Part shown: in pieces, positions 1 through 64,000 of the stretch
How the letters are laid out: every line of letters starts with the position of its first letter
Position numbering within the stretch: position 1 is the stretch's first letter
Source of the DNA: Escherichia coli
Lineage (GTDB): Bacteria; Pseudomonadota; Gammaproteobacteria; Enterobacterales; Enterobacteriaceae
Assembly: GCF_041886205.1 (NCBI RefSeq)
Contig: NZ_CP169029.1
DNA: 64,000 nucleotides
Direction: 5' to 3' (one strand)
The notes under the pieces: generated by a model
Databases searched by the model: none
Seen by the model: only the letters and a program-made list of their open reading frames with translations
Told to the model about the DNA's origin: nothing
Translations under genes and position numbers: made by a program

Positions 1-590
1 ACAATATCCCGTGGATTCTGGATAACGGGCTGCACTGCGGCAACAGTCTGGTGCAGGCGGAAAACTGGATCAATATCGGCAACCCGGAGCTGATCGGCAA
101 GCGTGCCGGGCATCCGGTACCTGTCGGAACGGGCGGGACACTGCATGACTATGTGCCGTTTTATTTTACCCCCTTCTCGCCAATGCTGATGAACATCCAC
201 AGCGGGCGCGGCGGCATTAAGCAACGCCCCAATGAGGAGATCGTTATTCTGGTCAGCAACTTGCGAAACGTGGCAGCACACGACGTACCCTTCGTGTTTA
301 CCGACAGCCATGCTTACTATAACTGGACCAACTACTACACCAGTCTGGATAGTCTGGACCAGATCGACTGGCCCATTTTGCAGGCACGGGACTTTCGCCG
401 CGATCCAGACGATCCGGCTAAATTTGAACGCTATCAGGCAGAGGCGCTAATCTGGCAACACTGCCCGATCTCTCTGCTGGATGGGATAATTTGTTACAGC
501 GAAGAGGTCAGGTTACAATTAGAACAATGGCTGTTTCAGCGTAATCTAACAATGTCCGTTCACACACGGGCTGGATGGTACTTCTCATGA
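1..590 (+). CDS. darT: DarT-like ssDNA ADP-ribosyltransferase toxin (DUF4433), 5'-partial
   Basis: ORF 51..590 remains open in frame back to base 3 ([12 protein letters not shown]...), so the gene starts left of the window; C-terminal region contains a conserved glutamate context ([20 protein letters not shown]) reminiscent of DUF4433; followed with ATGA overlap by a macrodomain protein, the DarTG operon signature. Confidence 0.55.
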
Positions 591-1654
591 TCACATATAC
601 ACAAGGCAATTTACTGGACGCACCGGTGGAAGCTCTGGTGAATACGGTTAATACCGTCGGTGTCATGGGGAAAGGCATCGCGTTGATGTTTAAAGAGCGC
701 TTCCCCGAAAATATGAAAGTCTATGCCCTCGCCTGCAAACAAAAGCAGGTGATCACCGGCAAAATGTTCATTACCGAAACCGGGGAACTGATGGGACCGC
801 GCTGGATTGTTAATTTTCCGACCAAACAGCACTGGCGCGCTGATTCCCGCATGGAGTGGATTGAAGATGGCTTGCAGGACTTACGCCGCTTTTTGATTGA
901 AGAGAACGTGCAGTCCATCGCCATTCCACCACTGGGCGCAGGCAACGGTGGTTTGAACTGGCCGGACGTTCGGGCGCAGATTGAATCTGCCCTTGGCGAC
1001 CTTCAGGACGTTGATATCCTGATTTACCAACCGACTGAAAAATACCAGAACGTTGCCAAAAGCACTGGCGTAAAAAAGCTCACTCCCGCCAGAGCCGCCA
1101 TCGCTGAACTGGTGCGTCGCTACTGGGTATTGGGGATGGAGTGCAGCCTACTGGAAATCCAGAAACTGGCCTGGCTGTTACAACGCGCCATTGAGCAGCA
1201 TCAACAGGACGATATCCTCAAACTGCGGTTTGAAGCTCACTATTATGGCCCCTATGCGCCCAATCTGAACCATCTGCTTAATGCGCTGGACGGCACCTAT
1301 CTTAAAGCCGAGAAACGCATCCCGGACAGCCAACCGCTGGATGTGATCTGGTTTAACGATCAGAAAAAAGAACACGTTAATGCGTATCTGAACAACGAAG
1401 CCAGAGAGTGGCTACCTGCGCTGGAGCAGGTCAGCCAGTTAATTGACGGCTTTGAATCGCCGTTTGGTCTGGAGTTGCTGGCAACCGTAGACTGGTTGCT
1501 GAGCCGTGGCGAATGTCAACCAACGCTGGATTCCGTTAAGGAAGGGCTGCACCAGTGGCCTGCGGGCGAACGCTGGGCCAGCCGTAAGTTGAGGCTGTTT
1601 GATAATAATAATCTGCAATTTGCCATTAACCGCGTAATGGAGTTCCATTGCTGA
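587..1654 (+). CDS. darG: DarG-like macrodomain antitoxin
   Basis: N-terminal macrodomain motifs ([38 protein letters not shown]); about 355 aa; start ATG at 587 overlaps the stop of the upstream gene. Confidence 0.65.
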
Positions 1655-1672
1655 GGGTTTAAGGAGCGCCTT

Positions 1673-4600
1673 TTGAGTACCGTGGGCCAGCGCGAACGCG
1701 CCACACAGCAGCGTCTGATTCAGTTTTTTGTTGAAGATTTAGGTTACCGCCATCTGAGTCACCGCACCGGGTACACCGGGAACAGCAACATCGACACTAA
1801 TATACTGAGCGCGTGGCTAAAACGGCGCGGCGTTAATGATACGTTGATCACCCGGGCGTTGCGGCAACTGGATTCCGCCGCCGCTCTGGGCGAAGGCAAA
1901 AAACTCTATTACGCCAATAAAGAGGTCTATCGCCTACTGCGTTACGGCGTGAAAGACAAAGAAGGCGCAGGCGAGCAGAACCAAACCGTGTGGCTGATTG
2001 ACTGGGCCAACCCACAAGCCAATGATTTCGCCATCGCCGATGAGGTGACGGTCAAAGGCGAGTACTGCAAGCGCCCGGATCTGGTGCTGTACGTTAACGG
2101 CATTGCGCTGGGCGTGATTGAACTTAAGCGTTCGTCAGTGCACGTCAGCGAAGGCATCCGGCAGAATCTCGATAATCAAAAGAAAACCTTTATCCGCGAT
2201 TTCTTCACCACTATGCAGTTAGTGATGGCGGGCAACGATACGCAGGGCCTGCGCTACGGCACCATCGAAACCCCGGAAAAATACTATCTGGAGTGGAAAG
2301 AAGATAATCCAGGCGACTATACACATAAACTCGACTTTCATTTAAGTCGTCTGTGTAGCAAATCCAGGCTGTTGGATATCGTCCATAATTACATTGCCTT
2401 TGATGTCGGGGTGAAAAAACTCTGCCGCCATAATCAGTTCTTCGGCGTCGAGGCGGCTAAACAACATATTGCCCGTCGTGAAGGCGGTATTATCTGGCAC
2501 ACACAGGGATCGGGTAAAAGCCTGACGATGGTCTGGCTGGCGAAGTGGATCCGTGAAAATGTGCCAAACTCCCGCGTGTTGATTGTGACTGACCGCACCG
2601 AACTGGATGAACAGATCGAAAGCGTGTTTATGGGCGTGAATGAAGATATTTATCGCACCTCCAGCGGCAACGATCTTATCGCAACGCTCAATCATCCTAA
2701 CCCGTGGCTCATTTGCTCGCTGGTGCATAAATTTGGTCGTCGCAGCGAAGCTGAAGACAATGCAGCTACCGACGCCTTTATCACCGAATTACAGCACTCC
2801 CTGACGAAAACATTCCGCGCCAAAGGCGATCTGTTTGTTTTTGTGGACGAGTGCCACCGCACACAATCCGGCAAGCTGCATAACGCCATGACTGCCATTC
2901 TGCCGGACGCCCTGTTTATCGGTTTTACCGGCACACCGCTGATGAAGAAAGATAAGAAGAAGTCGGTTGAGGTGTTCGGCCCTTATATCCATACCTATAA
3001 ATTTGATGAAGCGGTGGCCGACGGTGTGGTGCTGGATCTGCGCTACGAGGCACGCGATATTGACCAGTATCTGACATCAGAGAAAAAGGTCGATGACTGG
3101 TTTGAAGCCAAGACTCGCGGTTTGTCGAATTTAGCTAGGACCCAGCTTAAGCAAAAGTGGGGATCAATGCAGAAGCTGCTCTCCAGCAAGTCGCGGCTGG
3201 AGCAGATCGTTAACGACATTTTGCTGGATATGGATACCCGTCCACGCCTGATGGACGGGCGCGGCAACGCCATGCTGGTATGCAGCAGTATCTATCAAGC
3301 CTGCAAGGTTTACGAGATGTTCAGCCAGACCGAGCTGGCAGGAAAAGTAGCGATTGTGACCAGCTATCGCCCCGATGCCGCCAGCATCAAAGGCGAAGAA
3401 ACGGGCGAAGGGTTAACGGAGAAACTCTCTAAACACGCCACCTATCGTAAAATGTTGGCTGACTATTTTGAACAAAGTGAAGAGAAGGCCGCCGCACGCA
3501 TTACCGAGTTCGAGCGGGAAGTGAAACAGCGTTTTATTGAAGAGCCGGGGCAAATGCGCCTGCTTATCGTGGTGGATAAGCTGCTGACTGGCTTTGACGC
3601 GCCGTCCGCCACCTATCTCTACATTGATAAAACCATGACCGACCATACGCTGTTTCAGGCGATTTGTCGGGTGAACCGGCTGGACGGTGAGGATAAAGAG
3701 TATGGCTATATTATCGATTATAAAGATCTGTTCCGTTCGCTGGATAAAGCGATTACCGATTACACCACGGGCGCGTTTGATGATTACGATCGGGACGATG
3801 TGGCCGGGTTGCTGAAAGACAGGCTAGAGCAGGCGCAACTGGATCTCGACAGCGCGCTGGAGATGGTTCGCAGCTTATGTGAACCCGTCAAAACCCCGCG
3901 CAGCCTGCAGGACTATCAGCACTATTTTTGCGGTGAATCAGGAGAGAATCAGACTTCGTTAAACGAAAAAGAGGCGCTGCGCCTGACATTTTACCAGTGC
4001 GTCGCCCGTCTGCTACGCGCTTATGCCAACATCGCCAATGAAATGCCGGAAGCAGGCTACACTGCCGAAGAGGTAGAGAGCATTCGCGCCGAAGTCGCTG
4101 AATTCGAAAAACTGCGCTATGAGATTAAGCTGACCAGCGGCGATCTTCTGGATATGAAGCGCTTTGAACCCGCTATGCGTCATTTACTGGATATGTATGT
4201 TCGCGCCGATGATAGCGAAGTGCTGATGGATTTTGAAGAGTTAAGTCTGATTGAACTGATTGTCGAGAAAGGCTTGGCGGCGACCGTCGCCCTGCCGGAT
4301 GATATCCGTAATAATCAGGATGCGATGGCGGAAACCATCGAAAACAACGTGCGCAAAACCATCGTGGATGAAAACCCGGTTAACCCAAAATACTATGGAC
4401 GCATGTCGCAACTGCTGGATGAACTGATTACCCTTCGCCGACAAAATGCGCTCAATTATCAGCAGTATCTGGAACGTATCCGCGATTTGTGTAAACAGGT
4501 CATCCGCCCGGAGCAAACCGCCGGAGCGTGCTACCCTGCCACCATGGATACACAAGCAAAGCGCGCCTTCTATGATAACTTCGGCCACGACGAGGTACTG

Positions 4601-4768
4601 GCGACCCGCATAGATACGACGATTCGCTATACCAAAAGGGCAGAGTGGATTGGCGATCGTTTTAAAGAACGGGAAATTGCCAACGCATTACGTGAAGAGA
4701 CCGCCAGCTATAATATTGATATTGATGAGGTGATAGCGCTTGCCCGTCAGCAGAAGGAATATCACTGA
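1673..4768 (+). CDS. hsdR: Type I restriction endonuclease R subunit (HsdR)
   Basis: 1031 aa; N-terminal PD-(D/E)xK nuclease motif (PDLVLYVNGIALGVIELKRS), Walker A (TQGSGKSLTMVW), DECH box (FVFVDECHRTQSG); TTG start with AAGGAG Shine-Dalgarno 7 nt upstream. Confidence 0.85.
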   Translation: MSTVGQRERATQQRLIQFFVEDLGYRHLSHRTGYTGNSNIDTNILSAWLKRRGVNDTLITRALRQLDSAAALGEGKKLYYANKEVYRLLRYGVKDKEGAGEQNQTVWLIDWANPQANDFAIADEVTVKGEYCKRPDLVLYVNGIALGVIELKRSSVHVSEGIRQNLDNQKKTFIRDFFTTMQLVMAGNDTQGLRYGTIETPEKYYLEWKEDNPGDYTHKLDFHLSRLCSKSRLLDIVHNYIAFDVGVKKLCRHNQFFGVEAAKQHIARREGGIIWHTQGSGKSLTMVWLAKWIRENVPNSRVLIVTDRTELDEQIESVFMGVNEDIYRTSSGNDLIATLNHPNPWLICSLVHKFGRRSEAEDNAATDAFITELQHSLTKTFRAKGDLFVFVDECHRTQSGKLHNAMTAILPDALFIGFTGTPLMKKDKKKSVEVFGPYIHTYKFDEAVADGVVLDLRYEARDIDQYLTSEKKVDDWFEAKTRGLSNLARTQLKQKWGSMQKLLSSKSRLEQIVNDILLDMDTRPRLMDGRGNAMLVCSSIYQACKVYEMFSQTELAGKVAIVTSYRPDAASIKGEETGEGLTEKLSKHATYRKMLADYFEQSEEKAAARITEFEREVKQRFIEEPGQMRLLIVVDKLLTGFDAPSATYLYIDKTMTDHTLFQAICRVNRLDGEDKEYGYIIDYKDLFRSLDKAITDYTTGAFDDYDRDDVAGLLKDRLEQAQLDLDSALEMVRSLCEPVKTPRSLQDYQHYFCGESGENQTSLNEKEALRLTFYQCVARLLRAYANIANEMPEAGYTAEEVESIRAEVAEFEKLRYEIKLTSGDLLDMKRFEPAMRHLLDMYVRADDSEVLMDFEELSLIELIVEKGLAATVALPDDIRNNQDAMAETIENNVRKTIVDENPVNPKYYGRMSQLLDELITLRRQNALNYQQYLERIRDLCKQVIRPEQTAGACYPATMDTQAKRAFYDNFGHDEVLATRIDTTIRYTKRAEWIGDRFKEREIANALREETASYNIDIDEVIALARQQKEYH

Positions 4769-5484
4769 TGCCAATCATGCAAATAGGCTCGTTACACTTG
4801 CTGGTCAACCGTAAGGCGATTAAGAATCTGCATATCAGCGTGCTGCCGCCTGATGGCAAAGTCCGCGTTTCAGCGCCGGAACATATGACGGAGACGGCGA
4901 TTCGTATGGCGGTTGCTTCACGCTTTCGCTGGATCAGAAAACAGCAGCAGGATTTCGCCAGACAGCCTCGTCAATCAGAGAGGGAAATGGTCAGCGGAGA
5001 GTGCCACTATCTTTGGGGCCGAAGATATCGCCTACTTGTGATTGAGCGTCACGGGCGTCACGAAGTAAAAGTTGCGGGAAATAATAAGCTCCAGCTTTAT
5101 GTTCAACCGGGAACCCGTGATGAAAATAAGGCATTGGCGTTAAGTGAATTTTATCGACATGAACTAAAACAGCAGGTGGCTAAGCTTCTACCTGAATGGC
5201 AGGACCGAATCGGTGTTCCCCTAACATTCTGGGGCATCAAAAAGATGAAAACCTTTTGGGGCACCTGTAACACTACAACAAAACGAATCTGGCTCAATCT
5301 GGAGCTAATTAAGAAGCCGCCGGAGTGTCTGGAGTATATTCTGGTGCATGAACTGGTTCATCTTCTGGAACGTCACCATAATGCTCGCTTCCGGTTGCAT
5401 ATGGATCGGTTTATTCCTGACTGGCGTGAGCGTCGGGATTTGTTAAATAATATGCCGTTAGCGTTTGAGGCATGGGAGTATTGA
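4768..5484 (+). CDS. DUF45 / M48-like zinc metallopeptidase (YgjP-like)
   Basis: 238 aa with HExxH motif (ILVHELVHLLERHH); start overlaps hsdR stop, so it is translationally coupled. Confidence 0.7.
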   Translation: MPIMQIGSLHLLVNRKAIKNLHISVLPPDGKVRVSAPEHMTETAIRMAVASRFRWIRKQQQDFARQPRQSEREMVSGECHYLWGRRYRLLVIERHGRHEVKVAGNNKLQLYVQPGTRDENKALALSEFYRHELKQQVAKLLPEWQDRIGVPLTFWGIKKMKTFWGTCNTTTKRIWLNLELIKKPPECLEYILVHELVHLLERHHNARFRLHMDRFIPDWRERRDLLNNMPLAFEAWEY

Positions 5485-6005
5485 TTGAGCCTGTAACTGT
5501 TTTTTGTCCATAAATTAACCTTCATTTGATGCTGGATTGAACATATCAAAATCAGACAATTACACAAATCTATGTACAGGCTCAACTCCTGCCATGGAAC
5601 GTAGTACTCACCAATAAGTAAGCATCAATACGGCGCTCCGTTAACGCTTACTAGCATGGTTATCTCCTTAAAAAATTGAGGCGACAACTATGCTGACGCA
5701 GGGGGGTATTGGGTGATCTCCTTCCATGAAAATACGCAGCTTGATTGCATTAAATTTATTTAATTTGCACTAATTTTGTTTAAGTTACATTACCACACGT
5801 GGGATATTGGAATACAAGCAACGCGAGGAATCAGTAAATATACCAATAATTGTATCACCCCTTTAATATTCATTAAGGTTTCAGGCCCTCCGGCACGATT
5901 CACCTGGCGAATCAATTCACGAGTCGCCCCAGAGTCACCGCCAATAAACATGCGATTCAACTCCCGATTCGATTCTCACTAATCTATTGTTTTATATAAA
6001 GATAG

Positions 6006-6063
6006 TCAGTACTGACTCTGTGACGACTCGCCGATGACTTGCCATAGAGTCATCGGCGAGTCG
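6006..6063. repeat. Two adjacent perfect palindromes (14 bp AGTCAGTACTGACT; 16-bp stem CGACTCGCCGATGACT with 8-nt loop)
   Basis: Read directly in an ORF-free AT-rich spacer downstream of the DUF45 gene. Confidence 0.8.
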
Positions 6064-6273
6064 GATCGGCATAATAAAAATTATCATAACGTAATTCTGA
6101 AATTATAACTTTATGATTTTAAATACCTATCAGCAAAAACTTGGTTTTGCATGGGGTGTGGAGATTTTGAGGTAAGAAGCAGGCTATCGTAAAATAGCCT
6201 GCTGGGATGGATTCAGTAATCACCGAATAAATTGCGGAGCAAAAAAACCGCCAATCAAGAGATGGGTTAGCAA

Positions 6274-6609
6274 TCAATTTTCGTATTTAAATTCAATATT
6301 AATCTTTAAAGCCTCTACATCTACTGTCACTTCACAGCCATGCCAGAATGGTTTTTCCTGAGATTTAAAGTTATCTAGAAAATAATTTCTTAATTCCACA
6401 AGAAAATCAAATAAATCACCGTTTGCTTGTGCCCCTGCCGAAAACCAATCAGTATTGCCAGTATCTGCATTTATATAGTCAAATTCACATTTACAATGAT
6501 CATTTTCAGGAGACAGTTCTGCTCTCATGATCACTTTGGATGCATTTTCAGGCGCAATGGATAGCAATACTGAACCTATATCATTATAAATCTCTTGATC
6601 AGTCCTCAC
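6274..6609 (-). CDS. Hypothetical small protein, immunity-protein-like
   Basis: 111-aa ORF starting with GTG immediately after the stop of the upstream ORF, with GGAGGT Shine-Dalgarno embedded in the upstream gene end; AT-rich. Confidence 0.35.
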   Translation of the reverse strand: MRTDQEIYNDIGSVLLSIAPENASKVIMRAELSPENDHCKCEFDYINADTGNTDWFSAGAQANGDLFDFLVELRNYFLDNFKSQEKPFWHGCEVTVDVEALKINIEFKYEN

Positions 6610-6921
6610 CTACTTACCTCCGGGTACATTTTTAAACGTTTCAGATACCGGCCTTATGCTGTTACCTGTATAAGATGGCTGGATATTAACTTTAATGCTC
6701 ACTATCCCTGACTCATCCATCTGCTGCATCAACAGAACGGATAAGTCATTCTTCATTGCCCACGGAATATCTTCACCCAATGCCCTGTCTATGGCTTCGT
6801 GAACCAACAAACTGTTAGCAGGGATGTCACCGTACTTCTCTTTGCAGGCTGTCGGGCTCGAAGCACATGTTGCGATCAGTTCATTACGCTGCTTGAGACT
6901 CAGATCTTCCATTTCTTTCAC
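6610..6921 (-). CDS. Hypothetical small protein, possible toxin C-terminal-domain-like module
   Basis: 103-aa ORF abutting the downstream ORF (TAG then GTG); preceded by a 9-bp-stem hairpin at about 7010-7035. Confidence 0.3.
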   Translation of the reverse strand: MKEMEDLSLKQRNELIATCASSPTACKEKYGDIPANSLLVHEAIDRALGEDIPWAMKNDLSVLLMQQMDESGIVSIKVNIQPSYTGNSIRPVSETFKNVPGGK

Positions 6922-7047
6922 GATCTGACCACAGTCACCACGGGCCTCACAACCTTTCGCCCTCGCCGCAAAGTTATCGATCTGATCAGCACTCAGGTAG
7001 TTATTCTCAACAACAATCCCAACTAAAAGGGTTGGGATTCATTACCC

Positions 7048-7491
7048 TTATGTATAAAGACTATCGTCGTAGGGTGCTTCAGTCAGAATTTTTTGAATTT
7101 CATGTCGTGCTTTTAGCTCCCATGAAAGATTCATATTTGCCATTAACTCAATAAATTTTGGGAACGCGATACGTCGTCCATCTCTGCCTTTAACCCTGTG
7201 TTCTAATTCATATTGGAATGCTGTCTTATAAGCGAGTTCTGACATGATCCAATAAAGTAGCTCATCTAGTGACCTAGTAACCTTCCGCGAGAATTCATAA
7301 CCTCTTTCTGAATGAATGTAATTATATACATTGTTTTCAAATGTAACATATGGTGTGCCATCACCAATTGGAGCGGAACAAAGATTAACTGAATGTCTTG
7401 GGAGACCAGCTTGCAAGGTCAACGCGTCAATTTTCCTTTGTATTTCATTGATATTCAGCAACATATTAGCGAACCTCACGAATATATCCAT
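7048..7491 (-). CDS. Hypothetical protein, immunity-protein-like
   Basis: 147-aa ORF whose ATG lies inside the 3' end of an upstream open frame (overlapping toxin/immunity-style arrangement). Confidence 0.35.
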   Translation of the reverse strand: MDIFVRFANMLLNINEIQRKIDALTLQAGLPRHSVNLCSAPIGDGTPYVTFENNVYNYIHSERGYEFSRKVTRSLDELLYWIMSELAYKTAFQYELEHRVKGRDGRRIAFPKFIELMANMNLSWELKARHEIQKILTEAPYDDSLYT

Positions 7492-7721
7492 TCTTCAATA
7501 GCCATTCCACATTCACTCGATCTTGCATATTAGGTAATATCTGAATCCCCCCTCCAGGCTCACCAAAAGCGGGGGCAATCTTTCCTTGTATAGCAGGCAA
7601 GGGTTTTATTACCTCATATTCATAGTATTTATATGAACGCATCCCGTTTGCAAGGCATCCATTGTTTTGACATGACGGGTAGGTTGCAGCTTTATATCCG
7701 GCTTTATTGCAGCCGTAACGC
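7468..7721 (-). pseudogene. Start-less open frame, possible C-terminal fragment of a truncated polymorphic-toxin gene
   Basis: Open frame on the minus strand (...NKAGYKAATYPSCQNNGCLANGMRSYKYYEYEVIKPLPAIQGKIAPAFGEPGGGIQILPNMQDRVNVEWLLKNGYIREVR*) with no plausible start, ending 21 nt inside the downstream ORF. Confidence 0.25.
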
Positions 7722-7902
7722 TGCGAGCCCCTATGTAATTCGCCGACTCACCCCTTATTTTCACGGCGGACTTCAAGCCCAAAATACTGTTCAGGTTTAG
7801 TGAGTCACGGTCTTACCTGTCTTTGTCATCACTCTGGCCGCCATAGCAACCTTTCAGCATTCACCCTTTTGTTAAGAGTTCATTGTTTAATGGTATCAGC
7901 GA

Positions 7903-8064
7903 TTAATATGGTCTGATACTGACGTGGTTCCTGTCATACTTACGGTCATGGGCGGTTATCGCCCATACTGTTCGTGCCAGCTTGTTTGCCATGGCGACGA
8001 TTGCCACACTGGCTGGACGACGTTTTTTCAGTTCGGTTATCCACGGGCCAGGCTCTTTAGCTAC
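7903..8064 (-). pseudogene. IS110-family transposase, C-terminal part, separated from its 5' part by an IS66-family insertion
   Basis: Minus-strand translation continues the interrupted tnp frame across the target duplication (...KEPGPWITELKKRRPASVAISAMANKL...), a typical IS110-family C-terminal tail. Confidence 0.55.
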
Positions 8065-8094
8065 GTAAGCGACTCGTCAGAACCGTATTGATAT

Positions 8095-9666
8095 TTACTG
8101 AGAGCTCAGATCAACTTTCCAGGGCAACAGATCGCGTACCCGGTTTGCCGGCCAGTCCTGGATATGTTCAATGACGTAACGCAGCCACTTTTCTGGCTCC
8201 ACATTGTTCAGACGGCATGTGCCGATCAGCGAGTACAACACCGCCGCATGTTCACCACCGCTGTCGGAACCCGCGAACATCCAGTTTTTCCGGCCTACGG
8301 CCACTCCCCGTAAGGCGTTCTCTGCGATGTTGTTGTCGATTTCCACCCAGCCATTACTGCAGTACACGTTCAGTGCATCCCACTGTTTCAGCAGGTATGC
8401 GAACGCTTTTGCCGTATCTGAGTGACGCGACAGTGTTTTCATCTGTTGCTGTATCCAGTCATACAGTGACTGCATCAGTGGCGCGGCTCTGGCTTTTCTT
8501 GCCGCCAGACGCTGTTCTGCTGAACAGCCCCGGACCTCTGCCTCGATGGCATACAGTTCACCGATACGCTGCAGGGCTTCCGTGGTGATGTAGGTGGACG
8601 CTCTTGCATGCACATCGTGGATTTTTCTCCGGGCATGAGCCATACACGCGGCTTCCGTTATTCTGCCGGATTCGTATAACGCCCGGTAACCACCGTAAGC
8701 ATCGGCCTGAAGCACACCGCTGTAACCGGCCAGGTGATTTTGTGGATGGATACCTTTCCGGTCCGGACTGTACGCGAACCAGACCGCCGGGGGCATCTGT
8801 GAACCGGCGTTACGGTCATCACGGACGTAGACCCACAGCCGGGCTGTCCGGGTTTTACCGCTGCCCGGCTCCTGGACCGGGACGGGGATATCATCAGCAT
8901 GGACTTTACCGGGCATCAGCACATACTGGCGCAGGACGTCATACAGCGGCTCCAGCAGTTCAGCAACAGCACCTGTCCAGCGCCCCAGTGTGGCACGGCT
9001 CAGCTCCACTCCCTGACGACGGTATATTTCTGACTGGCGGTATAACGGCAGATGGTCTGCATATTTCCCGGTGACAACATGGGCCAGAAGCCCCGCTCCG
9101 GCATAACTGCGTGCAATGGGTTTTGAAGGTACTGGTGCCTGCACGATATGGTCGCACCGGCAACAGGCCTGTTTCGGACGTTGTGTTTCGATAACCTTAA
9201 AGGCGCTGCTGATAAGCTCCAGTTGCTCTGACACATCACATCCCAGAGAACTGAGTTCACCACCACAGGCAGGACAGCATTCCTCTTCCGGCCGGATAAC
9301 CCGGGTTTCACGGGGAAGTGAGGCCGGTAACGGTTTACGGGCTGAAGACTGGCGCAGGGCGGATGGCAGTACCGGGTCATATTGCTCACCCAGCGTTTCC
9401 GCCATTTCTTCCTGAAGTGCGCTGATTCGCTCCTGTGCTTCCTGTATCTGCCGTTCGGTTTTTGCACGAAGTTTTTCTGAGCTTTTACCGAACTGCATAC
9501 GTTGCAGTTTCGCAACCAGCGCCTTCAGCCGGTTGATTTCGGAAGCATAAGCCGCCACCCGCTGTGAGAGCAGGCGGTTGTATTCAGCCATCTGGCGGAT
9601 GGTGTCCTGTTGCGTCTGCAACAGTGCCCGCAGGCGGGCGTTCTCATGAGCAAGTGAGGTGTCCAT
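8095..9666 (-). CDS. IS66-family transposase TnpC
   Basis: 523 aa, N-terminal coiled-coil/leucine-zipper region, CxxC zinc-finger pairs, typical IS66 TnpC length. Confidence 0.85.
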
Positions 9667-9685
9667 ATCCTCACTTTACAACGGG

Positions 9686-10033
9686 TTATATGCGGATTCC
9701 AGCGCGTTCCGTTCGTTTCGGGTGCTTCCAGTTGATACCTTCAAGAAGCATGGATAACTGAGCCGGAGTAAGGTGCACCTTGCCGTCACGGGTGACTGGC
9801 CAGACGAAGCGGCCCCGCTCCAGGCGTTTGGTGAAGAGGCACAGTCCGTCACTGTCAGCCCACAACACTTTTATCTGGTCACCCCGGCGTCCGCGGAAGA
9901 TGAACAGGTGTCCGGAGAACGGGTCATCCTTCAGGACGTTCTGAACTTTTGATGCCAGGCCGTTAAAGCCATTTCGCATATCGGTGATACCTGCAACCAG
10001 CCAGATACGCGAACCTGCAGGGAGAGATATCAT
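9686..10033 (-). CDS. IS66-family TnpB (orfB)
   Basis: 115 aa; WLVAGITDMRNGFNGLASKVQ motif characteristic of IS66 orfB. Confidence 0.85.
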   Translation of the reverse strand: MISLPAGSRIWLVAGITDMRNGFNGLASKVQNVLKDDPFSGHLFIFRGRRGDQIKVLWADSDGLCLFTKRLERGRFVWPVTRDGKVHLTPAQLSMLLEGINWKHPKRTERAGIRI

Positions 10034-10710
10034 CAGTGGCTGCTCCCTTTTATTTCGCGGATAAGTGTCTGTAATAACGCCGGCGTCAGTTTACCTTTAA
10101 GCCTGAGAGTTCCGGCCGGCAGAACCAGCTCACAACACAGACTGTCGGACGGTGTATTTATCTGCTCTGGTTCCTGTGCGGGGGCCGGGATTTTATTATC
10201 CGGCTCCGGCGTTAACGTCACGGGAAGCAGTGCCGGCATATTTTTTCCGGAAGGCAGCAGGCCACCTTTCCGGTATTGATGGCGCCAGTTGAAGAGCAGG
10301 TTATCGTTGATTCCGTTTTCCCGGGCGATCTGCGCCACACAGGCTCCGGGCTGCAGTGACTGCTCCACTAAGGCGATTTTAAACTCATAAGGGAAGTTGG
10401 GCCGCCGGGGACGTTTTTTTACCACGGGGGCTTCGGATATAACGGTGCTTTCAGGACGTACGACTGGTACCGTGGAAAATTGTCCGTAAAGGCAGGCATC
10501 AAGTTCCTGCTCCGACATGCCTGCGGGCAAAGGCCACGAAAGGCCAGCTCTCCGAAAGCGCACGAACATACTACAAACTGTTGATTTTGGTACACCCAGG
10601 CGACGCCCGGCCACAACCCGGGGTAAATGTTCTTCAAAGTGAAGACGTAAAGCTTCAGTGATCCAGGTCCGGTGTTTCATACGATAGTGTCCATTAAAAA
10701 TGATGGACAT
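10033..10710 (-). CDS. IS66-family orfA (HTH accessory protein, extended form)
   Basis: 225 aa; C-terminal IS66 orfA-like region (FKIALVEQSLQPGACVAQIARENGINDNLLFNWRHQY); start/stop overlap with orfB. Confidence 0.7.
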   Translation of the reverse strand: MSIIFNGHYRMKHRTWITEALRLHFEEHLPRVVAGRRLGVPKSTVCSMFVRFRRAGLSWPLPAGMSEQELDACLYGQFSTVPVVRPESTVISEAPVVKKRPRRPNFPYEFKIALVEQSLQPGACVAQIARENGINDNLLFNWRHQYRKGGLLPSGKNMPALLPVTLTPEPDNKIPAPAQEPEQINTPSDSLCCELVLPAGTLRLKGKLTPALLQTLIREIKGSSH

Positions 10711-10763
10711 TATTTTTGTAGAGCCGGAGGAAACAGACCAGACGGTTTAAATGAGCCGGTTAC

Positions 10764-11629
10764 TTAGCTACTAATGCCACCGCTCTTGCACCGTGGATAA
10801 ATAATGTCCTGAGATAAGTGTCACCACGTTTGCTTATCCCCAGCAGACGTACTTTCCCTCCGGAGCCAGTTTGTTTTGGAACCAGACCAACATATGCGGC
10901 GAACTCTCGCCCCGATTTAAACGCTGATGCTTCCCCCATGGTGGCCACCGCTGCCGTCGCAATAAGTGGTCCAACGCCAGGAATATCCAGCAACCGCTTA
11001 CAGGTTTCATTCTGCCTCGCCACGCTGGTAAGCTGTTTTTCAATATCCTCTATCAGTGAGTCCAGCTCATTCAGTCGGTTGTACTGGTTTTCCAGAACCA
11101 TAATGAGATACGGTGGCAGTCTCTCTTTCATCCGTTCCAGTGCTTCGGGGAACTCCCGCTCCATCGCTGCCCGGCCTTTGTGGATGGTTTCACCAAACTC
11201 CAGTAACGTCCCGTGCAGGGCATTAATTTGTGCGGTCCGGAACTTCACCAGTTGCATGCGGGTACGGTGCAGAACCAGTACCGACTGCTGTTCTTCTGTT
11301 TTTACGGCGATTTCTTTACCCGGCTGCTGAACCGCCATCCAGATAGCCCGGGCATCCATCACATCATTCTTATTGCCCATGACGAATGCCTTAACGAAGC
11401 GGGCCTGCAACAACCGGACTTTATGACCAAGTTTTGTCAGTTCCCGTGCCCAGTGCTGAGAACCTCCACAGGCCTCCATACCAATCAGGCATGGCTCACG
11501 GTTGCCGAAGAACATCAGAAAATCCTGTCTACGCAACTGTTTATCAACCACTTCACCTGTGTGCTCATTGATGAAGTGAATCTGAATGACATGTTTTGCG
11601 ATATCAACGCCAACCGGTGTATATTTCAT
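10764..11629 (-). pseudogene. IS110-family transposase, N-terminal 288 codons, truncated by the IS66-family insertion
   Basis: N-terminus MKYTPVGVDIAKHV (DEDD/RuvC-like) and C-terminal Tnp domain (DIPGVGPLIATAAV...YVGLVPKQTGSGGK...ISKRGDTYLR); its stop codon is supplied by the terminal bases of the IS66-family element. Confidence 0.7.
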
Positions 11630-11771
11630 TTGTGGAGTCTCCAGTCTGAGGGAGCTTTATGCATCCCGTATTGGGCACTATGATGCCGGAAATCTGCGAG
11701 GCTCCACACCTGCCAGTTTCACCCTTTTAACCATCATACTGCTCCGTGTTTAATTGTGTGGGATGCGTTCA

Positions 11772-11942
11772 TTACATTTTCACCATTTTGCCACTGCGGC
11801 CCCGGAAGACGAAGATATGCCCGGAGAACGGGTCATCTTTCAGCGTGTTCTGCACCTTCGAAGCCAGGCCGTTGAAGCCACAACGCATATCTGTGATGCC
11901 AGCGATGATCCAGATTCTGGTACCGGTCGGCAGCGTTATCAT
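11772..11942 (-). pseudogene. IS66-family orfB fragment (first ~50 codons) of a second, truncated IS66-family copy
   Basis: Translation MITLPTGTRIWIIAGITDMRCGFNGLASKVQNTLKDDPFSGHIFVFRGRSG then diverges; homologous to the intact orfB at 17905..18252. Confidence 0.6.
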
Positions 11943-12613
11943 CGGATACCCCCTTTCATTTCGCGAATGAGCACCCTAAGAAGCTCCGGAGTAAGGGGGG
12001 CAAACAGTTTTACCACACCTGATTTAAGATGCAGCTCACACTGTGGTGAGTCTACGGTAGTGTCATTCTGGCTTTCATCAGACTTGTTTCGCCAGAAAGG
12101 ATTTGTCACCGGTTTGACAGGGTCAGGAGTCTCAGTGATTGCTACCGGAACGGCCTGACATTCTTGGAGATCCTCATCATACAGTAAGCCCTCTTCATAC
12201 AGTCTTTTCCAGTTAAACAACAGATTGTCATTAATATTGTGCTCTCTGGCGATCCGTGCAACGACTGTACCAGGCTGTAATGCCTGTTTTACCAGCCTGA
12301 TTTTAAATTCACGACTGTAGGAGGTTCGTCGTTCTTTTCGCCATGTGCTTTCGCTGATTTGAGGCTCGGTTAATACCTTCTTTCTGTTGGCATAAAGTAT
12401 GGCATCAAGTTGGGCGACTGAAAGTGATTCAGGTAATGGCCAGGTAATACCGGAGGCATTAAATCGTTGAAAGAGATTATGAATAGTGGAATGACTGAGA
12501 CCTAACTGCAGGGCGATAGCCCGGACAGATAATTGCTCGTCGAATCTTAGACGTAATGCGTCTGGCAAATAAGAGCGAAAGCCGGTGATATCTTTTGTTG
12601 TCTGAGAATTCAT
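11939..12613 (-). CDS. IS66-family orfA (copy 2, extended form)
   Basis: Homologous to the orfA at 10033..10710 (IRLVKQALQPGTVVARIAREHNINDNLLFNWKRLY); probable start MNSQTT at 12613. Confidence 0.6.
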   Translation of the reverse strand: MNSQTTKDITGFRSYLPDALRLRFDEQLSVRAIALQLGLSHSTIHNLFQRFNASGITWPLPESLSVAQLDAILYANRKKVLTEPQISESTWRKERRTSYSREFKIRLVKQALQPGTVVARIAREHNINDNLLFNWKRLYEEGLLYDEDLQECQAVPVAITETPDPVKPVTNPFWRNKSDESQNDTTVDSPQCELHLKSGVVKLFAPLTPELLRVLIREMKGGIR

Positions 12614-12945
12614 CGTTCGTGTCCATCTATATAGATGGACGCGATTGTTGCCAGACAGGACAACCATCACAAAACGTCACAGACGGAGCCTTACATCTCA
12701 GCTGTAGCACACGCAGGATCAATTCCGGATTATCTGCCAGTACCGCCTTTCGTGCATTCATCTTAAATGTCCTTTTACTGCGAAAATGGACATTAGTATC
12801 GGAAACAGGAAAGGGAGGCGAAAGACGGTTTAAATGATGCGCTTACTGTTGTCTGGGAATTCATCGTTTGTGTCCATCAATATAGTTGGGCACGATTGTT
12901 GCCAGACAGGACAATTTTCACAAGACGTCGCAGATGGGGCGCTTA
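12596..12945. repeat. Imperfect ~90-bp direct repeat of an IS66-family terminus / orfA 5' region (12596-12700 and 12853-12945) containing the 20-bp perfect palindrome GTCCATCTATATAGATGGAC
   Basis: Aligned by eye; both copies carry GAATTCATCG...GTCCAT...GATTGTTGCCAGACAGGACAA; a CGCTTAC-type terminus follows at 12843-12850 and 12937-12943. Confidence 0.6.
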
Positions 12946-13267
12946 CCAATAACTCGGCAGGGAGTTATCTGTGCGAGGATATTTGTGTTATGCTGTAATA
13001 TAATAATTCAATGTGTTCAGGAACAGTAATATGCTACAGTTTCTACTTTCTTGTATTTAATAAATTGTTCCGTATCGCTAAAAGCAGGTCTTTCAGAAGT
13101 CAAAAGGATTCTGTGGTCCCAGTATTTTTAGTTATCTTATTTTTATATCTAATTTGTAATACTTATAGCATTTTCATTCTTCCTAATGGAAGGCTGTAAT
13201 AATCTTTGAGCTTAGGAACATCAAAATTATGCATCTCATTAATTTTGTCAGTCACACGACCTCTGGT

Positions 13268-13304
13268 AAAAATAAAACCCACAGAAATATGCCATTTCTA
13301 TGGG
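13268..13304 (-). terminator. Rho-independent terminator downstream of the MFS transporter gene
   Basis: Minus-strand hairpin CCCATAGAAATGGCATATTTCTGTGGG followed by TTTTATTTTT. Confidence 0.55.
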
Positions 13305-13325
13305 CTTCGTAAGAATCAATATATT

Positions 13326-14609
13326 TTAGTTACATTTAGCTCTAAGTGTTTGTAGTTTCATCGCAATGAGTAAAAGGACAACAAGAATAAGTGATAACGT
13401 TAAGAGAAGAGCATAGAAACCATTCCAGTGGTATATTTCTATTATTTTAGACAATGGATAGCCAGCCGCGGATGCACCAAGATATGCGAATAAACTAACA
13501 AAACCAGTAGAAGCACCAGATGCATATTTATGTGAGTTTTCAGCAGCTGCCATTGCGATCAGAAATTGTGGACCAAAGATAAAGAAGCCAGTGATGAAAA
13601 ATAACAACGAAAAAACATATTTACTATCGATAGAAACCAACCATAGACATGCAGAAGCAATGATTATACCAATTGTATAAATAACATTCATTTGAGAGCG
13701 ATTGCCCTTAAACAGAATATCTGATCCCCATCCAGCTACGATAGCACCAAAAAAGCCTCCAACCTCAAACATCATTACTGTTGCATTTGCTGTTAGCAAG
13801 TCATATTTATGAGTCTCAATCAAATACAAATTTCCCCAGTCATTGATTCCTGTACGAATAACATAAATAACTGCATATGATATTGCCAATACCCAAATTA
13901 TATTATTTTTAAATATATAATCTTTTAAGATATTCCATTGTGACAACCCTATACCTTGTTCTTCATGATTAATCTCAGCTATATCATTACGCCACTCTCC
14001 AACTGTTGGTAATCCCATCGATCTTGGTCGATCACGCAATAAGAAACATAATAAAATGCCAATAATAACAGCAATGGCCCCCGGAATAATCATGCCATAA
14101 CGCCAACCTAGCCATAAGGCAACACTACCTGATAAAATAGGGATAATTGCTCCACCGATATTATGAGATGTATTCCATATGGACCACCAGAATCCACGTT
14201 CATTTCGGGAATACCAAGTATTTAAAATTTTTGAACACGGAGGCCATCCCCATCCCTGAAAAAAAGCATTAACCATCCATAAAAATATAAACAAAGGTAT
14301 AGATGATGTTAAACCAAACAATATATTGACACATCCAGTCATTATCAATCCAATCCCCATAAACCATCTTGGATTAGAACGATCACCTATAACTCCAGAA
14401 ATAAATTTTGATGCCCCATAAGTTAGATAAAATGCCGTTCCGACCATACCAATATCTGATTTTGTAATACCTAAATCAGATAGCATCTCAGGCATTACGA
14501 AGTTAAAGCTCTTTCGTGTGAAATAAAATACAGCATATCCTATATAGCTCACAATCATTAAATGAAGTCGCCAATATCTATATGTTTTATCAATATCAGT
14601 TTTACTCAT
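13326..14609 (-). CDS. MFS transporter, organophosphate:phosphate antiporter family (UhpC/UhpT/GlpT/PgtP-like)
   Basis: About 427 aa, 12 predicted hydrophobic segments, family-typical motifs (DRSNPRWF, FFQGWGWPP); AT-rich; likely start MSKTDIDK at 14609. Confidence 0.7.
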   Translation of the reverse strand: MSKTDIDKTYRYWRLHLMIVSYIGYAVFYFTRKSFNFVMPEMLSDLGITKSDIGMVGTAFYLTYGASKFISGVIGDRSNPRWFMGIGLIMTGCVNILFGLTSSIPLFIFLWMVNAFFQGWGWPPCSKILNTWYSRNERGFWWSIWNTSHNIGGAIIPILSGSVALWLGWRYGMIIPGAIAVIIGILLCFLLRDRPRSMGLPTVGEWRNDIAEINHEEQGIGLSQWNILKDYIFKNNIIWVLAISYAVIYVIRTGINDWGNLYLIETHKYDLLTANATVMMFEVGGFFGAIVAGWGSDILFKGNRSQMNVIYTIGIIIASACLWLVSIDSKYVFSLLFFITGFFIFGPQFLIAMAAAENSHKYASGASTGFVSLFAYLGASAAGYPLSKIIEIYHWNGFYALLLTLSLILVVLLLIAMKLQTLRAKCN

Positions 14610-14956
14610 TGTTATTTCTTTGTCAGGAGACTCTGAAAATATGGACATATATAACCTCTTTTATTATGAAATATTTTCAATAATAATCCGTTAGTAATCC
14701 TATCATAGGGTAATGCCTCATCATGTTAAAATGATCACATTTATAATCATGTCAAAAAGAACAACAGAAAAAATGATTTAAAATCAATTAAATATAATTT
14801 CAACATATTGTTGTTATTAAAACATTGGTGGTAAATGTAAAGCGAGAACAGTTTGTAACAGTGACTCCTTGCAGACTAAGTTAGAGTCTCCTGATCTTAC
14901 CCAGCAATAGTGGACACGCGGCTAAGTGAGTAAACTCTCAGTCAGAGGTGACTCAC

Positions 14957-15256
14957 ATGACAAAAACAGTATCAACCAGTAAAAAACCCCGTAAACAGCA
15001 TTCGCCTGAATTTCGCAGTGAAGCCCTGAAGCTTGCTGAACGCATCGGTGTTACTGCCGCAGCCCGTGAACTCAGCCTGTATGAATCACAGCTCTACAAC
15101 TGGCGCAGTAAACAGCAAAATCAGCAGACGTCTTCTGAACGTGAACTGGAGATGTCTACCGAGATTGCACGTCTCAAACGCCAGCTGGCAGAACGGGATG
15201 AAGAGCTGGCTATCCTCCAAAAGGCCGCGACATACTTCGCGAAGCGCCTGAAATGA
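14957..15256 (+). CDS. insE: IS3 OrfA (InsE)
   Basis: Translation [32 protein letters not shown]... matches my recollection of IS3 InsE. Confidence 0.85.
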
Positions 15257-16119
15257 AGTATGTCTTTATTGAAAAACATCAGGCTGAGTTCAGCATCAAA
15301 GCAATGTGCCGCGTGCTCCGGGTGGCCCGCAGCGGCTGGTATACGTGGTGTCAGCGGCGGACAAGGATAAGCACGCGTCAGCAGTTCCGCCAACACTGCG
15401 ACAGCGTTGTCCTCGCGGCTTTTACCCGGTCAAAACAGCGTTACGGTGCCCCACGCCTGACGGATGAACTGCGTGCTCAGGGTTACCCCTTTAACGTAAA
15501 AACCGTGGCGGCAAGCCTGCGCCGTCAGGGACTGAGGGCAAAGGCCTCCCGGAAGTTCAGCCCGGTCAGCTACCGCGCACACGGCCTGCCTGTGTCAGAA
15601 AATCTGTTGGAGCAGGATTTTTACGCCAGTGGCCCGAACCAGAAGTGGGCAGGAGACATCACGTACTCACGTACAGATGAAGGCTGGCTGTATCTGGCAG
15701 TGGTCATTGACCTGTGGTCACGTGCCGTTATTGGCTGGTCAATGTCGCCACGCATGACGGCGCAACTGGCCTGCGATGCCCTGCAGATGGCGCTGTGGCG
15801 GCGTAAGAGGCCCCGGAACGTTATCGTTCACACGGACCGTGGAGGCCAGTACTGTTCAGCAGATTATCAGGCGCAACTGAAGCGGCATAATCTACGTGGA
15901 AGTATGAGCGCAAAAGGTTGCTGCTACGATAATGCCTGCGTGGAAAGCTTCTTTCATTCGCTGAAAGTGGAATGTATCCATGGAGAACACTTTATCAGCC
16001 GGGAAATAATGCGGGCAACGGTGTTTAATTATATCGAATGTGATTACAATCGGTGGCGGCGGCACAGTTGGTGTGGCGGCCTCAGTCCGGAACAATTTGA
16101 AAACAAGAACCTCGCTTAG
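15253..16119 (+). CDS. insF: IS3 OrfB (InsF, DDE transposase/integrase core)
   Basis: 288 aa; rve-type catalytic core; overlaps orfA as expected for -1 frameshift expression. Confidence 0.9.
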
Positions 16120-16248
16120 GCCTGTGTCCATATTACGTGGGTAGGATCAATAAGCATATCCAGAGGTGGTGTACAAGCCAGAGTAAAACGTGAGTTTTAT
16201 TTGGTAAAATCGTAAGCGCCCTTTGTAGAGCGTAGTGTAAGCAGGGGT

Positions 16249-17885
16249 TTACAGAACGAGGTTCCAGTGCAACAACTCTTCCACCCGGTTTGACGGCCAT
16301 TCACTGATACAGCTGATGACCTCACGCAACCAGCTTTCCGGATCCACTCCTTTCAGCCAGCATGTCGCCAGCAGGCTGTACAGGATCGCTGCGCTCTGAC
16401 CTCCCGTGTCTGAGCCGAAGAATAGCCAGTTGCGTCGCCCTAGGGCGACACAACGCAGTGTGTTTTCTGCGATATTATTGTCCAGCTCCACACGCCCGTC
16501 CTCACAACAGAGCGACAGCGATTCACGGTGGTTCAGCATATAGCTGAACGCTTTCCCCAGCTCTGCATGCACCGACAACGTCTCCATCTGTTCTGTCAGC
16601 CACGCGAACAACGCCTTCATCTGCGGGACGCTTTTCTCCTGCCGTTCTGCCAGCCGTTTCTCTGCCGGTGACCCCGGATTGTCGCTTCCACCACATACAG
16701 CCCGGCTATATGCTTCAGCGCCTCCGTTGTCATCGCTGCCGGCCGGCGAACATGCTCATCATGGATCTTTCTCCTTGCATGCGCCATGCAGGCGGCTTCC
16801 CTGATCCGCCCTGACTCATAAAGCGCATCGTAACCGGCAAACGCATCTGCCTGCAGGATACCTTTCCACTCCGCCAGATGCCCCTGCGGGTGACAGCCCC
16901 GACGATCTGCACTGTAAGCGAACCACGCCGCTGGCGGAGCCGCTGAACCGCGGTTCCGGTCATCGAGCACATACACCCACAGCCGGCCCGTCCGGGTTTT
17001 ACCGCTCCCCGGCTCCAGCACTTTCACCGGGGTGTCGTCCGTGTGCTATTTGCTGCTCTCTCTCCATCACGTAGCGGTTCAGCGCATCGTGCAGGGGACT
17101 GAGTCGTTCTGCGGTCATCGCCACCCACCGGACCAGCGTGTTTCGGCTCAGTTCCACACCCTGGTGGCTGAAGATGACGGACTGACGATGCAGCGGGGTA
17201 TGGTCACAGTATTTACTCACCAGGATGCGGGCCAGCAGGTCCGCACCGGCCACACTGCGGGTCAGCGGTTTCGGGGGAGTGGTGCCTGGACTATCACATC
17301 GCAGCGGCTGCAGGCCAGCTTCGGGCGCACCGTTTCGATGACCTTAAAGGAGCTGCGGATTATCTCCAGTTGCTCTGAGACGGTTTCACTCATAACCTTC
17401 AGGTCGCCGCCGCATTTCGGGCAGACAGTCTCTGTCGGGGGGATGCGCCGGGTTTCACGTGACAGGTCTGCCGGCAGTTTCTGACGACGGGAGCGGCGTG
17501 CAGGCCGGTCCTGTGGGGCGACCGCCACCGGGGGCTCTGCCTGCTCAACCGTACCGACAGCGGGCTCATCGTCCTGCAGACAGCGTTTTGCCGCTGCAAG
17601 ACGGTTTTCCAGCTCAGCCAGCCGCTTCTCTGCCTGGCGGATTTTATTTTCCAGTTTATTGCGGCTTTTCTCCGAACTCTGCCCGAACAGCATCCGCCGC
17701 AGCTTATCAAGCTGTGCCTTCAGCCGTTCGATTTCCTGTTCGTAGTCGGCAACCTGTCCGGCGTACTGGCGCAGCCGGGCCTGCTGCTTTTTCATGGTAA
17801 CATTTAGCTGTTCCACAGCAACCTGCTGCTGACGCAACAGGGCTTTCAGCTGGTCGATATTATCAGGAAGCGGGATATTTTTCAT
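16249..17885 (-). pseudogene. IS66-family tnpC pseudogene (multiple frameshifts)
   Basis: Four consecutive minus-strand ORF pieces (17262..17885, 16999..17253, 16617..17027, 16249..16620) together resemble one TnpC. Confidence 0.7.
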
Positions 17886-17904
17886 CCTGCCCAGGTAAAG
17901 GGAT

Positions 17905-18252
17905 TCAGATCCGCAGACTATTACTTTTCGACCTTCCCGGTTGCATCCAGACTATACCCTCCAGCAGCATGGCAAGCTGTGCCGGGGTCAGATACACCTT
18001 TCCCTCCCGGGCGACCGGCCAGATGAACGTTCCCCGTTCAAGTCTTTTCATATAGATGCAGAGCCCTCCGCTGTCTGCCCACAGGAGTTTTACCAGCCTG
18101 CCCCTGCGTCCCCGGAAGATGAAGAGATGGCCGGAGATCGGGTCATCCTTCAGGGTGTTCTGGACCTTTGCGGCCAGACCGTTGAAGCCGTTTCTCATGT
18201 CGGTGATGCCGGCCACGAGCCAGATAAGGCAGCCAGCCGGAAGCGTAATCAT
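17905..18252 (-). CDS. IS66-family TnpB (orfB)
   Basis: 115 aa, close homologue of the orfB at 9686..10033. Confidence 0.8.
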   Translation of the reverse strand: MITLPAGCLIWLVAGITDMRNGFNGLAAKVQNTLKDDPISGHLFIFRGRRGRLVKLLWADSGGLCIYMKRLERGTFIWPVAREGKVYLTPAQLAMLLEGIVWMQPGRSKSNSLRI

Positions 18253-18659
18253 ACTGTGCTCCTGCCGGCGAGTTCGCGGACGATCCGGAGCTGTTTCTCC
18301 GGGTCAGGATTGTCGAGTGTGAGGGTGCCGTGGCGAAGCGTCAGCGAGCAGGTTGACCCCGTTCCCTGACCAGACAGAGCCGGAGACTGCCGGGTGGTGG
18401 AGTCAGGTACAATTTCGACCGGAAGTGCCGCAGGAGGGGATACAGATGGAACGGGAGCTGGCAGCCGGCGGAATACCCGGCCTTCTTTACGCCACAGACG
18501 GATCCATTTAAAAAGGACGTTATCGTTGACCCCGTGCGTACGGGCAATATCCGCAACATTGGCGTCCGGTCGGGTAGCCAGTTCGACCAGCCTGAGTTTG
18601 AATTCGCTGGAATAAACGCGGCGGGGTTCGGTCCGCCAGGCCCGGGTTTCAGATTCCAT
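18249..18659 (-). CDS. IS66-family orfA
   Basis: 136 aa; FKLRLVELATRPDANVADIARTHGVNDNVLFKWIR motif. Confidence 0.75.
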   Translation of the reverse strand: MESETRAWRTEPRRVYSSEFKLRLVELATRPDANVADIARTHGVNDNVLFKWIRLWRKEGRVFRRLPAPVPSVSPPAALPVEIVPDSTTRQSPALSGQGTGSTCSLTLRHGTLTLDNPDPEKQLRIVRELAGRSTV

Positions 18660-18796
18660 AACTTAGATGTCCGTCTGTTTCAGATGGGCGTCTAAGTTAG
18701 CGTTTTCACTCGACTGCCTGAAGACGTCTCTGACGGGTCGCTTACGTAAAATCAACCACGGGAAGCTCAACGGTGAAGTACTTTACCAGTTGATCA

Positions 18797-19090
<294 letters not shown>

Positions 19091-19288
19091 AATCGTGATC
19101 ATTTTTTGTTGACCACTACAAACATTTATGTTTTTTTATGCGAATGAAGTTATCCTTCCTTTCTGCCTGGTTGTCTCATTCATACAGATATCTGGCAGAC
19201 ATAACTTGTTGTGAAAAGTAGATGCTTACCGCATGTCTGATGCACTTTTGTATAAAGGCAAAGTATTTCAGCAAATGGAAATGATTAT

Positions 19289-19789
19289 ATGAACAACACA
19301 GACTCATTAGAAAAAATAATCAAACATCAACAAAACAACGATCCAAAATACCCCTGCCAGGAGCATCTGTTGATACAACTCTGTATCCGCGTAAACAAAA
19401 AAATACAGGATAATATATCGAGTTTACTCAGTGGATATGGAATAAATTATTAAACATATATGGTTCTTACCATATTATCCACAGCAGATAATCATTGTCT
19501 TTCGCCCTCAAAGATAAGCAGAGAACTCCAGTTTACCAGAACAAACATTACCCGCATTACAGATTTTTTAGAAAAAGCAGGGTATATAGAAAGAACTGAT
19601 AGCAGAGAGGATCGCCGTGCTAAAAAAATCAGTCTGACATCAGATGGTCTGTCCTTTATTCAGAACGTCAATATTGCACAAAGTCTGCACCTGAAAGAAA
19701 TCTGGAGCCCGCTGACCCATGCAGAGTGTGAACTGTTTGAAGACATTAATAAAAAATTACTGACGCATATTGCTGATGTGTGTCCCTAA
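19289..19789 (+). pseudogene. MarR-family regulator (PapX/SfaX-like) with in-frame TAA at 19451-19453
   Basis: Single frame reads MNNTDSLEKIIKHQQNNDPKYPCQEHLLIQLCIRVNKKIQDNISSLLSGYGINY*TYMVLTILSTADNHCLSPSKISRELQFTRTNITRITDFLEKAGYIERTDSREDRRAKKISLTSDG...; winged-helix MarR signature with DRR motif. Confidence 0.5.
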
Positions 19790-20460
19790 AGCATGAAGAG
19801 TTTGAGGAAACTGAAGAGCTTCAAGCAATGAATCATATAATAAGCAGGCATAAGAGCGACATAACTACAGGCGGAAACAGCGATACAAGAAAACTACTGG
19901 TTTAGGTCACAATGCAGCAAAATGACAAACTCATACGACGGTTCTTGTGAATGATGCGGTGCCTAACCCGCAAATATCAGCATGATTCACCGTAGAACTT
20001 ACTGATACAAGATAACGTAATGATTGAGCTTATCTCATATGGGGTAACGCGCAATAAAAATAGTTGCAACATTGTTTATAATTGTTCAATCTATCTTATT
20101 TTTATTAATATAGTTGAGCTTCTCAACACATTACTTTAAAGTTCTACACTAAAGAGAACAAAATTATCACAACGGATATGGAGATACTTTCAGGCCAGTC
20201 AAACCGGTTTAACTGATATGGTTGAATACACGCTTGACTATGAATGGTTTATGGTATTCAGTCCCGATAACTATGGGGCCAGTTTTGTGTAGCTTTCAAC
20301 TTTAGTTGTTTTCACTCATCATAGATGATGCAATAAAAACATCATTTTCTCACGCATTGCATATTGCTGGTATATCCATATCGCATGTAGCACAGAGTGT
20401 TGACTAAATTATAGAAATATGATTTTTTATCTCATTGACAAAGAAGTTAAGGACCGAGAG

Positions 20461-20886
20461 ATGAGTTTTAATACCACACACGAGAAATCTGAAATCTATC
20501 GTCTGATCCTTAGAGAAAGTGAACTCATTACAGCATGGGTAAAATCTGGAGACACGCCGTCAGCAGTTTACGGAAAACTACGTGATAAAAACCCGGATAT
20601 AATCTTTTCGATAAATGGCTTTTTATATAACCTACGTAACTTTAACTATGCACTATATGAAACAGCCACAAAGAACAAAAGCAAAACAAGGTTAATAATA
20701 CTCAACCATTATGATGATATTGCATCAGCTATCCGTGCTGGTCATACGCTTAAAGGTGTTTACAAACTCGTATGCCCACATATAACATATAACTGTTTTA
20801 TTACACAACTCAGGAAAACCTATCCTGACCTGCATTCTCAGGGTAAAGCGAATCGCAGCAACAAAAACAGAATAATAGCTAACTGA
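20461..20886 (+). CDS. Hypothetical protein (141 aa), AT-rich orphan
   Basis: ORF with AAGGA Shine-Dalgarno 9 nt upstream of ATG at 20461; no recognisable motif. Confidence 0.4.
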   Translation: MSFNTTHEKSEIYRLILRESELITAWVKSGDTPSAVYGKLRDKNPDIIFSINGFLYNLRNFNYALYETATKNKSKTRLIILNHYDDIASAIRAGHTLKGVYKLVCPHITYNCFITQLRKTYPDLHSQGKANRSNKNRIIAN

Positions 20887-21194
20887 TGATATATAAAATG
20901 TTTTACACTATATCTTTTATTGTAACTAAAATTACTTTGATCCTACAAAAAGAAAGGTAAGAAGGGGTTTAAAAGATCATCACGAGACAACTGTTCTAGT
21001 TTTTTAAGCCCCCCATTAATTTAAAAAGCAGATACCAAGCATGAATAAGATTATATAAATTTCATTACATACAATTCATTACTGTCCGGACAAATATTGT
21101 TGTTTATAAAATATAACACACCAATTGTAAAGCTGTGAGCTCATGCTACTTTTAACAGAATTTTTAAACAAGAGGGAATGGGAGACCATTAATA

Positions 21195-21380
21195 ATGCAA
21201 GAAACAAAAACCAACCGCAAATCTAACTGTACAAACTGCAATATTCCTGGATGTAAGCAAACCCCATTTTGCAAGTACTGTCGTAGTGTCAAAGACATAT
21301 CCGGAGCTAGACGCTCTTTATATCTCCATGTAGCAATATTCATCATTATTATTGTACTTACTATTATTTCAGTACTTTGA
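21195..21380 (+). CDS. Hypothetical small Cys-rich protein with hydrophobic C-terminal segment
   Basis: 61 aa; CTNCNIPGCKQTPFCKYC cysteine cluster followed by a hydrophobic stretch (VAIFIIIIVLTIISVL); Shine-Dalgarno-like GGGAG upstream. Confidence 0.25.
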   Translation: MQETKTNRKSNCTNCNIPGCKQTPFCKYCRSVKDISGARRSLYLHVAIFIIIIVLTIISVL

Positions 21381-22053
21381 CAAGCCTTTTTGCACCAACT
21401 GATGTACACAATCAGATTTCAGCCTGTCCGTAATAATTATATTTGATATTACATTAACGCTCTTTAACTGTAGGACAGCACAGCGTAAATTGTTGAATAG
21501 TTCATTTAAAAAATCATAAGGATAAAAAACCAACACTTAAAACATTGTTCTTTTTCAAGAACACATATTTAAATAAAATAACAAACCGCTACCAACTTTA
21601 AAACATTAAAAAAACTGTGAGAGATTACTCTGAAAAGAGTTCATAGCTTTTTAATAAACCATATAAAGTAAACAATACATATGTTAACCCCCCAGAAAAA
21701 ACGTGACAAGAACATAACACCATAAGCAGATACCATATACACGCACACCACCATAACGAATTGGTCACTGGTTCATGACAAACCGTTCATAATTGCTAAA
21801 AATATTAATACACCATCATATAGACTTTCATGTCTAATGAAAAAATATTTATACTCCAGAATAGCCACAACCTTTATAAAATTCAGCTCATTAGAATATA
21901 AATGCATATGCCAATGAACAGAATACATTCTCATCCTTATTGAGGAACATACTGCCTGAGAGAAAAATCATCACTCAGACTTTGAAATAACATTGTCGAA
22001 TTCATATTATACAAAAGGGGAGTCATTCCCCTTTTTTAGCTTAGGTACTCAGT

Positions 22054-22875
22054 TTATAAGGAAATGGCAGAATACTCTGTGTTTATCCATGAGTGTTCCT
22101 TTTCCCAGGTGAATATCCATTTACGTACTGGTCCGGCCATCACGTTAAGGTAATAACTGTCATACCCGGCCATCGTCGCCACCGGGTGGTACCCTTTCGG
22201 CACCATGACCACGTCACGGTTATAGACCGCCATACATTCATCAAGTGTGCGGTCATCGGTATACACCCGCTGCATGCAGAACCCCTGTTCCGGGTTGAGG
22301 CGATGGTAATAGGTCTCCTCCAGATAGCTCTCCTGAGGCGGGTTATTCGTATCGTGTTTATGGCTCGGGTACGAACTGGTACAGCCTTCGTTGGTCCAGA
22401 CCTCGACGACCAGCAGGCTGTCAGCGGGCTTGTCTTCCGGCAAAATATTATGCACATAACGCTGGTTGTGGCCGTTACCGCGCGCTTCGCCATCGATATC
22501 CTGAGGTGCAATCAACCGCGTCGGGTATGTCCCTTTTCCCGGAGCGGTACAGACTGCCAGCTCCAGTTTCGTCAGCGCCTTCACCTGCACTGCCTCCTGC
22601 GGGGTGACGTAAACTGCCCAAGGTTTGATGCGCTCGAACGGGCTCATCCGCTCCCCGATATCAGTAAACTGTGCAGAAGGAGTGCTGATGAAAGCGCGCC
22701 CGGCCACCAGCACCAGACAGCGCTCTTCACTGACAGCGGGCAGCGTCAGTTGCTGCCCTTCCTCAAGTTCATAGGCCTCAAAGCCAACATATCCCCATCC
22801 GGCGCTTTCCGGCGTGACAGACTGAGTCCGCCCCTCAGCGTTCGGCTGTTGCCAGCGTGATAACAAACGTGACAT
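22054..22875 (-). CDS. iolB: 5-deoxy-glucuronate isomerase IolB
   Basis: 273 aa, KduI/IolB cupin-like; located in the iol operon. Confidence 0.8.
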   Translation of the reverse strand: MSRLLSRWQQPNAEGRTQSVTPESAGWGYVGFEAYELEEGQQLTLPAVSEERCLVLVAGRAFISTPSAQFTDIGERMSPFERIKPWAVYVTPQEAVQVKALTKLELAVCTAPGKGTYPTRLIAPQDIDGEARGNGHNQRYVHNILPEDKPADSLLVVEVWTNEGCTSSYPSHKHDTNNPPQESYLEETYYHRLNPEQGFCMQRVYTDDRTLDECMAVYNRDVVMVPKGYHPVATMAGYDSYYLNVMAGPVRKWIFTWEKEHSWINTEYSAISL

Positions 22876-22884
22876 GTCACCTCC

Positions 22885-23811
22885 TCAGATAAGCCCGGCG
22901 TCGCGCGCCAGGCGGCTCAGATTGTTATATCCCAGACGGGCGTAGGTCAGCGGATGGGCGATCGCCGGGTCCTGTTCAGCCTCCACCACCAGCCAACCGT
23001 GATAATCCTGCGTTTTCAGCAGTTGCATAATCGGCGGATAATCCACGCAGCCGTCACCCGGCACGGTAAACACGCCGCTCAGCACCGCGTCGAGGAAGCT
23101 GGTTTTACGGTTTTTGACGTCCGCCAGCACGTCGGCGCGCACATCTTTGCAGTGAACATGATTGATGCGCGATGCCCATCGCTGTGCCACCGCCAACGGA
23201 TCGGCCCCGGCAAAGGTCAGGTGGCCGGTATCCAGCAGTAAACCAACCTCCTCACCCGTGTGGAGCATCAGGTTGTCCACGTCTTGAGCGGACTCAATCA
23301 CCGTGCCCATATGATGGTGGTAAGCAATCTGTACCCCCTGTTGCTGCGTATAGCGGGCGAACACGGTGAGCTTCTCACCATACTCTTTCCAGCATTCCTG
23401 CGGGAAACGTGGGCGCAGGTGAACCGGCGTCTGCTGCTCACCGTGAATGCAGCCACTCACTTCCGCAAAAACCAGTACTTTTGCACCCAGCTCTCGCAGC
23501 AGCGTCAGATGCGACTGCACAGCAGCAATCTCGTCCTCTACACTGCGTTCCAACAGGCGGCCGGAATACCAGCCGGAGACCAACTGCAGGTCGTGGCGCT
23601 GCAAAATGGGGCCGAGCAGGCGCGCTTCTCGCGGGAATTTATTGCCCAGTTCGAAGCCGGCAAAACCGGCCTCTTTCCCTTCACTCAGGCAGGTCTCCAG
23701 AGATGTCTCCGCGCCCAGTGAAGGCAGATCATCGTTCGTCCACGTCAGCGGGTTGATGCCCAGTTGTACACTCATTGTCGTCTCCATTATGCGTGTCCGC
23801 GCTCGCGCCAC
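22885..23811 (-). CDS. iolE: Inosose dehydratase IolE (likely start MSVQLG at 23775)
   Basis: Xylose-isomerase-like TIM barrel; sequence GINPLTWTNDD typical of IolE. Confidence 0.8.
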   Translation of the reverse strand: MARARTRIMETTMSVQLGINPLTWTNDDLPSLGAETSLETCLSEGKEAGFAGFELGNKFPREARLLGPILQRHDLQLVSGWYSGRLLERSVEDEIAAVQSHLTLLRELGAKVLVFAEVSGCIHGEQQTPVHLRPRFPQECWKEYGEKLTVFARYTQQQGVQIAYHHHMGTVIESAQDVDNLMLHTGEEVGLLLDTGHLTFAGADPLAVAQRWASRINHVHCKDVRADVLADVKNRKTSFLDAVLSGVFTVPGDGCVDYPPIMQLLKTQDYHGWLVVEAEQDPAIAHPLTYARLGYNNLSRLARDAGLI

Positions 23812-25691
23812 CAGGCGATAAGCTGCAGGTAGTTGTCCCGGATGCGCGCCACCAACTGCGCATCGTCAATATCGTATTTCAGCCATGCGCGGGAGGCATC
23901 GCCAAACAGCGTGCGCCCCACGGCGAAGCCTTTCACCAGCGCCTGCCCCGCGGCAGCTTTGAAGTCGGCACGCAACTGTTCCGCCGGAGCATCCAGACCG
24001 AGGATCACCACGCCGCGGCAGTGCGGGTCCCGGCGCGCGATAATCTCGCTCAGTGCCGTCCAGCCTTCGGCGGAGAGCGGCGGCAGTTTCCACCAGTCGG
24101 GGTAAATGCCAAGGTTGTAGAAGCGGGAAATGGCACGCAGATAAAGTTCGTCACTGCGCGGCATAGTGGCGGGTAATATCACCTCCAGCAGCAGTTCATG
24201 TCCGGACTGACAGCAGGCGTGGTACACCTCGGCGATTTTCTGCTCCTGCTCCAGACGCAAGCCGTGGGCATCTTCCGGATGGAAAAAGACCAGGCACTTC
24301 ACCACATGCTCCTGCGGCCAACTGATAAGCTGGGTACCAATGTTACCGTGCTCCATCTCCAGCGGACGCGAGCCTGGCAGTTCAATGGGACGACCAATCC
24401 ACCACCCTTCGCCGGTAATGGCGTTCAGCGCATCCTGACCAAAGGTGCCATCGCACAGCAGGCCGGCTTTCCCCTCCAGCCCGGCAGAGCTTGCCGCCTC
24501 TCGGCTGGCCTGCAGGATCAGCTGTTTCAGCGCCGGAATACGCTTAAGCGACGCGCCGCACTGCAGCGCCATATCTTCCAGTTGACTGCGGTGATCGAAC
24601 GCCATCACGCACAGCTCCGGCCATTCGCGGCGGCGGGTGGTCACCCGGTGCAGATGGTTAAGACGCGGGTCAATGTCCGGGCGCGGAACGAGCGCGGCGC
24701 GGGAGAGGTAATCATCCAGCTCAATTTTGCTCGGCATCGCCGGTGCACAGCCGTGGCGCGAGACCACCAGCGCCCCACAGGCGTTGGCGTAGCGGCACGC
24801 CTGTTCCCAGCCCTCGTCGTTCAGGTAACCGCGCAGCAGGCCAGACATAAACGCATCTCCCGCGCCAAGGACGTTAAGCACCTCCACACGCACGCCGGTC
24901 ACCGTCAGGCCGTCATCCAGCCGAGGTGGAATGGCATCGGTATACACCGAACAGCCCAGCGCGCCGCGCTTGCAAACCAGTGTCGCCTTGCTGACGTGGC
25001 GCACCTGCGCCAGCGCCTGCAACGTATCGGTGCTGCCCCCCGCAATGTGAAACTCCTCTTCGGTGCCGACAACGACGTCGAAAAGGTGTAGCACCTCCTG
25101 AAGTTCACGGGTAACCTGTTCGGCAACGATAAAACGCGTTTCGCCGTCTCCTAGAGAGGTTAGTCCCCACAGCACTGGACGGTAGTCGATGTCCAGCACC
25201 GTGCGCACGCCGTGACGGCGGGCGTAATTCAGCGCCGTCAGCACCGCCTCGCGGGTCTGCGGGTGAGAAAGGTGAGTCCCGGTGATGGCAATACACCGTG
25301 CGGAGGCAATGTAGCTTTCGTCCACATCGCTGGCAGTAATCGCCATATCCGCGCAGTTATCGCGATAAAAAATCAGAGGAAAGGTGTCCCGGTCTTTAAT
25401 GCCGAGTAGCACCAGCGCCGTGAGGCGTTCTTTATCGGTGATCAGATGGCTGGTATCGCAGCCCACCTGGTTTAACTCTTCCCGCAGGAAGCGCCCCATA
25501 TGTTCATCGCCAACGCGCGCCAGCATTGACGAGCGTAAGCCCTGACGCGCGGTACCGTACGCCACGTTGCCGGACGAGCCGCCGAGATATTTGGCGAAGC
25601 TCGACACATCCTCCAGGCGGGCACCAATCTGCTGGCTGTAGAGGTCTACCGCCACGCGGCCCATGCATATCACATCAAACTGCTTTTCCAC
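23787..25691 (-). CDS. iolC: 5-dehydro-2-deoxygluconokinase IolC with C-terminal DUF2090/aldolase-like extension
   Basis: 634 aa; N-terminal PfkB-type sugar kinase (GAGDAF motif) plus ~300-aa C-terminal domain. Confidence 0.75.
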   Translation of the reverse strand: MEKQFDVICMGRVAVDLYSQQIGARLEDVSSFAKYLGGSSGNVAYGTARQGLRSSMLARVGDEHMGRFLREELNQVGCDTSHLITDKERLTALVLLGIKDRDTFPLIFYRDNCADMAITASDVDESYIASARCIAITGTHLSHPQTREAVLTALNYARRHGVRTVLDIDYRPVLWGLTSLGDGETRFIVAEQVTRELQEVLHLFDVVVGTEEEFHIAGGSTDTLQALAQVRHVSKATLVCKRGALGCSVYTDAIPPRLDDGLTVTGVRVEVLNVLGAGDAFMSGLLRGYLNDEGWEQACRYANACGALVVSRHGCAPAMPSKIELDDYLSRAALVPRPDIDPRLNHLHRVTTRRREWPELCVMAFDHRSQLEDMALQCGASLKRIPALKQLILQASREAASSAGLEGKAGLLCDGTFGQDALNAITGEGWWIGRPIELPGSRPLEMEHGNIGTQLISWPQEHVVKCLVFFHPEDAHGLRLEQEQKIAEVYHACCQSGHELLLEVILPATMPRSDELYLRAISRFYNLGIYPDWWKLPPLSAEGWTALSEIIARRDPHCRGVVILGLDAPAEQLRADFKAAAGQALVKGFAVGRTLFGDASRAWLKYDIDDAQLVARIRDNYLQLIAWWRERGHA

Positions 25692-25703
25692 GTTGAACCC
25701 TCT

Positions 25704-26837
25704 TCAGACAATGTCATTCACGTTCAGCCAGAGGCCCTGCTGGTGTGAGAGTGCGATGGCATCCAGCACACGCGAGACCTTCCAGCCCTCTTCGAAGTCC
25801 GGCCACATCGGTGCGTCGGTGGCGATGCCGTCTACCAGATCACGCACTTCCACCGTTTTTTGATCGTTAAAGCCGATACCATGACCTGCGCCCATGCAAA
25901 ACGCGCCGTAATCCGGGTGTGCCGGACCGACCAACAGTGTCCGGAACCCCTGACGGTTCACCGGATCATCATGCAGATAGAGCTTTATCTCTGCCATCCG
26001 CTCTTGGGTAAAACTGATCGCTCCTTTGGTACCAGTAATGACGTATGACAGCCCCATCTTGCGGCCGCAGGCGACACGGGAAGTTTCAATGACGCCCTGC
26101 GCCCCGCCCGCAAAGCGCACCATCGCGTGGGCCTGATCTTCATTTTCCACGGTGACCATTTCCGACGATCCGGCCTTTGCCGGACGTGCCGGTACCACAA
26201 TTTTCAGATCGCCACAAACCTGCTCAATCTCTCCCACAAGATACTGGGCCATATTGACGATATGTGCCGCCAGGTCACCCAGAGCCCCCAGTCCGGCGGT
26301 CTCTTTAAAACAGTGCCAGTGAATAGGGGAAAGCGGGTCGGCCATATAGTCTTCGTTGTGGGTTCCGTAGAAGTGGATCACCTCACCAATTTCGCCGCGC
26401 GCAATAATCTCTTTCGCCAACTGTGCCGTCGGGTTTTTCATGTAATTGAAACCCACCAGCGTTTTCACCCCTGCCCGCTTCGCAGCGTCGACCATCTCAC
26501 GCGCGTCGTGGGCATTCAGTGCCAGCGGCTTTTCCGAATAGACGTGCTTGCCGTGGCGGATCGCCTCCAGCGCCATCTCTTTGTGAAGATGGTTAGGGGA
26601 GCAAATATCCACCACATCAATGGCCGGGTCGACCACGAGCACCCGCCAGTCTCCGGTTGAGCGATTGAAGCCAAACGCCTGCGCGCGTTCTGCCGCCAGC
26701 GCCGGATTCACCTCAGCCACCATCTCGCGCACCAGTTTGCCGCGCAGATTGAACACCGTCGGTGCCTGGGCATAGGCAATGGCATGCGCCTTGCCAATAT
26801 ACCCGGTGCCAATCAATCCAATACGAACCTCTTTCAT
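25704..26837 (-). CDS. Gfo/Idh/MocA-family oxidoreductase (second inositol dehydrogenase-like enzyme)
   Basis: Rossmann motif IGLIGTGYIGKAH; ~377 aa from MKEVRIG. Confidence 0.75.
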   Translation of the reverse strand: MKEVRIGLIGTGYIGKAHAIAYAQAPTVFNLRGKLVREMVAEVNPALAAERAQAFGFNRSTGDWRVLVVDPAIDVVDICSPNHLHKEMALEAIRHGKHVYSEKPLALNAHDAREMVDAAKRAGVKTLVGFNYMKNPTAQLAKEIIARGEIGEVIHFYGTHNEDYMADPLSPIHWHCFKETAGLGALGDLAAHIVNMAQYLVGEIEQVCGDLKIVVPARPAKAGSSEMVTVENEDQAHAMVRFAGGAQGVIETSRVACGRKMGLSYVITGTKGAISFTQERMAEIKLYLHDDPVNRQGFRTLLVGPAHPDYGAFCMGAGHGIGFNDQKTVEVRDLVDGIATDAPMWPDFEEGWKVSRVLDAIALSHQQGLWLNVNDIV

Positions 26838-26845
26838 CGTGATCC

Positions 26846-27874
26846 TCACAGTGCGCCGCGACGGCTCTTGGCATAGGTGTCGAATGCCACCGCCAGAACG
26901 ATAATTAATCCGGTGATAATTTGCTGGTAGTAGGCCGAGACGTTCATCAGTACCAGGCCATTAATCAGAATGCCCATGATGATGGAGCCGATGATAGTGC
27001 CGCCGATGCGCCCATATCCCCCCATCAACGACGTGCCGCCAATAACCACCGAGGCAATAACACGCAGCTCAAAGGAGATCCCGGCAACCGCCTCAGCGCT
27101 CCCCAGACGAGCGCTCAGGATGAAGCCCGCCAGCCCCGCCAGACAGCCAATCAGCACATAGACGCTAACCAGCACACGCTTCACGTTTACCCCAGCCAGA
27201 CGTGCCGCCTCCGGGTTGCCACCGATGGCATAGACGAAGCGCCCCCAACGGGTTTTATGCAGTGCCAGATAACCACCAATGGCAACGATGGCGAAGATCC
27301 AGATCGGAATGGAGATGCCGAGCAATTCCCCTCGTCCCCACCAGCGATAACCCTGATCGAAGCCGGCAATCGGCGCACCGTCGTTAATCACGAGCGTCAG
27401 ACCACGCCAGATGGTCATCCCGCCAAGGGTGACGATGAACGGTGGTAGGCGCAGGCGGGTGACGCCCAGACCGTGCAGGAAGCCAATCGCTGTACCCATG
27501 GTCAGACAAATCCCCAGCCCAATCAGCCAGCTCATACCGCCCCAAGCGTTCGGATCGACTGTGGTGAAATTGTCGCCTTTGATCACGTACGCCGCTGTCA
27601 TGGCGCACACTGCCAGAATAGAGCCCACGGAGAGGTCGATCCCAGCGGTCAGAATGACGAAGGTCATCCCCACGGCCATGATCCCGTAGATGGAGACTTC
27701 GGTCAGGATGTTGAAAATATTGCGTTCAGAGAAAAAATTACTGTTCTGCGACTGAAAGAAGATCAGCAGCAGGATCATGAAAATCAGTACCCCGAAGCGC
27801 TCGAAGAAGGCAATGGGATCGATGCGTCCGGCGCGTTTTACCGGGACCTGCGTTTTAGGAATCATCTGCGTCAT
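26846..27874 (-). CDS. Sugar ABC transporter permease (ribose/monosaccharide type)
   Basis: 342 aa, multiple hydrophobic segments, start overlaps upstream gene. Confidence 0.8.
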   Translation of the reverse strand: MTQMIPKTQVPVKRAGRIDPIAFFERFGVLIFMILLLIFFQSQNSNFFSERNIFNILTEVSIYGIMAVGMTFVILTAGIDLSVGSILAVCAMTAAYVIKGDNFTTVDPNAWGGMSWLIGLGICLTMGTAIGFLHGLGVTRLRLPPFIVTLGGMTIWRGLTLVINDGAPIAGFDQGYRWWGRGELLGISIPIWIFAIVAIGGYLALHKTRWGRFVYAIGGNPEAARLAGVNVKRVLVSVYVLIGCLAGLAGFILSARLGSAEAVAGISFELRVIASVVIGGTSLMGGYGRIGGTIIGSIIMGILINGLVLMNVSAYYQQIITGLIIVLAVAFDTYAKSRRGAL

Positions 27875-27885
27875 GAGAAACTCCG

Positions 27886-29433
27886 TTATGCCGCGTTCAG
27901 GGCGTTGTGGTTGATAGCCATCATCGTCATCAGCCGTTCTTCGTTAGCGTCGTCACCGTGGATCTCGCCAGTTAACCGGCCTTCACTAAGGGTGATGATC
28001 CGGTCAGACACCGCCATCACTTCAGGCAGATCGGAGGAGATCACGATCACCGCCACGCCCTTTTTCGCCATATCAAACAGCACCTGGTGCACTTCCGATT
28101 TGGTTCCAACGTCGATGCCACGTGTCGGCTCATCGACAATCAACACCCGTGGATTGAGCGCCATGCAGCGCGCGAGGATAACTTTCTGCTGGTTGCCGCC
28201 AGAGAGCTTACGCACCTCCTGCGTGCTGTTGACCATTTTGATCTGCAGCGCCTGGCGGTAGGACTCAATCAGGTCGTCCTCTTTGCGGGTATTCACAAAC
28301 CAGCGCCACTGCAACAGCGAGGAGAGGCAGGAGAGCGACAGGTTGTCGCGAATCGACAGACCCAGCACCGCCCCCTCTTTTTTGCGATCTTCCGGCACCA
28401 GCGCCAGCCCTTGCTCCAGCGCATAAAGTGGGTCACGCGGCTGGTACGGCACGCCGTCCAGCTCAAAGCTGCCGGTGGTAAAGGCGTCGGCGCCAAACAG
28501 GCAGCGCGCTACCTCAGTACGACCAGCCCCCACCAGCCCAGCGATACCCAGAACTTCCCCTGCATGGACGTGAAAACTGATGTCATGCAGGGCGATGCCG
28601 TGTGGATCCAGCGGCGGTTTTTCCCGGCTTAACCCCTTCACCGACAAACGGACAGGTTTGTCTTCATGGTGGGTTTCGCTGGCAGGGCGGCGGTTAAAGG
28701 CCACATCACGCCCTACCATCAGGCGGATCAACTGCTCTACGTTCGTCTCCGTCACTGCGCCGGTGCCGGTGAAACGGCCATCCTGGAAAACGGTGAAACG
28801 ATCGCAAAGCTGGAAAACTTCATGCAGACGGTGAGTAACGTAAATAATGCTCACGCCGCGGTTTTTAAGCTCCCGCACCACGCGGTGCAGGCTTTCCACC
28901 TCGCTGTCACTCAGGGCGGCGGAGGGTTCATCCATGATGATCAGCCTGGCATTGAGGGTCAGCGCCCGGGCAATCTCCACCATCTGCTGCTGGGCCACGC
29001 TCAGACGGGCGACTGGCGTGGTGGGTGCGACATTCAGTTGCAGATAATCGAGAATCACCTGCGCTTCCTGATTGACCGCTTTTTCGTCGACGATCAGGTT
29101 ACGTTTACGCGGTTCGCGTCCGAGAAACATGTTTTCCGCAACGGTCATATTGGGCAGCAGGTTGAATTCCTGATAGATGGTGATAATGCCCTTGTTCTGC
29201 CGTTCTACCGGGGAGTCGTCCACCGGCAGCGTTTCGCCATTGAACCAGATCTCCCCGCGCGTTTGTGGCTGTGCGCCCGCGAGTGCCTTCAACAGCGTGG
29301 ATTTCCCAGCGCCGTTTTCGCCCAGCAAAGCGTGAATTTCACCCGTGCCGACGGTGAGCTGGGCGCTGCTCAGCGCCCATACGCCGGAAAAGCTTTTTGC
29401 CAGGTCGGTTACTTTCAGTAAGGGTTGCGACAT
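27886..29433 (-). CDS. Sugar ABC transporter ATP-binding protein (duplicated ABC domains)
   Basis: 515 aa; Walker A GENGAGKST, signature LSGGNQQK. Confidence 0.85.
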   Translation of the reverse strand: MSQPLLKVTDLAKSFSGVWALSSAQLTVGTGEIHALLGENGAGKSTLLKALAGAQPQTRGEIWFNGETLPVDDSPVERQNKGIITIYQEFNLLPNMTVAENMFLGREPRKRNLIVDEKAVNQEAQVILDYLQLNVAPTTPVARLSVAQQQMVEIARALTLNARLIIMDEPSAALSDSEVESLHRVVRELKNRGVSIIYVTHRLHEVFQLCDRFTVFQDGRFTGTGAVTETNVEQLIRLMVGRDVAFNRRPASETHHEDKPVRLSVKGLSREKPPLDPHGIALHDISFHVHAGEVLGIAGLVGAGRTEVARCLFGADAFTTGSFELDGVPYQPRDPLYALEQGLALVPEDRKKEGAVLGLSIRDNLSLSCLSSLLQWRWFVNTRKEDDLIESYRQALQIKMVNSTQEVRKLSGGNQQKVILARCMALNPRVLIVDEPTRGIDVGTKSEVHQVLFDMAKKGVAVIVISSDLPEVMAVSDRIITLSEGRLTGEIHGDDANEERLMTMMAINHNALNAA

Positions 29434-29484
29434 CAGCCTGCTCCTTATTTATGGGGAGCCGCCCGTACGGCGGCTCCAGACAAA

Positions 29485-30414
29485 TCAGTTACCGGCCTCA
29501 GCAATACGCTCAGCCTGTTGCAGGTTCTCTTTGGTGATCAGCGTCGGCGGATAGTCCGCACCGGTGATAGTTTTTTTCTCACGCACGTTAGCCACCAGTT
29601 GGCTCATCGCCGTGGTCACCGCAAAGCCGGGACGCTGATCCGCCGTAACCGCCAGCCAGCCGTCGCGCACGCGGGCCAGTGCTTCCGGTACCGCATCAAA
29701 ACCGGTGACCAGGATTTCACCCGGTTTCACACCCTGACTCTGCAGCGCTTCAATCGCCCCCAGCGCCATATCATCGTTGGCAGAGAGGATCACCTGAGGA
29801 CGTTTTGGCAGCGACGGCAAAACGCTTTCGACAATGCGCATCCCTTCCGAGCGCATCCAGTTGCCGGTCTGATCGGCGACGATCTTGTACATATCCCCGC
29901 CAGCCTTCAGGCTGTCGCGGATCCCTTTGGTGCGTTCAATGTTGGAGGAGGAACCCGGTTGACCGGTCAACAGAATGATCTCCGCGCCGTTGGGGAATTT
30001 GGTTTTGACGAAGTCGCCAATCGCCTGGCCGCCCTTGTAGTTGTTGGCACCAAAGTGCGGCACTTTTTTCTGGCTGTCGACAGAGCGGTCAAGCGTAACG
30101 ACCGGCAGCTTCGTATCCTGAATTTCATCTACCGCACTGGAGACCGCGTTCACATCGTTCGGGGAGACAATAAAGCCCTGCGCACCACGGGTGATGGCGT
30201 TTTCCAGGTCAGCCACCTGCTTCGGTGAGCTGCCCTGACCGTCCAGTACCTGAAGTTTCACCCCCATCTCTTTTGCGGCTTTCACCGCCGTGCGCTGCAT
30301 GTGAACTTCAAACGGCATGGCCAGGTTTGGCGTACTGAAAACAATTTGCTCGTTTTCGGCTATGGCGGCCCCGGATGTCATGGCGATTAGGGCGGCTAAG
30401 ATCAGTTTTTTCAT
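29485..30414 (-). CDS. Periplasmic sugar-binding protein of the ABC importer (putative inositol-binding)
   Basis: Signal peptide MKKLILAALIAMTSGAAIA; ATG at 30412-30414; the longer upstream ORF extension is rejected. Confidence 0.8.
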   Translation of the reverse strand: MKKLILAALIAMTSGAAIAENEQIVFSTPNLAMPFEVHMQRTAVKAAKEMGVKLQVLDGQGSSPKQVADLENAITRGAQGFIVSPNDVNAVSSAVDEIQDTKLPVVTLDRSVDSQKKVPHFGANNYKGGQAIGDFVKTKFPNGAEIILLTGQPGSSSNIERTKGIRDSLKAGGDMYKIVADQTGNWMRSEGMRIVESVLPSLPKRPQVILSANDDMALGAIEALQSQGVKPGEILVTGFDAVPEALARVRDGWLAVTADQRPGFAVTTAMSQLVANVREKKTITGADYPPTLITKENLQQAERIAEAGN

Positions 30415-30445
30415 TATTATGTCTCTCTGTGTAGGGTTGTTGTGT

Positions 30446-31432
30446 TTAGAGGACGATCTCACGCTGGCAACGCAGTGATTCCAGCGCTTTATCCGCGAGG
30501 TACAGCGCACGTTCACCATCATCGCCGCTGCAATCAGGCACCGCTTCGCCGCGCAGAACCGCAACAAAGTGCTCCCATTCCGCTGCGTAAGCGGATTTGT
30601 AGCGTTGCAGGAAGAAGTGTTCCGGCAGCGCGCTGGTGCAACCCTGTTTGCCGTAGTGCTGCACCTGGTTTTCAAGGATATTGCCCGCGCACAGCAGCCC
30701 TTCGGAACCGTGTAGCTCCAGGCGCTGGTCGTAGCCGTATGAAGAGCGGCGACTGTTGACGATGGTCGCCATCGCGCCGGAGGCATATTTCAGAACGATA
30801 AATGCGGTGTCGATATCTCCCGCTTCGCCAATCGCCGGATCCACCAGATTGCTGCCCTGGGCATACACCGACACCGGCTCTTCACCCATGATGAAGCGTG
30901 CCATGTCAAAGTCGTGGATGGTCATATCACGGAACATGCCGCCGGAAACACGCACGTACACCGCAGGCGGTGGAGACGGATCGCGGGAGATGATCAGCAG
31001 TGATTCCGGTTTGCCGATACGCCCGGCCTGAGTGTCGGTTTTCACGCGACGGAACTGTGGGTCAAAGCGGCGGTTAAAACCGATAAACAGCGGTACGTCA
31101 TACTCTTTGACCACTTTCAGGCAGTCGCGTACGCGGGCAAGATCAAGGTGTACCGGTTTTTCACAGAAAATGGCTTTGCCGTAACGGGCGGCCATTTCAA
31201 TCAGATCCGCGTGGGTGTCGGTCGCGGAGGCGATCAATACGGCATGAACGTTCGGGTCGGTCATCGCCTCATCCAGGCTCTGCTGGCGCGCCTGATACTG
31301 TGTCGCGAGACGCGTGGCGAACTCCTGATTCGGGTCTACCACAGACCAGAGCGTGGTCGCACTATGGCTGGCGATGTTAGCTGCATGTACCTGGCCAATT
31401 CGGCCAGCGCCCAGTAAAGCAATGTTAAACAT
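30446..31432 (-). CDS. iolG: myo-Inositol 2-dehydrogenase IolG (Gfo/Idh/MocA family)
   Basis: 328 aa; N-terminal Rossmann motif ALLGAGRIGQVHA. Confidence 0.8.
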   Translation of the reverse strand: MFNIALLGAGRIGQVHAANIASHSATTLWSVVDPNQEFATRLATQYQARQQSLDEAMTDPNVHAVLIASATDTHADLIEMAARYGKAIFCEKPVHLDLARVRDCLKVVKEYDVPLFIGFNRRFDPQFRRVKTDTQAGRIGKPESLLIISRDPSPPPAVYVRVSGGMFRDMTIHDFDMARFIMGEEPVSVYAQGSNLVDPAIGEAGDIDTAFIVLKYASGAMATIVNSRRSSYGYDQRLELHGSEGLLCAGNILENQVQHYGKQGCTSALPEHFFLQRYKSAYAAEWEHFVAVLRGEAVPDCSGDDGERALYLADKALESLRCQREIVL

Positions 31433-31626
31433 AACGGCTCCCGGTGTTGATGAATGCGGTGAACTAACGACACTACAAATAAAACATTTATTTCATTTTT
31501 ATAAATAGTGAAAATTATATTTTGAGTGACAGTTAACACTTTTGAGATGTATTAGATAAATTTTGTTATCAATCTCACAACGCCGAGGAAGATATGTCCC
31601 TCCATTACAAGGGGGGGAGGGAATAA

Positions 31627-31656
31627 AAACTGTACCATCCCCTCTCCCGTTGGGAG
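31627..31656 (-). terminator. Perfect 14-bp-stem palindrome, probable terminator after iolD
   Basis: CCATCCCCTCTCCC-GTT-GGGAGAGGGGATGG; T-rich run follows on the minus strand. Confidence 0.5.
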
Positions 31657-31716
31657 AGGGGATGGGTGAGAGGAAAAAAGAAAAATGAAATGAAAATTTC
31701 GTTACGACAGGAAAAC

Positions 31717-33642
31717 TCAATACTGACGAGCTTTTTTCACCTGAGCCTGTGTTTGCTCGGCGGCCTGGCGCACTGCTGGCGACTCTGCCACCTGTGCGTT
31801 GCCGGTTCGCCACCATGACGCGTAATCATGGGTCATGGTTTTTGGTAGCACTTTGATGTCGAGGAGCGTCGGTCCCGGGTGAGCGCGCGAGGCTTCCAGC
31901 GCCGCCAGCAGGCTTTTCTCATTATGTACCCGCCATGCGCGGCAACCGTAGCTTTCCGCGTTTTGCGCAAAATCGACCTTCACCAACGGCCCGTCAAGCT
32001 GACCTGTTTTCGGATTACGGTAACGATTTTCTGTGCCAAAACTCCCCATTCCGTGCCCCATCTGCAGGTTATTAATGCAGCCAAAGCTGGCGTTATCAAA
32101 CAGCAGAATGGTGACCTTAATTCCCTCCTGTACGGCAGTTTGCAGCTCTGAGTGCAGCATCATGTACGAACCATCGCCTACCATGGCATACACCGGCTGC
32201 TGAGGTTTTGCCAGCTTCGCACCAATAGCCGCTGCGACCTCATACCCCATGCAGGAGTAACCATACTCCAGATGGTAACTGTCAGGCGTTTTAACCTGCC
32301 AGAGGCGTTGCAAATCCCCTGGCAGCGATCCGGCCGCCCCCACCACAATGGCGTTATCCTCAATATGCTGGTTAATGAGCCCCAACACCCGCGTCTGGGT
32401 CAGGTGTGTGTTGAGCGTTTCACCGTATTCCATTAGCTGTGCATCAAGGTGCCCTGCCACTTCGGGAACGTCGTCAGGATGCCACTGGCGTTCCCACAGT
32501 CGACAGCATTCATCGTGCCAAGCGGATTTCGCATGGGCAATCGCCTCCCCCCAGCCACTACGATAATCTTTCAGTGCGTGGGTCAACGCTGTCAGACCAG
32601 TTCGGGCATCGGCAATGAGCGCGGTGGCATCCAGCTTCAAGGAGTCAAACTCAGCCACGTTCAGCAGCAGGAACTCGACGTCGGGATGAGAAAAGAGCGC
32701 CTTAGAGCCGGTAGTAAAATCCGTCAGGCGCGTGCCGATGCCAATCACTAAGTCAGCCTGCGGCGCAAGCTGGTTGGCAGCCATTCCGCCCGTCACGCCC
32801 ACCCCGCCCAGATTAAGCGGGTGGTCACTTACCAGCGCCCCCTTACCGGCCTGGGTTTCGGCAAACGGCAATTGCAGCACTTCAACAAATTCCCGTAACG
32901 CCTCATGCGCACCGGAGTAACGCACGCCACCGCCGCACACCACCAGTGGACGGCGCTTGCGGGAAATCAATGCATGAGCCTGCGCCAGTCGCTGCGGGTC
33001 AGGCGGACGGCGTTCAATATGATGCACCCGACGCGCAAAGAAACTCAGGGGGTAATCCCAGGCCTCCCCCTGCACATCCTGAGGTAGGCAAATGGTCACC
33101 GCCCCTGTATTTGCGGGGTCAGTAAGCGTTCGCATCGCACTTAACATCGCGCTCATAAGCTGTTCAGGACGGTTGATGCGGTCCCAGTAGCGGGAAACCG
33201 GGCGGAAGCAATCGTTGGTACTGATGCTGAGATCGTGATACTGCTCGATCTGCTGCAACACGGGGTCAGGCTGGCGGCAGGCGTAGATATCCCCTGGCAG
33301 TAGCAGCAGTGGAATGCGGTTCGCCGTGGCCGTCGCTGCCGCCGTCACCATATTGGCAGCGCCAGGCCCAACGGATGAGGTGACAGCAAAAATACGCTGA
33401 CGGCGATGCTGTTTGGCGAATCCCGTCGCCATATGGGCAATCCCCTGCTCGTTACAGCCTTGCATCACCTGCAGATGACCAGGATCCTGCTCCAGCGCCT
33501 GGCCGATACCGAGCACGTTACCGTGCCCAAAGATCGTTGCCACGCCCTCCACAAAGGGCGTTTCTTTACCATCAACGCTAACATATTGTTGGTTAAGAAA
33601 TCTGACCAGAGCCTGGGCCATAGTCATACGTTCGGTTTGCAT
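31717..33642 (-). CDS. iolD: 3D-(3,5/4)-trihydroxycyclohexane-1,2-dione hydrolase IolD (TPP-dependent)
   Basis: 641 aa; thiamine-diphosphate enzyme motifs (GDGSYMM). Confidence 0.85.
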
Positions 33643-33653
33643 AAAACCCCCTG

Positions 33654-35159
33654 TCAGCCCAGAGTCGGCATGGAGAACGCTGCACCTGTCTCCTGCTGCA
33701 TTTCCGGCCAGCGTGCAGTGATGGTTTTCATTCGGGTGTAGAAACGCACGCCATCGTTCCCGTGAACATTGAGCGCGCCAAAAATGGAACGTTTCCAGCC
33801 ACCGAAACAGTGGAATGCCATTGGCACCGGGATCGGCACGTTGACCCCCACCATACCCGCCTGCACCTCTTCACAAAAGCGGCGTGCGCAGCCACCGTCA
33901 CGGGTGAAAATGGCCGAGCCATTACCATATTCGTGTCGGTTAATCAGATCCACCGCGCTGGCGTAATCTGCTACGCGCACCACAGAAAGCACCGGTCCGA
34001 AAATTTCTTCTTTATAGATGGTCATCTCCGGGGTGACGTTATCGAACAGAGTCGGCCCAACGAAATAGCCCTGCTCGTGCCCTTTCACGCTGAGGCCACG
34101 CCCGTCCACACGCAGGTTAGCCCCCTGAGCTTCGCCACTGTCGATATAGCCCAACACTTTGCTGCGGTGTGCGGCGGAGATCAGCGGCCCCATCTCGTTT
34201 TCTGGCGTCTGGTTCAGGCCAGGTCCGACGCGCAGCGAAGCGATCTTTTTTTCCAGCCGGGCGCAGAGTTCATCAGCCGTTTTATCGCCAACCGCCACCA
34301 CCACGGAAAGCGCCATGCAGCGTTCTCCTGCCGCACCATAAGCTGCGCCCATTATGGCGTTTGTCGCCATATCCATATCGGCATCCGGCATTAAAATGCA
34401 GTGGTTTTTCGCACCGCCGAGCGCCTGACAGCGCTTACCGTGGGCGGACGCAGTCAGGTACATGTATTCGGCAATCGGTGTTGAACCGACAAAACTGACG
34501 GCCTGCACGCGCGGGTCGGTCAGGAGCACATCAACGGATTCTTTATCGCCCTGCACCACGTTGAATACGCCGTCCGGCAGGCCTGCCTCTTTCAGCAGTT
34601 TCGCCAGCGCGAGCGCCAGAGACGGATCTTTTTCCGACGGTTTCAGCACGAAGGTGTTGCCTGTCGCCAGAGCTATCGGGAACATCCACATTGGCACCAT
34701 CGCCGGGAAGTTAAACGGCGTGATCCCGGCGCAGACCCCGAGCGGCTGCATCAGTGAGTGGCTGTCGACACCTGTGCCAACGTTCGCAGAGTGTTCGCCT
34801 TTTTGCAGATGTGGGATGCCGCAGGCGAATTCTACCACTTCCAGACCACGGGTCAGTTCACCTACTGCATCTGAGAAGACCTTACCGTGTTCTTCACTGA
34901 TAATACGGGCCAGACGCACCATATTCTCTTCAAGCAACGCTTTGAAGCGGAACATCACACGCGCGCGCTTGAGTGGAGCAAAACGTGCCCACGCGGGAAA
35001 CGCCAACTGTGCTGCGGCAATCGCCTGTTCGGTTTCCTGTGCCGTACTCATCACCACCTGGCGAATCTGCTCGCCAGTGGCCGGGTTGAAGATAGCCTGA
35101 ATGCGCTGGCCTGAACCGGTGACACATTCGCCGTGAATAAAATTCGCTACCGTCTCCAT
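33654..35159 (-). CDS. iolA: Methylmalonate-semialdehyde dehydrogenase IolA/MmsA
   Basis: 501 aa aldehyde dehydrogenase with catalytic Cys context and FTGST-like motif. Confidence 0.85.
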
Positions 35160-35449
35160 CCTTAACCTCTCGCTGTTGATACGTGACTGTTACCTGAACG
35201 TTATGTACTGAACACTATATATGAAACAAATATTCCATTTTAAGTTGAAATAAAATAAATAATGATTATTGTGATCAAGGATGGATTTTTATGTGAACAG
35301 CCAGCATCACTGACTCAGCCTGAGCTATTAGGAGTTTCGGGCGAGGAAATGACTGAAGCTTCTGTTTCATTTTTGCTGCCAGGTGGATGGCCAACATTTA
35401 AAAGACGCGGTTTTGCGTTTAGAATCATGAGACTGGATAGGGGGATAAC

Positions 35450-36310
35450 ATGACGACAGCAACCAGCCTGAACGAACTACAAAAGCAAATCCGCGATCGC
35501 TACGATAGCCTGAGCAAAAGGCTGCAGCAGGTCTCCCGCTATGTACTGGATAATACGAACAGTGTCGCGTTTGATACGGTTGCGGTCATAGCCGAACGTG
35601 CCGATGTTCCACCCTCTACACTGATTCGTTTTGCCAATGCCTTTGACTTCACCGGCTTCAACGAAATGAAACAGTTATTTCGTATGCACCTGGTGGAGGA
35701 AACCGCCAGCTACAGCGATCGTGCGCGACTGTTCCGCGAAATGGAGAGCGAAGCCGTACCTGAAACGCCGCTCGATATTTTGCAGGAGTTCGCCAGTTCG
35801 AACTCGCAGGCGCTGCAGCAGTTGGCTGCCCGCGCCGAACCGGAGATGCTGGAGCACGCCGTACAACTACTGGCCTACGCCGACACCATTTACATCGCCG
35901 GATTACGCAGATCCTTTAGCATTGCTGCTTATCTTACCTATGCTTTAAGCCACCTAGAGTGCCGCCCTATTCTGCTTGACGGGATGGGCGGCATGCTGCG
36001 CGAACAGATCAGCCGTATTAAGGCGTGCGACATTGTGGTGTCGATCAGTTTCTCGCCGTACGCGGAAGAAACGGTGATGGTCAGCAAAACCGCCGCCAGC
36101 GTCGGCGCTCGGCAGATTGTGATTACGGATAGCCAGATCAGCCCACTGGCAACGTTCAGTGATCTCTGCTTTGTGGTGAAAGAGGCTCAGGTGGACGCAT
36201 TTCGGTCTCAGTCGGCAACATTGTGTCTGGTGCAGTCGTTAGTGGTCGCGCTAGCTTACCGTTTAGGAGATAAAAAACATAATAATACCCAGGAAAACAG
36301 TAACCAATAA
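35450..36310 (+). CDS. iolR: RpiR/MurR-family transcriptional regulator IolR (HTH + SIS domain)
   Basis: 286 aa; divergent from iolA. Confidence 0.75.
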   Translation: MTTATSLNELQKQIRDRYDSLSKRLQQVSRYVLDNTNSVAFDTVAVIAERADVPPSTLIRFANAFDFTGFNEMKQLFRMHLVEETASYSDRARLFREMESEAVPETPLDILQEFASSNSQALQQLAARAEPEMLEHAVQLLAYADTIYIAGLRRSFSIAAYLTYALSHLECRPILLDGMGGMLREQISRIKACDIVVSISFSPYAEETVMVSKTAASVGARQIVITDSQISPLATFSDLCFVVKEAQVDAFRSQSATLCLVQSLVVALAYRLGDKKHNNTQENSNQ

Positions 36311-36504
36311 TAACCAATGAACTCCTCCCCCGAGTCCATATAAGAGTAAATGATTCGGTGCCAGTAGCGATACAGACTTCAGATTGAATATCAACTGTAC
36401 TGCTATCTCCCTAAAAGGTCATGCCCCATGTGAGCGTACAACGAGAGCCTTAATCCTTAATAGCGAAGAAGATTTCTCTAGTAGGTGGTAATGTAACCCA
36501 GATA

Positions 36505-36898
36505 TAACGGCTTCTTTAAACAGTTTATTTACCATCGTTTTCTTACCTAGCAGGCGCTGAAGTTCTTTAATTTTATTCATGGCGGCAGCAAGTTCAGAGG
36601 CCGGAATACCCTGTTCTTCGGCTGTCACAGTAGTGAAGCTTCCTTCAAGGTAATGATACGCCAGAGAAATAACTGGCTGGCAGCCACACCGTGTTGCCGG
36701 GCAACAAGGGAGACCGTCATTCCCGGTTCAAAACTCTGCTGAACAATAGCGATCTTTTCCTGTGTAGTACGCCGTCTGCGTTTCTCCGGTCCTAAGACAT
36801 CAATCATCTGCTCTCCAATGACTAGTCTAAAAACTAGTATTAAGACTATCACTTATTTAAGTGATACTGGTTGTCTGGAGATTCAGGGGGCCAGTCTA
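36505..36898 (-). mobile_element. IS2 remnant (left end with partial orfA/insC)
   Basis: Terminal sequence TAGACTGGCCCCCTGAATCTCCAGACAACCAGTATCACTTAAATAAGTGATAGTCTTAATACTAG (reverse complement) and orfA translation [50 protein letters not shown]; homology is lost after ~KEAV. Confidence 0.65.
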
Positions 36899-37328
36899 TA
36901 CACTACCTCAGGTAGATGATGAGATCAGATACAGGGATCAACTGACGGTGAGCGCAGGCCCGCGAGTGCCCTGATTTAGCGCTGGTTTTGCTTTCCCATC
37001 GAAGGGCCCATACATCATCACGCCCGCGAAACAGTCGACAAAATAACGCAACTTTCTCATCCGTGGATAATACGGAAACGCACTGCACAGGACTCTGCGG
37101 TTTACGTCACCATTCAATCCCATAAGCTTCAAGTTATGTTTGCCCTCAGTGCAGCTAATTCATCACTGTCAGATTTATGAACCATAGTCGTTACCTGTAT
37201 CCGATCCACTGAGGCACCACGGCAGAAATTCGGGTCCCCTACACTGATGACAAAGCCGCCCTCTTCTGCCTATTAACTCAAGCACCTCCCAACAACTTAC
37301 AGAAACTTAATCCTAATACAACTGTAAT

Positions 37329-37892
37329 TCAGTTGTGTCGTGGTCGGCCGCGGTTGCTTTTTTCGGGAAGCCTGCTACGGCCCAGAATAATACCGTGTTC
37401 TTTCTGATCCTGTTTAGCCAGATAGCTAAGGGCGTAACGTAAGTTGTCTACCGCGGACTTATCACTATAGTGCATCACGTGATCGATACGCACCGGGTAT
37501 TTGTCTTTAGCCCGGCAAAGGTGAAAGTAACCCTCCCCTTCCGTGATCTGCCTCCAGATATCTCCCAGTTGCCTGGATATCTGATAAGAGTTCTTGTGAC
37601 GTTGCCCATCCAGGTAGCCGACAAAATGAATATGAAGCCCTTTGTTTTGTGTATATTCCATTACCCAGTAATATCCCGCCAACATCGATTGGGTTTCGCT
37701 AAGTAAGCGGTATATTTCCATACACATACTGTGCTTACAGCCATGACCAAAACTGGGCGTGTCTTTCCTGTAGGCAAAATCAATTCTGAAAGGTAACAGT
37801 TTAGAAAAACGTTGAAACAGACCTTCCATGTGTTCATTCACGTCTTTCAGAATCATGAAGTCCATTTCGTAATTGGGATTAGCATTATACAT
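37329..37892 (-). CDS. YagK/YfjJ-family (inovirus Gp2-like) protein
   Basis: 187 aa; motif GLHIHFVGYLDG; typical partner of AlpA/YfjI in CP4-57-like elements. Confidence 0.65.
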   Translation of the reverse strand: MYNANPNYEMDFMILKDVNEHMEGLFQRFSKLLPFRIDFAYRKDTPSFGHGCKHSMCMEIYRLLSETQSMLAGYYWVMEYTQNKGLHIHFVGYLDGQRHKNSYQISRQLGDIWRQITEGEGYFHLCRAKDKYPVRIDHVMHYSDKSAVDNLRYALSYLAKQDQKEHGIILGRSRLPEKSNRGRPRHN

Positions 37893-38858
37893 TTTATAGT
37901 CCTTACTTTATAAAACTGACAGGAAAGTGGAATTACATAAATACTGAGAGTACAGAAACGCCGTACCGCGGCATTAATAAACGAGGTAACCAGCAGCACA
38001 GACAACCTGATAAAACTGTTTCGTATTACCTCATTACAGTAATAGGGTAATGATTCAGAATACAGTAAGACTCTCTTAAACTGAGGACCAGAACGAATTA
38101 CAATAAAAAACACACCTCATATAATTGAGTTTAAGAAAGCACCATTCAATTACTTACAGGAAATAATCTGATCTTCACAAAAGTCAGCATTGAATAGCCA
38201 CAGGCAACATCGCTATTAGTATTGCCGTACCATTAAGTAAAAACAGAGACTCTGCAGAGAGAGCCTACAGATATTTAATCTCACAATAAGAAGATTATTT
38301 CATACAGAAAAGATTATATTTACCCATAAACTGTAACGGAGCTATAACGTACGAACTAAAGACAATATACTCTAATAGTGTTCTGGTACGTAACTAGTAT
38401 TAAATACAAACCAGACATACATTCAGTGGATTAACTTTCTCAATATTACGCTATAAGTGTAGTAACATAATTTACACATAACTAAACTCCATACACCACC
38501 ACACTGTAGTGTATGGAGATATATGTATTACGCACATACAGAATACTTAGCATAAAGAGGAGTGATATTACGATAGAAAGAGATAAGACAACATAACAGA
38601 TAACATAACTCCCATTAATAATACTAATTAACCTAAATTATTTATTGAACACGAAAACAATGAAGGCCCCACCTCACCTCAGACTAAAGCCGACAATATC
38701 CTGAGCAACACTCTATCCAATAGTAAATAGTGGTTACACCAGTTATATTTACTGACTGACCTGTACCAGAGTTTTCTAATACAACGCTGACATGGTAAAG
38801 ACATTAGTCTCCTCCGCAAGTAGCAGAGGAGACTATATGTACTCAACGATTAAGTCGT

Positions 38859-39176
38859 TCAGAGGTCAAAGTTAGGTGCGACACACAACGTTTTTCCCTC
38901 AATAACCGGTACAACTCTGTTTTGTTCATACAGTAAATCCAGTAACCAGTTGATTTTATCCTTTTTCCGGAAACGGTTCGGACCACGCTGTAAAATGTCA
39001 TTTTTTTTCATACAGAGGATCCCCTTCTCAATACAATAGCTTTTTATCCAGTTGAAAAGTTCAAGCTCCTCTGGAATGAGTCGCACAGGTACGGTCAGGG
39101 CAGAGTTGTCAAAAGTTAACGGATTAGACAACCGCACATACTCATTACCGTACCATATTGCTAATTCTCTCGCCAT
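38859..39176 (-). pseudogene. DUF3987 (YfjI-like) gene, C-terminal fragment, disrupted by IS186
   Basis: Frame continues from the IS186 junction. Confidence 0.5.
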
Positions 39177-39202
39177 TTCTGCAGTGTAAGGGGAAATATC
39201 CC

Positions 39203-40541
39203 CATAAGCGCTAACTTAAGGGTTGTGGTATTACGCCTGATATGATTTAACGTGCCGATGAATTACTCTCACGATAACTGGTCAGCAATTCTGGCCCATA
39301 TTGGTAAGCCCGAAGAACTGGATACTTCGGCACGTAATGCCGGGGCTCTAACCCGCCGCCGCGAAATTCGTGATGCTGCAACTCTGCTACGTCTGGGGCT
39401 GGCTTACGGCCCCGGGGGGATGTCATTACGTGAAGTCACTGCATGGGCTCAGCTCCATGACGTTGCAACATTATCTGACGTGGCTCTCCTGAAGCGGCTG
39501 CGGAATGCCGCCGACTGGTTTGGCATACTTGCCGCACAAACACTTGCTGTACGCGCCGCAGTTACGGGTTGTACAAGCGGAAAGAGATTGCGTCTTGTCG
39601 ATGGAACAGCAATCAGTGCGCCCGGGGGCGGCAGCGCTGAATGGCGACTACATATGGGATATGATCCTCATACCTGTCAGTTCACTGATTTTGAGCTAAC
39701 CGACAGCAGAGACGCTGAACGGCTGGACCGATTTGCGCAAACGGCAGACGAGATACGCATTGCTGACCGGGGATTCGGTTCGCGTCCCGAATGTATCCGC
39801 TCACTTGCTTTTGGAGAAGCTGATTATATCGTCCGGGTTCACTGGCGAGGATTGCGCTGGTTAACTGCAGAAGGAATGCGCTTTGACATGATGGGTTTTC
39901 TGCGCGGGCTGGATTGCGGTAAGAACGGTGAAACCACTGTAATGATAGGCAATTCAGGTAATAAAAAAGCCGGAGCTCCCTTTCCGGCACGTCTCATTGC
40001 CGTATCACTTCCTCCCGAAAAAGCATTAATCAGTAAAACCCGACTGCTCAGCGAGAATCGTCGAAAAGGACGAGTAGTTCAGGCGGAAACGCTGGAAGCA
40101 GCGGGCCATGTGCTATTGCTAACATCATTACCGGAAGATGAATATTCAGCAGAGCAAGTGGCTGATTGTTACCGTCTGCGATGGCAAATTGAACTGGCTT
40201 TTAAGCGGCTCAAAAGTTTGCTGCACCTGGATGCTTTGCGTGCAAAGGAACCTGAACTCGCGAAAGCGTGGATATTTGCTAATCTACTCGCCGCATTTTT
40301 AATTGACGACATAATCCAGCCATCGCTGGATTTCCCCCCCAGAAGTGCCGGATCCGAAAAGAAGAACTAACTCGTTGTGGAGAATAACAAAAATGGTCAT
40401 CTGGAGCTTACAGGTGGCCATTCGTGGGACAGTATCCCTGACAGCCTACAAAACGCAATTGAAGAACGCGAGGCATCGTCTTAACGAGGCACCGAGGCGT
40501 CGCATTCTTCAGATGGTTCAACCCTTAAGTTAGCGCTTATG
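39203..40541 (+). mobile_element. IS186 (IS4 family) with 11-bp target duplication GGAAATATCCC
   Basis: 23-bp inverted repeats CATAAGCGCTAACTTAAGGGTTG at 39203-39225 and 40519-40541; direct repeats at 39192-39202 and 40542-40552. Confidence 0.85.
39252..40370 (+). CDS. insL: IS186 transposase (InsL)
   Basis: 372 aa; translation MNYSHDNWSAILAHIGKPEELDTSARNAGALTRRREIRDAATLLRLGLAYG... matches my recollection of IS186 InsL. Confidence 0.85.
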   Translation: MPMNYSHDNWSAILAHIGKPEELDTSARNAGALTRRREIRDAATLLRLGLAYGPGGMSLREVTAWAQLHDVATLSDVALLKRLRNAADWFGILAAQTLAVRAAVTGCTSGKRLRLVDGTAISAPGGGSAEWRLHMGYDPHTCQFTDFELTDSRDAERLDRFAQTADEIRIADRGFGSRPECIRSLAFGEADYIVRVHWRGLRWLTAEGMRFDMMGFLRGLDCGKNGETTVMIGNSGNKKAGAPFPARLIAVSLPPEKALISKTRLLSENRRKGRVVQAETLEAAGHVLLLTSLPEDEYSAEQVADCYRLRWQIELAFKRLKSLLHLDALRAKEPELAKAWIFANLLAAFLIDDIIQPSLDFPPRSAGSEKKN

Positions 40542-41660
40542 GGAAATATCCCCCTCTTCACCGCTCGAATGGTAAATAAGTCCTGCCAGTCTTGCCATAT
40601 ACTCTGCATTTTTAGCAGCATATTCCCGGCAATGTCTTAAAGGCCCCAATCCCCCCAGCTTCGATTCCACATCATTGTAATAATCCGTCCAGATTCTGGC
40701 AGCCTGAGGAGAAAAGTGAAGGCAACGTCGTTCACCACTCATCGCCAGACTTTCATCAATAAGCTCATTGATCCTCTCTTCAAACAAATCCTGATACTGT
40801 GATGAATAATTATCTCCGGTTATTATCCTTGTCCCCTGCGTTGATGTTGGTTGACACATCAAAAACCTTGCATGATGTCCTGACGTTTTCACAATTTCTT
40901 TTTTTCGCGTACAAAAACCTTTGTGGTAAACATCAGGCTGAATCATCACCGATATCGTCAGTCTTGGCTCCTTCAAATTAATTCCGGGAGATGATTTCCT
41001 GTCGATGAAAAGAGAACCTCCATCCCACAAAGTGTTAATAATTCCCAGTTTACTCATGGCCCGGCTGTCAAAAATTACCCCCCCTTCACTGGATACAAGA
41101 GCAAAAGAGCGATTGCTGTCGGAATAATATTTTAACATTCCCTCTATCGTTGTCTCATTAAAAATTGTTCGACGTATCTGCGGCGGAACAGGAGGTTTAT
41201 TCAGATGCGTTTCAAGCTCTGATTCTGTTGCCTTGTAATCTTTACCGGCACGAATCTCTTTATGAAATTTTGATTCCAGCGCTTTTTGTTTTTGCTCCCA
41301 TATTTCCTTTTCTGTACTGTAATTCTCAACCAGTTTCGCGTATTCTTCCGCCAGGGCTTCATCCCTGAGATAAAATGCTTTCATAAACACTTTATCCACG
41401 GTCGTTTTCCTTTCACCGGAATCAGCCAGAATCAGAGAGTAAAGATTAACAGGCCCATGTAAATTTCCAGGTCTGCACACGTCAATCTGATTCTGACAGG
41501 CAATTGAGATCGCTGTTAATGCGGATGTTGCCACCATAGCCAAAGGTGCCTGTGTATTTTTTTGAGTTTCAATTATTGCATTTCTCACCAGCGGTGGTAG
41601 TGCATATATCGGATAAGGATTTTCTGGTGCAAGTAAGCACATAAAAGCCTCTCTTTTCAT
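40530..41660 (-). pseudogene. DUF3987 (YfjI-like) gene, N-terminal 376 codons, disrupted by IS186
   Basis: Resembles CP4-57 YfjI; frame ends inside the IS186 terminal repeat. Confidence 0.55.
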
Positions 41661-41860
41661 TAATGGGTTAGTAAAATAGCAGCAAATCCCGCTACAATAG
41701 CGAAAATAGCTGCTATTCAGACCTGATGCTCTGAGAAATACAGAGCATTTGTAGATCTGATGTTTAATAAACCGATAAGGTTAATTCAGTGAAGACTGTA
41801 TTATTCACCACGAAATATCATTCATATTTCTCATTCTTAATACCTCCAGAAATTATTTCA

Positions 41861-42200
41861 CTAATACCTTTCCCCCGGTCTTTTCCCTTTCTCCAGAACC
41901 ATAGTGTAAATATTAACGGCCCCACGTAAATTTCCGGGACTGCATACGTCAACCTGATTCTGACAGGCAATTGACATCGCTGTTAATACTGACATTGCAA
42001 CCAGAGTCAGAGGTACTTGTTTATTGTATTGAGCTTTAATTATTGCCTTCCCTATCATTGATGGTCATGCATATACTGAATACGGCATATCCGGTTTGAT
42101 GTAAGACATAAATGCTTCCTTTTTCGTAATACGTTTCGGTTATAGCAGCAATTACCGCTACAATAGCGACAATAGCTGCTCTTTCAACAATGAATGCTGG
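41861..42200 (-). repeat. Degenerate tandem duplicate of the yfjI-like 5' end and upstream region
   Basis: 41900-42190 aligns with 41440-41700; the 65-aa ORF 41861..42058 repeats the N-terminal motif (...SIACQNQVDVCSPGNL...). Confidence 0.55.
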
Positions 42201-42284
42201 AAATTCTGTTTATCAATTAAACTTCTGGATAAATTGTTCTTATGCTTCTTTTTCCTCCTGAGGTGATCACGTGATGACAAAAAC

Positions 42285-42593
42285 TTATCTGCTCATGGTC
42301 ATATCTGAAGAAAGCGTATGTCGCACTTCGTCATTAACACCTTTGACTGCTGATCTGGCAGGTACAGTATGTAAAGTAAGCCATTCGTCAATAGCTGATG
42401 AACGCCAGCCCACAGAACCACTACCAAGACGTACCGGCCTGGGGAAGGTTGCATCGTAGTATTTCGATAACGGATTCATTTTTTCGTAAATTGTCGAACG
42501 AGATATACCTAACAATTGGCTCAGTTCAGGCATCCGTAAGATGCGTGAAGGAGTCCAGCAGTATCCGGATTGATCTGGCATTTTATCCCCCAT
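42285..42593 (-). CDS. alpA: AlpA-family phage regulatory protein
   Basis: Motif RILRMPELSQLLGISRSTIYEKMN...YDATFPRPVRLGSGSVGWRSSAIDEWL. Confidence 0.7.
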   Translation of the reverse strand: MGDKMPDQSGYCWTPSRILRMPELSQLLGISRSTIYEKMNPLSKYYDATFPRPVRLGSGSVGWRSSAIDEWLTLHTVPARSAVKGVNDEVRHTLSSDMTMSR

Positions 42594-42786
42594 AGTGTGG
42601 TGAACTGTCGTTACAGTTTGTATTCCCCGGGTAAATTTGTCTGCGTAAAAAAATGGGCTGAGCAAAAAGACAATAAATAATTAAAAATCAATACGATAGA
42701 AAACAACAGCATTATTGTTATTTTACTTTCACCTTATCGCTGTCGATTCTCATTATCATTCATTGGTAAAAAACAGCAAAAGAGGC

Positions 42787-43553
42787 CCTGGTAATGACTC
42801 CAGTCAGTAGTACAGTGTTTTCGACAAATGAACCAATGGCTTTTCGTGAATTTCCAGGGAGCGTGAAAAGCAAATCGTTTTCCGGGCTGGTCGTTTGATG
42901 TGAGTACGAAGTGTCAGATTGTTGCACTCAATGCGCCGGGTAAATATCTTGCCGACAAGATGCTTATCCTGTGGCATTTCTCTGGTATAACTGCTCCGGT
43001 TGTCTCTGGTTATCATGCCTGTGGAGAATGGCTTCAGGAGTTCCGGCAACTCACGACATGTTTCATCAGTGCGAGGACCAAAAGTGTAAGCCAGCACACC
43101 TCCAGATTTGGTGTTATACGCATACCAGTGCCACTGCTGACGAGCTTTGTTTTCGACAAAACTCCATTGTTCATCAAGTTCGCAGATAAGCGTCACATCG
43201 GCACTGGCGACTGGAGATGTGGTTACTTTGCGTGGTGAGCGTTTTATAAAGTGAGAATGACGGTGTTGATATCCACCTTCAGCGTTCTGGAACTATCGCG
43301 AACCCCGACTCCGTTATGAACCATTTCAACAATTTGCTCTTTAATGCCTGGTTTTCGGGTTTCGTAGATGTAATTCAGTTGAAATACACACGTTTGCAGG
43401 ATTAGCACTGGAAACGCTCATGATCTGAGGTGCTGTGATCATAATGGTACACTTTATAGGAATTACAGCTGGGAGAATGTACTGTAACTGTTGCCATATG
43501 GTCTCCAGATACCAATAGAATACCACATTAATCTATCGTCAGAAGGCATCACC
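42787..43553 (-). mobile_element. Divergent IS1-family element
   Basis: 767 bp; IS1-like termini (GGTAATGACTCCAG... and ...GAAGGCATCACC); InsA-like C-terminus (MVHNGVGVRDSSRTLKVDINTVIL) and InsB-like ORF. Confidence 0.6.
42804..43196 (-). CDS. IS1-family InsB-like protein
   Basis: 130 aa; resembles IS1 InsB (DEQW...RQ.W..YAY...TQRIE.NL.LR.H..R). Confidence 0.6.
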   Translation of the reverse strand: MTLICELDEQWSFVENKARQQWHWYAYNTKSGGVLAYTFGPRTDETCRELPELLKPFSTGMITRDNRSSYTREMPQDKHLVGKIFTRRIECNNLTLRTHIKRPARKTICFSRSLEIHEKPLVHLSKTLYY

Positions 43554-43693
43554 GGGGCCTTCTGACATAATCTGTTAATACGTGTACTATTACCCTGTTC
43601 AGAAAATATTGATTCAAAAATGAAAACCAGTTAACAGAAAAGCAAAATGATATAATGTTAAAATTTTATATAGTGCAATAAAAGGAGAATGTT

Positions 43694-45511
43694 ATGTATA
43701 ATTTTATCACTATAATGTATGATGTCTTTTCATGTTTTGGTGTTCTGGCTAAAAACCAGAATACCCGTGACATCCGAAATATTAAAAATTTTTCCTCACA
43801 TCAATATTCACTGGGCGACATGTTTGATGAATTAATAAACATTATTGATAAAGAACAAGTATTGAGTACAGAACAACGAAAAGTTATATTTAGGAGATAT
43901 GAAGATCTCTATGTTAAGCTAATGCACTATTCTGTTTTTACAGACCAAACACATCAAATAATAAAACAAAAATATTTTAATGACATTGTACCAATGATTC
44001 TCGCACTCGACATCAGGAACACATATCGCCCGGATAATGAGATGGCATTTTACTATCATATTCATTCTTTTCTCACTCAGATACCGGATAATGAGGATGA
44101 TATATATCATGCTGCAAGGACATATCTGCGAAATTACGTTAAGTTATGTTTATCCGGATACACACCAGCGAATGCGCATTTCAAAGATATCTTTGATGGC
44201 GTATATGAATTCATTCGTAATATTCGCAAAAACAGTACACCAGGAAAAACAAAACTTATCGCAACTATCAACACATGCAAAGAAACCTGTAAACATCTGC
44301 TTTATTTAAGTAATGAAGACAAGGAAAAAATAATTTCTGACTTAGATAAAGTTCAGGTTGCATGTTATTATCTCACTATATTACTGGCTTTCGAAAGACG
44401 AACTTCATTAACAAGCACCCTGGCAACTTTATATAAAATGCTGATAAGCGAAAGAGAAGTTTCAGAATATGAATGCCAGTTATTATATTTAACCAACCCA
44501 ATAGATGTAATGAATATACTGAACAAATACATATATTACTTTCCTAATGAAAACTCACCATTTTATACACTGAAAATTGACAGTGCATTATCGTGGGATG
44601 CCATTGACGCAATACGAGACTATAGTATTTCTGATATTTATCTTTATCCTGAACAAAAAACAATAAATTGTGTCGTTGAGATTGAAAACATTGTCTTTGG
44701 CGGTTACATTTATACATTGAACAACGGCGTCACATTACAAAACATAGAAAACACTTTAAAAGATTCTTCATGCCATTATGTCTTAAATGGCTATACAGAA
44801 TTTGTTAACTGTTTGATACAACTTACTTCAGGAAAGACTGAAAGTGTTCATCGCACCATCAATAAACTGAACTATGAGAAATTACCTTTTGGATTTATCA
44901 TTGCCGCGTTTGCTATACTAAAGATAGCATTTAAAATAAAATTCAGTAAAAATCATGTAAATATCCGAGCATTATTAAATGACATCAATTATTTTATGAC
45001 TTATCAGGGCGAGTCCATTAACCTTATTTCACTGGATCACGAATACCCAGAGTCCTGTCTTCAAAATGACACAAACACATATTTATTAGGAAGAGTAATA
45101 TTTCTGTATAACTCAATGATTTATAAGTTCATAAACTGTCAGGAACATGAAACCAATAACATTCACTCAGCTATGATAAATAACCTATTACAGGAAGTTG
45201 ATATAGCCCTTGGTAAAATAAATAACATTATAGACAGCAGAAACATATCAGCCCCCCATGAACTGGCAAATATTCTTACCCGCGAAAAAATACTTACAAC
45301 ACGGGAAAAAAAAGGAAACCTGATAAGCCTGTTTGATGGATTCACTTTATTCCATTGTGTTGGAATGATAACCTTTCTTATCCATTATCTCAGAACACCT
45401 GAAGAAAAAGTTGAAAATATATTTATGTTATATGGTGCAGATAAAAACAATAAACTACGCAGAAGACTGATTTATGACGCACTAGGAATAATTCAGTCTC
45501 AGCAGGAGTGA
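43694..45511 (+). CDS. Hypothetical protein, 605 aa, AT-rich orphan in the int-alpA variable slot
   Basis: Long uninterrupted ORF; very low GC versus flanks; no motif I can recognise. Confidence 0.5.
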   Translation: MYNFITIMYDVFSCFGVLAKNQNTRDIRNIKNFSSHQYSLGDMFDELINIIDKEQVLSTEQRKVIFRRYEDLYVKLMHYSVFTDQTHQIIKQKYFNDIVPMILALDIRNTYRPDNEMAFYYHIHSFLTQIPDNEDDIYHAARTYLRNYVKLCLSGYTPANAHFKDIFDGVYEFIRNIRKNSTPGKTKLIATINTCKETCKHLLYLSNEDKEKIISDLDKVQVACYYLTILLAFERRTSLTSTLATLYKMLISEREVSEYECQLLYLTNPIDVMNILNKYIYYFPNENSPFYTLKIDSALSWDAIDAIRDYSISDIYLYPEQKTINCVVEIENIVFGGYIYTLNNGVTLQNIENTLKDSSCHYVLNGYTEFVNCLIQLTSGKTESVHRTINKLNYEKLPFGFIIAAFAILKIAFKIKFSKNHVNIRALLNDINYFMTYQGESINLISLDHEYPESCLQNDTNTYLLGRVIFLYNSMIYKFINCQEHETNNIHSAMINNLLQEVDIALGKINNIIDSRNISAPHELANILTREKILTTREKKGNLISLFDGFTLFHCVGMITFLIHYLRTPEEKVENIFMLYGADKNNKLRRRLIYDALGIIQSQQE

Positions 45512-45698
45512 AACGTTAAAACAGGCAAATTGTTTTTTATAAATAGGAGATTGTTGAGTAATCCCCTGTTTATAAAAATACGCTTTCCTGACGATCTGAT
45601 AATTATCAGCTCAATACATTTGACATAAAAGCGGTTCCTTAATTACTACTGCCACGATCACATATCAAATCATGATCGTACAATATACATTTTCACTA

Positions 45699-46901
45699 TT
45701 ATTTATTCACAATTTGAGACATCACATAATCCGCCCATGCCTGCATCATCGGTACACGCTGCTCCAGTAGATCAGTACGATGATATGCCGCCTCAACCTT
45801 ATTTTTCAGCGTATGAGCGAGCGCCCTTTCCGCCAGATCCCGCGAATACCCCTGTTCACTACACCAGTCCCTGAATGTTGAGCGAAAACCATGTGCCGTG
45901 GCAACTCGCCCCGGAATGTCACTGACGGCTTTCTTTTTACGCAGAAAACTTGTCAACACCATATCGGAAAGGATCTGCTGCTTTCTGGGTGAAGGGAACA
46001 CCAGTTCATCATGCAGGCCACGTATATTTTCCAGAATGTAAATAGCCTGCCGGGATAAAGGAACACGATGCTGTAGCCTGGCTTTCATTCTTTCTGCAGG
46101 TATAGTCCATACCCGCTTATGAAAATCAATTTCAGCCCAGCGCATTCCCCTGGCTTCGCCCGAGCGAGTTGCTGTAAGTATCACCATTAATAACAGTGCG
46201 CGGGTAACATTATAAGGTTCATCACTATACACACTGGTCGCCACAAAAAGCGGTAACTGCCTCCAGGGCATTGCTGGTTGGTGTTCATCACGTCCTCTTG
46301 TCTGCTGAGGAAGCAAATGGTCAACCACATCAACAGGATTTGCCACACAAAAACCGTGCGCCCATCCCCACTGCATAACAACATGAATGCGCTGTTTAAC
46401 CCGGCTTGCCGTTTCTGACAAGGTTAACCAGACTGGACGCAGTGTTTCTGCCACGTCCGCAGCCGTAATCGAATCCAGCGTTTTTGCTCCCAGTTGAGGA
46501 AACGCGTAATTCTCAAGCGTCGATAACCACTGCCTTACATGCTTTGGATTTTCCCATCCTGGAGACAATTCTGCATGTACACGCCTGGCTGCATCGGCAA
46601 ATGTTGGGATAACGACTTTCTCAGATTCAGCCTTTTTAATCTCCAGAGGATCATCACCTGCAGCAAGTTGCTCTCGCATTATCCGGGCAGTACGTGCAGC
46701 TTCAGCAATACTGACCTCTGGGTAAGTTCCCAATCCAGCATTACGTCTTTTTTGTGTCACCGGACTTACATAACGAAAAACCCATTTCCCCCGCCCCTTT
46801 ACTGAAGAAGGATGAAGGGTCAGTCCGGTAATTCCCCCATGGGGCAATGGTTTGTCATCAGGTTTGATATGTCTTGCTTTCGTATCCGTCAATACTGCCA
46901 T
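45699..46901 (-). CDS. int: Tyrosine integrase, P4/CP4-57 type
   Basis: 400 aa; N-terminal MAVLTDTKARHIKPDDKPLPHGG... and C-terminal catalytic region (HGFRSTFRDW...LAH...Y). Confidence 0.85.
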   Translation of the reverse strand: MAVLTDTKARHIKPDDKPLPHGGITGLTLHPSSVKGRGKWVFRYVSPVTQKRRNAGLGTYPEVSIAEAARTARIMREQLAAGDDPLEIKKAESEKVVIPTFADAARRVHAELSPGWENPKHVRQWLSTLENYAFPQLGAKTLDSITAADVAETLRPVWLTLSETASRVKQRIHVVMQWGWAHGFCVANPVDVVDHLLPQQTRGRDEHQPAMPWRQLPLFVATSVYSDEPYNVTRALLLMVILTATRSGEARGMRWAEIDFHKRVWTIPAERMKARLQHRVPLSRQAIYILENIRGLHDELVFPSPRKQQILSDMVLTSFLRKKKAVSDIPGRVATAHGFRSTFRDWCSEQGYSRDLAERALAHTLKNKVEAAYHRTDLLEQRVPMMQAWADYVMSQIVNK

Positions 46902-47061
46902 ACGCTAATTCCCGTCACTCTGGTATGCCATCCAGTATGCCATTAGTCTCTCGCTTCACTAAGAATACATTAGATAATATCGGACAACAAAAAGTGTAAT
47001 ACATTGTTTATAATGAAATTATATAACACCCCTGGATTAAGTCAGATTTATTTCAGGCGGT

Positions 47062-47522
47062 CCCCCTCACCGCCATATTTAAAGAAGAGCTCGTACGAAA
47101 GTACGGGCTTTTTTTTCGTATATTGCACACACCGGGGGGATGAGAATCCCCGACCGGGGGTCGACAACTGGCGGCAGCCAGTTGGACAGACCGTGAACGC
47201 AGTGAGCGGGCTGCCCGCAGGGCGAGCGAAGCGAGTCAATCCCCCCCTCACCGCCATATTTAAAGAAGAGCTCGTACGAAAGTACGGGCTTTTTTTTTCG
47301 TATATTGCACACACCGGGGGGATGAGAATCCCCGACCGGGGGTCGACAACTGGCGACAGCCAGTTGGACAGACCGTGAACGCAGTGAGCGGGCTGCCCGC
47401 AGGGCGAGCGAAGCGAGTCAATCCCCCCCTCACCGCCATATTTAAAGAAGAGCTCGTACGAAAGTACGGGCTTTTTTTCGTGTATTGCACACACCGGGGG
47501 GATGAGAATCCCCGACCGGGAT
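47062..47522 (+). repeat. Tandem ~180-bp repeats (about 2.6 copies), each beginning with a tRNA-Ser(GGA)-like 3'-end copy (attachment core)
   Basis: Unit starts at about 47062, 47243 and 47424; copies 2 and 3 carry AATCCCCCCCTCACCGCCA; each unit also contains a hairpin plus T-run (GCTCGTACGAAAGTACGGGCTTTTTTT) and further stem-loops. Confidence 0.7.
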
Positions 47523-47528
47523 ACTTAG

Positions 47529-48215
47529 TTAATGCAACGGTTCACTCTTTGTCGCCGCGACTAATGGGCGAATTTTGTCACGAGTCTCCCAGACCGGAGG
47601 GATTTCCTCCAATTTAGTGACAGAAGCTCGTACAAAAGGCACTCGTGCAAGAGTCATAATCGTATCCAACCAACGGTCACGAATAATGCGATCCGCCCTT
47701 TCATGACTCGGGTCATCCAGCTCAATAACACAGACTATTTTATTGTTCTTCTTTGAAACCAGAACATAATCCATTGCCATGCCATTATAAATTGCAAAGA
47801 AACGCTTTCTTTCTTCTTCGCTAAACTCAGGTTGTTCTGGATAGTTGAGCAAGCGCCCCAGAGAGACCTGGCAATGGATATGACAATAATGTCCAAACCA
47901 TTTCTCCAGATTATCGAAATACATTTTTTCACAACGCGTGATTAACCACTCTTTTCCTTCCAATAAAATACCTTCGGCAACCATTCCCTGAAATAACTCA
48001 TCTCGTTCTTGCCAACGAGAGTCACGATAGGTTTTCTGCGGTATATAGGTCCTTGTCGACGACTTAGCAGCAGGGGAAGTTGCAGATGAAGGGACTGGTT
48101 GCGATTTAGCGATGATTACCGATGAGGCAACTTTTCGGAGTGTCAATTTTCTGGCAACAGCAAAACCGGCGACAAATGCAATTGTCAAACAAGTTACAAA
48201 AGCCATAAAGCTCAT
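47529..48215 (-). CDS. DUF2726-like membrane-anchored protein (restriction-endonuclease-like fold)
   Basis: 228 aa; N-terminal TM helix; C-terminal motif KIVCVIELDDPSHERADRIIRDRWLD. Confidence 0.45.
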   Translation of the reverse strand: MSFMAFVTCLTIAFVAGFAVARKLTLRKVASSVIIAKSQPVPSSATSPAAKSSTRTYIPQKTYRDSRWQERDELFQGMVAEGILLEGKEWLITRCEKMYFDNLEKWFGHYCHIHCQVSLGRLLNYPEQPEFSEEERKRFFAIYNGMAMDYVLVSKKNNKIVCVIELDDPSHERADRIIRDRWLDTIMTLARVPFVRASVTKLEEIPPVWETRDKIRPLVAATKSEPLH

Positions 48216-48766
48216 AATTAATTTTCACTTATCCATGTTGATTATATTTCATTACCAATGTTACTCGCTGAAGCGTGTTACATGCCAACAATGCAACGAT
48301 CAATATATAGTTAGTATCATGTTTTGATTATTACAACCATCCCTATTTTGCCATTGCAGCTTGCCTTCCACAAAAAAAATAACAACAAACAATATTAGCC
48401 AAAGAATTAATTAAGATTAACCTTGCATTTATAATATTATCCCTAAAGAATAAATCAGAGGAATATATTCGGTGTTAATCAGTCAGTCAAATTATGGCCC
48501 ATTGTTGATTAAACCTCATAAGCAAAATTGGCACCAGATCTCCTGTACAGGTTGAATGGCCGAAAAAAGATAGGCAGATGCTCGCTTTTTTGGCTTCTGG
48601 AAGAAAAACTCTCCGCACTGGCAGTATTACACTGGTCTGATGCTATGACGAAAAATGCCTGGTAAGAGTATCTAAACCAGACTCCAGTTCAGCTTATCAA
48701 CACGCTCAAAGTCGCCCCCCTGAACGCTAACCTGAAGTTAAAGTCTTTGCTGTTAATGAAATAAAA

Positions 48767-48790
48767 CAAAGCCCGGTTCGCCCGGGCTCT
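48767..48790 (-). terminator. Rho-independent terminator of phoH
   Basis: Minus-strand GCCCGGGCGAACCGGGC hairpin followed by TTTGTTTT. Confidence 0.55.
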
Positions 48791-48805
48791 GCACCGATAA
48801 CACAC

Positions 48806-49729
48806 TTAACTGTATGCATGCAGCGTACGTTGGCAAAGTGCCGAACGTACGCAATCCTCTTTACCGAACCGGACGATCCCAACCATTTCATCTTCTTCGA
48901 AACGTTCCAGCGCGTCACTTAATCCGGAGCACACGCCGCGAGGCAAATCGCATTGCGTGATATCACCGTTGACGATAACTGTCACGTTCTCCCCGAGGCG
49001 GGTTAAAAACATTTTCATTTGCGCGGCAGTCACATTCTGCGCCTCGTCAAGAATGACGACTGCATTTTCAAAGGTACGTCCACGCATATAGGCGAAAGGC
49101 GCAATTTCCACCTTCCCTATTTCCGGTCGCAGGCAGTACTGCATAAAGGAAGCCCCTAAGCGCCGGACCAGCACGTCGTAAACCGGGCGAAAATAGGGAG
49201 CAAACTTTTCTGCGATATCTCCAGGTAAGAAGCCAAGATCTTCATCGGCTTGCAGAACTGGACGGGTGACGATAATCCTGTCGACATCCTTATGTATCAG
49301 GGCCTCTGCCGCTTTTGCTGCGCTGATCCAGGTTTTTCCGCACCCGGCTTCGCCCGTGGCGAATATCAGCTGCTTACTCTCAATAGCCTTCAGATAGTGC
49401 AATTGCGCTTCATTACGCGCGAGGATGGGCGAAGTATCGCGACTGTCGCGGGCCATACCAATGGCTTCTACGCCGCTCATTTGCACAAGCGAGGTGACCG
49501 ATTCTTCTTCACGCTGCTTATGGCTGCGCGAATCCCGTCTCAGCACACGTTTTGCCTCGCGACGAGCTTTGATCACTGCTTTTTGTCTTCCCATGGAGAG
49601 CACCTTGAGTTGTTTGTATTCATCACACGCGCCGTTGGCAGCGCGATTATGCGCACGAACATCAGAGGGTTGGCTTCCTTGTAAGCCATAGTTTGCTTTT
49701 GGATAAAATGCCGAAAAACGGCTACGCAC
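48806..49729 (-). CDS. phoH: PhoH (phosphate-starvation-inducible ATPase); start codon uncertain
   Basis: PhoH/YbeZ motifs (GEAGCGKT, VILDEAQN); synteny with efeB. Confidence 0.85.
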   Translation of the reverse strand: MRSRFSAFYPKANYGLQGSQPSDVRAHNRAANGACDEYKQLKVLSMGRQKAVIKARREAKRVLRRDSRSHKQREEESVTSLVQMSGVEAIGMARDSRDTSPILARNEAQLHYLKAIESKQLIFATGEAGCGKTWISAAKAAEALIHKDVDRIIVTRPVLQADEDLGFLPGDIAEKFAPYFRPVYDVLVRRLGASFMQYCLRPEIGKVEIAPFAYMRGRTFENAVVILDEAQNVTAAQMKMFLTRLGENVTVIVNGDITQCDLPRGVCSGLSDALERFEEDEMVGIVRFGKEDCVRSALCQRTLHAYS

Positions 49730-50069
49730 ACCGTTTGCGGCGTCGGTAACACGAGTAAAGAGAGGAAGTGAGAAAAATACAGAGTGACGAAGTTGCTACC
49801 GGAGGAGAAAACTCCGCGAGTGGTGGCGCGTTGATTATCTAAAACATGTCCAGTATAGGACGTTACCATCCGCGATCTCCATAGTGACTGACTATCACTG
49901 CCGGGAACTTCCGCTGCTACTTAATAAGTACAACAGATCTCGCATTTATTGCAACAATATATTTACTTATATTTAACTATAAAACACCATTTTAGTGACA
50001 TTAGTTTCTACTGGAAAGATGACAGAGTGATGACAGTGATGAAAAAAGCTGTGTGCTTTCAGCAGGATT

Positions 50070-50405
50070 TGCATCAGGCATCAGTGCACGATCGCCGGAT
50101 GCGGCGTAAACGCCTTATCCAGCCTACCAAACCCGCACCGATTATAGGCATGATAAGACGCGCAAGCGTCGCATCAGGCATCAGTGCACGATCGCCGGAT
50201 GCGGCGTAAACGCCTTATCCAGCCTACCAAACCCGCACCGATTGTAGGCATGATAAGACGCGCAAGCGTCGCATCAGGCATCAGCGCACGAACGCCGGAT
50301 GCGGCATCAACGCCTTATCCCGCCTACCGAACCCGCACCGATTGTAGGCATGATAAGACGCGCAAGCGTCGCATCAGGCATCAGCGCACGAATGCCTTAT
50401 TCGCC
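50070..50405. repeat. REP/BIME cluster (three tandem units)
   Basis: Repeated GCCGGATGCGGCGTAAACGCCTTATCCAGCCTAC and partner palindromes between efeB and phoH. Confidence 0.75.
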
Positions 50406-50413
50406 TAAAAACA

Positions 50414-51685
50414 TTAAACCCGCAATAACGCGCTTCCGAGATAATCATTCGCGTCCTTCACTCCCGGCAGCGCAAAAAAATAACCGCCGCCGATGGGTTT
50501 AACGTATTCCTCCAGCGCTTCGCCATTGAGCCTTTTTTGTACTGTCAGGAAGCCTTTTTCCAGATCGTGTTGGTAGCAGACAAACAGTAGCCCCATATCC
50601 AGTTGCCCGGAGTTGGTGACGCCCAGTGAATAACTGTAGCCACGACGCAGCATCAGGCTGGACTCACTCTCCGCCGTACGGGGATTCGCCAGCCGGATAT
50701 GGCTGTCCAGCGCGATCACCTTCCCTTCAGGGTCGCTGGCGTAATCAGGCACATCATGCTCATGCTGCATTCCCAGCGGCGCACCGGTTTGCTTATCACG
50801 GCCAAAAATCGTCTGCTGTTCTTTCAGCGGCGTTCTGTCCCAAAATTCCACTCGAAACTGAATCAAGCGTACTGCCTGATAGCTGCCACCAATTGTCCAC
50901 GCAGGCTCCTGCTGATCTGCCGTTACCCACACCACTTTTTGCATCAACTTATCATTCTGGCTATCGGGATTGGCAGTGCCGTCTTTGAAACCCAGCAAAT
51001 TAATCGGCGTCTCTTTGCCTTTACTACGCGCTGCGTGATCGGAAATAAACCCTTCCCGCTTCCAGCGCACACTGAGCAAATCCGGCGTGTGTTTGATGAT
51101 ATCGCGCAGCGCATGGATCACCGTGTCCTGGGTGTTGGCGCAAATTTGTAGCAACACATCACCATGACATAACGCCGCATCCAGCGAGTCGTTGGGGAAA
51201 CGCGTCATCTTCTGCAACTTTTTCGGCATCTGTGGCGCAAGGCCAAACCGCTCATCAAACAATGAGTGGCCCACCGATAACGTTATGGTGAGATTATCGG
51301 GCGCAATGTAGCCGCCAAGAATGCCGGAATCGAGTGGTGGCAGGCGCGGATTTGGCGTTTCTGGTGCCGCTCCGCCCTGAGTCAGAAAAGCAAAACGCTG
51401 AGTCAACAAGCGAAACAACCGTTCAAGATCGGCTTTATCGCTGGCAAGCACATCAAACGCCACCAGCATCATTGCGGCCTGTTGTGGCGTCAGGATCCCT
51501 GCCTGATGCTCACCATAAAACGGCTGTTTCTCATTGCGTGCATCCGGTGAAAGCGTGCCCGGTGCACTTTGCGTTTTTTGTGCATGAACGACCGGACAAC
51601 TTCCCGCCAGCGCCAGCGCACCAATCCCTTTCAGTAAACGTCGGCGTGACGGTTCATTCACGCCGTTTTCATCTTCATACTGCAT
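50414..51685 (-). CDS. efeB: Dye-decolorizing (Dyp-type) peroxidase EfeB, Tat-secreted
   Basis: 423 aa; twin-arginine signal [16 protein letters not shown]. Confidence 0.9.
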
Positions 51686-51690
51686 AACGC

Positions 51691-52818
51691 TTAATCCAGT
51701 CCCAGCACACCGCGAAGTTGCGCCAGATCTTCCGCCAGCGCAGTAATCGGTCCTTTCAGTGCATTCCGGTCGGCATCGGTCAATTTGTCGTAGGTTTCAA
51801 AACCGTCTTTAGTACGGTATTTCGCCAGAATGGTATCGACCTTTTTAAAGTTGGCATCGACTTTTGCCAGCAGTTCCGGGTTGGCTTTTTGCAGTTGTGG
51901 ACGCAGCAAATCGACAATTTTCTGCGAGCCTTCAACGTTAGCCTGGAAATCCCACAGATCGGTGTGGCTGTAGCGATCTTCTTCACCGCTAATTTTGCTG
52001 GCTGCCACTTCCTCAATCAGTCCGGCTGCGCCGCCGACCACTTTTGAAGGTGGGAAAGCCAGTTCACTGATGCGTTTTTGCAAATCGACCACATCTGTAT
52101 AAAGCTGCTCAGCGTACTGATCCATCCCTTTGGTGGTGTTGTCGCCAAACAATGCTTTTTCCAGACGGTGGAAACCAGTGAATTTTGGGTCGGCGGCTTT
52201 TTGCTCGTAATCATCTTCACGGGCGTCAATGCTGCCATCCAGATCGGAGAACAGTTCAGCAATCGGTTCAATGCGCTCATAGTGCTGGCGCGTCGGCGCA
52301 TACAGTGCTTTCGCTTTTTCGATATCGCCAGCTTTAATCGCGTCGGTAAAGGCTTTGGTGTCGGTCACCAGCTGCGTGGTTTCCGCCATGACATACGCTT
52401 TATATGCAGTAATTGCACCACCAAGACTTAACAGCGCATCACTTTGCGCCGCATCCGCCGTTGCCTCACCTTTGACGATCAACTTCCCTTTCGGGTTAGT
52501 CAGCAGACCGCAGGTCATATCGTATTCGCCAGGCTGTAAATTCGCCGTCATTTTCTGGCTAAAACCAGGGGCGATATTTTCCCGCTCTTCCACCACCATC
52601 ACGCCTTTGAGGATCTCCCACTCCAGCGCCTTCTGGCTATGGTTCTGAATAATGAACTGTGTTTTCCCGGCGTTAACCGTAATGGTCATCGGTTCGCACT
52701 GCTTATCCGTCACGGTCACTTTGACCTGCGGCACATCAGCGGCGTTAGCCATAAAAGCAGAAGAAAACAGCGCAGCCACGCTCAACTGCAATGCGTTACG
52801 GCGGAAGTTAATGGTCAT
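51691..52818 (-). CDS. efeO: Iron uptake system component EfeO
   Basis: 375 aa; signal peptide; cupredoxin/M75 region; synteny. Confidence 0.9.
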
Positions 52819-52875
52819 GACGAGACTATCCCTTTAAAGTATGTTGTAACTAAGCAAGAGTTTGCGTCGTATTTG

Positions 52876-53715
52876 TTACGCGGAGCGAGACGCTGTCGCC
52901 CCTGCGCGTGGTGGCAGAGCAAATGCCACCAGCGCCGGGATGAGATAAATAAACCAGACGGCGACTTCGCTGACGCTCGGCGCTTCCTGATAGCCAAAAA
53001 TCCCTTCCATCAGCGTGCCAAACAGCGAGTGAGTTGAGAGCACCGCACTCATATCGAAGGCGATTTCCTGAAAGTGGTTCCACAATCCGGCTTCATGAAA
53101 TGCGCGAATGGCACCAGCTGCCAGCCCTGCGGCGACGAAGAGAATAAACAGGCTGGTCCATTTAAAAAATGCACCAAGATTGAGGCGAATACCGCCCCAG
53201 TAGAGCAGGAAGCCTAGCACCACGGCAGTAGCAAGACCGAGCATTGCACCCAGCGGCGGCCAGATCCCGACATCTTGTTGAAATGCCGCCAGCAGGAAAA
53301 AGACCGACTCCAGCCCTTCCCTTGCAACGGCAAAAAAGACCATCATCACCAGCGCCCAGCCATGATGATTTCCACGCTGCAATGCGCTATCGACTGCCTG
53401 TTCCAGTTGCACTTTGACGTTGCGCGACACTTTGCGCATCCAGAAAACCATCCAGGTAAGGATCACCACGGCGATCACCGCCACGATACCTTCAAACAGT
53501 TCCTGTTCTTTTTGCGGAAATTCGCCGGTGGTTTCGTTAATGAAGATACCCAAGCCCAGGCACAACGCAGCGGCAAGCAACACGCCAATCCACATCACAC
53601 CAATCCATCGGCCTCGCTGGGTACGCTTAAGATAGCTGGCAATCAAACTGACAATCAGCGCGGCTTCAAGTCCTTCGCGCAACATAATGAGAAACGGAAC
53701 AAACATGCCACCCAC
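52876..53715 (-). CDS. efeU: Ferrous iron permease EfeU (FTR1 family), apparently intact
   Basis: 279 aa; REGLE-type motifs (REGLEAALIV and REGLESVFF). Confidence 0.85.
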   Translation of the reverse strand: MGGMFVPFLIMLREGLEAALIVSLIASYLKRTQRGRWIGVMWIGVLLAAALCLGLGIFINETTGEFPQKEQELFEGIVAVIAVVILTWMVFWMRKVSRNVKVQLEQAVDSALQRGNHHGWALVMMVFFAVAREGLESVFFLLAAFQQDVGIWPPLGAMLGLATAVVLGFLLYWGGIRLNLGAFFKWTSLFILFVAAGLAAGAIRAFHEAGLWNHFQEIAFDMSAVLSTHSLFGTLMEGIFGYQEAPSVSEVAVWFIYLIPALVAFALPPRAGATASRSA

Positions 53716-53763
53716 CCTTAAACGTTTTTCTGAGTCAATCTATGCAAAGAAAAGTAAATCGCA

Positions 53764-53783
53764 GTGATAGCGATTATCATTAC
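53764..53783 (-). promoter_or_regulatory. Putative Fur box upstream of efeU
   Basis: GTGATAGCGATTATCATTAC resembles the GATAATGATAATCATTATC consensus. Confidence 0.4.
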
Positions 53784-53915
53784 GGCAAAGAAAAACACAA
53801 GCGGAATGTTTATAAAATGATGTTGGAATGTAAACAAAGAGAGGTAATGCCAGGGGATATAAACGATTATTCCAGGGTAGAAAGATGGGATTGTTTGCAA
53901 AGAACCATGTGTTCT

Positions 53916-53955
53916 TGCCGGATGCCGCGTAAACGCCATATCCAGCCGACAAAAC
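53916..53955. repeat. REP element between efeU and putP
   Basis: GCCGGATGCCGCGTAAACGCCATATCCAGCC. Confidence 0.6.
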
Positions 53956-54248
53956 TGTCCAGACTCAATGCATCAGAGCTTCCATGTAAAACTGATAAGC
54001 GGGTGTATCAAGCAATTTCGTCCATCCGCGATTATCAAATCTAACTTTTTGCCCGGAACATAATAACAGCTCGGGTGTTGGTGGCGTCAAAATCGCTGAA
54101 GCGTTCCCCTAAGGCCGGGACAGCAGGGGGCGGCGGCGATTGGCCGCCCCCTGCGCGCTCCCTGCACCATTCAATTTATATGGCGAGGCACATTAAGGGA
54201 GCGCAACCCGCTGCTGAAGCCAAACAAAACCGCCGCAGGCTAAGTCCC

Positions 54249-55757
<1,509 letters not shown>

Positions 55758-55945
55758 CTAAAGTCTCCAAAAAATTATTATCGGCAATGTCGAAACTTGC
55801 CGTTATATCTGCCACCGGAACGGGGTAACAGAGTTTATGTTTTACCAGGGCGACCGTATCCTGCCGGAAGCGCTGGTTATTCACAATCGATTTAACACAC
55901 CATTTACATTAAATTTTAGTGCTCAGCGACACTATTTTTCATCAG

Positions 55946-56153
55946 GTTGCACTCTCTCACATTTTTTGCGGTTGCACCTTTCAAAAATGTTAACTGCCGC
56001 AGAGAAAAAGTCTGAGTTATTTTTTTAATCACTGTCATATCGATTTCTTTTATTAACATTTCATTCATTTTTAAGCTTGCTACGCAAGTCACATTTAACA
56101 TGGTTGCACAAAGTTGCAACATCATGGATATTTCACGATAACGTTAAGTTGCA
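55946..56153. promoter_or_regulatory. put control region with five GTTGCA PutA operator motifs
   Basis: GTTGCA at 55946, 55971, 56103, 56113 and 56148 in the putP-putA intergenic region. Confidence 0.6.
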
Positions 56154-56179
56154 CCTTTCAGAACAACAGGAGTAATGGC

Positions 56180-59100
56180 ATGGGAACCACCACCATGGGG
56201 GTTAAGCTGGACGACGCGACGCGTGAGCGTATTAAGTCTGCCGCGACACGTATCGATCGCACGCCACACTGGTTAATTAAGCAGGCGATTTTTTCTTATC
56301 TCGAACAACTGGAAAACAGCGATACTCTGCCGGAGCTACCTGCGCTGCTTTCTGGCGCTGCCAATGAGAGCGATGAAGCACCGACTCCGGCAGAGGAACC
56401 ACACCAGCCATTCCTCGACTTTGCCGAGCAAATTTTGCCCCAGTCGGTTTCCCGCGCCGCGATCACCGCAGCCTATCGCCGCCCGGAAACCGAAGCGGTT
56501 TCTATGCTGCTGGAACAAGCCCGCCTGCCGCAGCCAGTTGCTGAACAGGCACACAAACTGGCGTATCAACTGGCCGATAAACTGCGTAATCAAAAAAATG
56601 CCAGTGGCCGCGCAGGTATGGTCCAGGGGTTATTGCAGGAGTTTTCGCTGTCATCGCAGGAAGGCGTGGCGCTGATGTGTCTGGCGGAAGCGTTGTTGCG
56701 TATTCCCGACAAAGCCACCCGTGATGCGTTAATTCGCGACAAAATCAGCAACGGTAACTGGCAGTCACACATTGGTCGTAGCCCGTCACTGTTTGTTAAT
56801 GCCGCTACCTGGGGGCTGTTGTTTACTGGCAAACTGGTTTCCACCCATAACGAAGCCAGCCTCTCCCGCTCGCTGAACCGCATTATCGGTAAGAGCGGTG
56901 AACCGCTGATCCGCAAAGGTGTGGATATGGCGATGCGCCTGATGGGCGAGCAGTTCGTCACTGGCGAAACCATTGCGGAAGCGTTAGCCAATGCCCGCAA
57001 GCTGGAAGAGAAAGGTTTCCGTTACTCTTACGATATGCTGGGCGAAGCCGCGCTGACCGCCGCAGATGCACAGGCGTATATGGTTTCCTATCAGCAGGCG
57101 ATTCACGCCATTGGTAAAGCGTCCAATGGTCGTGGCATCTATGAAGGTCCGGGCATTTCAATCAAGCTGTCGGCGCTGCATCCGCGTTACAGCCGCGCCC
57201 AGTATGACCGGGTAATGGAAGAGCTTTACCCACGTCTGAAATCACTCACCCTGCTGGCGCGTCAGTACGATATTGGTATCAACATTGACGCCGAAGAGGC
57301 CGATCGTCTGGAGATCTCCCTCGATCTGCTGGAAAAACTCTGTTTCGAGCCTGAGCTGGCAGGCTGGAACGGTATCGGTTTTGTTATTCAGGCTTATCAA
57401 AAACGCTGCCCACTGGTGATTGATTACCTGATTGATCTCGCCACCCGCAGCCGTCGCCGTCTGATGATTCGCCTGGTGAAAGGCGCGTACTGGGATAGTG
57501 AAATCAAGCGTGCGCAGATGGACGGCCTTGAAGGCTATCCGGTTTATACCCGCAAGGTGTATACCGACGTTTCATATCTCGCCTGTGCGAAAAAGCTGCT
57601 GGCGGTGCCGAATCTAATCTACCCGCAGTTCGCGACGCACAACGCCCATACGCTGGCAGCGATTTATCAACTGGCAGGTCAAAACTACTATCCGGGTCAG
57701 TACGAGTTCCAGTGCCTGCATGGTATGGGCGAGCCACTGTATGAGCAGGTCACCGGGAAAGTTGCCGACGGCAAACTTAACCGTCCGTGTCGTATTTATG
57801 CTCCGGTTGGCACACATGAAACGCTGCTGGCGTATCTGGTGCGTCGCCTGCTGGAAAACGGTGCTAACACCTCGTTTGTTAACCGTATTGCCGACACCTC
57901 TTTGCCACTGGATGAACTGGTCGCCGATCCGGTCACTGCTGTAGAAAAACTGGCGCAACAGGAAGGGCAAACTGGATTACCGCATCCGAAAATTCCCCTG
58001 CCGCGCGATCTTTACGGTCACGGGCGCGACAACTCGGCAGGGCTGGATCTCGCTAACGAACACCGGCTGGCCTCGCTCTCTTCTGCCCTGCTCAATAGTG
58101 CACTGCAAAAATGGCAGGCCTTGCCAATGCTGGAACAACCGGTAGCGGCAGGTGAGATGTCGCCCGTTATTAACCCTGCGGAACCGAAAGATATTGTGGG
58201 CTTTGTGCGTGAAGCCACGCCGCGTGAAGTAGAACAGGCGCTGGAAAGTGCGGTTAATAACGCGCCAATCTGGTTTGCCACTCCTCCGGCTGAACGCGCG
58301 GCAATTTTGCATCGCGCTGCCGTGCTGATGGAAAGCCAGATGCAGCAACTGATTGGTATTCTGGTGCGTGAAGCCGGAAAAACCTTCAGTAACGCCATTG
58401 CCGAAGTGCGCGAAGCGGTCGATTTTCTCCACTACTACGCCGGACAGGTGCGGGATGATTTCGCTAACGAAACCCATCGTCCATTAGGGCCTGTGGTATG
58501 TATCAGCCCGTGGAACTTCCCGCTGGCGATTTTCACCGGGCAGATCGCTGCCGCACTGGCGGCAGGTAACAGCGTACTGGCAAAACCGGCAGAACAAACG
58601 CCGCTGATTGCCGCGCAAGGGATCGCCATTTTGCTGGAAGCGGGTGTACCGCCAGGCGTGGTGCAATTGCTGCCAGGTCGGGGTGAAACCGTGGGCGCGC
58701 AACTGACGGGTGATGATCGCGTGCGCGGGGTGATGTTTACCGGTTCAACCGAAGTCGCTACGTTACTGCAGCGCAATATCGCCAGCCGCCTGGACGCTCA
58801 GGGTCGCCCTATTCCGCTCATCGCTGAAACCGGCGGCATGAACGCGATGATTGTCGATTCTTCAGCACTGACCGAACAAGTAGTAATAGATGTGCTGGCC
58901 TCGGCGTTCGACAGTGCGGGTCAGCGTTGTTCGGCACTGCGCGTGCTGTGCCTGCAAGATGAGATTGCCGACCACACGTTGAAAATGTTGCGCGGCGCAA
59001 TGGCCGAATGTCGGATGGGTAATCCGGGTCGCCTGACCACTGATATCGGTCCGGTGATTGATAGCGAAGCGAAAGCCAATATCGAGCGTCATATTCAGAC

Positions 59101-60142
59101 CATGCGTAGCAAAGGCCGTCCGGTGTTCCAGGCGGTGCGGGAAAACAGTGAAGATGCCCGTGAATGGCAAAGCGGAACCTTTGTCGCCCCGACGCTGATC
59201 GAACTGGATGACTTTGCCGAATTGCACAAAGAGGTCTTTGGTCCGGTGCTGCATGTGGTGCGTTACAACCGTAACCAGCTGCCAGAGCTGATCGAGCAGA
59301 TTAACGCTTCCGGTTATGGTCTGACGCTTGGCGTTCATACGCGTATTGATGAAACCATCGCCCAGGTCACTGGCTCAGCCCATGTTGGTAACCTGTATGT
59401 TAACCGTAATATGGTGGGCGCAGTGGTTGGGGTGCAGCCATTCGGCGGCGAAGGGTTGTCCGGTACCGGGCCGAAAGCAGGCGGTCCGCTCTATCTCTAC
59501 CGTCTGCTGGCGAATCGCCCGGAAAGTGCGCTGGCAGTAACGCTCGCGCGTCAGGATGCAGAGTATCCGGTCGATGCGCAGTTGAAAGCCGCATTGACTC
59601 AGCCGCTAAATGCACTGCGGGAATGGGCAGCAAATCGTCCAGAATTGCAGGCGTTATGTACGCAATATGGCGAGCTGGCGCAGGCAGGAACACAACGATT
59701 GCTGCCGGGGCCGACGGGTGAACGCAACACCTGGACGCTGCTGCCGCGTGAGCGCGTATTGTGTATCGCGGATGATGAACAGGATGCGCTGACTCAGCTC
59801 GCCGCCGTGCTGGCGGTGGGCAGCCAGGTACTGTGGCCGGATGACGCGCTGCATCGTCAGTTAGTGAAGGTATTGCCATCGGCAGTCAGCGAACGTATTC
59901 AACTGGCGAAAGTGGAAAATATAACCGCTCAACCCTTTGATGCGGTGATCTTCCACGGTGATTCGGATCAGCTTCGCGCATTGTGTGAAGCCGTTGCCGC
60001 GCGGGATGGCGCAATTGTTTCGGTGCAGGGTTTTGCCCGTGGCGAAAGCAATATCCTGCTGGAACGGCTGTATATCGAACGTTCGCTGAGTGTGAATACC
60101 GCTGCCGCTGGCGGTAACGCCAGTTTAATGACGATCGGTTAA
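56180..60142 (+). CDS. putA: Bifunctional proline dehydrogenase / P5C dehydrogenase and repressor PutA
   Basis: 1320 aa from MGTTTMGVKLDDATRERIK (ribbon-helix-helix N-terminus); the longer upstream ORF start is rejected. Confidence 0.9.
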   Translation: MGTTTMGVKLDDATRERIKSAATRIDRTPHWLIKQAIFSYLEQLENSDTLPELPALLSGAANESDEAPTPAEEPHQPFLDFAEQILPQSVSRAAITAAYRRPETEAVSMLLEQARLPQPVAEQAHKLAYQLADKLRNQKNASGRAGMVQGLLQEFSLSSQEGVALMCLAEALLRIPDKATRDALIRDKISNGNWQSHIGRSPSLFVNAATWGLLFTGKLVSTHNEASLSRSLNRIIGKSGEPLIRKGVDMAMRLMGEQFVTGETIAEALANARKLEEKGFRYSYDMLGEAALTAADAQAYMVSYQQAIHAIGKASNGRGIYEGPGISIKLSALHPRYSRAQYDRVMEELYPRLKSLTLLARQYDIGINIDAEEADRLEISLDLLEKLCFEPELAGWNGIGFVIQAYQKRCPLVIDYLIDLATRSRRRLMIRLVKGAYWDSEIKRAQMDGLEGYPVYTRKVYTDVSYLACAKKLLAVPNLIYPQFATHNAHTLAAIYQLAGQNYYPGQYEFQCLHGMGEPLYEQVTGKVADGKLNRPCRIYAPVGTHETLLAYLVRRLLENGANTSFVNRIADTSLPLDELVADPVTAVEKLAQQEGQTGLPHPKIPLPRDLYGHGRDNSAGLDLANEHRLASLSSALLNSALQKWQALPMLEQPVAAGEMSPVINPAEPKDIVGFVREATPREVEQALESAVNNAPIWFATPPAERAAILHRAAVLMESQMQQLIGILVREAGKTFSNAIAEVREAVDFLHYYAGQVRDDFANETHRPLGPVVCISPWNFPLAIFTGQIAAALAAGNSVLAKPAEQTPLIAAQGIAILLEAGVPPGVVQLLPGRGETVGAQLTGDDRVRGVMFTGSTEVATLLQRNIASRLDAQGRPIPLIAETGGMNAMIVDSSALTEQVVIDVLASAFDSAGQRCSALRVLCLQDEIADHTLKMLRGAMAECRMGNPGRLTTDIGPVIDSEAKANIERHIQTMRSKGRPVFQAVRENSEDAREWQSGTFVAPTLIELDDFAELHKEVFGPVLHVVRYNRNQLPELIEQINASGYGLTLGVHTRIDETIAQVTGSAHVGNLYVNRNMVGAVVGVQPFGGEGLSGTGPKAGGPLYLYRLLANRPESALAVTLARQDAEYPVDAQLKAALTQPLNALREWAANRPELQALCTQYGELAQAGTQRLLPGPTGERNTWTLLPRERVLCIADDEQDALTQLAAVLAVGSQVLWPDDALHRQLVKVLPSAVSERIQLAKVENITAQPFDAVIFHGDSDQLRALCEAVAARDGAIVSVQGFARGESNILLERLYIERSLSVNTAAAGGNASLMTIG

Positions 60143-60181
60143 ACAGGTAGCCGGAGGATGTTACAACCTCCTCCGGCATCT

Positions 60182-60820
60182 TTAACGTGGTCGAATCCCC
60201 TCAATAATAATCCGCTGCACGTTTTCAACCGTTTGATTGAAAAATATCTCATCGCGCAACGTCGCGCCTGTCACCGCCTCCACCTGAGGGGCGAAATCGG
60301 CGTAATGTTGAGTGGAAGCCCAAATCATAAAAATCAAATGCTGCGGATCAATCGGCGCGAGTTTGCCGCTTTTGACCCAACCGGCAATCAGCGCCGATTT
60401 CTCATCAATTAATGCCTTCAAATCACCCGTCAGTTCATCCATTAACAACGGCGCGCCTGCCAGCATCTCCATACAAAACAGACGTGAAGCCTGCGGATAA
60501 TCGCGTGAGACTTCCAGCTTAAGACGGATGTACTCTTTGATCGCCGCCAGCGGGGCGAAATCTTCACGAAACGCTTTTAACGGTGCCAGCCAGATATCGA
60601 GAATCTGCCGCAGCACGGCAATATACAGCGCCTCTTTTGACGGAAAGTAATACAGCAGATTGGTTTTTGAAACACCCGCCAACTCTGCGATCTGCTCCAG
60701 CCTTGTGCCGTGAAAACCGAATTGTGAAAAAGTGTCCAGTGCTGCGCTAAGAATCGCTTTTTTCTTCGCGCTTACTGCGCGCGAACGTTTACCCGTTGTT
60801 TTCACTGCGCCTTGCGTCAT
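60182..60820 (-). CDS. rutR: TetR-family regulator RutR
   Basis: Start MTQGAVKTTGKRSRAV; TetR HTH; divergent from rutA. Confidence 0.85.
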   Translation of the reverse strand: MTQGAVKTTGKRSRAVSAKKKAILSAALDTFSQFGFHGTRLEQIAELAGVSKTNLLYYFPSKEALYIAVLRQILDIWLAPLKAFREDFAPLAAIKEYIRLKLEVSRDYPQASRLFCMEMLAGAPLLMDELTGDLKALIDEKSALIAGWVKSGKLAPIDPQHLIFMIWASTQHYADFAPQVEAVTGATLRDEIFFNQTVENVQRIIIEGIRPR

Positions 60821-60926
60821 GCGCTCTCCCCTCTTGTAGATTGGCAACAGGATAGCAAAACCCCCGCCCGGCCTCGACCTTCTGCACTCTCATCGCGCAC
60901 GGATGCATGTTTTATGTGCAACTGTT

Positions 60927-60943
60927 TTGACCGTTTAGTCCAC
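60927..60943. promoter_or_regulatory. Putative RutR operator
   Basis: TTGACCGTTTAGTCCAC resembles the TTGACCAnnTGGTCAA consensus. Confidence 0.3.
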
Positions 60944-61006
60944 TTTTTACCAGATATTTTAGATAACGCAATGTTAACACATTAATAACATTCACTTTTT
61001 AAAAAC

Positions 61007-61022
61007 TGGCATCCGCTTTGCA
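61007..61022 (+). promoter_or_regulatory. Sigma-54 promoter of the rut operon
   Basis: TGGCAT-N5-TTGCA with correct -24/-12 spacing about 30 bp upstream of rutA. Confidence 0.5.
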
Positions 61023-61050
61023 AACAATCCATTACGCGGCTGAAAAGGAT

Positions 61051-62891
<1,841 letters not shown>

Positions 62892-62902
62892 GGAGTTTAA
62901 CG

Positions 62903-63289
62903 ATGCCAAAATCCGTAATTATTCCCGCTGGCAGCAGCGCACCGCTGGCCCCCTTCGTTCCCGGCACGCTGGCTGATAGCGTGGTGTATGTCTCCGGTAC
63001 GCTGGCTTTTGATCAACATAATAACGTGCTGTTTGCCGATGACCCAAAGGCGCAAACCCGCCACGTTCTGGAAACTATCCGCAAGGTGATCGAGACGGCG
63101 GGTGGCACGATGGCGGATGTGACCTTCAACAGCATCTTTATTACCGACTGGAAAAATTACGCCGCGATTAACGAAATCTACGCCGAGTTTTTTCCGGGTG
63201 ATAAACCGGCGCGATTCTGCATTCAGTGCGGACTGGTAAAACCTGACGCGCTGGTGGAAATCGCCACAATTGCGCATATCGCCAAGTGA
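62903..63289 (+). CDS. rutC: Aminoacrylate peracid reductase RutC (RidA/YjgF family)
   Basis: 128 aa. Confidence 0.85.
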
Positions 63290-63295
63290 GGCCGC

Positions 63296-64000
63296 GATGA
63301 AACTTTCACTCTCACCTCCCCCTTATGCTGATGCGCCCGTAGTGGTGTTGATTTCGGGTCTTGGCGGTAGCGGCAGTTACTGGTTACCGCAACTGGCGGT
63401 GCTGGAGCAGGAGTATCAGGTAGTCTGTTACGACCAGCGCGGCACCGGCAATAATCCCGACACGCTGGCAGAAGATTACAGTATCACCCAGATGGCAGCG
63501 GAACTGCATCAGGCGCTGATAGCCGCAGGGATTGAGCATTACGCAGTGGTCGGCCATGCGCTCGGTGCGCTGGTGGGAATGCAGCTGGCGCTGGATTATC
63601 CCGCGTCGGTAACTGTGCTGGTCAGCGTTAACGGCTGGCTACGAATAAACGCCCATACGCGCCGCTGTTTTCAGGTTCGCGAACGATTACTGTATAGCGG
63701 CGGCGCGCAGGCATGGGTGGAAGCGCAGCCGTTGTTCCTCTATCCCGCCGACTGGATGGCGGCCCGTGCACCTCGCCTTGAGGCAGAAGACGCGCTGGCA
63801 CTGGCGCATTTTCAGGGCAAAAATAATTTACTGCGTCGACTTAACGCCCTCAAACGCGCTGACTTTAGTCACCATGCGGATCGCATCCGCTGCCCGGTGC
63901 AAATCATCTGCGCCAGTGATGATCTGCTGGTGCCATCAGCATGTTCCAGTGAACTTCATGCCGCCCTGCCCGATAGCCAGAAAATGGTGATGCGCTATGG
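63296..64000 (+). CDS. rutD: Aminoacrylate hydrolase RutD (alpha/beta hydrolase), 3'-partial
   Basis: [29 protein letters not shown]...; nucleophile motif GHALGA; runs off the window end. Confidence 0.8.

Follow-up and report, generated by a model that had tools for sequence, protein, structure and literature searches.

A predicted bifunctional IolC-DUF2090 kinase-aldolase in a myo-inositol catabolic island of Escherichia coli

The window, that is, the whole stretch of 64,000 nucleotides analysed here, belongs to an Escherichia coli genomic island that is present in 53 of the 5,426 complete genomes and that carries a myo-inositol catabolic (iol) gene cluster. Except for the regulator, the genes described below lie on the minus strand. 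The cluster contains iolB (22054-22875; TIGR04378, 321.5 bits against a cutoff of 205, and RefSeq), coding for the 5-deoxy-glucuronate isomerase that acts one step before the kinase, and iolE (22885-23775; TIGR04379, 428.5 against 290), coding for myo-inosose-2 dehydratase, the ATG of which, placed according to RefSeq and the sequence, is situated 11 nt past the stop of iolC. Directly upstream of iolC lies a gene for a Gfo/Idh/MocA oxidoreductase (25704-26849), recognized by the Pfam model GFO_IDH_MocA and scoring below all NCBIfam equivalog cutoffs. Next to it, Pfam, NCBIfam and RefSeq indicate a sugar ABC transporter composed of a permease, an ATPase and a periplasmic binding protein (26846-30414), which is presumed to take up inositol. 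Further members are iolG for inositol 2-dehydrogenase (30446-31432; TIGR04380, 440.9 bits against 355), iolD for trihydroxycyclohexane-1,2-dione acylhydrolase (31717-33642; TIGR04377, 934 bits against 715) and iolA/mmsA for a CoA-acylating (methyl)malonate-semialdehyde dehydrogenase (33654-35159; TIGR01722, 672.9 against 448.5), which uses the aldolase product malonate semialdehyde. A regulator of the MurR/RpiR family is annotated by RefSeq on the plus strand (35450-36310), divergently and in an IolR-like position. The pathway set iolG, E, D, B, C and A, together with a transporter and a regulator, is therefore contained in the cluster.

The iolC gene of this cluster is a fusion. It consists of one uninterrupted open reading frame of 634 codons on the minus strand, running from a GTG start at 25691 to a TAA stop at 23787, and the plus strand of the same interval has stops throughout. 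A Shine-Dalgarno sequence, AGAGGG, is positioned 6 nt 5' of the GTG, right behind the stop of the preceding gene, and RefSeq gives the identical protein, WP_000414795.1, at the same coordinates. Pfam assigns residues 6-321 of this protein to PfkB (PF00294; E 7.6e-45) and residues 324-631 to DUF2090 (PF09863; E 3.2e-147). The NCBIfam model NF047869, which combines these two domains in this order on one polypeptide, is covered from position 4 to position 585 of its 586 positions and reaches 942.5 bits, its cutoff being 600; the gene sits, moreover, in an iol cluster with neighbours above their equivalog cutoffs. A preceding reading of the sequence only had described a product of 634 residues, roughly twice as large as a PfkB kinase on its own, in which IolC is joined to a C-terminal domain of about 300 residues, and had named PfkB and DUF2090/aldolase as the domains to search for. 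The reading frame and the two Pfam spans, with both domains matched, make this description of size and domains exact, the C-terminal domain corresponding to residues 323-634. The strand, which had been left unstated, is the minus strand. In the AlphaFold2 (AF2) model of the full-length protein (pLDDT 94.8, pTM 0.91), a low-confidence linker is absent, and the junction between kinase and DUF2090 is continuous and well packed. On the basis of the reading frame, NF047869, RefSeq and the model, the gene is predicted to encode a bifunctional 5-dehydro-2-deoxygluconokinase/5-dehydro-2-deoxyphosphogluconate (DKGP) aldolase.

The N-terminal half (residues 1-322; 24726-25691) is an IolC kinase of the PfkB carbohydrate kinase family. 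It scores 430.5 bits against a cutoff of 300 with TIGR04382 (iolC_N), and both hallmark motifs are present: a GG at G36-G37 and a GAGD at positions 276-279 with the catalytic D279 (codon at 24855-24857). G37, G276 and D279 are invariant across 41 fused homologues. Among PDB sequences, the kinase half is most similar to 2qcv (E 7e-51), which is a putative 5-dehydro-2-deoxygluconokinase. Stand-alone IolC proteins, such as IolC of Bacillus subtilis and 2qcv, thus resemble the N-terminal 322 residues of the fusion, including the PfkB GG and GAGD motifs, but do not have its C-terminal barrel of 312 residues.

This C-terminal half (residues 323-634; 23787-24725) is predicted by AF2, with a pLDDT of 96.2, to fold into eight beta/alpha units. 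When the model is compared with the PDB by Foldseek, class I aldolases are retrieved with E values of 2e-12 to 1e-9 and TM scores of about 0.7. The best match is the sulfohexulose-1-phosphate aldolase 8tnf (E 2e-12, TM 0.73), followed by LacD, YihT and rabbit muscle fructose-bisphosphate (FBP) aldolase, so that the top matches are solely Schiff-base aldolases of class I that release dihydroxyacetone phosphate (DHAP). For 8tnf and LacD, TM scores of 0.68-0.74 and E values of 2e-12 to 1e-10 place DUF2090 among the (beta/alpha)8 barrels. At the sequence level the relationship is remote, with 13-17% identity to the proven aldolases found by Foldseek. A phmmer search of PDB sequences with the C-terminal half alone gave no match and a profile was needed; the profile made from 41 DUF2090 sequences reaches LacD chains (E 8e-9 to 1e-7), pairing the Asp, Lys and Glu motifs, and also reached 8tnf. 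The Pfam model PF01791 (DeoC/LacD) does not match the domain even at E <= 10, while it matches YihT at 1e-57; DUF2090 (PF09863) is therefore to be considered as a sister family outside PF01791. Membership of a class II aldolase family was not detected either, since Pfam gives PfkB and DUF2090 only and the fold matches class I. The earlier suggestion that the C-terminal half is aldolase-like is thus well supported by the AF2 model, the Foldseek and profile matches, and the aligned catalytic residues. Stand-alone DUF2090 proteins start at the same 'MPS..EL' boundary.

The predicted active site can be described by comparison with LacD and YihT. Five residues stand out: D366 (AFDHR, at the end of beta1; codon 24594-24596), a conserved active-site aspartate that corresponds to AFDQR in LacD and to D22 in YihT; K465 (VVKCL, beta4; 24297-24299), a conserved active-site lysine corresponding to the lysine of LacD 'aVKfLl' and to YihT K124; E503 (LLLEV, beta5; 24183-24185), a predicted general acid/base corresponding to the LacD glutamate and to YihT E159; K535 (PDWWKLPP, predicted beta6; 24087-24089, codon checked), aligned with YihT K193; and R593 (GFAVGR, after beta8; 23913-23915), aligned with YihT R253. 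In domain numbering these are D44, K143, E181, K213 and R271, and they align to YihT D22, K124, E159, K193 and R253 in three modes of MAFFT. The Asp, Lys, Glu and Arg pair with LacD/YihT residues, as expected for an aldolase of this type, and all five residues are invariant in the 41 fused homologues, which share 34-88% identity. In SeYihT, K193 was trapped crystallographically as a Schiff base and R253 binds phosphate in the structure (PMC8006165). By analogy, K535 is predicted to be the Schiff-base lysine and R593 is predicted to bind phosphate. K535 (WWKL) falls within the predicted strand 533-536, in agreement with a position on beta6. A different pairing was given by hhalign, which, comparing the DUF2090 profile with YihT as a single sequence, placed K213 on YihT K201 instead of K193, eight residues off, with 51% probability; the Schiff-base lysine is therefore assigned from the MAFFT alignments and from where the predicted strand lies. 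In that same hhalign alignment, a gap of six residues, probably spurious, stands just ahead of the Schiff-base lysine. E503 and K465 correspond to LacD E164 and K126, which are cited by Price et al. (PMC9007349). The predicted roles of K535 and R593 are an addition made here, as they do not appear in the relevant passages of that 2022 paper (PMC9007349). Furthermore, DUF2090 has invariant residues that are specific to the family, namely H367, K389, D414 and W534, with R434 being nearly invariant.

LacD (5ff7, 3mhg, 3kao), YihT (1to3, 7ag7) and 8tnf thus share with DUF2090 the (beta/alpha)8 fold, at a TM score of about 0.7, and an arrangement with Asp on beta1, Lys on beta4, Glu on beta5, a Schiff-base Lys on beta6 and a phosphate Arg on beta8. 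They produce DHAP from a ketose phosphate, and the same release is predicted for DUF2090. There is also a parallel in their association with a PfkB kinase: LacC/LacD and YihV/YihT are genetically paired, whereas DUF2090 is fused covalently to its kinase. In other respects they differ. The identity between the PF01791 enzymes and DUF2090 is just the 13-17% already mentioned, their model misses DUF2090, and the substrate of DUF2090 is predicted to carry in its distal half a carboxylate (malonate semialdehyde) where those of LacD, YihT and 8tnf carry a phosphate or sulfonate.

No other aldolase gene was found by Pfam, NCBIfam or RefSeq annotation in the iol cluster or in the rest of the window. 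A separate class II aldolase hidden in the window was considered as well, and was rejected on two grounds: what RefSeq annotates in the matching genome, and Pfam searches on uncovered open reading frames of at least 90 aa. What the sequence-only reading had said of the cluster, that a separate aldolase gene is missing, consequently holds for the whole window. The E. coli genome also encodes, at other places, FbaA, GatY and KbaY, class II aldolases from the IolJ family that could in principle contribute. IolJ of B. subtilis is, as recent papers restate, a member of the metal-dependent (class II) family of fructose-bisphosphate aldolases. It has the same proposed reaction (DKGP to DHAP and malonate semialdehyde) and the same position in the pathway as DUF2090, but it is metal-dependent and encoded by a separate gene, while DUF2090 is of the Schiff-base class and fused, and sequence similarity between the two was not detected. 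The earlier label of an 'IolJ-type' aldolase is accordingly appropriate for the function and inappropriate for the homology: with DUF2090 in class I and IolJ in class II, the former is a non-homologous replacement.

On this basis, it is very probable that the fusion unites a kinase and a DKGP aldolase, and thereby two consecutive steps of myo-inositol catabolism, on one polypeptide. We infer the substrate, the roles of the residues and the activity from what can be observed directly: the architecture, the fold, the conservation of catalytic residues, and the facts that the window contains no further aldolase and that the rest of the pathway is complete. In the searchable literature, no assay of enzyme activity turned up for a DUF2090 domain, and it is for this reason that aldolase activity and substrate are deduced. 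In the proposed mechanism, the N-terminal PfkB domain (IolC) would use ATP to phosphorylate 5-dehydro-2-deoxy-D-gluconate at C6, giving DKGP. In DUF2090, K535 would be joined by a Schiff base to the C5 keto group of DKGP, adjacent to the new C6 phosphate; E503, K465 and D366 would take part in proton transfer, and R593 would hold the phosphate. The C3-C4 bond of DKGP would then be split, yielding DHAP and malonate semialdehyde, and the latter could be converted to acetyl-CoA by IolA from the same cluster. DUF2090 would in this way stand in functionally for the unrelated class II IolJ of Bacillus. The intermediate may also be handed over from one domain to the other, the two being tightly packed.

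Alternative explanations have to be weighed against this kinase-aldolase assignment. It could be imagined that DUF2090 uses its aldolase fold on another substrate or for another chemistry, for example, epimerisation or a transaldolase-like transfer on a phosphorylated keto-sugar, and that the cleavage of DKGP falls to a class II housekeeping aldolase whose gene lies elsewhere. Several specificities are indeed represented in the class I barrel family, direct enzymology of DUF2090 was not found in the searchable literature, and a 2026 paper still ascribes the DKGP step of another bacterium to promiscuous class II FBP aldolases. However, the fusion to IolC, and once to IolB-IolC, links DUF2090 to the step after the kinase, the half-site for DHAP is invariant (the Schiff-base Lys, the phosphate Arg and the glycine-rich beta7/beta8 loops), and the keto group of DKGP sits exactly beside the phosphorylated terminal carbon. 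The fusion with IolB is a protein of 919 residues, IolB-IolC-DUF2090, that unites three consecutive steps and provides support of the Rosetta-stone kind. Furthermore, as reported in passages of Price et al. (PMC9007349), nine bacteria specifically need their IolC-DUF2090 fusion for growth on myo-inositol and have no IolJ-like protein. Taken together, a different chemistry seems unlikely. The published fitness phenotypes are those of the whole fusion, and the two halves are not separable by them.

Still less probable is that DUF2090 is catalytically inert and attached to the kinase for a structural or regulatory purpose. In one subfamily of IolC-DUF2090-like fusions, the Asp and the Schiff-base Lys have both been lost, and one member of this subfamily is located outside any iol cluster; inactive or repurposed versions therefore do exist. 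The E. coli fusion, by contrast, retains every catalytic residue, and the invariance of these residues in the 41 fused homologues, even at an identity as low as 34%, indicates selection on catalysis. Finally, stand-alone DUF2090 proteins and separate kinases occur in other taxa, and two such genes might have been merged by an assembly or frameshift artefact. This is refuted, and may be regarded as having a negligible probability, because 46 complete E. coli genomes have the identical frame with at least 99% identity, the PfkB-DUF2090 architecture recurs in thousands of database proteins of the same length (630-660 aa) in Enterobacterales, Vibrionaceae and beyond, and the modelled junction is continuous with a pTM of 0.91.

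The kinase-aldolase fusion is already known. It is named by NF047869 and annotated by RefSeq as WP_000414795.1, and the aldolase role of DUF2090 was proposed in 2022 by Price et al. from fitness data on nine fusions, in passages that also call the DUF2090 form the commonest version of this aldolase in bacteria (PMC9007349). Being common, named in databases and previously proposed, the E. coli protein is therefore ordinary. The island encodes a complete myo-inositol pathway in which the aldolase step is not missing, and the importance of the assignment lies mainly in correct annotation. Since recent papers keep IolJ as the canonical enzyme, a direct assay of DUF2090 would be a small but worthwhile addition. 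A bolder reading, to which we give little credence, is that kinase and aldolase constitute a rigid unit (as a pTM of 0.91 and the lack of a flexible linker might suggest) passing DKGP straight from one active site to the other, and that DUF2090 represents a distinct, carboxylate-recognising branch of the class I DHAP aldolases. If true, its study would yield, for the first time, enzymology and a structure of the form that is, according to these passages of Price et al. (PMC9007349), the commonest one of the enzyme in bacteria.

In comparison with the IolC-DUF2090 family as defined by NF047869, there is no difference of substance, apart from the E. coli member riding on a genomic island. BPHYT_RS13910 of Burkholderia phytofirmans PsJN, as described in the passages of Price et al. 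that deal with it (PMC9007349), has the same two domains and the same cluster context, and its Lys/Glu pair, K493/E531, corresponds to K465/E503 of the E. coli fusion, with a spacing of 38 in both.

The iolC-DUF2090 gene lies on the minus strand at 23787-25691, where the ORF listing of the window gives a 634-aa product with a GTG start. In translation, this minus-strand frame is free of stops; reading the interval on the plus strand gives many. RefSeq places the gene (product WP_000414795.1) at identical coordinates. An AGAGGG sequence is located 6 nt 5' of the GTG, directly past the TGA of the preceding gene, and iolE starts 11 nt downstream of the TAA; the close spacing to both neighbors places it in a tightly packed operon. 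Pfam assigns residues 6-321 to PfkB (E 7.6e-45) and residues 324-631 to DUF2090 (PF09863, E 3.2e-147). The ORF and the domain search thus bear out the sequence-only reading of a PfkB kinase with an additional C-terminal domain of about 300 aa, which had left out the strand. Since the full-length AF2 model is confident (pLDDT 94.8, pTM 0.91) and has no low-confidence linker, the two domains are predicted to pack rigidly.

The IolC-DUF2090 bifunctional fusion is already known. NCBIfam NF047869 models exactly this bifunctional protein (score of the ORF 942.5, cutoff 600), and RefSeq gives the identical protein the bifunctional name. According to Price et al. 2022 (PMC9007349), nine such fusions are specifically important for myo-inositol fitness in bacteria without IolJ, the Bacillus subtilis aldolase for the same pathway step; inositol utilisers are enriched for DUF2090; an alignment with the class I aldolase LacD keeps the Lys126/Glu164 pair; and DUF2090 is considered probably the commonest form of 5-dehydro-2-deoxyphosphogluconate (DKGP) aldolase. 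This assignment is repeated in a later Pseudomonas paper, and IolJ is still taken as the canonical enzyme in some recent papers. The searchable literature yielded no enzymatic characterisation of the DUF2090 domain.

The genomic context is a myo-inositol catabolic gene cluster. On the minus strand, iolA/mmsA (33654-35159), iolD (31717-33642), iolG (30446-31432), iolE (22885-23775) and iolB (22054-22875) are assigned by NCBIfam and RefSeq, and an ABC transporter (26846-30414) and iolC-DUF2090 by Pfam, NCBIfam and RefSeq. A divergent RpiR-family regulator (35450-36310, RefSeq) is the sole plus-strand gene of the cluster. Every canonical step has a gene above its NCBIfam equivalog cutoff, with the exception of the aldolase step. 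As had been proposed, the cluster lacks a separate aldolase gene: it contains no second aldolase-family gene, and none turned up in what RefSeq annotates for the colinear region or among the uncovered ORFs scanned against Pfam.

The C-terminal half itself has the fold of a class I aldolase. The AF2 model of residues 323-634 (pLDDT 96.2, pTM 0.93) consists of eight strand-helix units, and its top Foldseek matches in the PDB are exclusively class I DHAP-releasing aldolases: sulfohexulose-1-phosphate aldolase 8tnf (the best, E 2e-12, TM 0.73), LacD, YihT and rabbit-muscle FBP aldolase. A DUF2090 profile built from 41 diverse domains (29-52% identity to the query) likewise matches class I tagatose-bisphosphate aldolases (E 8e-9 to 1e-7) and 8tnf (4e-8), pairing AFDHR with AFDQR, VVKCL with aVKfLl, and LLLEV with fLEvL. 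Membership of Pfam PF01791 was ruled out; DUF2090 is a sister family. Of the earlier designation "IolJ-type aldolase", the aldolase role is supported by fold, residues and context, whereas membership of the IolJ family is not: Bacillus IolJ is a class II enzyme, and the DUF2090 half, being class I and unrelated, resembles it in function only. The evidence supports the DUF2090 half as a predicted DKGP aldolase, with a small residual doubt that touches DKGP aldolase activity alone.

The catalytic residues were predicted by comparison with E. coli K-12 YihT, in which K193 lies within GADLYKVEMP. In the Salmonella enzyme, Lys193 has been trapped as a Schiff base and the phosphate is bound by Arg253 (PMC8006165). 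Three MAFFT modes align YihT D22, K124, E159, K193 and R253 with domain residues D44, K143, E181, K213 and R271, corresponding to D366, K465, E503, K535 and R593 of the full-length protein. None of the five varies among 41 fused homologues, whose identity goes down to 34%. The hhalign alignment is concordant for the Asp, Lys, Glu and GFxxGR motif; with a probability of only 51%, it displaces the Schiff-base lysine by a single short gap. This shift is regarded as an alignment artefact, because K535 is on the predicted sixth strand (533-536), directly following the fifth helix, which is also its place in the family. A carboxylate half-site may be formed by five family-specific residues: H367, K389, D414 and W534, all invariant, and R434, nearly so.

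In DKGP, the C5 keto group adjoins the phosphorylated C6, an arrangement equal to C2/C1 of fructose-, tagatose- and sulfofructose-phosphates. A Schiff base at C5 followed by C3-C4 cleavage would release DHAP and malonate semialdehyde, and IolA of the cluster acts on malonate semialdehyde. The conserved DHAP half-site is in keeping with the proposed cleavage.

The fusion is widespread. In a protein homology search, every one of the 8,000 candidates scored is a match at E <= 0.001, and the best 120, those listed, are without exception PfkB+DUF2090 fusions, many named bifunctional enzyme. Of the top 150 representatives at 50% identity, 45 have the size of the fusion and about 50 a stand-alone size, the latter including many fragments; genuine stand-alone DUF2090 proteins begin with MPS/MPT..EL, precisely at the fusion's AMPSKIELDDYL junction. 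One representative, P0131 (919 aa), carries IolB (KduI/IolB family), PfkB kinase and DUF2090 in one chain, uniting three consecutive inositol-pathway steps. Fusion abundance, stand-alone boundary, triple fusion and rigid model each lend independent support to a functional link between kinase and aldolase.

Some relatives diverge. In a subfamily of similar fusions of 583-635 aa (P0236, P0250, P0257, P0264, P0269), the active-site Asp is lost (AFDHR becomes S/T/H-F/L-G-x-H, e.g. SFGYH), as is the predicted Schiff-base Lys (PDWWKL becomes PDWWQ/L). The beta4 Lys is retained; as the beta5 acid, four of the five have Glu and P0264 has Asp. One member (L004:810-2672) is a lone gene next to a TetR regulator near lptD-surA-pdxA, outside any iol cluster. 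A role as DKGP aldolase is improbable for these proteins, and automatic annotation could wrongly call them "bifunctional".

Other features of the cluster deserve mention. Directly upstream of iolC-DUF2090, a Gfo/Idh/MocA oxidoreductase (25704-26849, minus; Pfam, substrate without assignment) has levoglucosan dehydrogenase as top NCBIfam match (365 bits against a cutoff of 650) and reaches only 122 bits with the iolG model; it may oxidise another inositol isomer. The 284-nt iolD-iolG gap contains a strong hairpin (31635-31665, minus; 14-bp stem with 10 G-C pairs, 3-nt loop, T-run after), which suggests a terminator or attenuator splitting iolA-iolD from an iolG-to-iolB transcription unit. The mechanical ORF of the periplasmic binding protein (29485-30786, minus, 433 aa) runs into the 3' end of iolG; this is an over-extension, given the later RefSeq start (29485-30414, 309 aa) and a Pfam match that does not start before residue 148 in the long form.

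E. coli ZYB62 (NZ_CP074366.1) carries the 22000-26900 region at 100% identity; the window is colinear with it between 6160 and 38294 (99.8%) and different elsewhere. Among 5,426 complete genomes of E. coli, just 53 have the 22000-26900 region (46 at at least 99% identity, 7 at 80-90%), and some iol cluster copies (7 places) are on plasmids. The cluster is inside a mosaic genomic island (6160-47136) packed with IS66, IS3, IS110, IS1 and pseudogenes. The IS-rich island, a tyrosine integrase (45699-46901) adjoining core genes, and a G+C content of 57% for the cluster and 61.6% for the iolC-DUF2090 ORF, above the 50% of the window, indicate horizontal acquisition. An uhpC-like MFS sugar-phosphate sensor/transporter gene (13326-14648, minus) is isolated between IS elements, with no uhpAB or uhpT partners nearby. 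At the island edge, an ORF for a DarT-like ssDNA thymidine ADP-ribosyltransferase (51-590, plus) overlaps one with macro and SocA/Panacea domains (575-1654, plus), which looks like a DarT/DarG-type toxin-antitoxin pair; together with the type I restriction R subunit (1673-4768) and M48 peptidase (4768-5484) that follow, it makes up a small defence islet.

Follow-up and report, generated by a model that had tools for sequence, protein, structure and literature searches.

In the inositol-catabolic (iol) operon of Escherichia coli analysed here, a second dehydrogenase gene was identified in addition to iolG, and from sequence comparison we cautiously favour its product being an NAD+-dependent scyllo-inositol dehydrogenase. 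The window, i.e., the whole stretch of 64,000 nucleotides analysed, corresponds to an E. coli accessory island with flanking IS elements that is present in approximately 1% of complete genomes, carriers including ZYB62, C10/C11, and NCTC10444. Diverged copies of the island also occur on plasmids, and the module moves intact on chromosomal islands and plasmids. The accessory dehydrogenase gene would be co-transcribed with the genes of an inositol ABC transporter and with iolC, iolE, and iolB. Scyllo-inositol would be taken up through this ABC transporter and oxidized by the accessory dehydrogenase, working in the catabolic direction, to scyllo-inosose (2-keto-myo-inositol). The same compound is formed from myo-inositol by IolG and is next dehydrated by IolE, and one extra enzyme could thereby open the myo-inositol pathway to scyllo-inositol. 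To our knowledge, scyllo-inosose can be reached by a single oxidation only from myo- and scyllo-inositol. A lone extra dehydrogenase would thus feed IolE directly only from these two isomers, which makes scyllo-inositol the best reading.

The minus-strand ORF spans positions 25704 to 26849, corresponding to 381 codons counted from a GTG. This in-frame GTG (26849–26847) overlaps the TGA stop codon (26848–26846) of the ABC permease gene. A GAGGA Shine-Dalgarno sequence (26847–26843) lies 5 nt before an ATG at 26837. The N-termini of homologs read MKxVRIG, with which the accessory dehydrogenase agrees when begun at this ATG, and the same start is used for the identical E. coli protein in RefSeq (WP_000665944.1). 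Based on the ribosome-binding site, the homolog N-termini, and RefSeq, the GTG start was discarded for the ATG, and the coding sequence given in Table 1 is the correct one. The preliminary description had combined two different starts: its length of 377 aa fits the ATG, but its end coordinate of 26849 belongs to the upstream GTG. It had correctly placed the gene between the transporter genes and iolC, with the permease gene on one side and iolC on the other. The ATG lies 8 nt past the permease stop codon, and iolC begins 12 nt after the stop codon of the accessory dehydrogenase gene.

Table 1. Features of the iol operon and its surroundings in the window.
Feature	Coordinates	Strand	Basis
iolB, 5-deoxy-glucuronate isomerase	22054..22875	-	TIGR04378, 321.5 bits (cutoff 205)
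iolE, myo-inosose-2 (scyllo-inosose) dehydratase	22885..23775	-	TIGR04379, 428.5 bits (cutoff 290); RefSeq start
iolC-DUF2090 fusion, bifunctional 5-dehydro-2-deoxygluconokinase/aldolase	23787..25691	-	NF047869, 942 bits (cutoff 600)
Accessory Gfo/Idh/MocA dehydrogenase CDS, 377 aa, ATG start	25704..26837	-	ORF list, sequence, Pfam/NCBIfam, RefSeq
Translation-initiation region	26843..26849	-	Read from sequence
ABC transporter permease	26846..27874	-	Sequence, Pfam, RefSeq
ABC transporter ATP-binding protein	27886..29433	-	Pfam, NCBIfam, RefSeq
Periplasmic inositol-binding protein, ABC transporter	29485..30414	-	Pfam Peripla_BP_4; RefSeq start
iolG, canonical myo-inositol 2-dehydrogenase, 328 aa	30446..31432	-	TIGR04380, 440.9 bits (cutoff 355)
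14-bp G+C-rich hairpin followed by T-run	31635..31665	-	Terminator-like scan, pattern match only
iolD	31717..33642	-	TIGR04377, 934 bits (cutoff 715)
iolA/mmsA, CoA-acylating (methyl)malonate-semialdehyde dehydrogenase	33654..35159	-	Pfam Aldedh; RefSeq name
Divergent RpiR/MurR-family regulator (IolR-type)	35450..36310	+	NCBIfam RpiR-family matches; RefSeq name

The top PDB matches of the periplasmic binding protein are 4RXM (1e-135) and 4IRX (3e-70). The hairpin is located inside the 284-nt gap between iolD and iolG, and may function in termination or attenuation, parting iolA-iolD from the genes running from iolG to iolB. Homologs of the RpiR/IolR-type regulator adjoin the dehydrogenase gene in many alphaproteobacterial loci. 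No IolI-type inosose isomerase was identified in the operon by Pfam and NCBIfam scans, in which IolE was the sole PF01261 protein. The preliminary description had proposed that the enzyme uses another inositol stereoisomer, naming scyllo- or D-chiro-inositol. The former has the best support, from LgdA of Paracoccus as the nearest characterized enzyme, from IolY of Sinorhizobium, and from the iol linkage. With no IolI-type isomerase in the operon, D-chiro-inositol is the less likely option. The other role suggested was action on a pathway intermediate; for a downstream intermediate this has nothing in its favor, as each later step is already served by an operon enzyme.

The accessory dehydrogenase is a member of the Gfo/Idh/MocA oxidoreductase superfamily. 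Its N-terminal domain matches PF01408 (88 bits, cutoff 24; E = 1e-24), and its C-terminal region matches PF22725 (99.7 bits, cutoff 27; E = 1.6e-28) and PF02894 (77.6 bits, cutoff 22.9; E = 1.5e-21). The superfamily hallmarks are all present, including the GxGxxG motif (G10-T-G-Y-I-G15), the EKP motif (E102-K103-P104), and the Lys-Asp-His triad. The AlphaFold2 model of the monomer has a mean pLDDT of 96.5. Compared with an 89%-identical plasmid copy, the gene has a dN/dS of 0.022, as low as the values for iolG (0.025) and iolE (0.028); the gene is intact and under purifying selection. Because of the Pfam domain matches, the pLDDT, and the dN/dS, this is not a chance ORF. In a Foldseek search, the structures of levoglucosan dehydrogenase, LgdA, 4GQA, 4H3V, and 4FB5 all superpose on the model with TM scores of 0.93–0.97, and the fold comparison with these five structures did not tell sub-functions apart.

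The accessory dehydrogenase and the IolG of the operon share the superfamily, the catalytic triad, and the operon, but only 26% amino acid identity over 253 residues. The accessory dehydrogenase is approximately 50 residues longer, with a long C-terminal loop bearing His319, and scores 122.1 bits against TIGR04380, below the IolG cutoff of 355. The gene is thus a real second oxidoreductase distinct from IolG, as had been described from the sequence, and an IolG paralog or simple duplicate is ruled out by the identity and the failed IolG model. If the scyllo-inositol assignment is right, the two enzymes would yield identical products. We consider it rather improbable that the enzyme is instead a second myo-inositol dehydrogenase, either redundant with IolG or with another regiochemistry, e.g., attack at C4 giving L-epi-2-inosose as in LgdA. 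LgdA does oxidize myo-inositol, with C4 attack suggested by its structure; orthologs of the accessory dehydrogenase are labelled 'myo-inositol 2-dehydrogenase' in several databases, and the gene shares its operon with a myo-inositol-type binding protein. However, the score against the IolG model is low, and a bona fide IolG is present in the same operon. The strong purifying selection on both genes argues against plain redundancy, and L-epi-2-inosose has no route in the operon.

The top NCBIfam match of the accessory dehydrogenase is levoglucosan dehydrogenase (6A3F; NF052479), which aligns over the full length with 365.2 bits. It has the same fold and shares 42% amino acid identity, and its structures rank first in Foldseek (TM 0.95–0.97). 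The score, however, is far under the curated NF052479 cutoff of 650. Gln165 and Leu318 of levoglucosan dehydrogenase correspond to Glu162 and His319 in the accessory dehydrogenase, and LgdA is preferred as partner, with levoglucosan dehydrogenase excluded, in 137 of 150 bootstraps. In addition, lgdB1 lies near 253 of 265 levoglucosan dehydrogenase orthologs, and the gene studied here has no lgdB1 or lgdC neighbor. A levoglucosan dehydrogenase function is therefore hardly credible and effectively refuted by score, pocket residues, neighbors, and bootstraps.

The closest characterized and solved relative is LgdA (Pl-scyllo-IDH) of Paracoccus laeviglucosivorans (PDB 5YA8, 5YAB, 5YAP, and 5YAQ), with 44% amino acid identity to 5YA8 over the full length (E = 1e-96) and a TM score of approximately 0.94–0.97 to the model. 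LgdA is reported to prefer scyllo-inositol, with a kcat/Km of 190 compared to 10.7 for myo-inositol and 17.4 for L-glucose (PMC5969746). It is also described there as promiscuous, oxidizing L-glucose, myo-inositol (for which the structure suggests attack at C4), and weakly D-glucose, and as reducing inososes with NADH (PMC5969746). Both genes lie within inositol-catabolic clusters, that of lgdA being reported as putative (PMC5969746; PMC12632266). The two enzymes have in common the Lys-Asp-His triad, the EKP motif, and an acidic, NAD-type residue ending strand beta-2. By alignment, K106, D191, and H195 of the LgdA triad correspond to K103, D188, and H192 in the accessory dehydrogenase, and the pocket residues Y135, E165, L192, and H318 to Y132, E162, L189, and H319. 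Tyr135, Tyr163, and Glu165 are substrate-binding residues of LgdA, Arg178 on a flexible lid loop touches inositol and NADH, and H318 on a long C-terminal loop reaches the active site of the neighboring subunit (Fukano et al., 2018). LgdA activity is almost lost in H318A, and R178A leads to a tenfold rise in the Km for scyllo-inositol. His319 is present in 119 of 120 clade members in the sequence alignment; the AlphaFold2 model is a monomer and the inter-subunit loop is outside its reach. The equivalents of E165 and H318 are absent from levoglucosan dehydrogenase and Klebsiella 4GQA.

Of the substrate-binding trio, Tyr132 and Glu162 are kept in the accessory dehydrogenase and LgdA Tyr163 is replaced by His160. 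Arg178, which like Tyr163 forms hydrogen bonds with inositol in LgdA, is replaced by His175. The two histidines are essentially invariant across the gammaproteobacterial clade, with His175 in 118 of 120 members. This pair hints at a clade-specific specificity. Because these two substrate-contacting residues are replaced and the enzyme falls in its own clade without a characterized member, the substrate is one that we infer. It is conceivable, though unlikely, that the clade-specific histidines set a specificity unlike that of LgdA and that the enzyme acts on some other cyclitol or sugar; candidates would be D-chiro-inositol, epi-inositol, or a further inositol isomer, inositols carrying methyl groups, and aldoses resembling L-glucose. 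The promiscuity of LgdA itself is in line with this possibility, as is the location of some orthologs away from iol genes. Some alphaproteobacteria also carry two distinct paralogs, both in iol contexts (loci L027 and L036), pointing to diversified specificities. Against a different substrate, Glu162 and His319, the marks of an inositol-type site, are retained, the linkage with iolC, iolE, and iolB is tight and conserved, and neither an isomerase nor any other enzyme for channeling another inosose is encoded in the operon. It is likewise conceivable, though unlikely, that the His160/His175 clade represents a distinct specificity class of iol-linked dehydrogenases, with either another substrate (a different inositol isomer or a cyclitol derivative) or another regiochemistry.

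Strand beta-2 ends in Glu42; among the 120 clade sequences, 108 carry Glu here and 7 carry Asp. An acidic residue at this position typifies NAD+-dependent inositol dehydrogenases, and in the NADP(H)-dependent IolW and IolU it is replaced by a small neutral residue (Ala/Ser/Thr) (PMC9603128). Glu42 suggests that the cofactor of the accessory dehydrogenase is NAD+. Among the Firmicute scyllo-inositol dehydrogenases, which include B. subtilis IolX, IolW/YvaA, and IolU and L. casei 4N54, the proposed role is alike, namely feeding scyllo-inositol to the iol pathway or converting it to myo-inositol and back. They are only distant relatives (E of approximately 1e-11 to 1e-14, partial alignments), and IolW and IolU of B. 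subtilis are NADP-dependent; the Firmicute enzymes would be functional analogs, not orthologs. A reductase that works mainly from scyllo-inosose to scyllo-inositol and, in the manner of B. subtilis IolW, serves as a valve for overflow or isomer interconversion appears quite improbable here. The reaction is reversible, with LgdA reducing inososes using NADH, and B. subtilis is reported to interconvert both isomers via IolG and IolW. The known dedicated reductases, however, have the small neutral beta-2 residue, which is absent from the accessory dehydrogenase, and its gene lies within a catabolic operon.

In the neighbor-joining (NJ) phylogeny, the gammaproteobacterial clade of the accessory dehydrogenase was recovered in 200 of 200 bootstraps, separate from LgdA. 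The deep order of the sub-clades did not emerge firmly from this analysis. Only 22 of 200 bootstraps returned the exact super-clade defined by E165/H318, and the placement of 4GQA versus LgdA is ambiguous, with the accessory dehydrogenase grouping with the 4GQA clade, which contains no characterized member, to the exclusion of LgdA in 84 of 150. The top-scoring clade profile is that of an alphaproteobacterial clade without a characterized member (516 bits), compared with 373 bits for the LgdA clade and 358 bits for the IolY clade. The association with iol genes is strong in other species: among 80 of their loci encoding a relative, at least two of iolB/C/D/E lie within 10 kb in 47 and at least one in 53. 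The gene order target-iolC-iolE-iolB is kept in Aeromonas, with a different transporter. In Pantoea ananatis and Yersinia aldovae, the orthologs are solitary, and iol genes are absent from the 10 kb around them.

According to PMC11615355, which cites Kohler 2010, S. meliloti needs the gene smc01163 (iolY) to catabolize scyllo-inositol. The locus tags SMc01163 (iolY), SMc01164 (iolR), SMc01165 (iolC), and SMc01166 (iolD) agree with the layout dehydrogenase-iolR-iolCDEB in the Rhizobium/Mesorhizobium clade that holds R. etli 4FB5, and on this gene order, not on its sequence, IolY probably belongs to the 4FB5 clade. IolY and 4FB5, like the enzyme studied here, are iol-linked accessory Gfo/Idh/MocA dehydrogenases, and their group, with IolY assigned by gene order, shares with it Glu165 and His318 (LgdA numbering). 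The 4FB5 clade shares approximately 38–41% amino acid identity with the accessory dehydrogenase, and each of the two clades is separate with 200 of 200 bootstraps. The pocket of the 4FB5 clade is characterized by Met163, Lys178, and Phe192, and the accessory dehydrogenase is outside this signature group. The 4FB5-clade gene is divergent from iolR-iolCDEB, whereas the accessory dehydrogenase gene is embedded in the operon.

Literature searches retrieved no enzyme assay or growth test for the accessory dehydrogenase or its clade, nor any experiments on whether Enterobacterales use scyllo-inositol. Accessory dehydrogenases embedded in iol loci are known from Paracoccus and Sinorhizobium, so the finding is no conceptual advance, and the accessory dehydrogenase is most likely an ordinary member of a known enzyme group. 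Similar enzymes are also on record for Pseudomonas and Vibrio. The classical view of E. coli is that of an inositol-negative species, and the mobile 10-gene module represents an inositol pathway for approximately 1% of sequenced strains. Plants, soils, and animal tissues all contain scyllo-inositol. If the scyllo-inositol dehydrogenase assignment is true, module-bearing E. coli strains could use scyllo-inositol too, a result that would modestly refine strain-level metabolic maps. It would also sharpen the generic 'Gfo/Idh/MocA family protein' annotations in Enterobacterales, Aeromonas, and Pasteurellaceae. If the clade instead proves to be a distinct specificity class, rare E. coli lineages would gain a nutrient niche undescribed for the species.

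The accessory dehydrogenase gene was found as a single long minus-strand ORF in the six-frame ORF list (25704-26849, GTG start, 381 codons). The preliminary description was right about the existence and position of this gene but joined the end coordinate 26849, which belongs to the GTG start, to the length of 377 aa that belongs to an ATG start at 26837. The ATG is favoured because a GAGGA Shine-Dalgarno motif was read at 26847-26843, 5 nt 5' of it, homologs begin with MKxVRIG, and the identical RefSeq protein WP_000665944.1, annotated simply as a 'Gfo/Idh/MocA family protein', has the same start. The GTG shares bases with the stop codon of the permease gene and probably does not serve as a start.

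Gene organization of the iol operon and coordinates of neighbouring features
Feature	Position	Strand
uhpC-like MFS gene	13326-14648	
Low-G+C stretch (33% G+C)	20001-22000	
Small hypothetical ORF	20419-20886	
iolB	22054-22875	-
iolE	22885-23775	-
iolC fused to DUF2090 aldolase	23787-25691	-
Accessory dehydrogenase	25704-26837	-
Permease	26846-27874	-
ABC ATPase	27886-29433	-
ABC-transporter binding protein	29485-30414	-
iolG	30446-31432	-
Hairpin and T-run	31635-31665	-
iolD	31717-33642	-
iolA/mmsA	33654-35159	-
RpiR-type regulator	35450-36310	divergent from pathway genes

IolB, IolC, IolD, IolE and IolG each score above their NCBIfam equivalog cutoffs. The gaps between the permease stop and the dehydrogenase start (8 nt) and between the dehydrogenase end and the iolC start (12 nt) imply that these three genes are probably co-transcribed. 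In the 284-nt iolD-iolG gap, pattern matching identified a strong 14-bp G+C-rich hairpin followed by a T-run, which may act as a terminator or attenuator and divide the operon into two units, iolA-iolD and iolG to iolB. The best solved relatives of the binding protein in a PDB search are 4RXM and 4IRX, which we take to be inositol-binding proteins. Two ORF boundaries were also revised: a 433-aa ORF (29485-30786, minus strand) extends into iolG, for which RefSeq and the alignment of homologs put the true binding-protein start at 30414 (309 aa), and a 308-aa iolE ORF from GTG 23811 overlaps iolC, with the RefSeq start at 23775. NCBIfam NF047869 names the IolC-DUF2090 fusion a bifunctional kinase/aldolase. 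The fused DUF2090 of IolC accounts for the lack of a stand-alone iolJ aldolase in the operon.

The dehydrogenase contains the Gfo/Idh/MocA N- and C-terminal domains (Pfam). It shares 26% identity with the IolG of the operon, and its score against the IolG model, 122 bits, falls under the cutoff of 355. Its best NCBIfam model is levoglucosan dehydrogenase (365 bits; curated cutoff 650). A PDB sequence search returned the scyllo-inositol dehydrogenase LgdA of Paracoccus first (E=1e-96), followed by Klebsiella 4GQA, levoglucosan dehydrogenase 6A3F, R. etli 4FB5 and Kribbella 4H3V. The structure was modelled with AlphaFold2 from an alignment of 52 sequences at very high confidence (pLDDT 96.5, pTM 0.93), and the model superposes on all five structures at TM 0.93-0.97. 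The predicted fold confirms the subfamily and does not discriminate among its members.

In neighbour-joining (NJ) trees with 200 or 150 bootstrap replicates, the protein falls within a gammaproteobacterial clade (200/200) to which a Marinobacterium sequence is sister in 155/200 replicates. LgdA (198/200) and IolY/4FB5 (200/200) form separate clades. The protein is placed with LgdA and apart from levoglucosan dehydrogenase in 137/150 replicates, with 4GQA rather than LgdA in 84/150, and the exact 'Glu165/His318' super-clade appears in only 22/200. Among clade profiles, the highest score (516 bits) is to an iol-linked alphaproteobacterial clade with His163-Glu165-Arg178-His318 (Paracoccus versutus, Gemmobacter), for which no characterised member was found in the literature. 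Lower scores were obtained with the alphaproteobacterial Val163-Glu165-Arg178 clade (L017-type: Shimia, Gemmobacter; 450 bits), the single Marinobacterium sequence (L012; 444), 4GQA (386), LgdA (373), IolY/4FB5 (358) and levoglucosan dehydrogenase (332). Placement by NJ trees and profiles is ambiguous, and the functional assignment therefore rests on pocket residues, genomic context and chemistry, without clean orthology to a characterised enzyme.

Residues of LgdA were mapped onto the protein by alignment. The LgdA catalytic triad K106, D191 and H195 (Fukano et al., 2018; PMC5969746) is conserved as K103, D188 and H192. The reported substrate contacts of LgdA are F17, Y135, Y163, E165, R178, L192 and H318 of the neighbouring subunit (PMC5969746). 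Four of them are conserved (Y132, E162, L189 and H319), F17 is conservatively changed to Y13, and Y163 and R178 are replaced by H160 and H175. The R178A substitution in LgdA gives a tenfold higher Km for scyllo-inositol, and H318A leaves almost no activity (Fukano et al., 2018; PMC5969746). Levoglucosan dehydrogenase has Gln165 and Leu318 (LgdA numbering) and 4GQA has Asn135, Gln165 and Gly318, whereas our protein has Glu and His at 165 and 318; it thus carries the inositol-type Glu/His pair. Levoglucosan dehydrogenase, the name of the best NCBIfam model, is an extremely improbable identity, ruled out by score, pocket residues, bootstraps and the missing lgdB1 neighbour, which was seen for 253 of 265 true levoglucosan dehydrogenase orthologs but is absent here. 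H160 and H175 are present in 120/120 and 118/120 cluster representatives (≥67% identity), respectively. This histidine pair could set a different cyclitol or sugar specificity, which we regard as unlikely. The residue that ends strand beta-2 is Glu42; an acidic residue there is, as a rule, typical of NAD+-dependent inositol dehydrogenases (PMC9603128).

All steps after scyllo-inosose are encoded in the operon (IolE, IolD, IolB, the IolC kinase with its fused aldolase, and IolA). Profile scans found no IolI-type inosose isomerase in the operon, since IolE is its only PF01261 protein. Only two compounds give scyllo-inosose in a single oxidation: myo-inositol, when its axial C2 hydroxyl is oxidised, and scyllo-inositol, whichever hydroxyl reacts. 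Given this stereochemistry, a lone accessory dehydrogenase feeding the pathway is best read as a scyllo-inositol dehydrogenase, which would oxidise scyllo-inositol to scyllo-inosose and feed IolE. We hold this assignment, based on pocket residues, context and chemistry, with moderate confidence. The proposed reaction is the one LgdA prefers, and the proposed role is that reported for IolY. A second myo-inositol dehydrogenase, possibly with other regiochemistry, is a reading that we consider improbable. A mainly reductive role appears more improbable still. Of the substrates suggested in the preliminary description, scyllo-inositol is favoured, and D-chiro-inositol and a pathway intermediate are disfavoured. 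A literature search found no experimental work on this protein, its clade or scyllo-inositol use by Enterobacterales.

Over its 13.1 kb, the iol region matches the E. coli ZYB62 chromosome at 100% identity; 53 of the 5426 complete E. coli genomes (~1%) carry it. The dehydrogenase gene occurs in 51 E. coli genomes, with ≥99% identity in 44. The iol region forms part of an accessory island bordered by IS66, IS3 and IS1 remnants and by a tyrosine integrase adjoining ycdU. On E. coli plasmids, copies of the gene with ~89% nucleotide identity occur at seven places. One of these plasmids was inspected, NZ_CP112990.1 (locus L085, 1564-15766), and there the same 10-gene module adjoins IS30/IS3 and the plasmid genes psiB/ardA. 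The 10-gene module with its regulator (22054-36310) is mobile. Between chromosomal and plasmid copies, dN/dS is 0.022 for the dehydrogenase, 0.025 for iolG and 0.028 for iolE, indicating that purifying selection on it is as strong as on the other two. Bovine hosts (cow, calf, cattle, Bos taurus) seem frequent among the island-positive strains, an impression from ~20 listed rows. The uhpC-like gene, isolated between IS elements, and the low-G+C stretch adjoining iolB, with its hypothetical ORF, look like unrelated island cargo. Downstream of the regulator, at ~36.4-45.7 kb (approximate, from ZYB62 annotation), are a transposase fragment, a degraded TOTE conflict-system primase-domain pseudogene, inovirus-type Gp2, YfjI and DUF3987 proteins, and the integrase adjoining ycdU; this region resembles a composite integrative element.

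Close orthologs, sharing 67-90% identity, are present in Enterobacterales, Aeromonas, Plesiomonas and Pasteurellaceae. In Aeromonas the ortholog lies directly before iolC-iolE-iolB, with a transporter of another family, and in Mannheimia it has the ABC transporter on one side and an IolG-like gene on the other. Eighty loci, one genome per species, were scanned by tblastn with the Iol proteins of the window. In 47/80 loci two or more of IolB/C/D/E were found no farther than 10 kb from the homolog, and in 53/80 one or more. This linkage extends to homologs of 37% identity and is missing from all five loci below 35%. A large Rhizobium/Mesorhizobium clade containing 4FB5 shows the layout dehydrogenase-iolR-iolC-iolD-iolE-iolB, matched by the S. 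meliloti locus tags SMc01163 (iolY), SMc01164 (iolR), SMc01165 (iolC) and SMc01166 (iolD). From this gene order we infer that IolY belongs to the 4FB5 clade. PMC11615355 reports, with reference to Kohler et al. (2010), that smc01163 is necessary for scyllo-inositol catabolism. Some alphaproteobacteria (Paracoccus versutus loci L027 and L036, Shinella locus L033) carry two different paralogs, one with His163/Glu165/His318 and the other of the 4GQA type with Asn135/Gln165/Gly318. Both adjoin iol genes, and the uncharacterised 4GQA-type clade is therefore iol-linked too.

Orthologs with ~70% identity and the same His160/His175 signature were found in Yersinia aldovae (L010) and on a metagenome contig (L004) whose P0094 protein is named Pantoea ananatis in NCBI/UniRef; no iol genes were found within 10 kb of either. 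Because of these lone orthologs, enzymes of this type may also work outside the operon, or alongside an iol cluster at another site in the genome. Accessory Gfo/Idh/MocA genes located in iol clusters were described earlier as 'idh' in Vibrio coralliilyticus and 'mocA' in Pseudomonas, and they prompted the same speculation. The E. coli enzyme is a new, uncharacterised member of the iol-linked dehydrogenases, which are already known as a kind.

Follow-up and report, generated by a model that had tools for sequence, protein, structure and literature searches.

IS2 is an E. coli element of the IS3 family, bounded by a left (IRL) and a right inverted repeat, with a promoter region and the reading frames of OrfA and of OrfB, the DDE transposase. 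CP4-57-type elements are islands carrying int, alpA, yfjI and yfjJ, among other genes. Loci for myo-inositol catabolism (iol) occur in other E. coli strains, some of them adjacent to afa-8, and in Salmonella on the island GEI4417/4436. Finally, IS-mediated homologous recombination is known to shuffle island cargo, two IS copies serving as portable homology and the product being a hybrid IS with parental flanks on each side and no target duplication. Here we describe a locus where an iol block, an IS2 remnant and a CP4-57-like island backbone adjoin one another.

The analysed DNA, hereafter the window, is a stretch of 64,000 nucleotides from an E. coli genome. Read from right to left, its island backbone comprises an integrase gene (45699-46901), an alpA-like HTH gene, a DUF3987/YfjI gene, a Gp2-like gene and the stub of a TOTE-type primase/helicase gene, which is the gene order of the CP4-57-type elements. 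The window island differs from these in that it adjoins phoH/efeB, with no tRNA in the window, the right flank being phoH-efeB-putA. In addition, its TOTE gene is cut to a stub of ~90 codons and its YfjI/DUF3987 gene is split by an IS421 copy (IS4 family, 39204-40540). The same IS421 insertion was seen in iol-negative strains, 675SK2 and SCU-104 among them, but C11 and ZYB39 lack it. Of the intact backbone genes, the one nearest to the iol side, on the minus strand at 37329-37892, is a 187-aa ORF of the inovirus-type Gp2 or YfjJ-like kind. RefSeq labels it "inovirus-type Gp2 protein"; its match to Pfam REP_ORF2-G2P is weak (21.4 bits for a cut-off of 27.8) and NCBIfam gave no match.

The iol cargo ends with iolR (35450-36310, plus strand), a 286-aa ORF with HTH_6 and SIS domains typical of a MurR/RpiR-type repressor, and its counterpart in the record of E. 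coli ZYB39 is annotated MurR/RpiR. It is followed by a 186-bp non-coding spacer (36311-36496) with a hairpin at 36317-36339, in which no IS2 homology was detected by blastn or tblastx. The preliminary description had placed the IS2 remnant directly after iolR, which the presence of this spacer contradicts. The spacer is specific to the iol module and is kept 3' of iolR at every chromosomal E. coli iol locus examined, regardless of the right-hand neighbour. In search of a donor species, we looked for an exact 25-mer of the spacer, conserved in all E. coli variants, and obtained 0 matches among 100,044 species-representative genomes. An Rfam scan of positions 34000-40000 (E≤1) returned zero matches, the Salmonella iol-island sRNAs included, and thus places neither an sRNA nor a riboswitch in the spacer or the debris to its right. 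Between 36200 and 37450, four short terminator-like hairpins were counted for 0.8 expected; promoter-like sites were not in excess, and repeat matches were short and chance-like.

The IS2-family stub lies on the minus strand at 36497-36898, consistent with the preliminary description, according to which only the left ~400 bp of IS2 remain. Nucleotides 1-394 of the RefSeq-annotated IS2 of strain LH13-b align by blastn with the window from 36898 down to 36506, and tblastx extended the homology to 36497. The outer end of the IRL is at 36898, and the IRL sequence through this position is exactly that of a full-length IS2 of strain C11 and nearly that of the LH13-b copy. Two pieces of OrfA were recovered with the profile "IS2 repressor TnpA" (NF006928): residues 1-51 in the ORF 36625-36852 (108.7 bits) and residues 62-105 in the ORF 36419-36628 (58.8 bits), both below the cut-off of 229 bits. 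Since they lie in different frames, the orfA of the stub is frameshifted. Compared with IS2, the IRL, the promoter region and, in these two pieces, OrfA are recognisable, and only nt 1 to ~400 are kept: beyond this point IS2 homology stops, and no OrfB, right inverted repeat or 5-bp target duplication was found for the stub. Nor was a second IS2 segment detected anywhere in the 64-kb window by blastn or tblastx. The stub is thus a remnant and not a functional IS member.

The identity of the stub to IS2 is not uniform along its length. We aligned it with four iol-associated copies (JML285, the C11 iol locus, ATCC 8739 and NCTC10444) and with three IS2 copies from islands that share the backbone family but lack iol (C11, LH13-b and QDFD216). 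On the inner side, positions 36311-36673 are identical to the iol-associated region of JML285 (363/363), and the inner 168 nt of the stub (36506-36673) match canonical IS2 of LH13-b at 137/169 positions, that is ~81%. On the outer side, positions 36674-36898 agree with the full-length IS2 in the C11 backbone at every site (225/225) and with LH13-b at nearly all (222/225), with ~33 sites differing from the iol-associated copies. In the three-way comparison, 34 consecutive diagnostic sites of iol type are followed by 33 of backbone type with a single switch, an ordering whose chance probability is ~7e-20. The last iol-type site is 36660 (36658 with LH13-b as reference) and the first backbone-type site is 36674, which puts the crossover in the 13 nt at 36661-36673, ccagagaaataac, the same in both parent lineages. 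The stub accordingly divides into an inner part from a diverged, iol-associated lineage (36497-36660, minus strand, ~IS2 nt 239-402, the 3' part of orfA) and an outer part from the canonical lineage (36674-36898, minus strand, IS2 nt 1-225, with the IRL, the promoter region and the 5' part of orfA, ATG at 36807). Overall the two parental left ends are ~81% identical, with 13-15 identical bases at the switch point. For the iol-type IS, no close full-length relative was present among the matches listed for E. coli chromosomes and PLSDB plasmids: the best match outside iol loci in E. coli chromosomes reached 84.8%, and the plasmid matches listed were ~85% identical, with 13 further plasmid records at 90-99%. 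The mosaic itself is directly visible in the alignments, and we regard the stub as very probably a recombinant of two IS2-family left ends that joins the iol block to the island backbone.

The right-hand continuation of the stub bears on how the outer 225 nt were acquired. From 36661 to ~37500 there are zero differences from the C11 backbone, so that the identity crosses from IS2 into the flank. IS copies undergo gene conversion, and an iol-type stub already joined to the TOTE gene at its IRL could have had its outer 225 nt overwritten from a canonical IS2 located elsewhere; that no reciprocal product was found agrees with such an event. We consider it improbable, because the tract equals at 225/225 positions the C11 IS2 of this exact site, including a C at 36867 where LH13-b and QDFD216 have a T, because the identity to C11 runs on unbroken into the flank, and because the precursor it calls for, an iol-type IRL abutting TOTE, is present in no genome. 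Joining of the two left ends by recombination at the switch point remains the preferred reading.

The preliminary description saw ~430 bp without convincing genes to the right of IS2. There is indeed no intact gene in 36899-37328, but the segment resolves into identifiable parts: a 12-nt filler that does not code for TOTE (36899-36910), a TOTE conflict-system archaeo-eukaryotic primase (AEP)/helicase 5' stub (36911-37185, minus strand, ATG at 37185) and 143 bp of intergenic DNA up to the Gp2-like gene (37186-37328), identical in the C11 backbone. The filler is also found in E2348/69, LH13-b and QDFD216, and not in 675SK2. The ORF 36903-37088 matches PF22548 above its gathering score (36.1 bits for a cut-off of 27, E 6.6e-9), covering positions 1-37 of 230, compared with 1-66 in LH13-b, whose stitched translation scores 69.5 bits. 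In the 100%-identical record of ZYB39, RefSeq calls a pseudogene that corresponds to window positions 36912-37185. A full-text literature search on "TOTE" yielded nothing usable, and the name is used here from the Pfam and RefSeq labels only. Homologues of the stub are 87-88% identical, and it lacks ~57 nt that are present in LH13-b, QDFD216, 675SK2 and E2348/69, four of the relatives in the alignment. A complete uninterrupted TOTE gene, with the full 230-position domain and the helicase part, is not present, owing to frameshifts, stops and the end of homology at ~36910. With the TOTE gene dead and orfA frameshifted and truncated, no piece of the junction has a current function.

In every lineage compared, the homology with longer AEP-TOTE proteins breaks off at "…IPVSDLIIY" (~36910/36911), and this holds for the IS2-free lineages 675SK2, an iol-negative strain with the yfjI::IS421 backbone, and E2348/69. 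IS2 as the cause of the TOTE truncation is ruled out by this common endpoint, from which it also follows that the TOTE stub predates the joining event. The "ORF-poor debris", formerly taken as a product of that event, is thus an older backbone pseudogene. Homologues of the TOTE stub and its intergenic DNA were detected in 1755 of 5426 E. coli genomes, and an IS2 left end abuts the TOTE stub in only 13 genomes; the junction is exact in 4 of them, and the other 9 follow the LH13-b type, which has 57 additional nt.

The comparison with iol-negative relatives of the same backbone, proposed in the preliminary description, proved informative. A full-length IS2 occupies the exact spot in C10 and C11, and 675SK2 has the same TOTE stub without IS2. 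In C11 the backbone island adjoins phoH/efeB, as in the window, and its full-length IS2 (a pseudogene) is found at the identical TOTE-stub junction (…GGGGGCCAGTCTA directly followed by TACAC…), with LacI/sugar-acid cargo to the left of it in place of iol. The iol locus of C11 lies at 3.31 Mb, inverted relative to the backbone copy; it is collinear with window positions 10764-36673 and 99.9% identical over 10764-33614. The two parental arrangements are therefore observed directly, and so is their presence together in a single genome: in C11 (NZ_CP010133) the two IS2 configurations are at 79,788 (+) and 3,305,744 (-), and C10 is arranged likewise. Further to the left, window positions 1-7600 hold type I restriction-modification genes, DarG and IS66/IS3/ISEc11 debris; the window leaves the context of the C11 iol locus at ~7621, which marks another IS-rich mosaic boundary.

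The hybrid junction region was recovered from ZYB39 (100%) and ZYB62 (99.1%, query 1-1009), two bovine strains from China that are both 100% identical to the window over 14000-37328. As these are independently assembled complete genomes, the junction is not an assembly artefact. Among the 5426 complete genomes the hybrid is common to these two only, which marks it as derived and of recent origin. The whole window had no match in any complete RefSeq E. coli genome. The island that holds the identical iol-IS2-TOTE junction in ZYB39 is at tRNA-Thr (thrW)/proA and not at phoH, and over the compared interval 37300-42180 the identity of ZYB39 to the window drops from 100% to ~93% right of ~38300. 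This drop implies a second recombination within the backbone and, together with the thrW/proA location, indicates that the joined segment has since moved between related islands via backbone homology.

An iolR-like gene was detected in 56 of the 5426 complete genomes, in agreement with the published figure of less than 2% of E. coli for iol (PMC9430895). It is chromosomal in 49 (≥95% identity) and plasmid-borne in 7. On these seven plasmids (14EC033, ZH48 and others) the gene is only 91% identical to the chromosomal one and presumably represents a separate iol acquisition. The iol block, iolR and the spacer of the window are the same as at other E. coli iol loci, afa-8-adjacent ones included, and on the Salmonella island, with 98-100% identity. 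What differs among the loci examined is the right-hand neighbour: fec/IS1, fimbrial/evgAS, an IS3-family element with a helicase, IS110 debris, afaE-8 or, here, the island backbone. In at least 14 genomes, FDAARGOS_1058 and strain 744 among them, the iol block and the afa-8 (bmaE/afaD) adhesin operon are direct neighbours; in strain 744, an internal deletion has joined a remnant of iolE to the 3' end of iolR.

The iol core module common to all strains has its left boundary at a DDE-transposase pseudogene (~18856-19036), with a counterpart in ATCC 8739 as well. Neither blastn nor tblastx shows any similarity of this pseudogene to IS2; the module is therefore bracketed by remnants of two unrelated IS elements. 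Such bracketing by IS remnants on both sides would be expected had the iol block moved as a composite transposon between two IS2 copies, the stub being the leftover of one. This explanation is very improbable: the left remnant is unlike IS2, the window holds no second IS2, and on the right the junction is a crossover between homologous sequences instead of an IS end fused to target DNA. Moreover, lacking OrfB and the right inverted repeat, the stub cannot supply ends or transposase for a composite transposon. We rejected the IS2-flanked transposon on the ground that the left remnant is unrelated to IS2.

The inner breakpoint of the stub is widely distributed. In 35 iol-positive genomes, iolR, the spacer and the stub through 36660 are present with the same breakpoint, and in 14 more genomes, those of the afa-8 group, the spacer is retained but the stub is down to 16 nt (to 36521). 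Besides the ZYB39/ZYB62 hybrid, at least four different right-hand neighbours occur at the stub loci examined among the 35: ATCC 8739 has IS1/fec, NCTC10444 a fimbrial operon close to evgAS, JML285 and C11 an IS3-family element with a helicase, and GF60 IS110 debris. The truncation of IS2 is consequently an old feature of the iol module that predates its arrival here. In the other iol loci examined, the stub is of iol type throughout. In JML285 and C11, the closest iol relatives, the iol-type IRL tip is replaced by another IS3-family element, and the intact IRL tip of the window cannot come from those copies.

These distributions revise the reading of the IS2 remnant and adjacent debris as the scar of the event that joined iol to the island. 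The junction between iol and backbone does lie inside the stub, at 36661-36673, but the truncation and the debris are older, and the loss of IS2 down to ~400 bp was not part of the joining. The preliminary description also raised the case of iol lying elsewhere with no link to IS2; iol does occur at other loci, but every copy examined had an IS2-like stub or trace. That IS2 transposed beside iolR on this very island and later lost its right ~930 bp as the scar of iol delivery would account for the surviving left ~400 nt and the missing target duplication, but this is the least credible of the explanations and in effect contradicted, given that the same inner breakpoint and 186-bp spacer occur in 35 genomes, with other neighbours at the loci examined, that a 16-nt trace occurs in 14 more, and that the stub is a mosaic of two lineages.

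The recombinant origin that we favour would involve two parents. One would have been an old, already truncated IS2-like stub, extending from the IRL to orfA codon ~105, lying 186 bp downstream of iolR and travelling with iol wherever the block is present in E. coli. The other would have been a canonical IS2 whose IRL abutted the TOTE stub, at the edge of the variable cargo in a CP4-57-like island. A crossover within the 13 common bases at 36661-36673 would have joined them, the left side (iolR and the other iol genes, with no less than 26 kb of IS-rich flank) deriving from an iol locus like those of C11 and JML285, and the right side from a C11-like backbone island adjoining phoH/efeB. The product matches the known outcome of IS-mediated shuffling, but here one partner is a dead 400-nt stub, ~81% identical to the other, and the switch falls in a 13-nt patch of identity.

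The exchange was probably homology-driven, by RecA-type homeologous recombination or by short-homology template switching. Classical RecA recombination with active mismatch repair is poor on substrates ~81% identical with 13-15 bases of identity. The short identity patch, the ~19% divergence of the parents and the lack of a reciprocal junction make a textbook RecA crossover less certain. Because the parents in C10 and C11 are mutually inverted, a single crossover there would invert >2 Mb of the chromosome and yield the window junction. We searched for the reciprocal junction with a synthetic chimera (backbone IS2 body, iol-type IRL side and flank) and found no full-length match in the 5426 genomes, ZYB39 and ZYB62 included; the best match, in RM10740, was 94.5% identical in two pieces with a different arrangement. 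A retained reciprocal inversion is thus unsupported. The junction may have arisen by inversion or by replacement with imported DNA; a double crossover that brought in imported DNA, or template switching at a short homology, would agree just as well with the observations.

Other observations concern the island edge itself. The full-length IS2 copies located there have no 5-bp target duplications (TGCCT/TACAC; GGACG/GAGAT), and IS2 at this edge borders three cargos: LacI/sugar-acid genes, type VI secretion debris and iol. Taken together, these features suggest earlier exchanges at the same IS2. Five left neighbours reach the TOTE stub either within ~12 nt or with 57 nt more in between, which looks like a preferred boundary of backbone and cargo (window 36899-36911, 675SK2, E2348/69, LH13-b and QDFD216): the IS2 IRL, another IS3-family end, AAA-protein cargo, 57 nt then IS2, and 57 nt then other DNA. 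Tentatively, the TOTE-stub edge may be a recurrent cargo-exchange point of this E. coli island family, iol being one case of a module swap through IS homology at a preferred site.

The process described here is ordinary IS-homology recombination between genomic islands, and it brings no new element, gene, function or mechanism. It provides a base-level account of how a rare E. coli trait, myo-inositol catabolism (~1% of genomes), was placed on an integrase-bearing island, through recombination between a live IS2 at the island's cargo boundary and a dead IS stub that accompanies the cargo. The case further illustrates that IS remnants adjoining cargo can predate the local junction, and the mechanism explains the occurrence of the iol block at many chromosomal sites with the same stub.

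Follow-up and report, generated by a model that had tools for sequence, protein, structure and literature searches.

The window, by which we mean the whole 64-kb stretch of Escherichia coli DNA analysed here, carries an island whose yfjI gene is split by a complete copy of the insertion sequence IS186 (Table 1). This element, the only IS186 copy in the window, was found to be 100% identical over 1339 bp to the IS186B/IS421 copies of many E. coli genomes. With the known forms (IS186A/B, IS421) it shares the 23-bp inverted repeats, here perfectly complementary over all 23 positions, and a DDE_Tnp_1 transposase. The coordinates assigned to the transposase gene agree with those of the annotated WP_001300563.1 gene at the relative locus L001, while the mechanically called open reading frame begins at GTG 39252. 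Judged from its intact ends, its intact transposase gene and its identity to other copies, this IS186 copy would be expected to be competent for transposition.

Table 1 Features of the yfjI::IS186 locus and its island neighbourhood in the window.
Feature	Position	Strand	Remarks
AEP primase gene stub	36912–37133	−	tblastn: residues 24–116 only, 67% identity
yfjJ-like 'inovirus-type Gp2' gene, intact	37329–37892	−	downstream neighbour of yfjI in the alpA-yfjI-yfjJ module
Terminator-like hairpin	38805–38835	−	13-pair stem shortly past the yfjI stop codon; consensus scan, inverted repeat
3' part of yfjI	38859–39202	−	codons 374–483 and stop, plus left duplication copy; last lid helix and C-terminal winged helix
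Left target-site duplication copy GGAAATATCCC	39192–39202		inside the window's only GGGG(N6)CCCC motif (39190–39203)
Complete IS186B/IS421 element (IS4 family)	39203–40541	+	1339 bp between 23-bp inverted repeats
Left terminal inverted repeat CATAAGCGCTAACTTAAGGGTTG	39203–39225	+	perfect reverse complement of 40519–40541
IS186 transposase gene, intact	39258–40370	+	370 aa; PF01609 DDE_Tnp_1, E 1.6e-26; translation checked
Right terminal inverted repeat CAACCCTTAAGTTAGCGCTTATG	40519–40541	+	perfect reverse complement of 39203–39225
5' part of yfjI	40530–41660	−	codons 1–373 plus His-Lys-Arg-stop from the IS end; 376-aa ORF
Right target-site duplication copy GGAAATATCCC	40542–40552		direct repeat
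alpA-type helix-turn-helix regulator gene, intact	42285–42581	−	PF05930 Phage_AlpA, E 9e-19; upstream of yfjI
Tyrosine integrase gene of the island, intact	45699–46901	−	400 aa; Arm-DNA-bind_3, Phage_int_M and Phage_integrase domains

Restoration of the interrupted gene

The same 11-bp sequence borders the element on both sides, far beyond what chance would place next to a perfect IS (about 4^-11 for fixed positions). The exact direct repeat measures 13 nt (39191–39203 and 40541–40553), since the outermost C and G of the element prolong the G and C runs of the target. The boundary between IS186 and duplication can thus be shifted by ±1 nt on either side. This permits duplications of 11–13 bp and elements of 1337–1339 bp, and any choice of boundary gives the identical restored sequence. 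An 11-bp GGGGTGCCCCC repeat has been reported for IS186B (PMC12102499).

Excision in silico of positions 39203–40552 fuses 38859–39202 with 40553–41660 into a single open frame of 1452 nt on the minus strand, which encodes 483 aa and for which the RefSeq-style start is the ATG at 41642. The restored protein matches PF13148 (DUF3987) at residues 37–396, covering profile positions 1–363 of 364 (E 5e-84; 282.9 bits at a cut-off of 27), and differs only by T151M from its intact counterpart in strain C11. The pre-insertion site, GGGGAAATATCCCCC, is seen uninterrupted in C11, and the intact alleles of C11 and ZYB39 hold exactly one copy of the 11-bp sequence at the insertion position, as the insertion model requires. 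An earlier note on this DNA had described the locus as an IS186 insertion with intact 23-bp inverted repeats and an 11-bp target duplication in a DUF3987 (YfjI-like) gene, and had predicted that removal of the same segment would recover a continuous frame of about 480 aa; these claims were confirmed throughout.

The insertion site lies in codons 369–374. Residues 1–373 of the 5' ORF are those of the restored protein, and the truncated product retains the P-loop SGERKT (residues 81–86), E192, K350 and R357. Since the protein ends after Ser373 with 110 C-terminal residues detached, yfjI::IS186 is very probably a null or severely impaired allele. A consensus scan found no outward promoter at the IS end facing the yfjI 3' fragment, and promoter-like counts overall were at the level of shuffled sequence.

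YfjI as a helicase-type protein

The same note had called the split gene a putative primase/replication-type gene, a label of which the replication-type part is fair while the primase part had to be given up. Pfam recognizes only DUF3987 in the restored protein, and a primase identity was rejected for want of any Toprim/DnaG or AEP/Prim-Pol catalytic domain in that search. Primase domains are confined to longer relatives at 31–35% identity, in which Toprim, PriCT or Prim-Pol domains are fused on, and to a distinct gene nearby. DUF3987 defines a family of MCM-related AAA+ helicases (SF6) that carry a winged helix at the C terminus (PMC4889955). For one member, AgaPH, ATP-dependent DNA unwinding has been demonstrated (PMC11724360), and DUF3987 helicases paired with primases have been proposed as the replication machinery of mobile elements (PMC11724360, PMC4889955).

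Several comparisons point in the same direction. The motif SGERK[ST] (S81–K85), E192 and R448 are invariant across 28 aligned homologues, and all are kept in the window's protein. The AlphaFold model of YfjI (pLDDT 86) places a helix at residues 374–395, a linker at 398–411 and a winged helix of helix-helix-helix-strand-strand topology at 413–479. The best Foldseek matches in the PDB are MCM2-7, archaeal MCM, ComM and RuvB, with a probability of about 1.0 but otherwise weak (E about 4e-4, TM 0.2–0.39), and a PDB sequence search with the restored protein returned no match at E ≤ 1. YfjI also matches PHROG 2373, 'DNA helicase', at E 3e-62. From sequence and model combined, YfjI is a predicted helicase-type AAA+ protein of the MCM-like kind that carries a winged helix at its C terminus.

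With the DUF3987/SF6 helicases used for comparison, namely AgaPH (PriCT-DUF3987) and phage DUF3987 helicases, YfjI has in common the Pfam domain, conservation of the P-loop and of an acidic residue, a predicted AAA+ core whose structural neighbours are MCM-like, the C-terminal winged helix and the association of its gene with an AEP primase gene, which is intact in strain AR_0069. Unlike AgaPH, YfjI is a stand-alone protein without a PriCT or primase domain and its helicase role is a predicted one; its P-loop reads SGERK[ST] instead of the classic GxxxxGK[ST]. In contrast to these systems, yfjI is split in the window, and only a stub of the partner primase gene is left there. A PADLOC scan of YfjI, the Gp2-like protein, a 605-aa hypothetical protein and a DUF2726 protein gave no defence-system match, after which a reading as a defence gene was dropped.

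The island around yfjI

The gene set expected of a mobile island, comprising integrase, AlpA and a replication module, is present in the window, with the module damaged by the split in yfjI and the truncation of the AEP primase gene. Integrase and AlpA are each identical to the C11 protein. The yfjJ-like product differs from its C11 counterpart by 3 residues; relatives annotate it as 'inovirus-type Gp2 protein', and its match to PF23343 (REP_ORF2-G2P) is weak (21.4 bits, under the 27.8-bit cut-off). The AEP primase has an intact length of 786 aa in AR_0069, of which about 93 aa are left in the window, and annotation lists its gene as a pseudogene in two strains with intact yfjI, C11 and ZYB39. 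A dead IS1 and a yfjI 5' fragment belong to the island backbone and are common to relatives without IS186, including C11. Based on the primase stub, the primase pseudogene in relatives with intact yfjI, and the dead IS1 and yfjI fragment in IS186-free relatives, the replication module seems to have been defective already when IS186 inserted.

The window is a mosaic of ZYB39-like and C11-like islands. A mosaic breakpoint at the IS was considered and rejected, as similarity to ZYB39 already falls from about 38,400, before the insertion site. The window contains no tRNA gene, nor do loci L001 and L006, and a search for att repeats between the integrase-side end (46902–48800) and the rest of the window gave two 14-mers, which is chance level; at its far end the island may extend beyond the window. 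The island is CP4-57-like: going by RefSeq product names, its gene order alpA-yfjI-yfjJ is that of the K-12 cryptic prophage CP4-57. The two elements are alike in having a P4-type tyrosine integrase near AlpA-type regulator, YfjI-family and YfjJ/Gp2-type genes. Unlike CP4-57, the island described here lies beside phoH, where the window has no tRNA gene, carries a myo-inositol catabolism cluster as cargo, and has an extra yfjI 5' fragment, the dead IS1 and IS186.

Target choice, recurrence and competing explanations

IS186 has a highly specific target, GGGG(N6/N7)CCCC, of which K-12 has only 19 sites of the N6 type, and repeated independent insertions at single sites have been described in both orientations (Lee et al. 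2016, PMC5009759). The target in yfjI, GGGG-AAATAT-CCCCC, fits this published motif, and GGGGAAATATCCCC(C) is the sole G≥4 N3–6 C≥4 site of the 64-kb window, for which shuffles give 2.4 ± 1.6. Written over the alleles found in E. coli, the site reads GGGGAAAT(A/C/G)TCCCCC.

Among 5426 complete E. coli genomes, 2220 contain IS186 matches by nucleotide comparison, 1373 have an uninterrupted 'YfjI family protein' gene (counted when the match covers at least 80% of the query), and 19 carry IS186 at the yfjI site, in 16 of them oriented as in the window and in 3 the opposite way. For the same-orientation group, the duplication allele was sampled from three of its 16 genomes. The window has GGAAATATCCC; AR_0069 and SCU-104 carry GGAAATCTCCC, and GGAAATGTCCC occurs in FAHZZU7007, C 691-04A and OkiPb01690, with both copies identical within each sampled occupied locus. 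Empty sites exist for all three alleles (A in 6 genomes, C in 871 and G in 263). As both orientations occur and the three alleles are each mirrored in both duplication copies, comparison of these sequences indicates that the yfjI site was struck by IS186 independently at least 4 or 5 times. A SNP mirrored in both copies of a duplication separates independent insertions from inherited ones.

The window's own junction, consisting of the IS end and the A-allele duplication, was found in 0 of the 5426 genomes, so that either the window's genome is not in the collection or the insertion is private. The earlier note had regarded the insertion as recent, and this agrees with the perfect inverted repeats and duplication, the identity of the IS to other copies, the open reading frame kept in both gene halves and the single residue that separates the restored protein from an intact allele. 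On these sequence features, the insertion is best regarded as recent and private to its lineage.

Known IS186 hot spots at GGGG(N6/N7)CCCC include the lon promoter, fimA and menC. The yfjI site shares with them the motif with an N6 core, a duplication spanning from the G run to the C run, and repeated independent insertion in either orientation (PMC5009759). Unlike these, it lies inside a gene of a horizontally acquired island and not in a core gene or promoter, and its recurrence comes from natural isolates instead of laboratory lines. A literature search found no paper naming IS186 together with yfjI.

Recurrence at one nucleotide position might also mean that yfjI is costly or harmful to the host and that its knock-outs are selected, recurrent IS186 insertion being favoured rather than reflecting a mere hot spot. 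We consider this unlikely. While Lee et al. themselves ask whether some IS186 target sites are selected, their mutation-accumulation lines show repeated insertions at a single motif without selection (PMC5009759). In about 25 genomes the yfjI match fails to run contiguously along 80% or more of its length, and 19 of them have IS186 at the site; however, selected inactivation would be expected to leave varied lesions, whereas nearly all large disruptions fall at one canonical IS186 motif. Moreover, yfjI is intact in 1373 of 1398 carrier genomes with all family-invariant residues kept, which argues that the gene is maintained and not selected for loss, although the at least 4 or 5 independent hits at one position would fit selection. 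It appears similarly improbable that the GGGG(N6)CCCC of yfjI is a conserved natural hot spot for IS186 at which knock-outs are not neutral but selected as a means of quietening costly or self-replicating CP4-57-like islands.

The proposal of the earlier note that IS186 knocked out a primase/replication gene needed by the island, turning a mobile island immobile, found no support and is in our view very unlikely. A replication-type protein was indeed truncated, with the loss of 110 conserved C-terminal residues, and DUF3987 helicases with partner primases have been proposed to replicate mobile elements, but YfjI has no primase domain of its own and the adjacent AEP primase gene is defective here and in relatives with intact yfjI alike. 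Integrase and AlpA, which would act in excision, are intact. The inactive IS1 and the yfjI fragment likewise sit in the backbone of relatives without IS186, and neither the mosaic make-up of the window from two different islands nor the search for att repeats and tRNA genes in it favours an island immobilized by this event. It is highly improbable that one ancestral insertion spread between islands by homologous recombination with no recurrent targeting, since a SNP arising after insertion would change one duplication copy only and recombination cannot invert an IS between its own duplications, while the three doubled alleles each occur as empty sites and both orientations are found; island recombination is evident from the mosaic, but that five of the six loci compared have identical IS copies is explained by the near invariance of IS186 in E. 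coli, with best matches of at least 99% identity in 2724 of 2814 records.

We therefore regard a recent, target-specific insertion of IS186B into yfjI, with probably little consequence for the island, as the very likely explanation of the locus. IS186B, an IS4-family element with a DDE transposase, would have transposed into the sole GGGG(N6)CCCC site of the 64-kb region, and repair of a staggered cut would have produced the 11-bp duplication. The choice of site would have been set by the target specificity of the transposase and not by the function of yfjI, and in other E. coli lineages IS186 has struck the same nucleotide position independently and in either orientation. The interrupted frame stops after Ser373 and three IS-encoded residues, which cuts off 110 aa comprising the last helix of the lid and the conserved winged helix at the C terminus. 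Because the replication module already looked defective and integrase and AlpA are still intact, the insertion probably changed little for the island, including its mobility.

The yfjI::IS186 event is ordinary and already known in kind, and its significance beyond annotation is small: the ORFs at 38859–39202 and 40530–41660 are best annotated together as a single yfjI pseudogene that IS186 interrupts, and the fitting label for YfjI is helicase-type, not primase. For E. coli, the finding means that the IS186 motif rule derived from laboratory mutation-accumulation lines also predicts landing sites in natural isolates, given that the sole motif in 64 kb was struck independently at least 4 times.

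Restoration of the yfjI frame

Removal of 39203-40552 in silico, with 38859-39202 joined to 40553-41660, restored a 1452-nt open frame on the minus strand (script), encoding 483 aa and thus regaining the continuous ORF of about 480 aa that the earlier note had anticipated for the island gene yfjI. The restored product matched the DUF3987 profile (PF13148) from end to end, scoring 282.9 bits over positions 1-363 of 364, and the uninterrupted gene, annotated 'YfjI family protein', was found in 1373 of 5426 complete E. coli genomes at a query coverage of at least 80%. Strain C11 carries the nearest intact allele, with a single copy of the target site (GTGTAAGGGGAAATATCCCCCTC) and T151M as the sole difference from the restored protein. 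The split gene encodes residues 1-373 followed by His-Lys-Arg and a stop codon from the IS end, the other 110 residues being detached. Hence, the splitting of a DUF3987/YfjI gene proved to be real, correctly located and correctly reconstructed; in other genomes, the same disruption is already annotated in RefSeq as an incomplete 'YfjI family protein' beside an IS421 transposase.

The assignment to IS186 likewise stood in all testable defining features, namely identity, inverted repeats, transposase, target motif and duplication. At 1339 bp, the element matches genomic copies that carry IS186B or IS421 transposase annotations with 100% identity, and it is present in 2220 of the 5426 genomes (median 3 copies). 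As claimed, both inverted repeats (CATAAGCGCTAACTTAAGGGTTG) are intact and form a perfect reverse complement over 23 nt (sequence reading, repeat finding, script), and the 11-bp duplication (GGAAATATCCC) is present in identical copies directly outside the ends. The exact direct repeat measures 13 nt (39191-39203 / 40541-40553): the terminal C and G of the IS merge with the target's own runs of these bases, so that each boundary is ambiguous by one base. This ambiguity is inherent to IS186, whose targets start with a G run and finish with a C run, and leaves the reconstruction of yfjI unaffected.

Features of the insertion and its surroundings
Feature	Coordinates	Strand	Remarks
naRNA4 (REP-type)	50147-50324	-	two tandem copies, downstream of phoH
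Ysr251	48811-49004	+	antisense, within phoH
DUF2726 gene	47529-48215
Integrase	45699-46901	-	gene order
Hypothetical gene, 605 aa	43694-45511	+	between dead IS1 and integrase
Dead IS1	42804-43196 and surroundings	-	DDE_Tnp_IS1 fragment; between alpA and 605-aa gene
alpA	42285-42581	-	gene order
yfjI 5' fragment, 65 aa	41861-42058	-	between alpA and full yfjI; DUF3987 N-terminus match
Inverted repeat, 20 nt	41675-41717		directly upstream of yfjI start codon
Target duplication	39192-39202; 40542-40552		11 bp
IS186 inverted repeats	39203-39225; 40519-40541		23 nt
IS186 transposase ORF	39258-40370	+	intact, 370 aa, DDE_Tnp_1
yfjJ/Gp2-like gene	37329-37892	-	after yfjI::IS186
AEP primase stub	36912-37133	-	after yfjJ/Gp2-like gene
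Myo-inositol catabolism cluster	29485-36310		after AEP primase stub, last in gene order

Repeated insertion at one target site

Before insertion, the yfjI site read GGGG-AAATAT-CCCCC, a canonical target of IS186. A regular-expression search of the 64-kb window for G>=4 N3-6 C>=4 gave a single match, the IS186 site itself (shuffles: 2.4 ± 1.6). Lee et al. (PMC5009759) described the IS186 target GGGG(N6/N7)CCCC as highly specific, with just 19 N6 sites in the K-12 genome, independent hits recurring at single sites (16 in fimA, 11 in menC) and insertion in both orientations, and an 11-bp duplication of IS186B (GGGGTGCCCCC) has been described in PMC12102499.

A 3.1-kb query across the interrupted gene (at least 80% coverage) detected yfjI::IS186 in the window's orientation in 16 genomes, and the same construct with the IS reversed in 3. 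In all five occupied loci retrieved, the IS lies at the identical nucleotide position with an 11-bp duplication, whose base 7 varies among loci while both copies agree within each. Among loci in the window's orientation, the window itself has A at this base, strains AR_0069 and SCU-104 have C, and FAHZZU7007 has G; the two loci with the opposite orientation, C 691-04A and OkiPb01690, both have G and show 67 differences from one another over 1440 flanking positions. Empty sites of all three alleles exist (A in 6 genomes, C in 871, G in 263). As a mutation after insertion would alter one copy of the duplication only, the variation means that IS186 inserted separately into alleles that were already present, at least four times and probably five.

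The recency proposed for the window's insertion was borne out by its perfect ends, the still open gene halves, the single residue separating it from an intact allele and a junction of IS end and A allele found in none of the 5426 genomes, all of which speaks for a recent insertion confined to this lineage. Repeated insertion at a single motif, in either orientation, has already been published for IS186. Our literature search returned no paper connecting the element with yfjI, but yfjI::IS186 is a new instance rather than a new kind.

YfjI as a helicase-type protein

The designation of yfjI as a putative primase gene did not hold, as Pfam returned only DUF3987 and no primase domain for the restored protein, and the gene is helicase-type. 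Kazlauskas et al. 2016 (PMC4889955) assigned DUF3987 to the SF6 helicases, distant relatives of MCM, and noted a winged helix at the C-terminus as well as frequent pairing with primases of the AEP or DnaG type; Kazlauskas et al. 2018 (PMC5862659) predicted a mobile-element helicase. For AgaPH, a PriCT-DUF3987 protein, 5'-3' helicase activity that depends on the Walker A and B motifs has been demonstrated (PMC11724360). Homologues of YfjI (31-35% identity) include fusion proteins of about 800 aa that also contain Toprim, PriCT and Prim-Pol domains, and YfjI matched PHROG 2373 'DNA helicase' with an E-value of 3e-62. Across an alignment of 28 sequences, S81-G-E-R-K85, E192, R265, R278, K350, R357 and R448 are invariant, and all are kept in the window's protein.

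The AlphaFold model (pLDDT 86.1, pTM 0.75) comprises an alpha/beta ATPase core, lid helices, a disordered linker (398-411) and a winged helix (413-479, helix-helix-helix-strand-strand). Top Foldseek matches in the PDB were MCM2-7 subunits, archaeal MCM, ComM and RuvB, with a probability of about 1.0, yet E-values of only about 4e-4 and TM scores of 0.2-0.39. The insertion point coincides exactly with the start of helix 374-395 in the model; the truncated protein therefore lacks the last lid helix and the entire winged helix, including R448, and a loss of function is predicted as likely.

Upstream, the 65-aa fragment matches the DUF3987 N-terminus (E 6e-8), shares 57% identity with YfjI residues 24-84 and is annotated likewise in C11, C 691-04A and ZYB39. 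The fragment resembles a remnant of an old recombination or of a tandem arrangement of two related islands. The inverted repeat preceding yfjI (AATAGCAGCAAATCCCGCTA / TAGCGAAAATAGCTGCTATT, 80% complementary, 3-nt spacer), flagged by a scan as a minus-strand terminator-like hairpin, may act as an operator or as that fragment's terminator.

State of the island

Judged by sequence identity, the island is a mosaic of two parts: 10764-39203 is 99.87% identical to the ZYB39 island at thrW (next to tRNA-Thr/proA), whereas 40541-50189 shares 99.2% identity with the C11 island on the phoH side. The left part holds IS66/IS3 remnants, the iol cluster and the Gp2 gene, and the right part spans yfjI to efeB. 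The match to ZYB39 weakens from about 38,400 onwards, which suggests the conserved yfjJ-yfjI region as a recombination hinge between islands. The iol cluster comprises iolG, iolD, a methylmalonate-semialdehyde dehydrogenase, an RbsB-like sugar-binding protein and an RpiR-type regulator, with iolB, iolE and iolC farther left by ZYB39 homology. The 605-aa ORF, without a match in Pfam, NCBIfam, PHROG or PADLOC, is conserved in C11 and AR_0069 and annotated as hypothetical. Between the integrase end and phoH (47319-48762) lies only the DUF2726 gene, and the AR_0069 island end adjoins ycdU-dgcT-pgaABCD, about 9.8 kb missing in the window and C11. No tRNA gene was seen at the integrase-side end in any locus checked, and neither a tRNA nor an att-like repeat was found within the window. 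Ysr251 and naRNA4 matched Rfam above gathering score.

The suggestion that the insertion immobilised the island was unsupported. The AEP primase gene, intact in AR_0069 (786 aa, 'TOTE conflict system archaeo-eukaryotic primase domain-containing protein'), is recognisable in the window over residues 24-116 only (67% identity) and has a pseudogene annotation in C11 and ZYB39, where yfjI is intact; the dead IS1 and the yfjI 5' fragment also occur in C11. The replication module thus looks broken before IS186 arrived. The window's stub is followed by a transposase fragment and the iol cargo. Dead IS1, annotated in relatives as frameshifted with an internal stop, is common to C11, AR_0069 and C 691-04A and therefore predates the IS186 insertion. 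Integrase and AlpA do not differ from their C11 counterparts, the excision genes are untouched, and, given the terminator-like hairpin directly 3' of the yfjI stop codon, no polar effect on yfjJ is to be expected. Overall, the functional reading of the insertion is corrected in two respects: the interrupted gene is of helicase rather than primase type, and the island was probably little affected.

Follow-up and report, generated by a model that had tools for sequence, protein, structure and literature searches.

Two separated copies of a cis-element beside a replication gene are known from the satellite phage P4, in which two separated site clusters, ori1 and crr, are bound by the alpha primase-helicase. 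These P4 sites are direct octamer iterons separated by several kb, and the protein that binds them is characterised. In the AlpA module of Gram-negative PICIs such as EcCICFT073, which shows an int-alpA-replication gene layout, AlpA switches on the downstream replication genes as well as its own promoter (PMC6092414); the replication gene of this element is a pri-rep fusion, and the description of the module mentions neither a duplicated gene start nor a palindrome. The DUF3987 proteins, to which YfjI belongs, act as 5'-3' helicases and have AEP primases as their partners on mobile elements (PMC11724360). Among the proteins named AlpA, only the one from P. aeruginosa has been characterised structurally; it recognises a 6-bp monomer site, GGGACG (PMC9371919).

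Here, we analysed an int-alpA-yfjI island module of E. coli in which the start of yfjI is found twice; "the window" refers to the whole 64-kb stretch of DNA that was examined. Like P4 ori1/crr, the locus represents a mobile element whose replication gene is associated with two separated copies of a cis-element; unlike in P4, these copies are palindromes 466 bp apart that stem from a duplication, and an origin function is a candidate at most. The layout of integrase, alpA and replication gene is shared with the EcCICFT073-type PICI, but the island described here is larger and is not a PICI. The gene order of integrase, alpA-type HTH gene, palindrome, DUF3987/yfjI and inovirus-Gp2-like yfjJ is likewise that of the cryptic prophage CP4-57 in K-12 and of loci in Yersinia and Citrobacter, where a related palindrome (GCTATTTCCGCCATTAATAGCGGAATAGC) lies 45-80 nt upstream of yfjI. 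In contrast to the locus studied here, the latter are single-copy, their YfjI proteins are only ~40% identical, and their palindrome is of a type (K) that has one extra central base and is devoid of the AGCAGC/GCTGCT outer arms. Finally, the second copy resembles the 5' pseudogene fragments that recombination leaves behind as gene remnants in mosaic islands and prophages: it repeats a gene start directly, but in truncated form, beside its paralogue, shows lineage-specific stops and frameshifts and a dN/dS of ~1, and is a substrate for homologous exchange (L014, L016). It differs from such remnants in two respects: its 39-bp non-coding palindrome is more conserved than the third codon positions of the intact gene, and the junction contains ~100 nt without detectable source.

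A diverged second copy of the yfjI start

Copy A (41372-41718, minus strand) covers codons 1 to ~90 of yfjI and 76 nt of upstream sequence; its parts are the start ATG at 41642 (minus), a 22-nt leader with a Shine-Dalgarno sequence and the palindrome P_A at 41676-41714. Copy B (41847-42184, minus strand) is a diverged direct repeat of copy A with ~76% identity and shows the same order of parts, i.e. the palindrome P_B, a leader with AAGGAAG, a vestigial ATG at 42109 and a broken reading frame. A repeat search returned the direct repeats 41426-41658/41893-42125 (233 nt, 76% ungapped) and 41644-41717/42110-42183 (74 nt, 74%), which places the two copies in the same orientation with a spacing of 466-467 nt. 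An alignment of 41400-41740 with 41860-42200 using MAFFT was colinear over the full length, and the local-alignment score of A against B reached 243, compared to 18.4 +/- 2.0 for shuffled sequences (z = 110). These values bear out the initial annotation, which had proposed a diverged second copy of the yfjI 5' end and its upstream sequence, and they put the similarity far above background level. The same annotation had called the duplication tandem. This is correct in so far as the copies are direct repeats in the same orientation; they do not abut, however, since ~100 nt of unrelated spacer sequence separates them at the junction.

In the direction of transcription (minus), the order of elements is integrase, a 605-aa ORF on the other strand, an IS1 remnant, alpA, copy B, the spacer and copy A/yfjI. 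The integrase gene (46901-45699, minus) lies upstream of the 605-aa ORF (43694-45511, plus), which has no Pfam match; between integrase and alpA, every related island (L003, L004, L005, L010, L014) has a divergently oriented ORF of 536-608 aa at this position. The degraded IS1 between alpA and the 605-aa ORF (42800-43500) comprises several broken ORFs and is annotated by PGAP as a frameshifted transposase pseudogene in identical strains. Just beyond the integrase, the segment 47020-47438 shows two sub-threshold RtT-like repeats (38 bits vs a gathering score of 45) as well as weak matches to MicC and the Thr leader. No tRNA gene was detected by ARAGORN in the 64-kb window; related islands adjoin tRNA-Ser-associated loci in the clpA or phoH neighbourhoods (L001, L002).

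The 5' 370 codons of the real yfjI, encoding a protein of the DUF3987 helicase family, are located at 40530-41642 (minus), with 41642 corresponding to the PGAP start. The complete ORF (40530-41660) comprises 376 aa and ends with ...GDISHKR and a stop codon, and the C-terminal 105 aa continue in the ORF 38859-39176. The gene is interrupted by an IS at ~39177-40529, whose transposase ORF (39252-40370, plus) belongs to the IS4 family (NCBIfam NF033592, E = 1e-38). An intact yfjI of 477 aa is represented by the homologue in L001 (Pfam DUF3987, E = 1e-83) and is present in otherwise identical strains such as C11. With yfjI split by the IS, this strain probably has no active int-alpA-yfjI module.

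The coding part of copy B

Between 41847 and 42109 (minus), copy B retains vestigial yfjI codons 1 to ~90, which are interrupted by a TGA at codon 15 (42065-42067) and lack 10 nt that are present in copy A. Its translation reads MSYIKPDMPYSVYA, followed by a stop and PSMIGKAII..., as opposed to MCLLAPENPYPIYALPPLVRNAII... in copy A. Within this fragment, a 65-aa ORF (41861-42058, minus) is listed by RefSeq/PGAP as 'DUF3987 domain-containing protein' (WP_000579535.1; NZ_CP010133, NZ_AP027818). It does match DUF3987 (PF13148) with 32.7 bits (cut-off 27; E = 5.8e-8), but the match is confined to model positions 1-42 of 364. The homology ends at ~codon 90, and with its internal TGA and the 10-nt deletion the ORF has no complete DUF3987 domain with the Walker A/B ATPase core; judged by this domain content, it is a fragment and not a functional member of the family.

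Nevertheless, copy B could in principle encode a functional N-terminal YfjI peptide of 65-75 aa, acting for example as a regulator or as a dominant-negative helicase partner. The annotation as a CDS by PGAP, the Shine-Dalgarno-like AAGGAAG in front of the vestigial ATG and a frame that stays open for 75 codons in L003 and L013 and for 73 codons, with a different end, in L010 would all be compatible with such a product, as would the under-representation of A-vs-B differences at second codon positions (p ~0.04-0.05). However, codon 15 is a TGA in the window type, which is the commonest one (~1000 genomes), and a TAA in L004, where frameshifts and indels are found in addition. The ends of the ORF vary by lineage, and PGAP itself labels the copy B fragment as a pseudogene in other lineages, e.g. 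L003. Nei-Gojobori dN/dS values range from 0.5 to 3.2 for the B copies, averaging about 1, and from 0.45 to 0.66 for the A copies. We consider a functional peptide very unlikely. Based on stops and frameshifts that differ between lineages and on a dN/dS of ~1, the coding part of copy B is a neutrally decaying pseudogene.

Distribution and origin of the duplication

Among 5426 complete E. coli genomes, 1024 contain the 1.4-kb region at ≥80% coverage. Copy B together with the spacer was found in 1337/5426 genomes, and carriers include O157:H7, O26, O111, CFT073, Nissle 1917 and ATCC 25922. The same architecture recurs in related islands of at least five diverged lineages (window, L003, L004, L010, L013), which have the truncation point, the spacer and the order of elements in common. 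Since junction and spacer are common to these five lineages, the duplication, read from its boundaries, arose once and long ago. The initial annotation had considered a relic of unequal recombination as one possible origin; with a single event, the same junction in five lineages, lineage-specific stops and frameshifts and a dN/dS of ~1 in copy B, this is the best reading of the repeat.

The synonymous divergence between A and B (dS 0.35-0.43) exceeds that among the lineages (≤0.31), which implies that either the A/B split is older than the lineages or copy B was derived from a diverged allele. Database matches to the B-type N-terminus were all fragments of ≤102 aa, with no full-length protein among them (1.84 billion representatives; 90% clusters), a result whose reach is limited by the fact that the 1.84-billion representative library collapses relatives of >50% identity. 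Wherever the B-type 5' end occurs in complete E. coli genomes, the spacer comes next. A scan of contigs from other species with E-type YfjI (see below) yielded only two distant loci, those of Yersinia rohdei and Citrobacter sp., at 39% identity, both of which are single-copy. Within E. coli, a single-copy form with alpA located 95 nt from yfjI is represented by strain 99E2750 (L005), and it is also found on the IMG/VR contig L036. Furthermore, L014 (2501-2764) and L016 (61-288) carry a chimeric copy B, in which the 5' half, i.e. palindrome and leader, is of the A/L005 type and the 3' half is of the B type. These chimeras point to homologous exchange or gene conversion between islands via the repeat.

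The spacer (41745-41846) is an AT-rich stretch of ~100 nt with a GC content of 30%, and the homology of copy B to yfjI ends beyond 41847. We found no significant similarity of the spacer to the rest of yfjI, to the alpA region of the window or to the class-2 alpA introduced below. With permissive or palindrome-anchored alignments, weak similarity can be followed into yfjI codons ~90-108 and the final ~30 nt of class-2 alpA, as would fit a unit of 467 bp; tested singly, neither extension gave a match above shuffles. A simple abutting tandem duplication is therefore unlikely. No donor context for the spacer was found among the 5426 complete E. coli genomes, as the spacer alone occurs in exactly the same 1337 and only inside this architecture. 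Upstream of P_A, the stretch 41719-41744 (minus; …CTGTATTTCTCAG…GGTCTGA) contains ~25 nt homologous to the intergenic region between alpA2 and the palindrome of class-2 islands. By blastn, this region shows 82.5% identity over 40 nt to L003 (3463-3501) and also matches L006, and the nhmmer alignment agrees. The stretch 41719-41744 is the upstream edge of the duplicated unit.

The spacer also contains a mini-ORF of nine codons (41797-41826, minus; MRNMNDISW) with a strong GGAGG Shine-Dalgarno sequence, which is kept in the window, L003 and L004, where all changes are synonymous or stop-to-stop. As both the Shine-Dalgarno sequence and the ATG are missing in L010 and L013, a leader peptide is improbable and this candidate was rejected.

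Conservation of the palindromes

P_B (42142-42180, minus) is a 39-nt nested palindrome with the sense strand AGCAGCTATTGTCGCTATTGTAGCGGTAATTGCTGCTAT. Its counterpart P_A, also 39 nt and on the minus strand, is an inverted repeat directly upstream of the real yfjI (AGCAGCTATTTTCGCTATTGTAGCGGGATTTGCTGCTAT). An exact pattern match detected only these two copies in the 64-kb window, while none would be expected by chance. The predicted fold of the single-stranded DNA is -11.5 kcal/mol for P_B (z = -4.0) and -11.6 kcal/mol for P_A (z = -5.2).

To describe variability, we counted the variable alignment columns over the five lineages (window, L003, L004, L010, L013). The P_B core is variable at 3/39 columns, compared to 12/33 (36%) in the leader of copy B, 107/271 (39%) in its pseudo-CDS and 57/140 (41%) in the spacer; for the P_A core, 7/39 columns are variable, and among the third codon positions of yfjI it is 24%. 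P_B thereby represents the least variable 39-nt segment in the alpA-yfjI interval, and it differs from both pseudo-CDS and spacer with p ~5e-5 (Fisher), although the region is mosaic, as seen from the chimeras L014 and L016, and counts of variable sites are therefore not phylogenetically clean. As the window, L010 and L013 have a common upstream class-1 alpA block, at most three of the lineages are independent; a retest of the constraint on P_B with three independent lineages gave p = 0.004-0.007. In every lineage, P_B retains B-specific bases, namely TATTGT where copy A has TATTTT and TATAACCGA where copy A has TAYTTTACT, and its conservation can therefore not be attributed to conversion from P_A. 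From this pattern, P_B is likely to be a retained cis-site under constraint.

It could be argued that copy B as a whole, including the palindrome, is a pure neutral relic without function, and that the conservation of P_B reflects a recent recombinational spread of the alpA-proximal block, the small sample or a low local mutation rate. The neutral decay of the coding part agrees with this account. In addition, P_B is identical in the window, L010 and L013, and the alpA blocks upstream of it are near-identical, which speaks for a common recombinant segment; mosaicism is evident in L014 and L016. However, L003 and L004 belong to the other alpA class and have other flanks, and yet no more than 2-3 of the 39 positions of their P_B deviate from the window type, whereas the leader and pseudo-CDS right beside it differ by 15-28%. 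Restricting the test to three lineages does not abolish the signal, and a related palindrome has been conserved out to Yersinia and K-12, where YfjI identity is 40%. Taken as a whole, we regard the purely neutral account as rather unlikely. The sequence comparison rather suggests that copy B is an old recombination relic with a dead coding part, whose palindrome probably remains under selection as a cis-site of the yfjI module; this site is now present twice, 466 bp apart.

The designation of the upstream sequence as a promoter region in the initial annotation is not supported by the comparison between lineages. A sigma-70 match (TTGAAA-16-TATTGT) overlaps P_B of the window type only and is absent at P_A as well as in L003 and L005, and the number of sigma-70 predictions equals the expectation from shuffled sequences. 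The sequence after P_B (ATAACCGAAACG) does not qualify as an intrinsic terminator; at P_A, only a weak inner hairpin of 7 pairs plus TATTTTACTA was called as such, and no call was obtained in L003 and L005. Promoter and terminator calls at the palindrome were rejected, being inconsistent between lineages. An RNA element was rejected as well, since the region matches no Rfam family, apart from a chance miRNA match (E = 0.71), and the covariation of the hairpin is not significant, the observed value being reached by 79-86 of 500 shuffles. With this level of covariation, a DNA operator and a hairpin are not separable.

The palindrome follows yfjI rather than alpA

Immediately upstream of copy B, alpA (42285-42581, minus) encodes a 98-aa HTH regulator (Pfam PF05930 Phage_AlpA, E = 5e-19), labelled by PGAP as 'helix-turn-helix transcriptional regulator'; alpA and yfjI may form one operon. 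Two classes of AlpA were distinguished in the islands, class 1 (98 aa) in the window, L010 and L013, and class 2 (75 aa) in L003, L004, L005 and L014. The AlpA of the window is 54% identical to that of K-12 and ~27% identical to the class-2 protein of L003 and L005. Class-1 and class-2 islands become homologous only a few nt from the left arm of P_B (window 42181-42290 vs L003 3400-3510), so that the palindrome marks the recombination breakpoint of a later swap of the alpA block.

A related palindrome is located between an alpA-type gene and yfjI in CP4-57 of K-12 (CTGCTATTTCCGCCATTAATAGCGGAATAGC), in Yersinia rohdei, in Citrobacter sp. and on several IMG/VR contigs. Judged by this recurrence, the palindrome upstream of yfjI seems to be a conserved cis-element of the alpA-yfjI junction that has so far gone undescribed. 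The related form (GCTATTTCCGCCATTAATAGCGGAATAGC) displays four GCTAT-like half-sites and was located at 3405-3440 in L009 (K-12, NC_000913.3), at ~3925-3970 in L007 and in L008.

Arranging palindrome types and AlpA classes in a 2x2 scheme, type E occurs with class 1 (window) and with class 2 (L003, L005), and type K is likewise combined with both, class 1 in K-12 and class 2 in Yersinia. The palindrome type hence tracks the YfjI class (E/K, ~40% identical) and not the AlpA class (1/2, ~27% identical). As both types pair with both AlpA classes, the site appears to travel with yfjI and not with alpA.

This distribution bears on the suggestion in the initial annotation that the second copy might serve as a decoy operator for AlpA-type regulation. 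P_B would then be a second, putative AlpA-binding site that titrates AlpA or cooperates with P_A as an auxiliary operator. Its conserved position ~100 nt downstream of alpA would suit this role, and AlpA-type proteins of E. coli PICIs do activate downstream replication genes and their own promoter (PMC6092414). However, the palindrome type is independent of the AlpA class, with ~27% identity between the classes, and the window lineage exchanged its alpA block at the left arm of P_B while the core remained unchanged. The 6-bp monomer GGGACG recognised by P. aeruginosa AlpA is also unlike the palindrome (PMC9371919). For this reason, and because of the different protein architecture, the antiterminator model of P. 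aeruginosa AlpA was discarded as not applicable here (PMC9371919). Overall, an AlpA decoy seems improbable. What remains of the suggestion is a constrained P_B (3/39 variable columns), likely a retained cis-site; a specificity for AlpA is not supported, as the type follows the YfjI class.

A model for the locus and its implications

According to our preferred reading of copy B as an old relic with a still selected palindrome, one ancient unequal or illegitimate recombination in the int-alpA-yfjI island module would have resulted in the order alpA, P_B with the vestigial yfjI start (~90 codons), ~100 nt of filler and P_A with the full yfjI. Both palindromes would have stayed in use after the duplication, with P_B adjoining alpA and heading a leader through the dead fragment, and P_A directly before yfjI. 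The palindrome itself would be a working cis-element of the alpA-yfjI junction, presumably a protein-binding operator or a hairpin of the yfjI (replication-helicase) module.

As working sites of the island's replication module, the palindromes might be places at which the helicase or an initiator is loaded, or hairpins, serving the downstream genes for the DUF3987 helicase and an AEP primase and flanking an AT-rich stretch. We see little chance for this being the case. If true, the duplication would have been retained since a bipartite site outperforms a single one, comparable to P4 ori1/crr, and the palindrome of CP4-57 in K-12 would be a long-unknown cis-element of the widespread int-alpA-yfjI module.

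As a duplication, the repeat is ordinary: a pseudogene stub of this kind is typical of mosaic islands, and it is already in RefSeq as a small CDS. The main value of the analysis lies in flagging this mis-annotated CDS and in singling out the conserved 39-bp palindrome. Almost certainly, the 65-aa CDS that has been annotated in well over a thousand E. coli genomes is no gene. Copy B can be seen as a natural experiment in which the surroundings of the 39-bp palindrome have decayed and the palindrome has not. Kept amid this decay, the palindrome is a probable functional cis-element of the alpA-yfjI junction. The module with this junction occurs in ~25% of the complete E. coli genomes, among them O157:H7, CFT073 and Nissle 1917, and CP4-57 of K-12 has a related form of it.

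Follow-up and report, generated by a model that had tools for sequence, protein, structure and literature searches.

Between an AlpA-family gene and an orphan gene for a 605-aa protein, in a stretch of 64,000 nucleotides of Escherichia coli DNA (the window in the following), lies an element that resembles IS1 and that has no clean 9-bp repeat of its target. What is such an element? It could be a working but divergent insertion sequence, a mutated copy of canonical IS1, a sequence that its host island has put to use, or a dead remnant. Our analysis indicates that it is very probably a non-functional IS1N-like relic, left by one ancient IS1-type insertion that was followed by loss of function and passive inheritance.

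We propose the following history. A single IS1-type transposition with an 8-bp target duplication would have entered the spacer that separates the alpA-like gene from the 605-aa gene; the recipient, an ancestral P4-integrase island targeting serW/serX, would have had this spacer at its integrase end. After the insertion, copying would have been only passive, along with the island. InsA, the DNA-binding part of the transposase, has lost a zinc ligand and gained a stop and a frameshift; the A6C slippery site needed for the InsAB' fusion is destroyed, and the C-terminus of InsB is scrambled. A point that this account leaves uncomfortable is that 764 bp of apparently useless DNA are kept universally in more than 1000 genomes, for which it offers no positive explanation.

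Ends, reading frames and flanks of the element

The whole relic, 764 bp, occupies 42790..43553 on the minus strand, as supported by alignments to IS1A and IS1N, by Pfam matches and by the RefSeq annotation. The first-pass annotation had placed an IS1-family element at 42787-43553; the end of that interval holds, but its start takes in 3 bp of flank, and the true start is 42790. On the InsA side the terminal inverted repeat IRL (GGTGATGCCTTCTGACGATAGAT, 43531..43553, minus strand) runs inward from 43553 as GGTGATGCCTTCTGAC..., and the 10 nt of its tip, GGTGATGCCT, are identical to the IRL of IS1N. On the InsB side the terminal inverted repeat IRR (GGTAATGACTCCAGTCAGTAGTA, 42790..42812, plus strand) runs inward from 42790 as GGTAATGACTCCAGTC..., and its tip GGTAATGACTCCA is identical to the IRR of K-12 IS1A over 13 nt. 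Read on the minus strand, the element begins with GGTGATGCCTTCTGAC and finishes with GGAGTCATTACC, which are the two end types of IS1. The termini are of the GGTGATG/GGTAATG kind, and the two ends (GGTGATGCC... and GGTAATGAC...) agree at 14 of their first 23 positions. When a degenerate pattern for the canonical IS1 end was run over the whole window, 42790 was the only place that matched without a mismatch; the partner end at 43542-43553 matched with one mismatch, as did sixteen further places in the window.

InsA and InsB are recognisable across three minus-strand frames of 42790-43553. The C-terminal part of insA is in frame 2 and insB' in frame 1, the -1 relation found in the IS1 family. 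Pfam profiles match far beyond chance: on the stitched conceptual translation of the relic, Zn_ribbon_InsA (PF03811) scores an E-value of 6.6e-12 and HTH_Tnp_IS1 (PF12759) one of 1.1e-20, and the InsB translation matches DDE_Tnp_IS1 (PF03400) over profile positions 2-124 of 131 with an E-value of 1.5e-54. The element thus has the features of an IS1-family member, namely the InsA zinc ribbon and HTH, the InsB DDE domain, the insA/insB' arrangement, ends of about 23 bp and the length; together with the termini and the frames, the matches confirm what the first-pass annotation had recognised. RefSeq labels the locus "IS1 family transposase; frameshifted; internal stop". The relic is an ordinary feature and already an annotated pseudogene in public genomes.

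It had also been noted at first pass that the flanks do not form a clean 9-bp duplication. Indeed, the 9-bp flanks agree at only 3 of 9 positions. The 8-bp flanks, GAGGCCCT on the left (42782..42789) and GGGGCCTT on the right (43554..43561), agree at 6 of 8 (p = 0.0056 when calculated from the local base composition and 0.0049 when counted empirically over the window). IS1A duplications are usually 9-bp. On the plasmid pSD1_197, three of the four full-length IS1N copies are bordered by perfect 8-bp repeats (CAATTTAG, CTTTCATG and CGAAAAAC). Since the duplication of the IS1N type is 8 bp, the missing 9-bp repeat at the relic is to be expected, and the 8-bp flanks look like a decayed target duplication, not a missing 9-bp one. 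The two flank mismatches are common to all lineages, with one more in the divergent lineage L009, which suggests that the decay of the duplication predates the split of the island lineages. The core of the flanks, GGCC, is a palindrome, so the 6/8 match is not unambiguous evidence of a direct duplication; because no empty site was recovered, we infer the original target and the duplication length and do not observe them.

The flanks can also be read as an extension of the terminal inverted repeats, giving 28-nt arms. We have set this aside as the primary reading: GGT is the exact end of IS1N as well as of IS1A, and a duplicated target with the palindrome GGCC at its core would account for the longer arms.

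A perfect 10-bp inverted repeat (GTCAGAAGGC / GCCTTCTGAC, with a 9-nt loop, at 43538-43566) spans the junction of the flank and IRL. Folded as DNA, this hairpin has a free energy of -10.5 kcal/mol (z = -5.6). The divergent lineage L009 has changes at 6 of 14 positions of the inner arm, and its hairpin is only weak (z = -1.5). The clustered changes in the arm could come from a template-switch "correction" of a quasi-palindrome.

The host island and the question of co-option

The neighbours are those named by the first-pass annotation. The AlpA-family gene occupies 42285-42581 on the minus strand and matches Pfam Phage_AlpA (5e-19); the 605-aa gene, which has no Pfam match, is transcribed divergently from it on the plus strand (43694-45511). 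The relic lies in the spacer between them with its transposase frame pointing toward alpA, and a P4-type integrase gene follows at 45699-46901. The 605-aa gene has no Pfam domain, yet it is conserved in every island copy examined, and its low dN/dS between divergent lineages (0.20) suggests that this gene, at the integrase end of the serW/serX islands, is genuine and under constraint.

In a megablast search of 5426 complete E. coli genomes, the relic was found in 1111; the median copy number per genome is 1, no genome has more than 2, and 1174 of its 1176 places are chromosomal. Full-length copies are 95.7-100% identical to the window copy among the matches listed. Five RefSeq contexts were inspected, those of C11, 789, Nissle 1917 and a pair of O157:H7 strains, and all of them show one order: int, the 605-aa gene, the relic, the AlpA-like regulator, DUF3987/YfjI and an inovirus-type Gp2. 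Ten further contigs that encode an identical AlpA protein all have a spacing of about 1112 bp from the 605-aa gene to alpA. The relic module adjoins clpA (the serW side) or ycdU/dgcT (the serX side); these are the serW and serX junctions of the O islands OI-43 and OI-48, the integrase of which shares 99% identity with the SRL island integrase of Shigella (PMC3064760). In the divergent island lineage L009-L012 the relic is at the same place, where it is 90.4% identical in nucleotides and its InsB fragment 82% identical in amino acids. ARAGORN found no tRNA gene in the 64-kb window; by analogy with the description of OI-43/48, the intact serW/serX copy would be expected at the opposite end of the island.

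Three further observations belong here. Three strains match the window relic at 100%, strain C11 among them, and in these, as seen in C11, a DUF2726 gene and phoH, not ycdU, come after the integrase. Rfam matches above the gathering score lie in the window at 48811-49004 and 50147-50324, namely Ysr251 (188 bits) and two tandem naRNA4 (81 and 68 bits). A second relic, of a related IS1N-like element, lies at positions 3001-3165 of a contig of E. coli EC1515 (L006) and is found in 79 genomes including EC1515. Only the last ~165 bp, those of the IRR end, survive of it, 82% identical to the window copy and with the same terminus type; it still has A5 in both runs that the window copy has shortened to A4. 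Its flank is different and it lies in another island, beside a different HTH regulator, which argues that it is an independent insertion.

An island without the relic has not been met with. When the joined flanks were compared with the 5426 E. coli genomes, none of the 1033 genomes holding both flanks had the two halves contiguous; an exact-anchor pattern likewise found no empty site in metagenome contigs, against 57 occupied junctions, which serve as the positive control. Contigs representing one genome per species hold neither the empty nor the occupied site and thus say nothing on empty sites. The data themselves show the family, the lesions, the unvarying context, the lack of empty sites and the neutral substitutions; that there was a single ancient insertion event, and that its target duplication has decayed, we infer.

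Is the relic kept because it has become useful? It could have been co-opted as regulatory sequence (a promoter, an insulator or a binding site) that serves either the 605-aa gene or alpA together with its downstream genes, or as the source of a useful 130-aa InsB' protein; we consider this improbable. Its position in the divergent control region of alpA and the 605-aa gene, with the transposase frame toward alpA, fits such a role, and so does the fact that its deletion has never been found. However, in 17 sequences the relic is among the least constrained segments: its nucleotide diversity is 0.021 and its alignment has 18 gap columns, compared with 0.0035-0.012 and 0-2 gap columns for the flanking genes; the spacer between int and the 605-aa gene is the one segment that is more diverse than the relic (0.034). 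This is the pattern expected of DNA that evolves without constraint. A promoter and terminator scan of 42250-43750 gave nothing above shuffled sequence, with 3 promoter-like sites against 4.6 expected and none inside the relic, and the Rfam scan of the window found no family matching within the element. The perfect 10-bp hairpin over the flank/IRL junction also speaks for such a role, but it is not conserved in the L009 lineage.

The protein version of co-option would rest on a residual GTG-started InsB' open reading frame of 130 aa (42804-43196, minus strand). Two lineages carry different 1-bp deletions, both of which lead back to the original stop and leave 130-aa ORFs. Against a useful product stand the dN/dS ratio of this ORF, which is 0.78 between the window and L009 (integrase, 0.05; alpA, 0.07; 605-aa gene, 0.20), and the L005-type lineage, in which the ORF runs through the stop to 145 aa. 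As to the deletions themselves, the window type (42804-42823) has CACATG changed to CACTG and L009 (5001-5393) has GAAAAC changed to GAAGC, both within about 10 bp near the end of insB; either deletion restores the original stop, and the L005 type has no such deletion. With omega at 0.78, the two frame-restoring deletions are probably a coincidence. It is very improbable that the relic has been retained in all copies of this very widespread serW/serX island family because its sequence now helps to control the alpA-like excision regulator or the 605-aa gene, or that the 130-aa InsB' remnant is expressed. We therefore keep to the reading of an inert relic that is inherited with its island.

Lesions of the transposase genes

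The check proposed at first pass, for an intact zinc finger at the N-terminus of InsA, came out negative. The insA pseudogene (43224..43497, minus strand, with its ATG at 43495-43497) was delimited by three-frame translations and by alignments to the other lineages and to IS1N. Compared with IS1N and the sister copies, Cys8 of InsA has become Ser (TGT to TCT at 43474-43476), and codon 32, within the second CxxC pair, is TAA (43402-43404). An additional GT in a CGTGTGT run at 43386-43392 shifts the insA frame, a +2 insertion that the sister lineages lack.

The site of the former -1 frameshift (43239..43250, minus strand) reads TTTATAAAAC in the window copy and TTTAAAAAAC in L005, L009 and IS1N. 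The A6C heptamer has become ATAAAAC in the window copy, which creates a stop TAA at 43244-43246; both sister lineages, L005 and L009, have kept A6C, as has IS1N, and it is present in 17 of 55 metagenomic or window copies. The insB' frame with the DDE_Tnp_IS1 domain (42804..43250, minus strand) is open from the slippery site to a TGA at 42804-42806. At its end, one A5 run has become A4 within 42838-42848, and within 42810-42823 a second A5 has become A4 and CACATG has become CACTG; these 1-bp deletions (42810-42848) scramble the last ~11 codons of InsB. Because IS1N and the truncated relic in EC1515 both keep A5, the two A5 runs are likely to be ancestral. Given the lesions of InsA, of the slippery site and of InsB, InsAB' cannot be made, and the window copy, judged from its sequence, is dead and unable to transpose.

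The lesions extend beyond the window. Among the 57 occupied metagenome contigs, 54 carry a full copy, in 30 haplotypes. Cys8 to Ser and the shortened first A run occur in 54 of these 54 copies, and TAA at codon 32 in 52 of them, the pattern not having read that codon in the other two; no live copy was seen among the 54. The metagenomic copies combine the GT insertion, the slippery-site mutation and the C-terminal deletion in several ways, which points to recombination among island lineages. Divergence across 42582-45511 of the window is mosaic as well: compared with the O157 serX-type copy L005, the 605-aa gene and the spacer up to IRL diverge by 0-0.5%, and the relic and the spacer toward alpA by 3.7-3.9%. 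This suggests, on the sequence comparison, a recombination breakpoint near IRL.

When did the element die? A parsimony ancestor of the sampled lineages was reconstructed with IS1N as outgroup; although biased toward outgroup states, its InsA is intact, with 91 codons and the two CxxC pairs, its A6C site is intact too, and only the C-terminus of its InsB is damaged; it is 74% identical to IS1N. The InsA lesions could thus be younger than the insertion and specific to lineages, as this ancestor suggests; since it has an intact InsA and slippery site, the element may have remained partly functional for some time after insertion.

A reading of the window copy as a working IS1 subgroup member that has only diverged, and whose apparent lesions come from misreading, for instance of a different frameshifting arrangement, has practically no chance of being right. 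It is true that the element has kept its length of 764 bp, its two termini and an InsB frame that is open over about 150 codons. The sequence lesions contradict this reading, however: the TAA at InsA codon 32 and the lost zinc ligand, the +2 insertion that the sister lineages do not have, and the mutated slippery heptamer where the sister lineages and IS1N have A6C. In addition, the copy number tracks the island only, at 1-2 per genome, and every context inspected shows one and the same site. Multiple lesions, a single site, no empty sites and no intact copy among 54 full-length metagenomic ones are not the picture of an active insertion sequence.

Place in the IS1 family and comparison with known elements

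In global alignments the relic is 69% identical in nucleotides to IS1N of a Shigella dysenteriae plasmid and 50% identical to K-12 IS1A, and IS1N and IS1A are 54% identical to each other. In amino acids, its InsB is 72% identical to IS1N InsAB' and 38% to IS1A InsB, and its InsA is 57% identical to that of IS1N and 33% to that of IS1A. The clear divergence from canonical IS1 that had been reported at first pass is thus borne out. A canonical IS1 isoform of the IS1A-F type with some mutations, which the 13 nt of the IRR terminus GGTAATGACTCCA shared with K-12 IS1A might suggest, is refuted by these identities to IS1A, 50% over the whole element and 33% and 38% for the two proteins, and by closer relatives that are all IS1N-like, so that its probability is close to nil.

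The InsB part of the relic was also searched against 5.8 billion proteins. All matches above about 80% identity come from E. coli or gut metagenomes and are short fragments, 98-154 aa long, which are copies of the same relic; "putative IS1nuxi transposase" is the name of one GenBank entry for the relic's own ORF. The top full-length matches (~230 aa) are IS1N-family transposases at 70-75% identity, from Shigella, Klebsiella, Salmonella, Serratia and others. Among the 5.8 billion proteins there was none longer than 154 aa above about 75% identity to the relic InsB, and no intact member of the relic's own lineage was seen. ISfinder recognises isoforms at roughly >90% nucleotide or >95% amino acid identity. 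The relic, with 69% in nucleotides, 72% in InsB and 57% in InsA, is below the isoform level with IS1N; by its sequence it is placed in the IS1N-like branch, yet not as an IS1N isoform. Its PGAP name is the generic "IS1 family" and not "IS1-like element IS1N family".

At first pass it had been proposed that the element might be an IS1 subgroup member that is old or distinct. Both adjectives are supported: the element is distinct in belonging to the IS1N-like branch (69% against 50% in nucleotides, 72% against 38% in InsB), and old in having several inactivating lesions, an apparently decayed target duplication and fixation in every host island copy examined, among them those of a lineage that diverges by about 10%. 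It is neither a canonical IS1 variant nor bordered by an intact target duplication, the combination that had been named as contrary to this suggestion.

The value of the result is mainly for annotation, and it matters little otherwise. A pseudogene of about a fifth of complete E. coli genomes is placed in the IS1N-like branch instead of classical IS1, and the missing 9-bp repeat is explained by the 8-bp duplications that this branch makes. The relic is a stable synapomorphy of the integrase-proximal module in OI-43/48, the Nissle serX island and related islands. As it evolves neutrally, with lineage-specific lesions in mosaic combinations, it could mark recombination among islands.

Searches of the literature on IS1N, iso-IS1 and the host islands turned up no description of the relic, though the host islands themselves have been covered (PMC3064760). 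The RefSeq locus in OI-43/OI-48 of O157:H7, in the Nissle 1917 serX island and in related islands has the same sequence (96-100% identity) and position as the relic. Its annotation gives neither the IS1N-branch assignment nor the 8-bp duplication; otherwise there is no substantial difference. With IS1A of E. coli K-12 the relic shares the family, the Pfam domains, the architecture and the 13-nt IRR tip, but only 50% of its nucleotides and 33-38% of its amino acids. The closest named insertion sequence is IS1N (IS1 "NuXi", iso-IS1n) of Shigella dysenteriae. The two have in common a length of ~765 bp (764 bp in the relic, 766 bp in IS1N), the layout of insA, -1 frameshift and insB', probably the frame of an 8-bp target duplication, and the InsB motifs ICELDEQWSF, AYTFGPRTDETCREL and KTICFSRS. 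They differ in that the relic has 69% and its inferred ancestor 74% nucleotide identity to IS1N, far below the isoform level of ISfinder, and in that IS1N is intact and multicopy, with 4 copies in 50 kb of pSD1_197, whereas the relic is a single dead copy per island.
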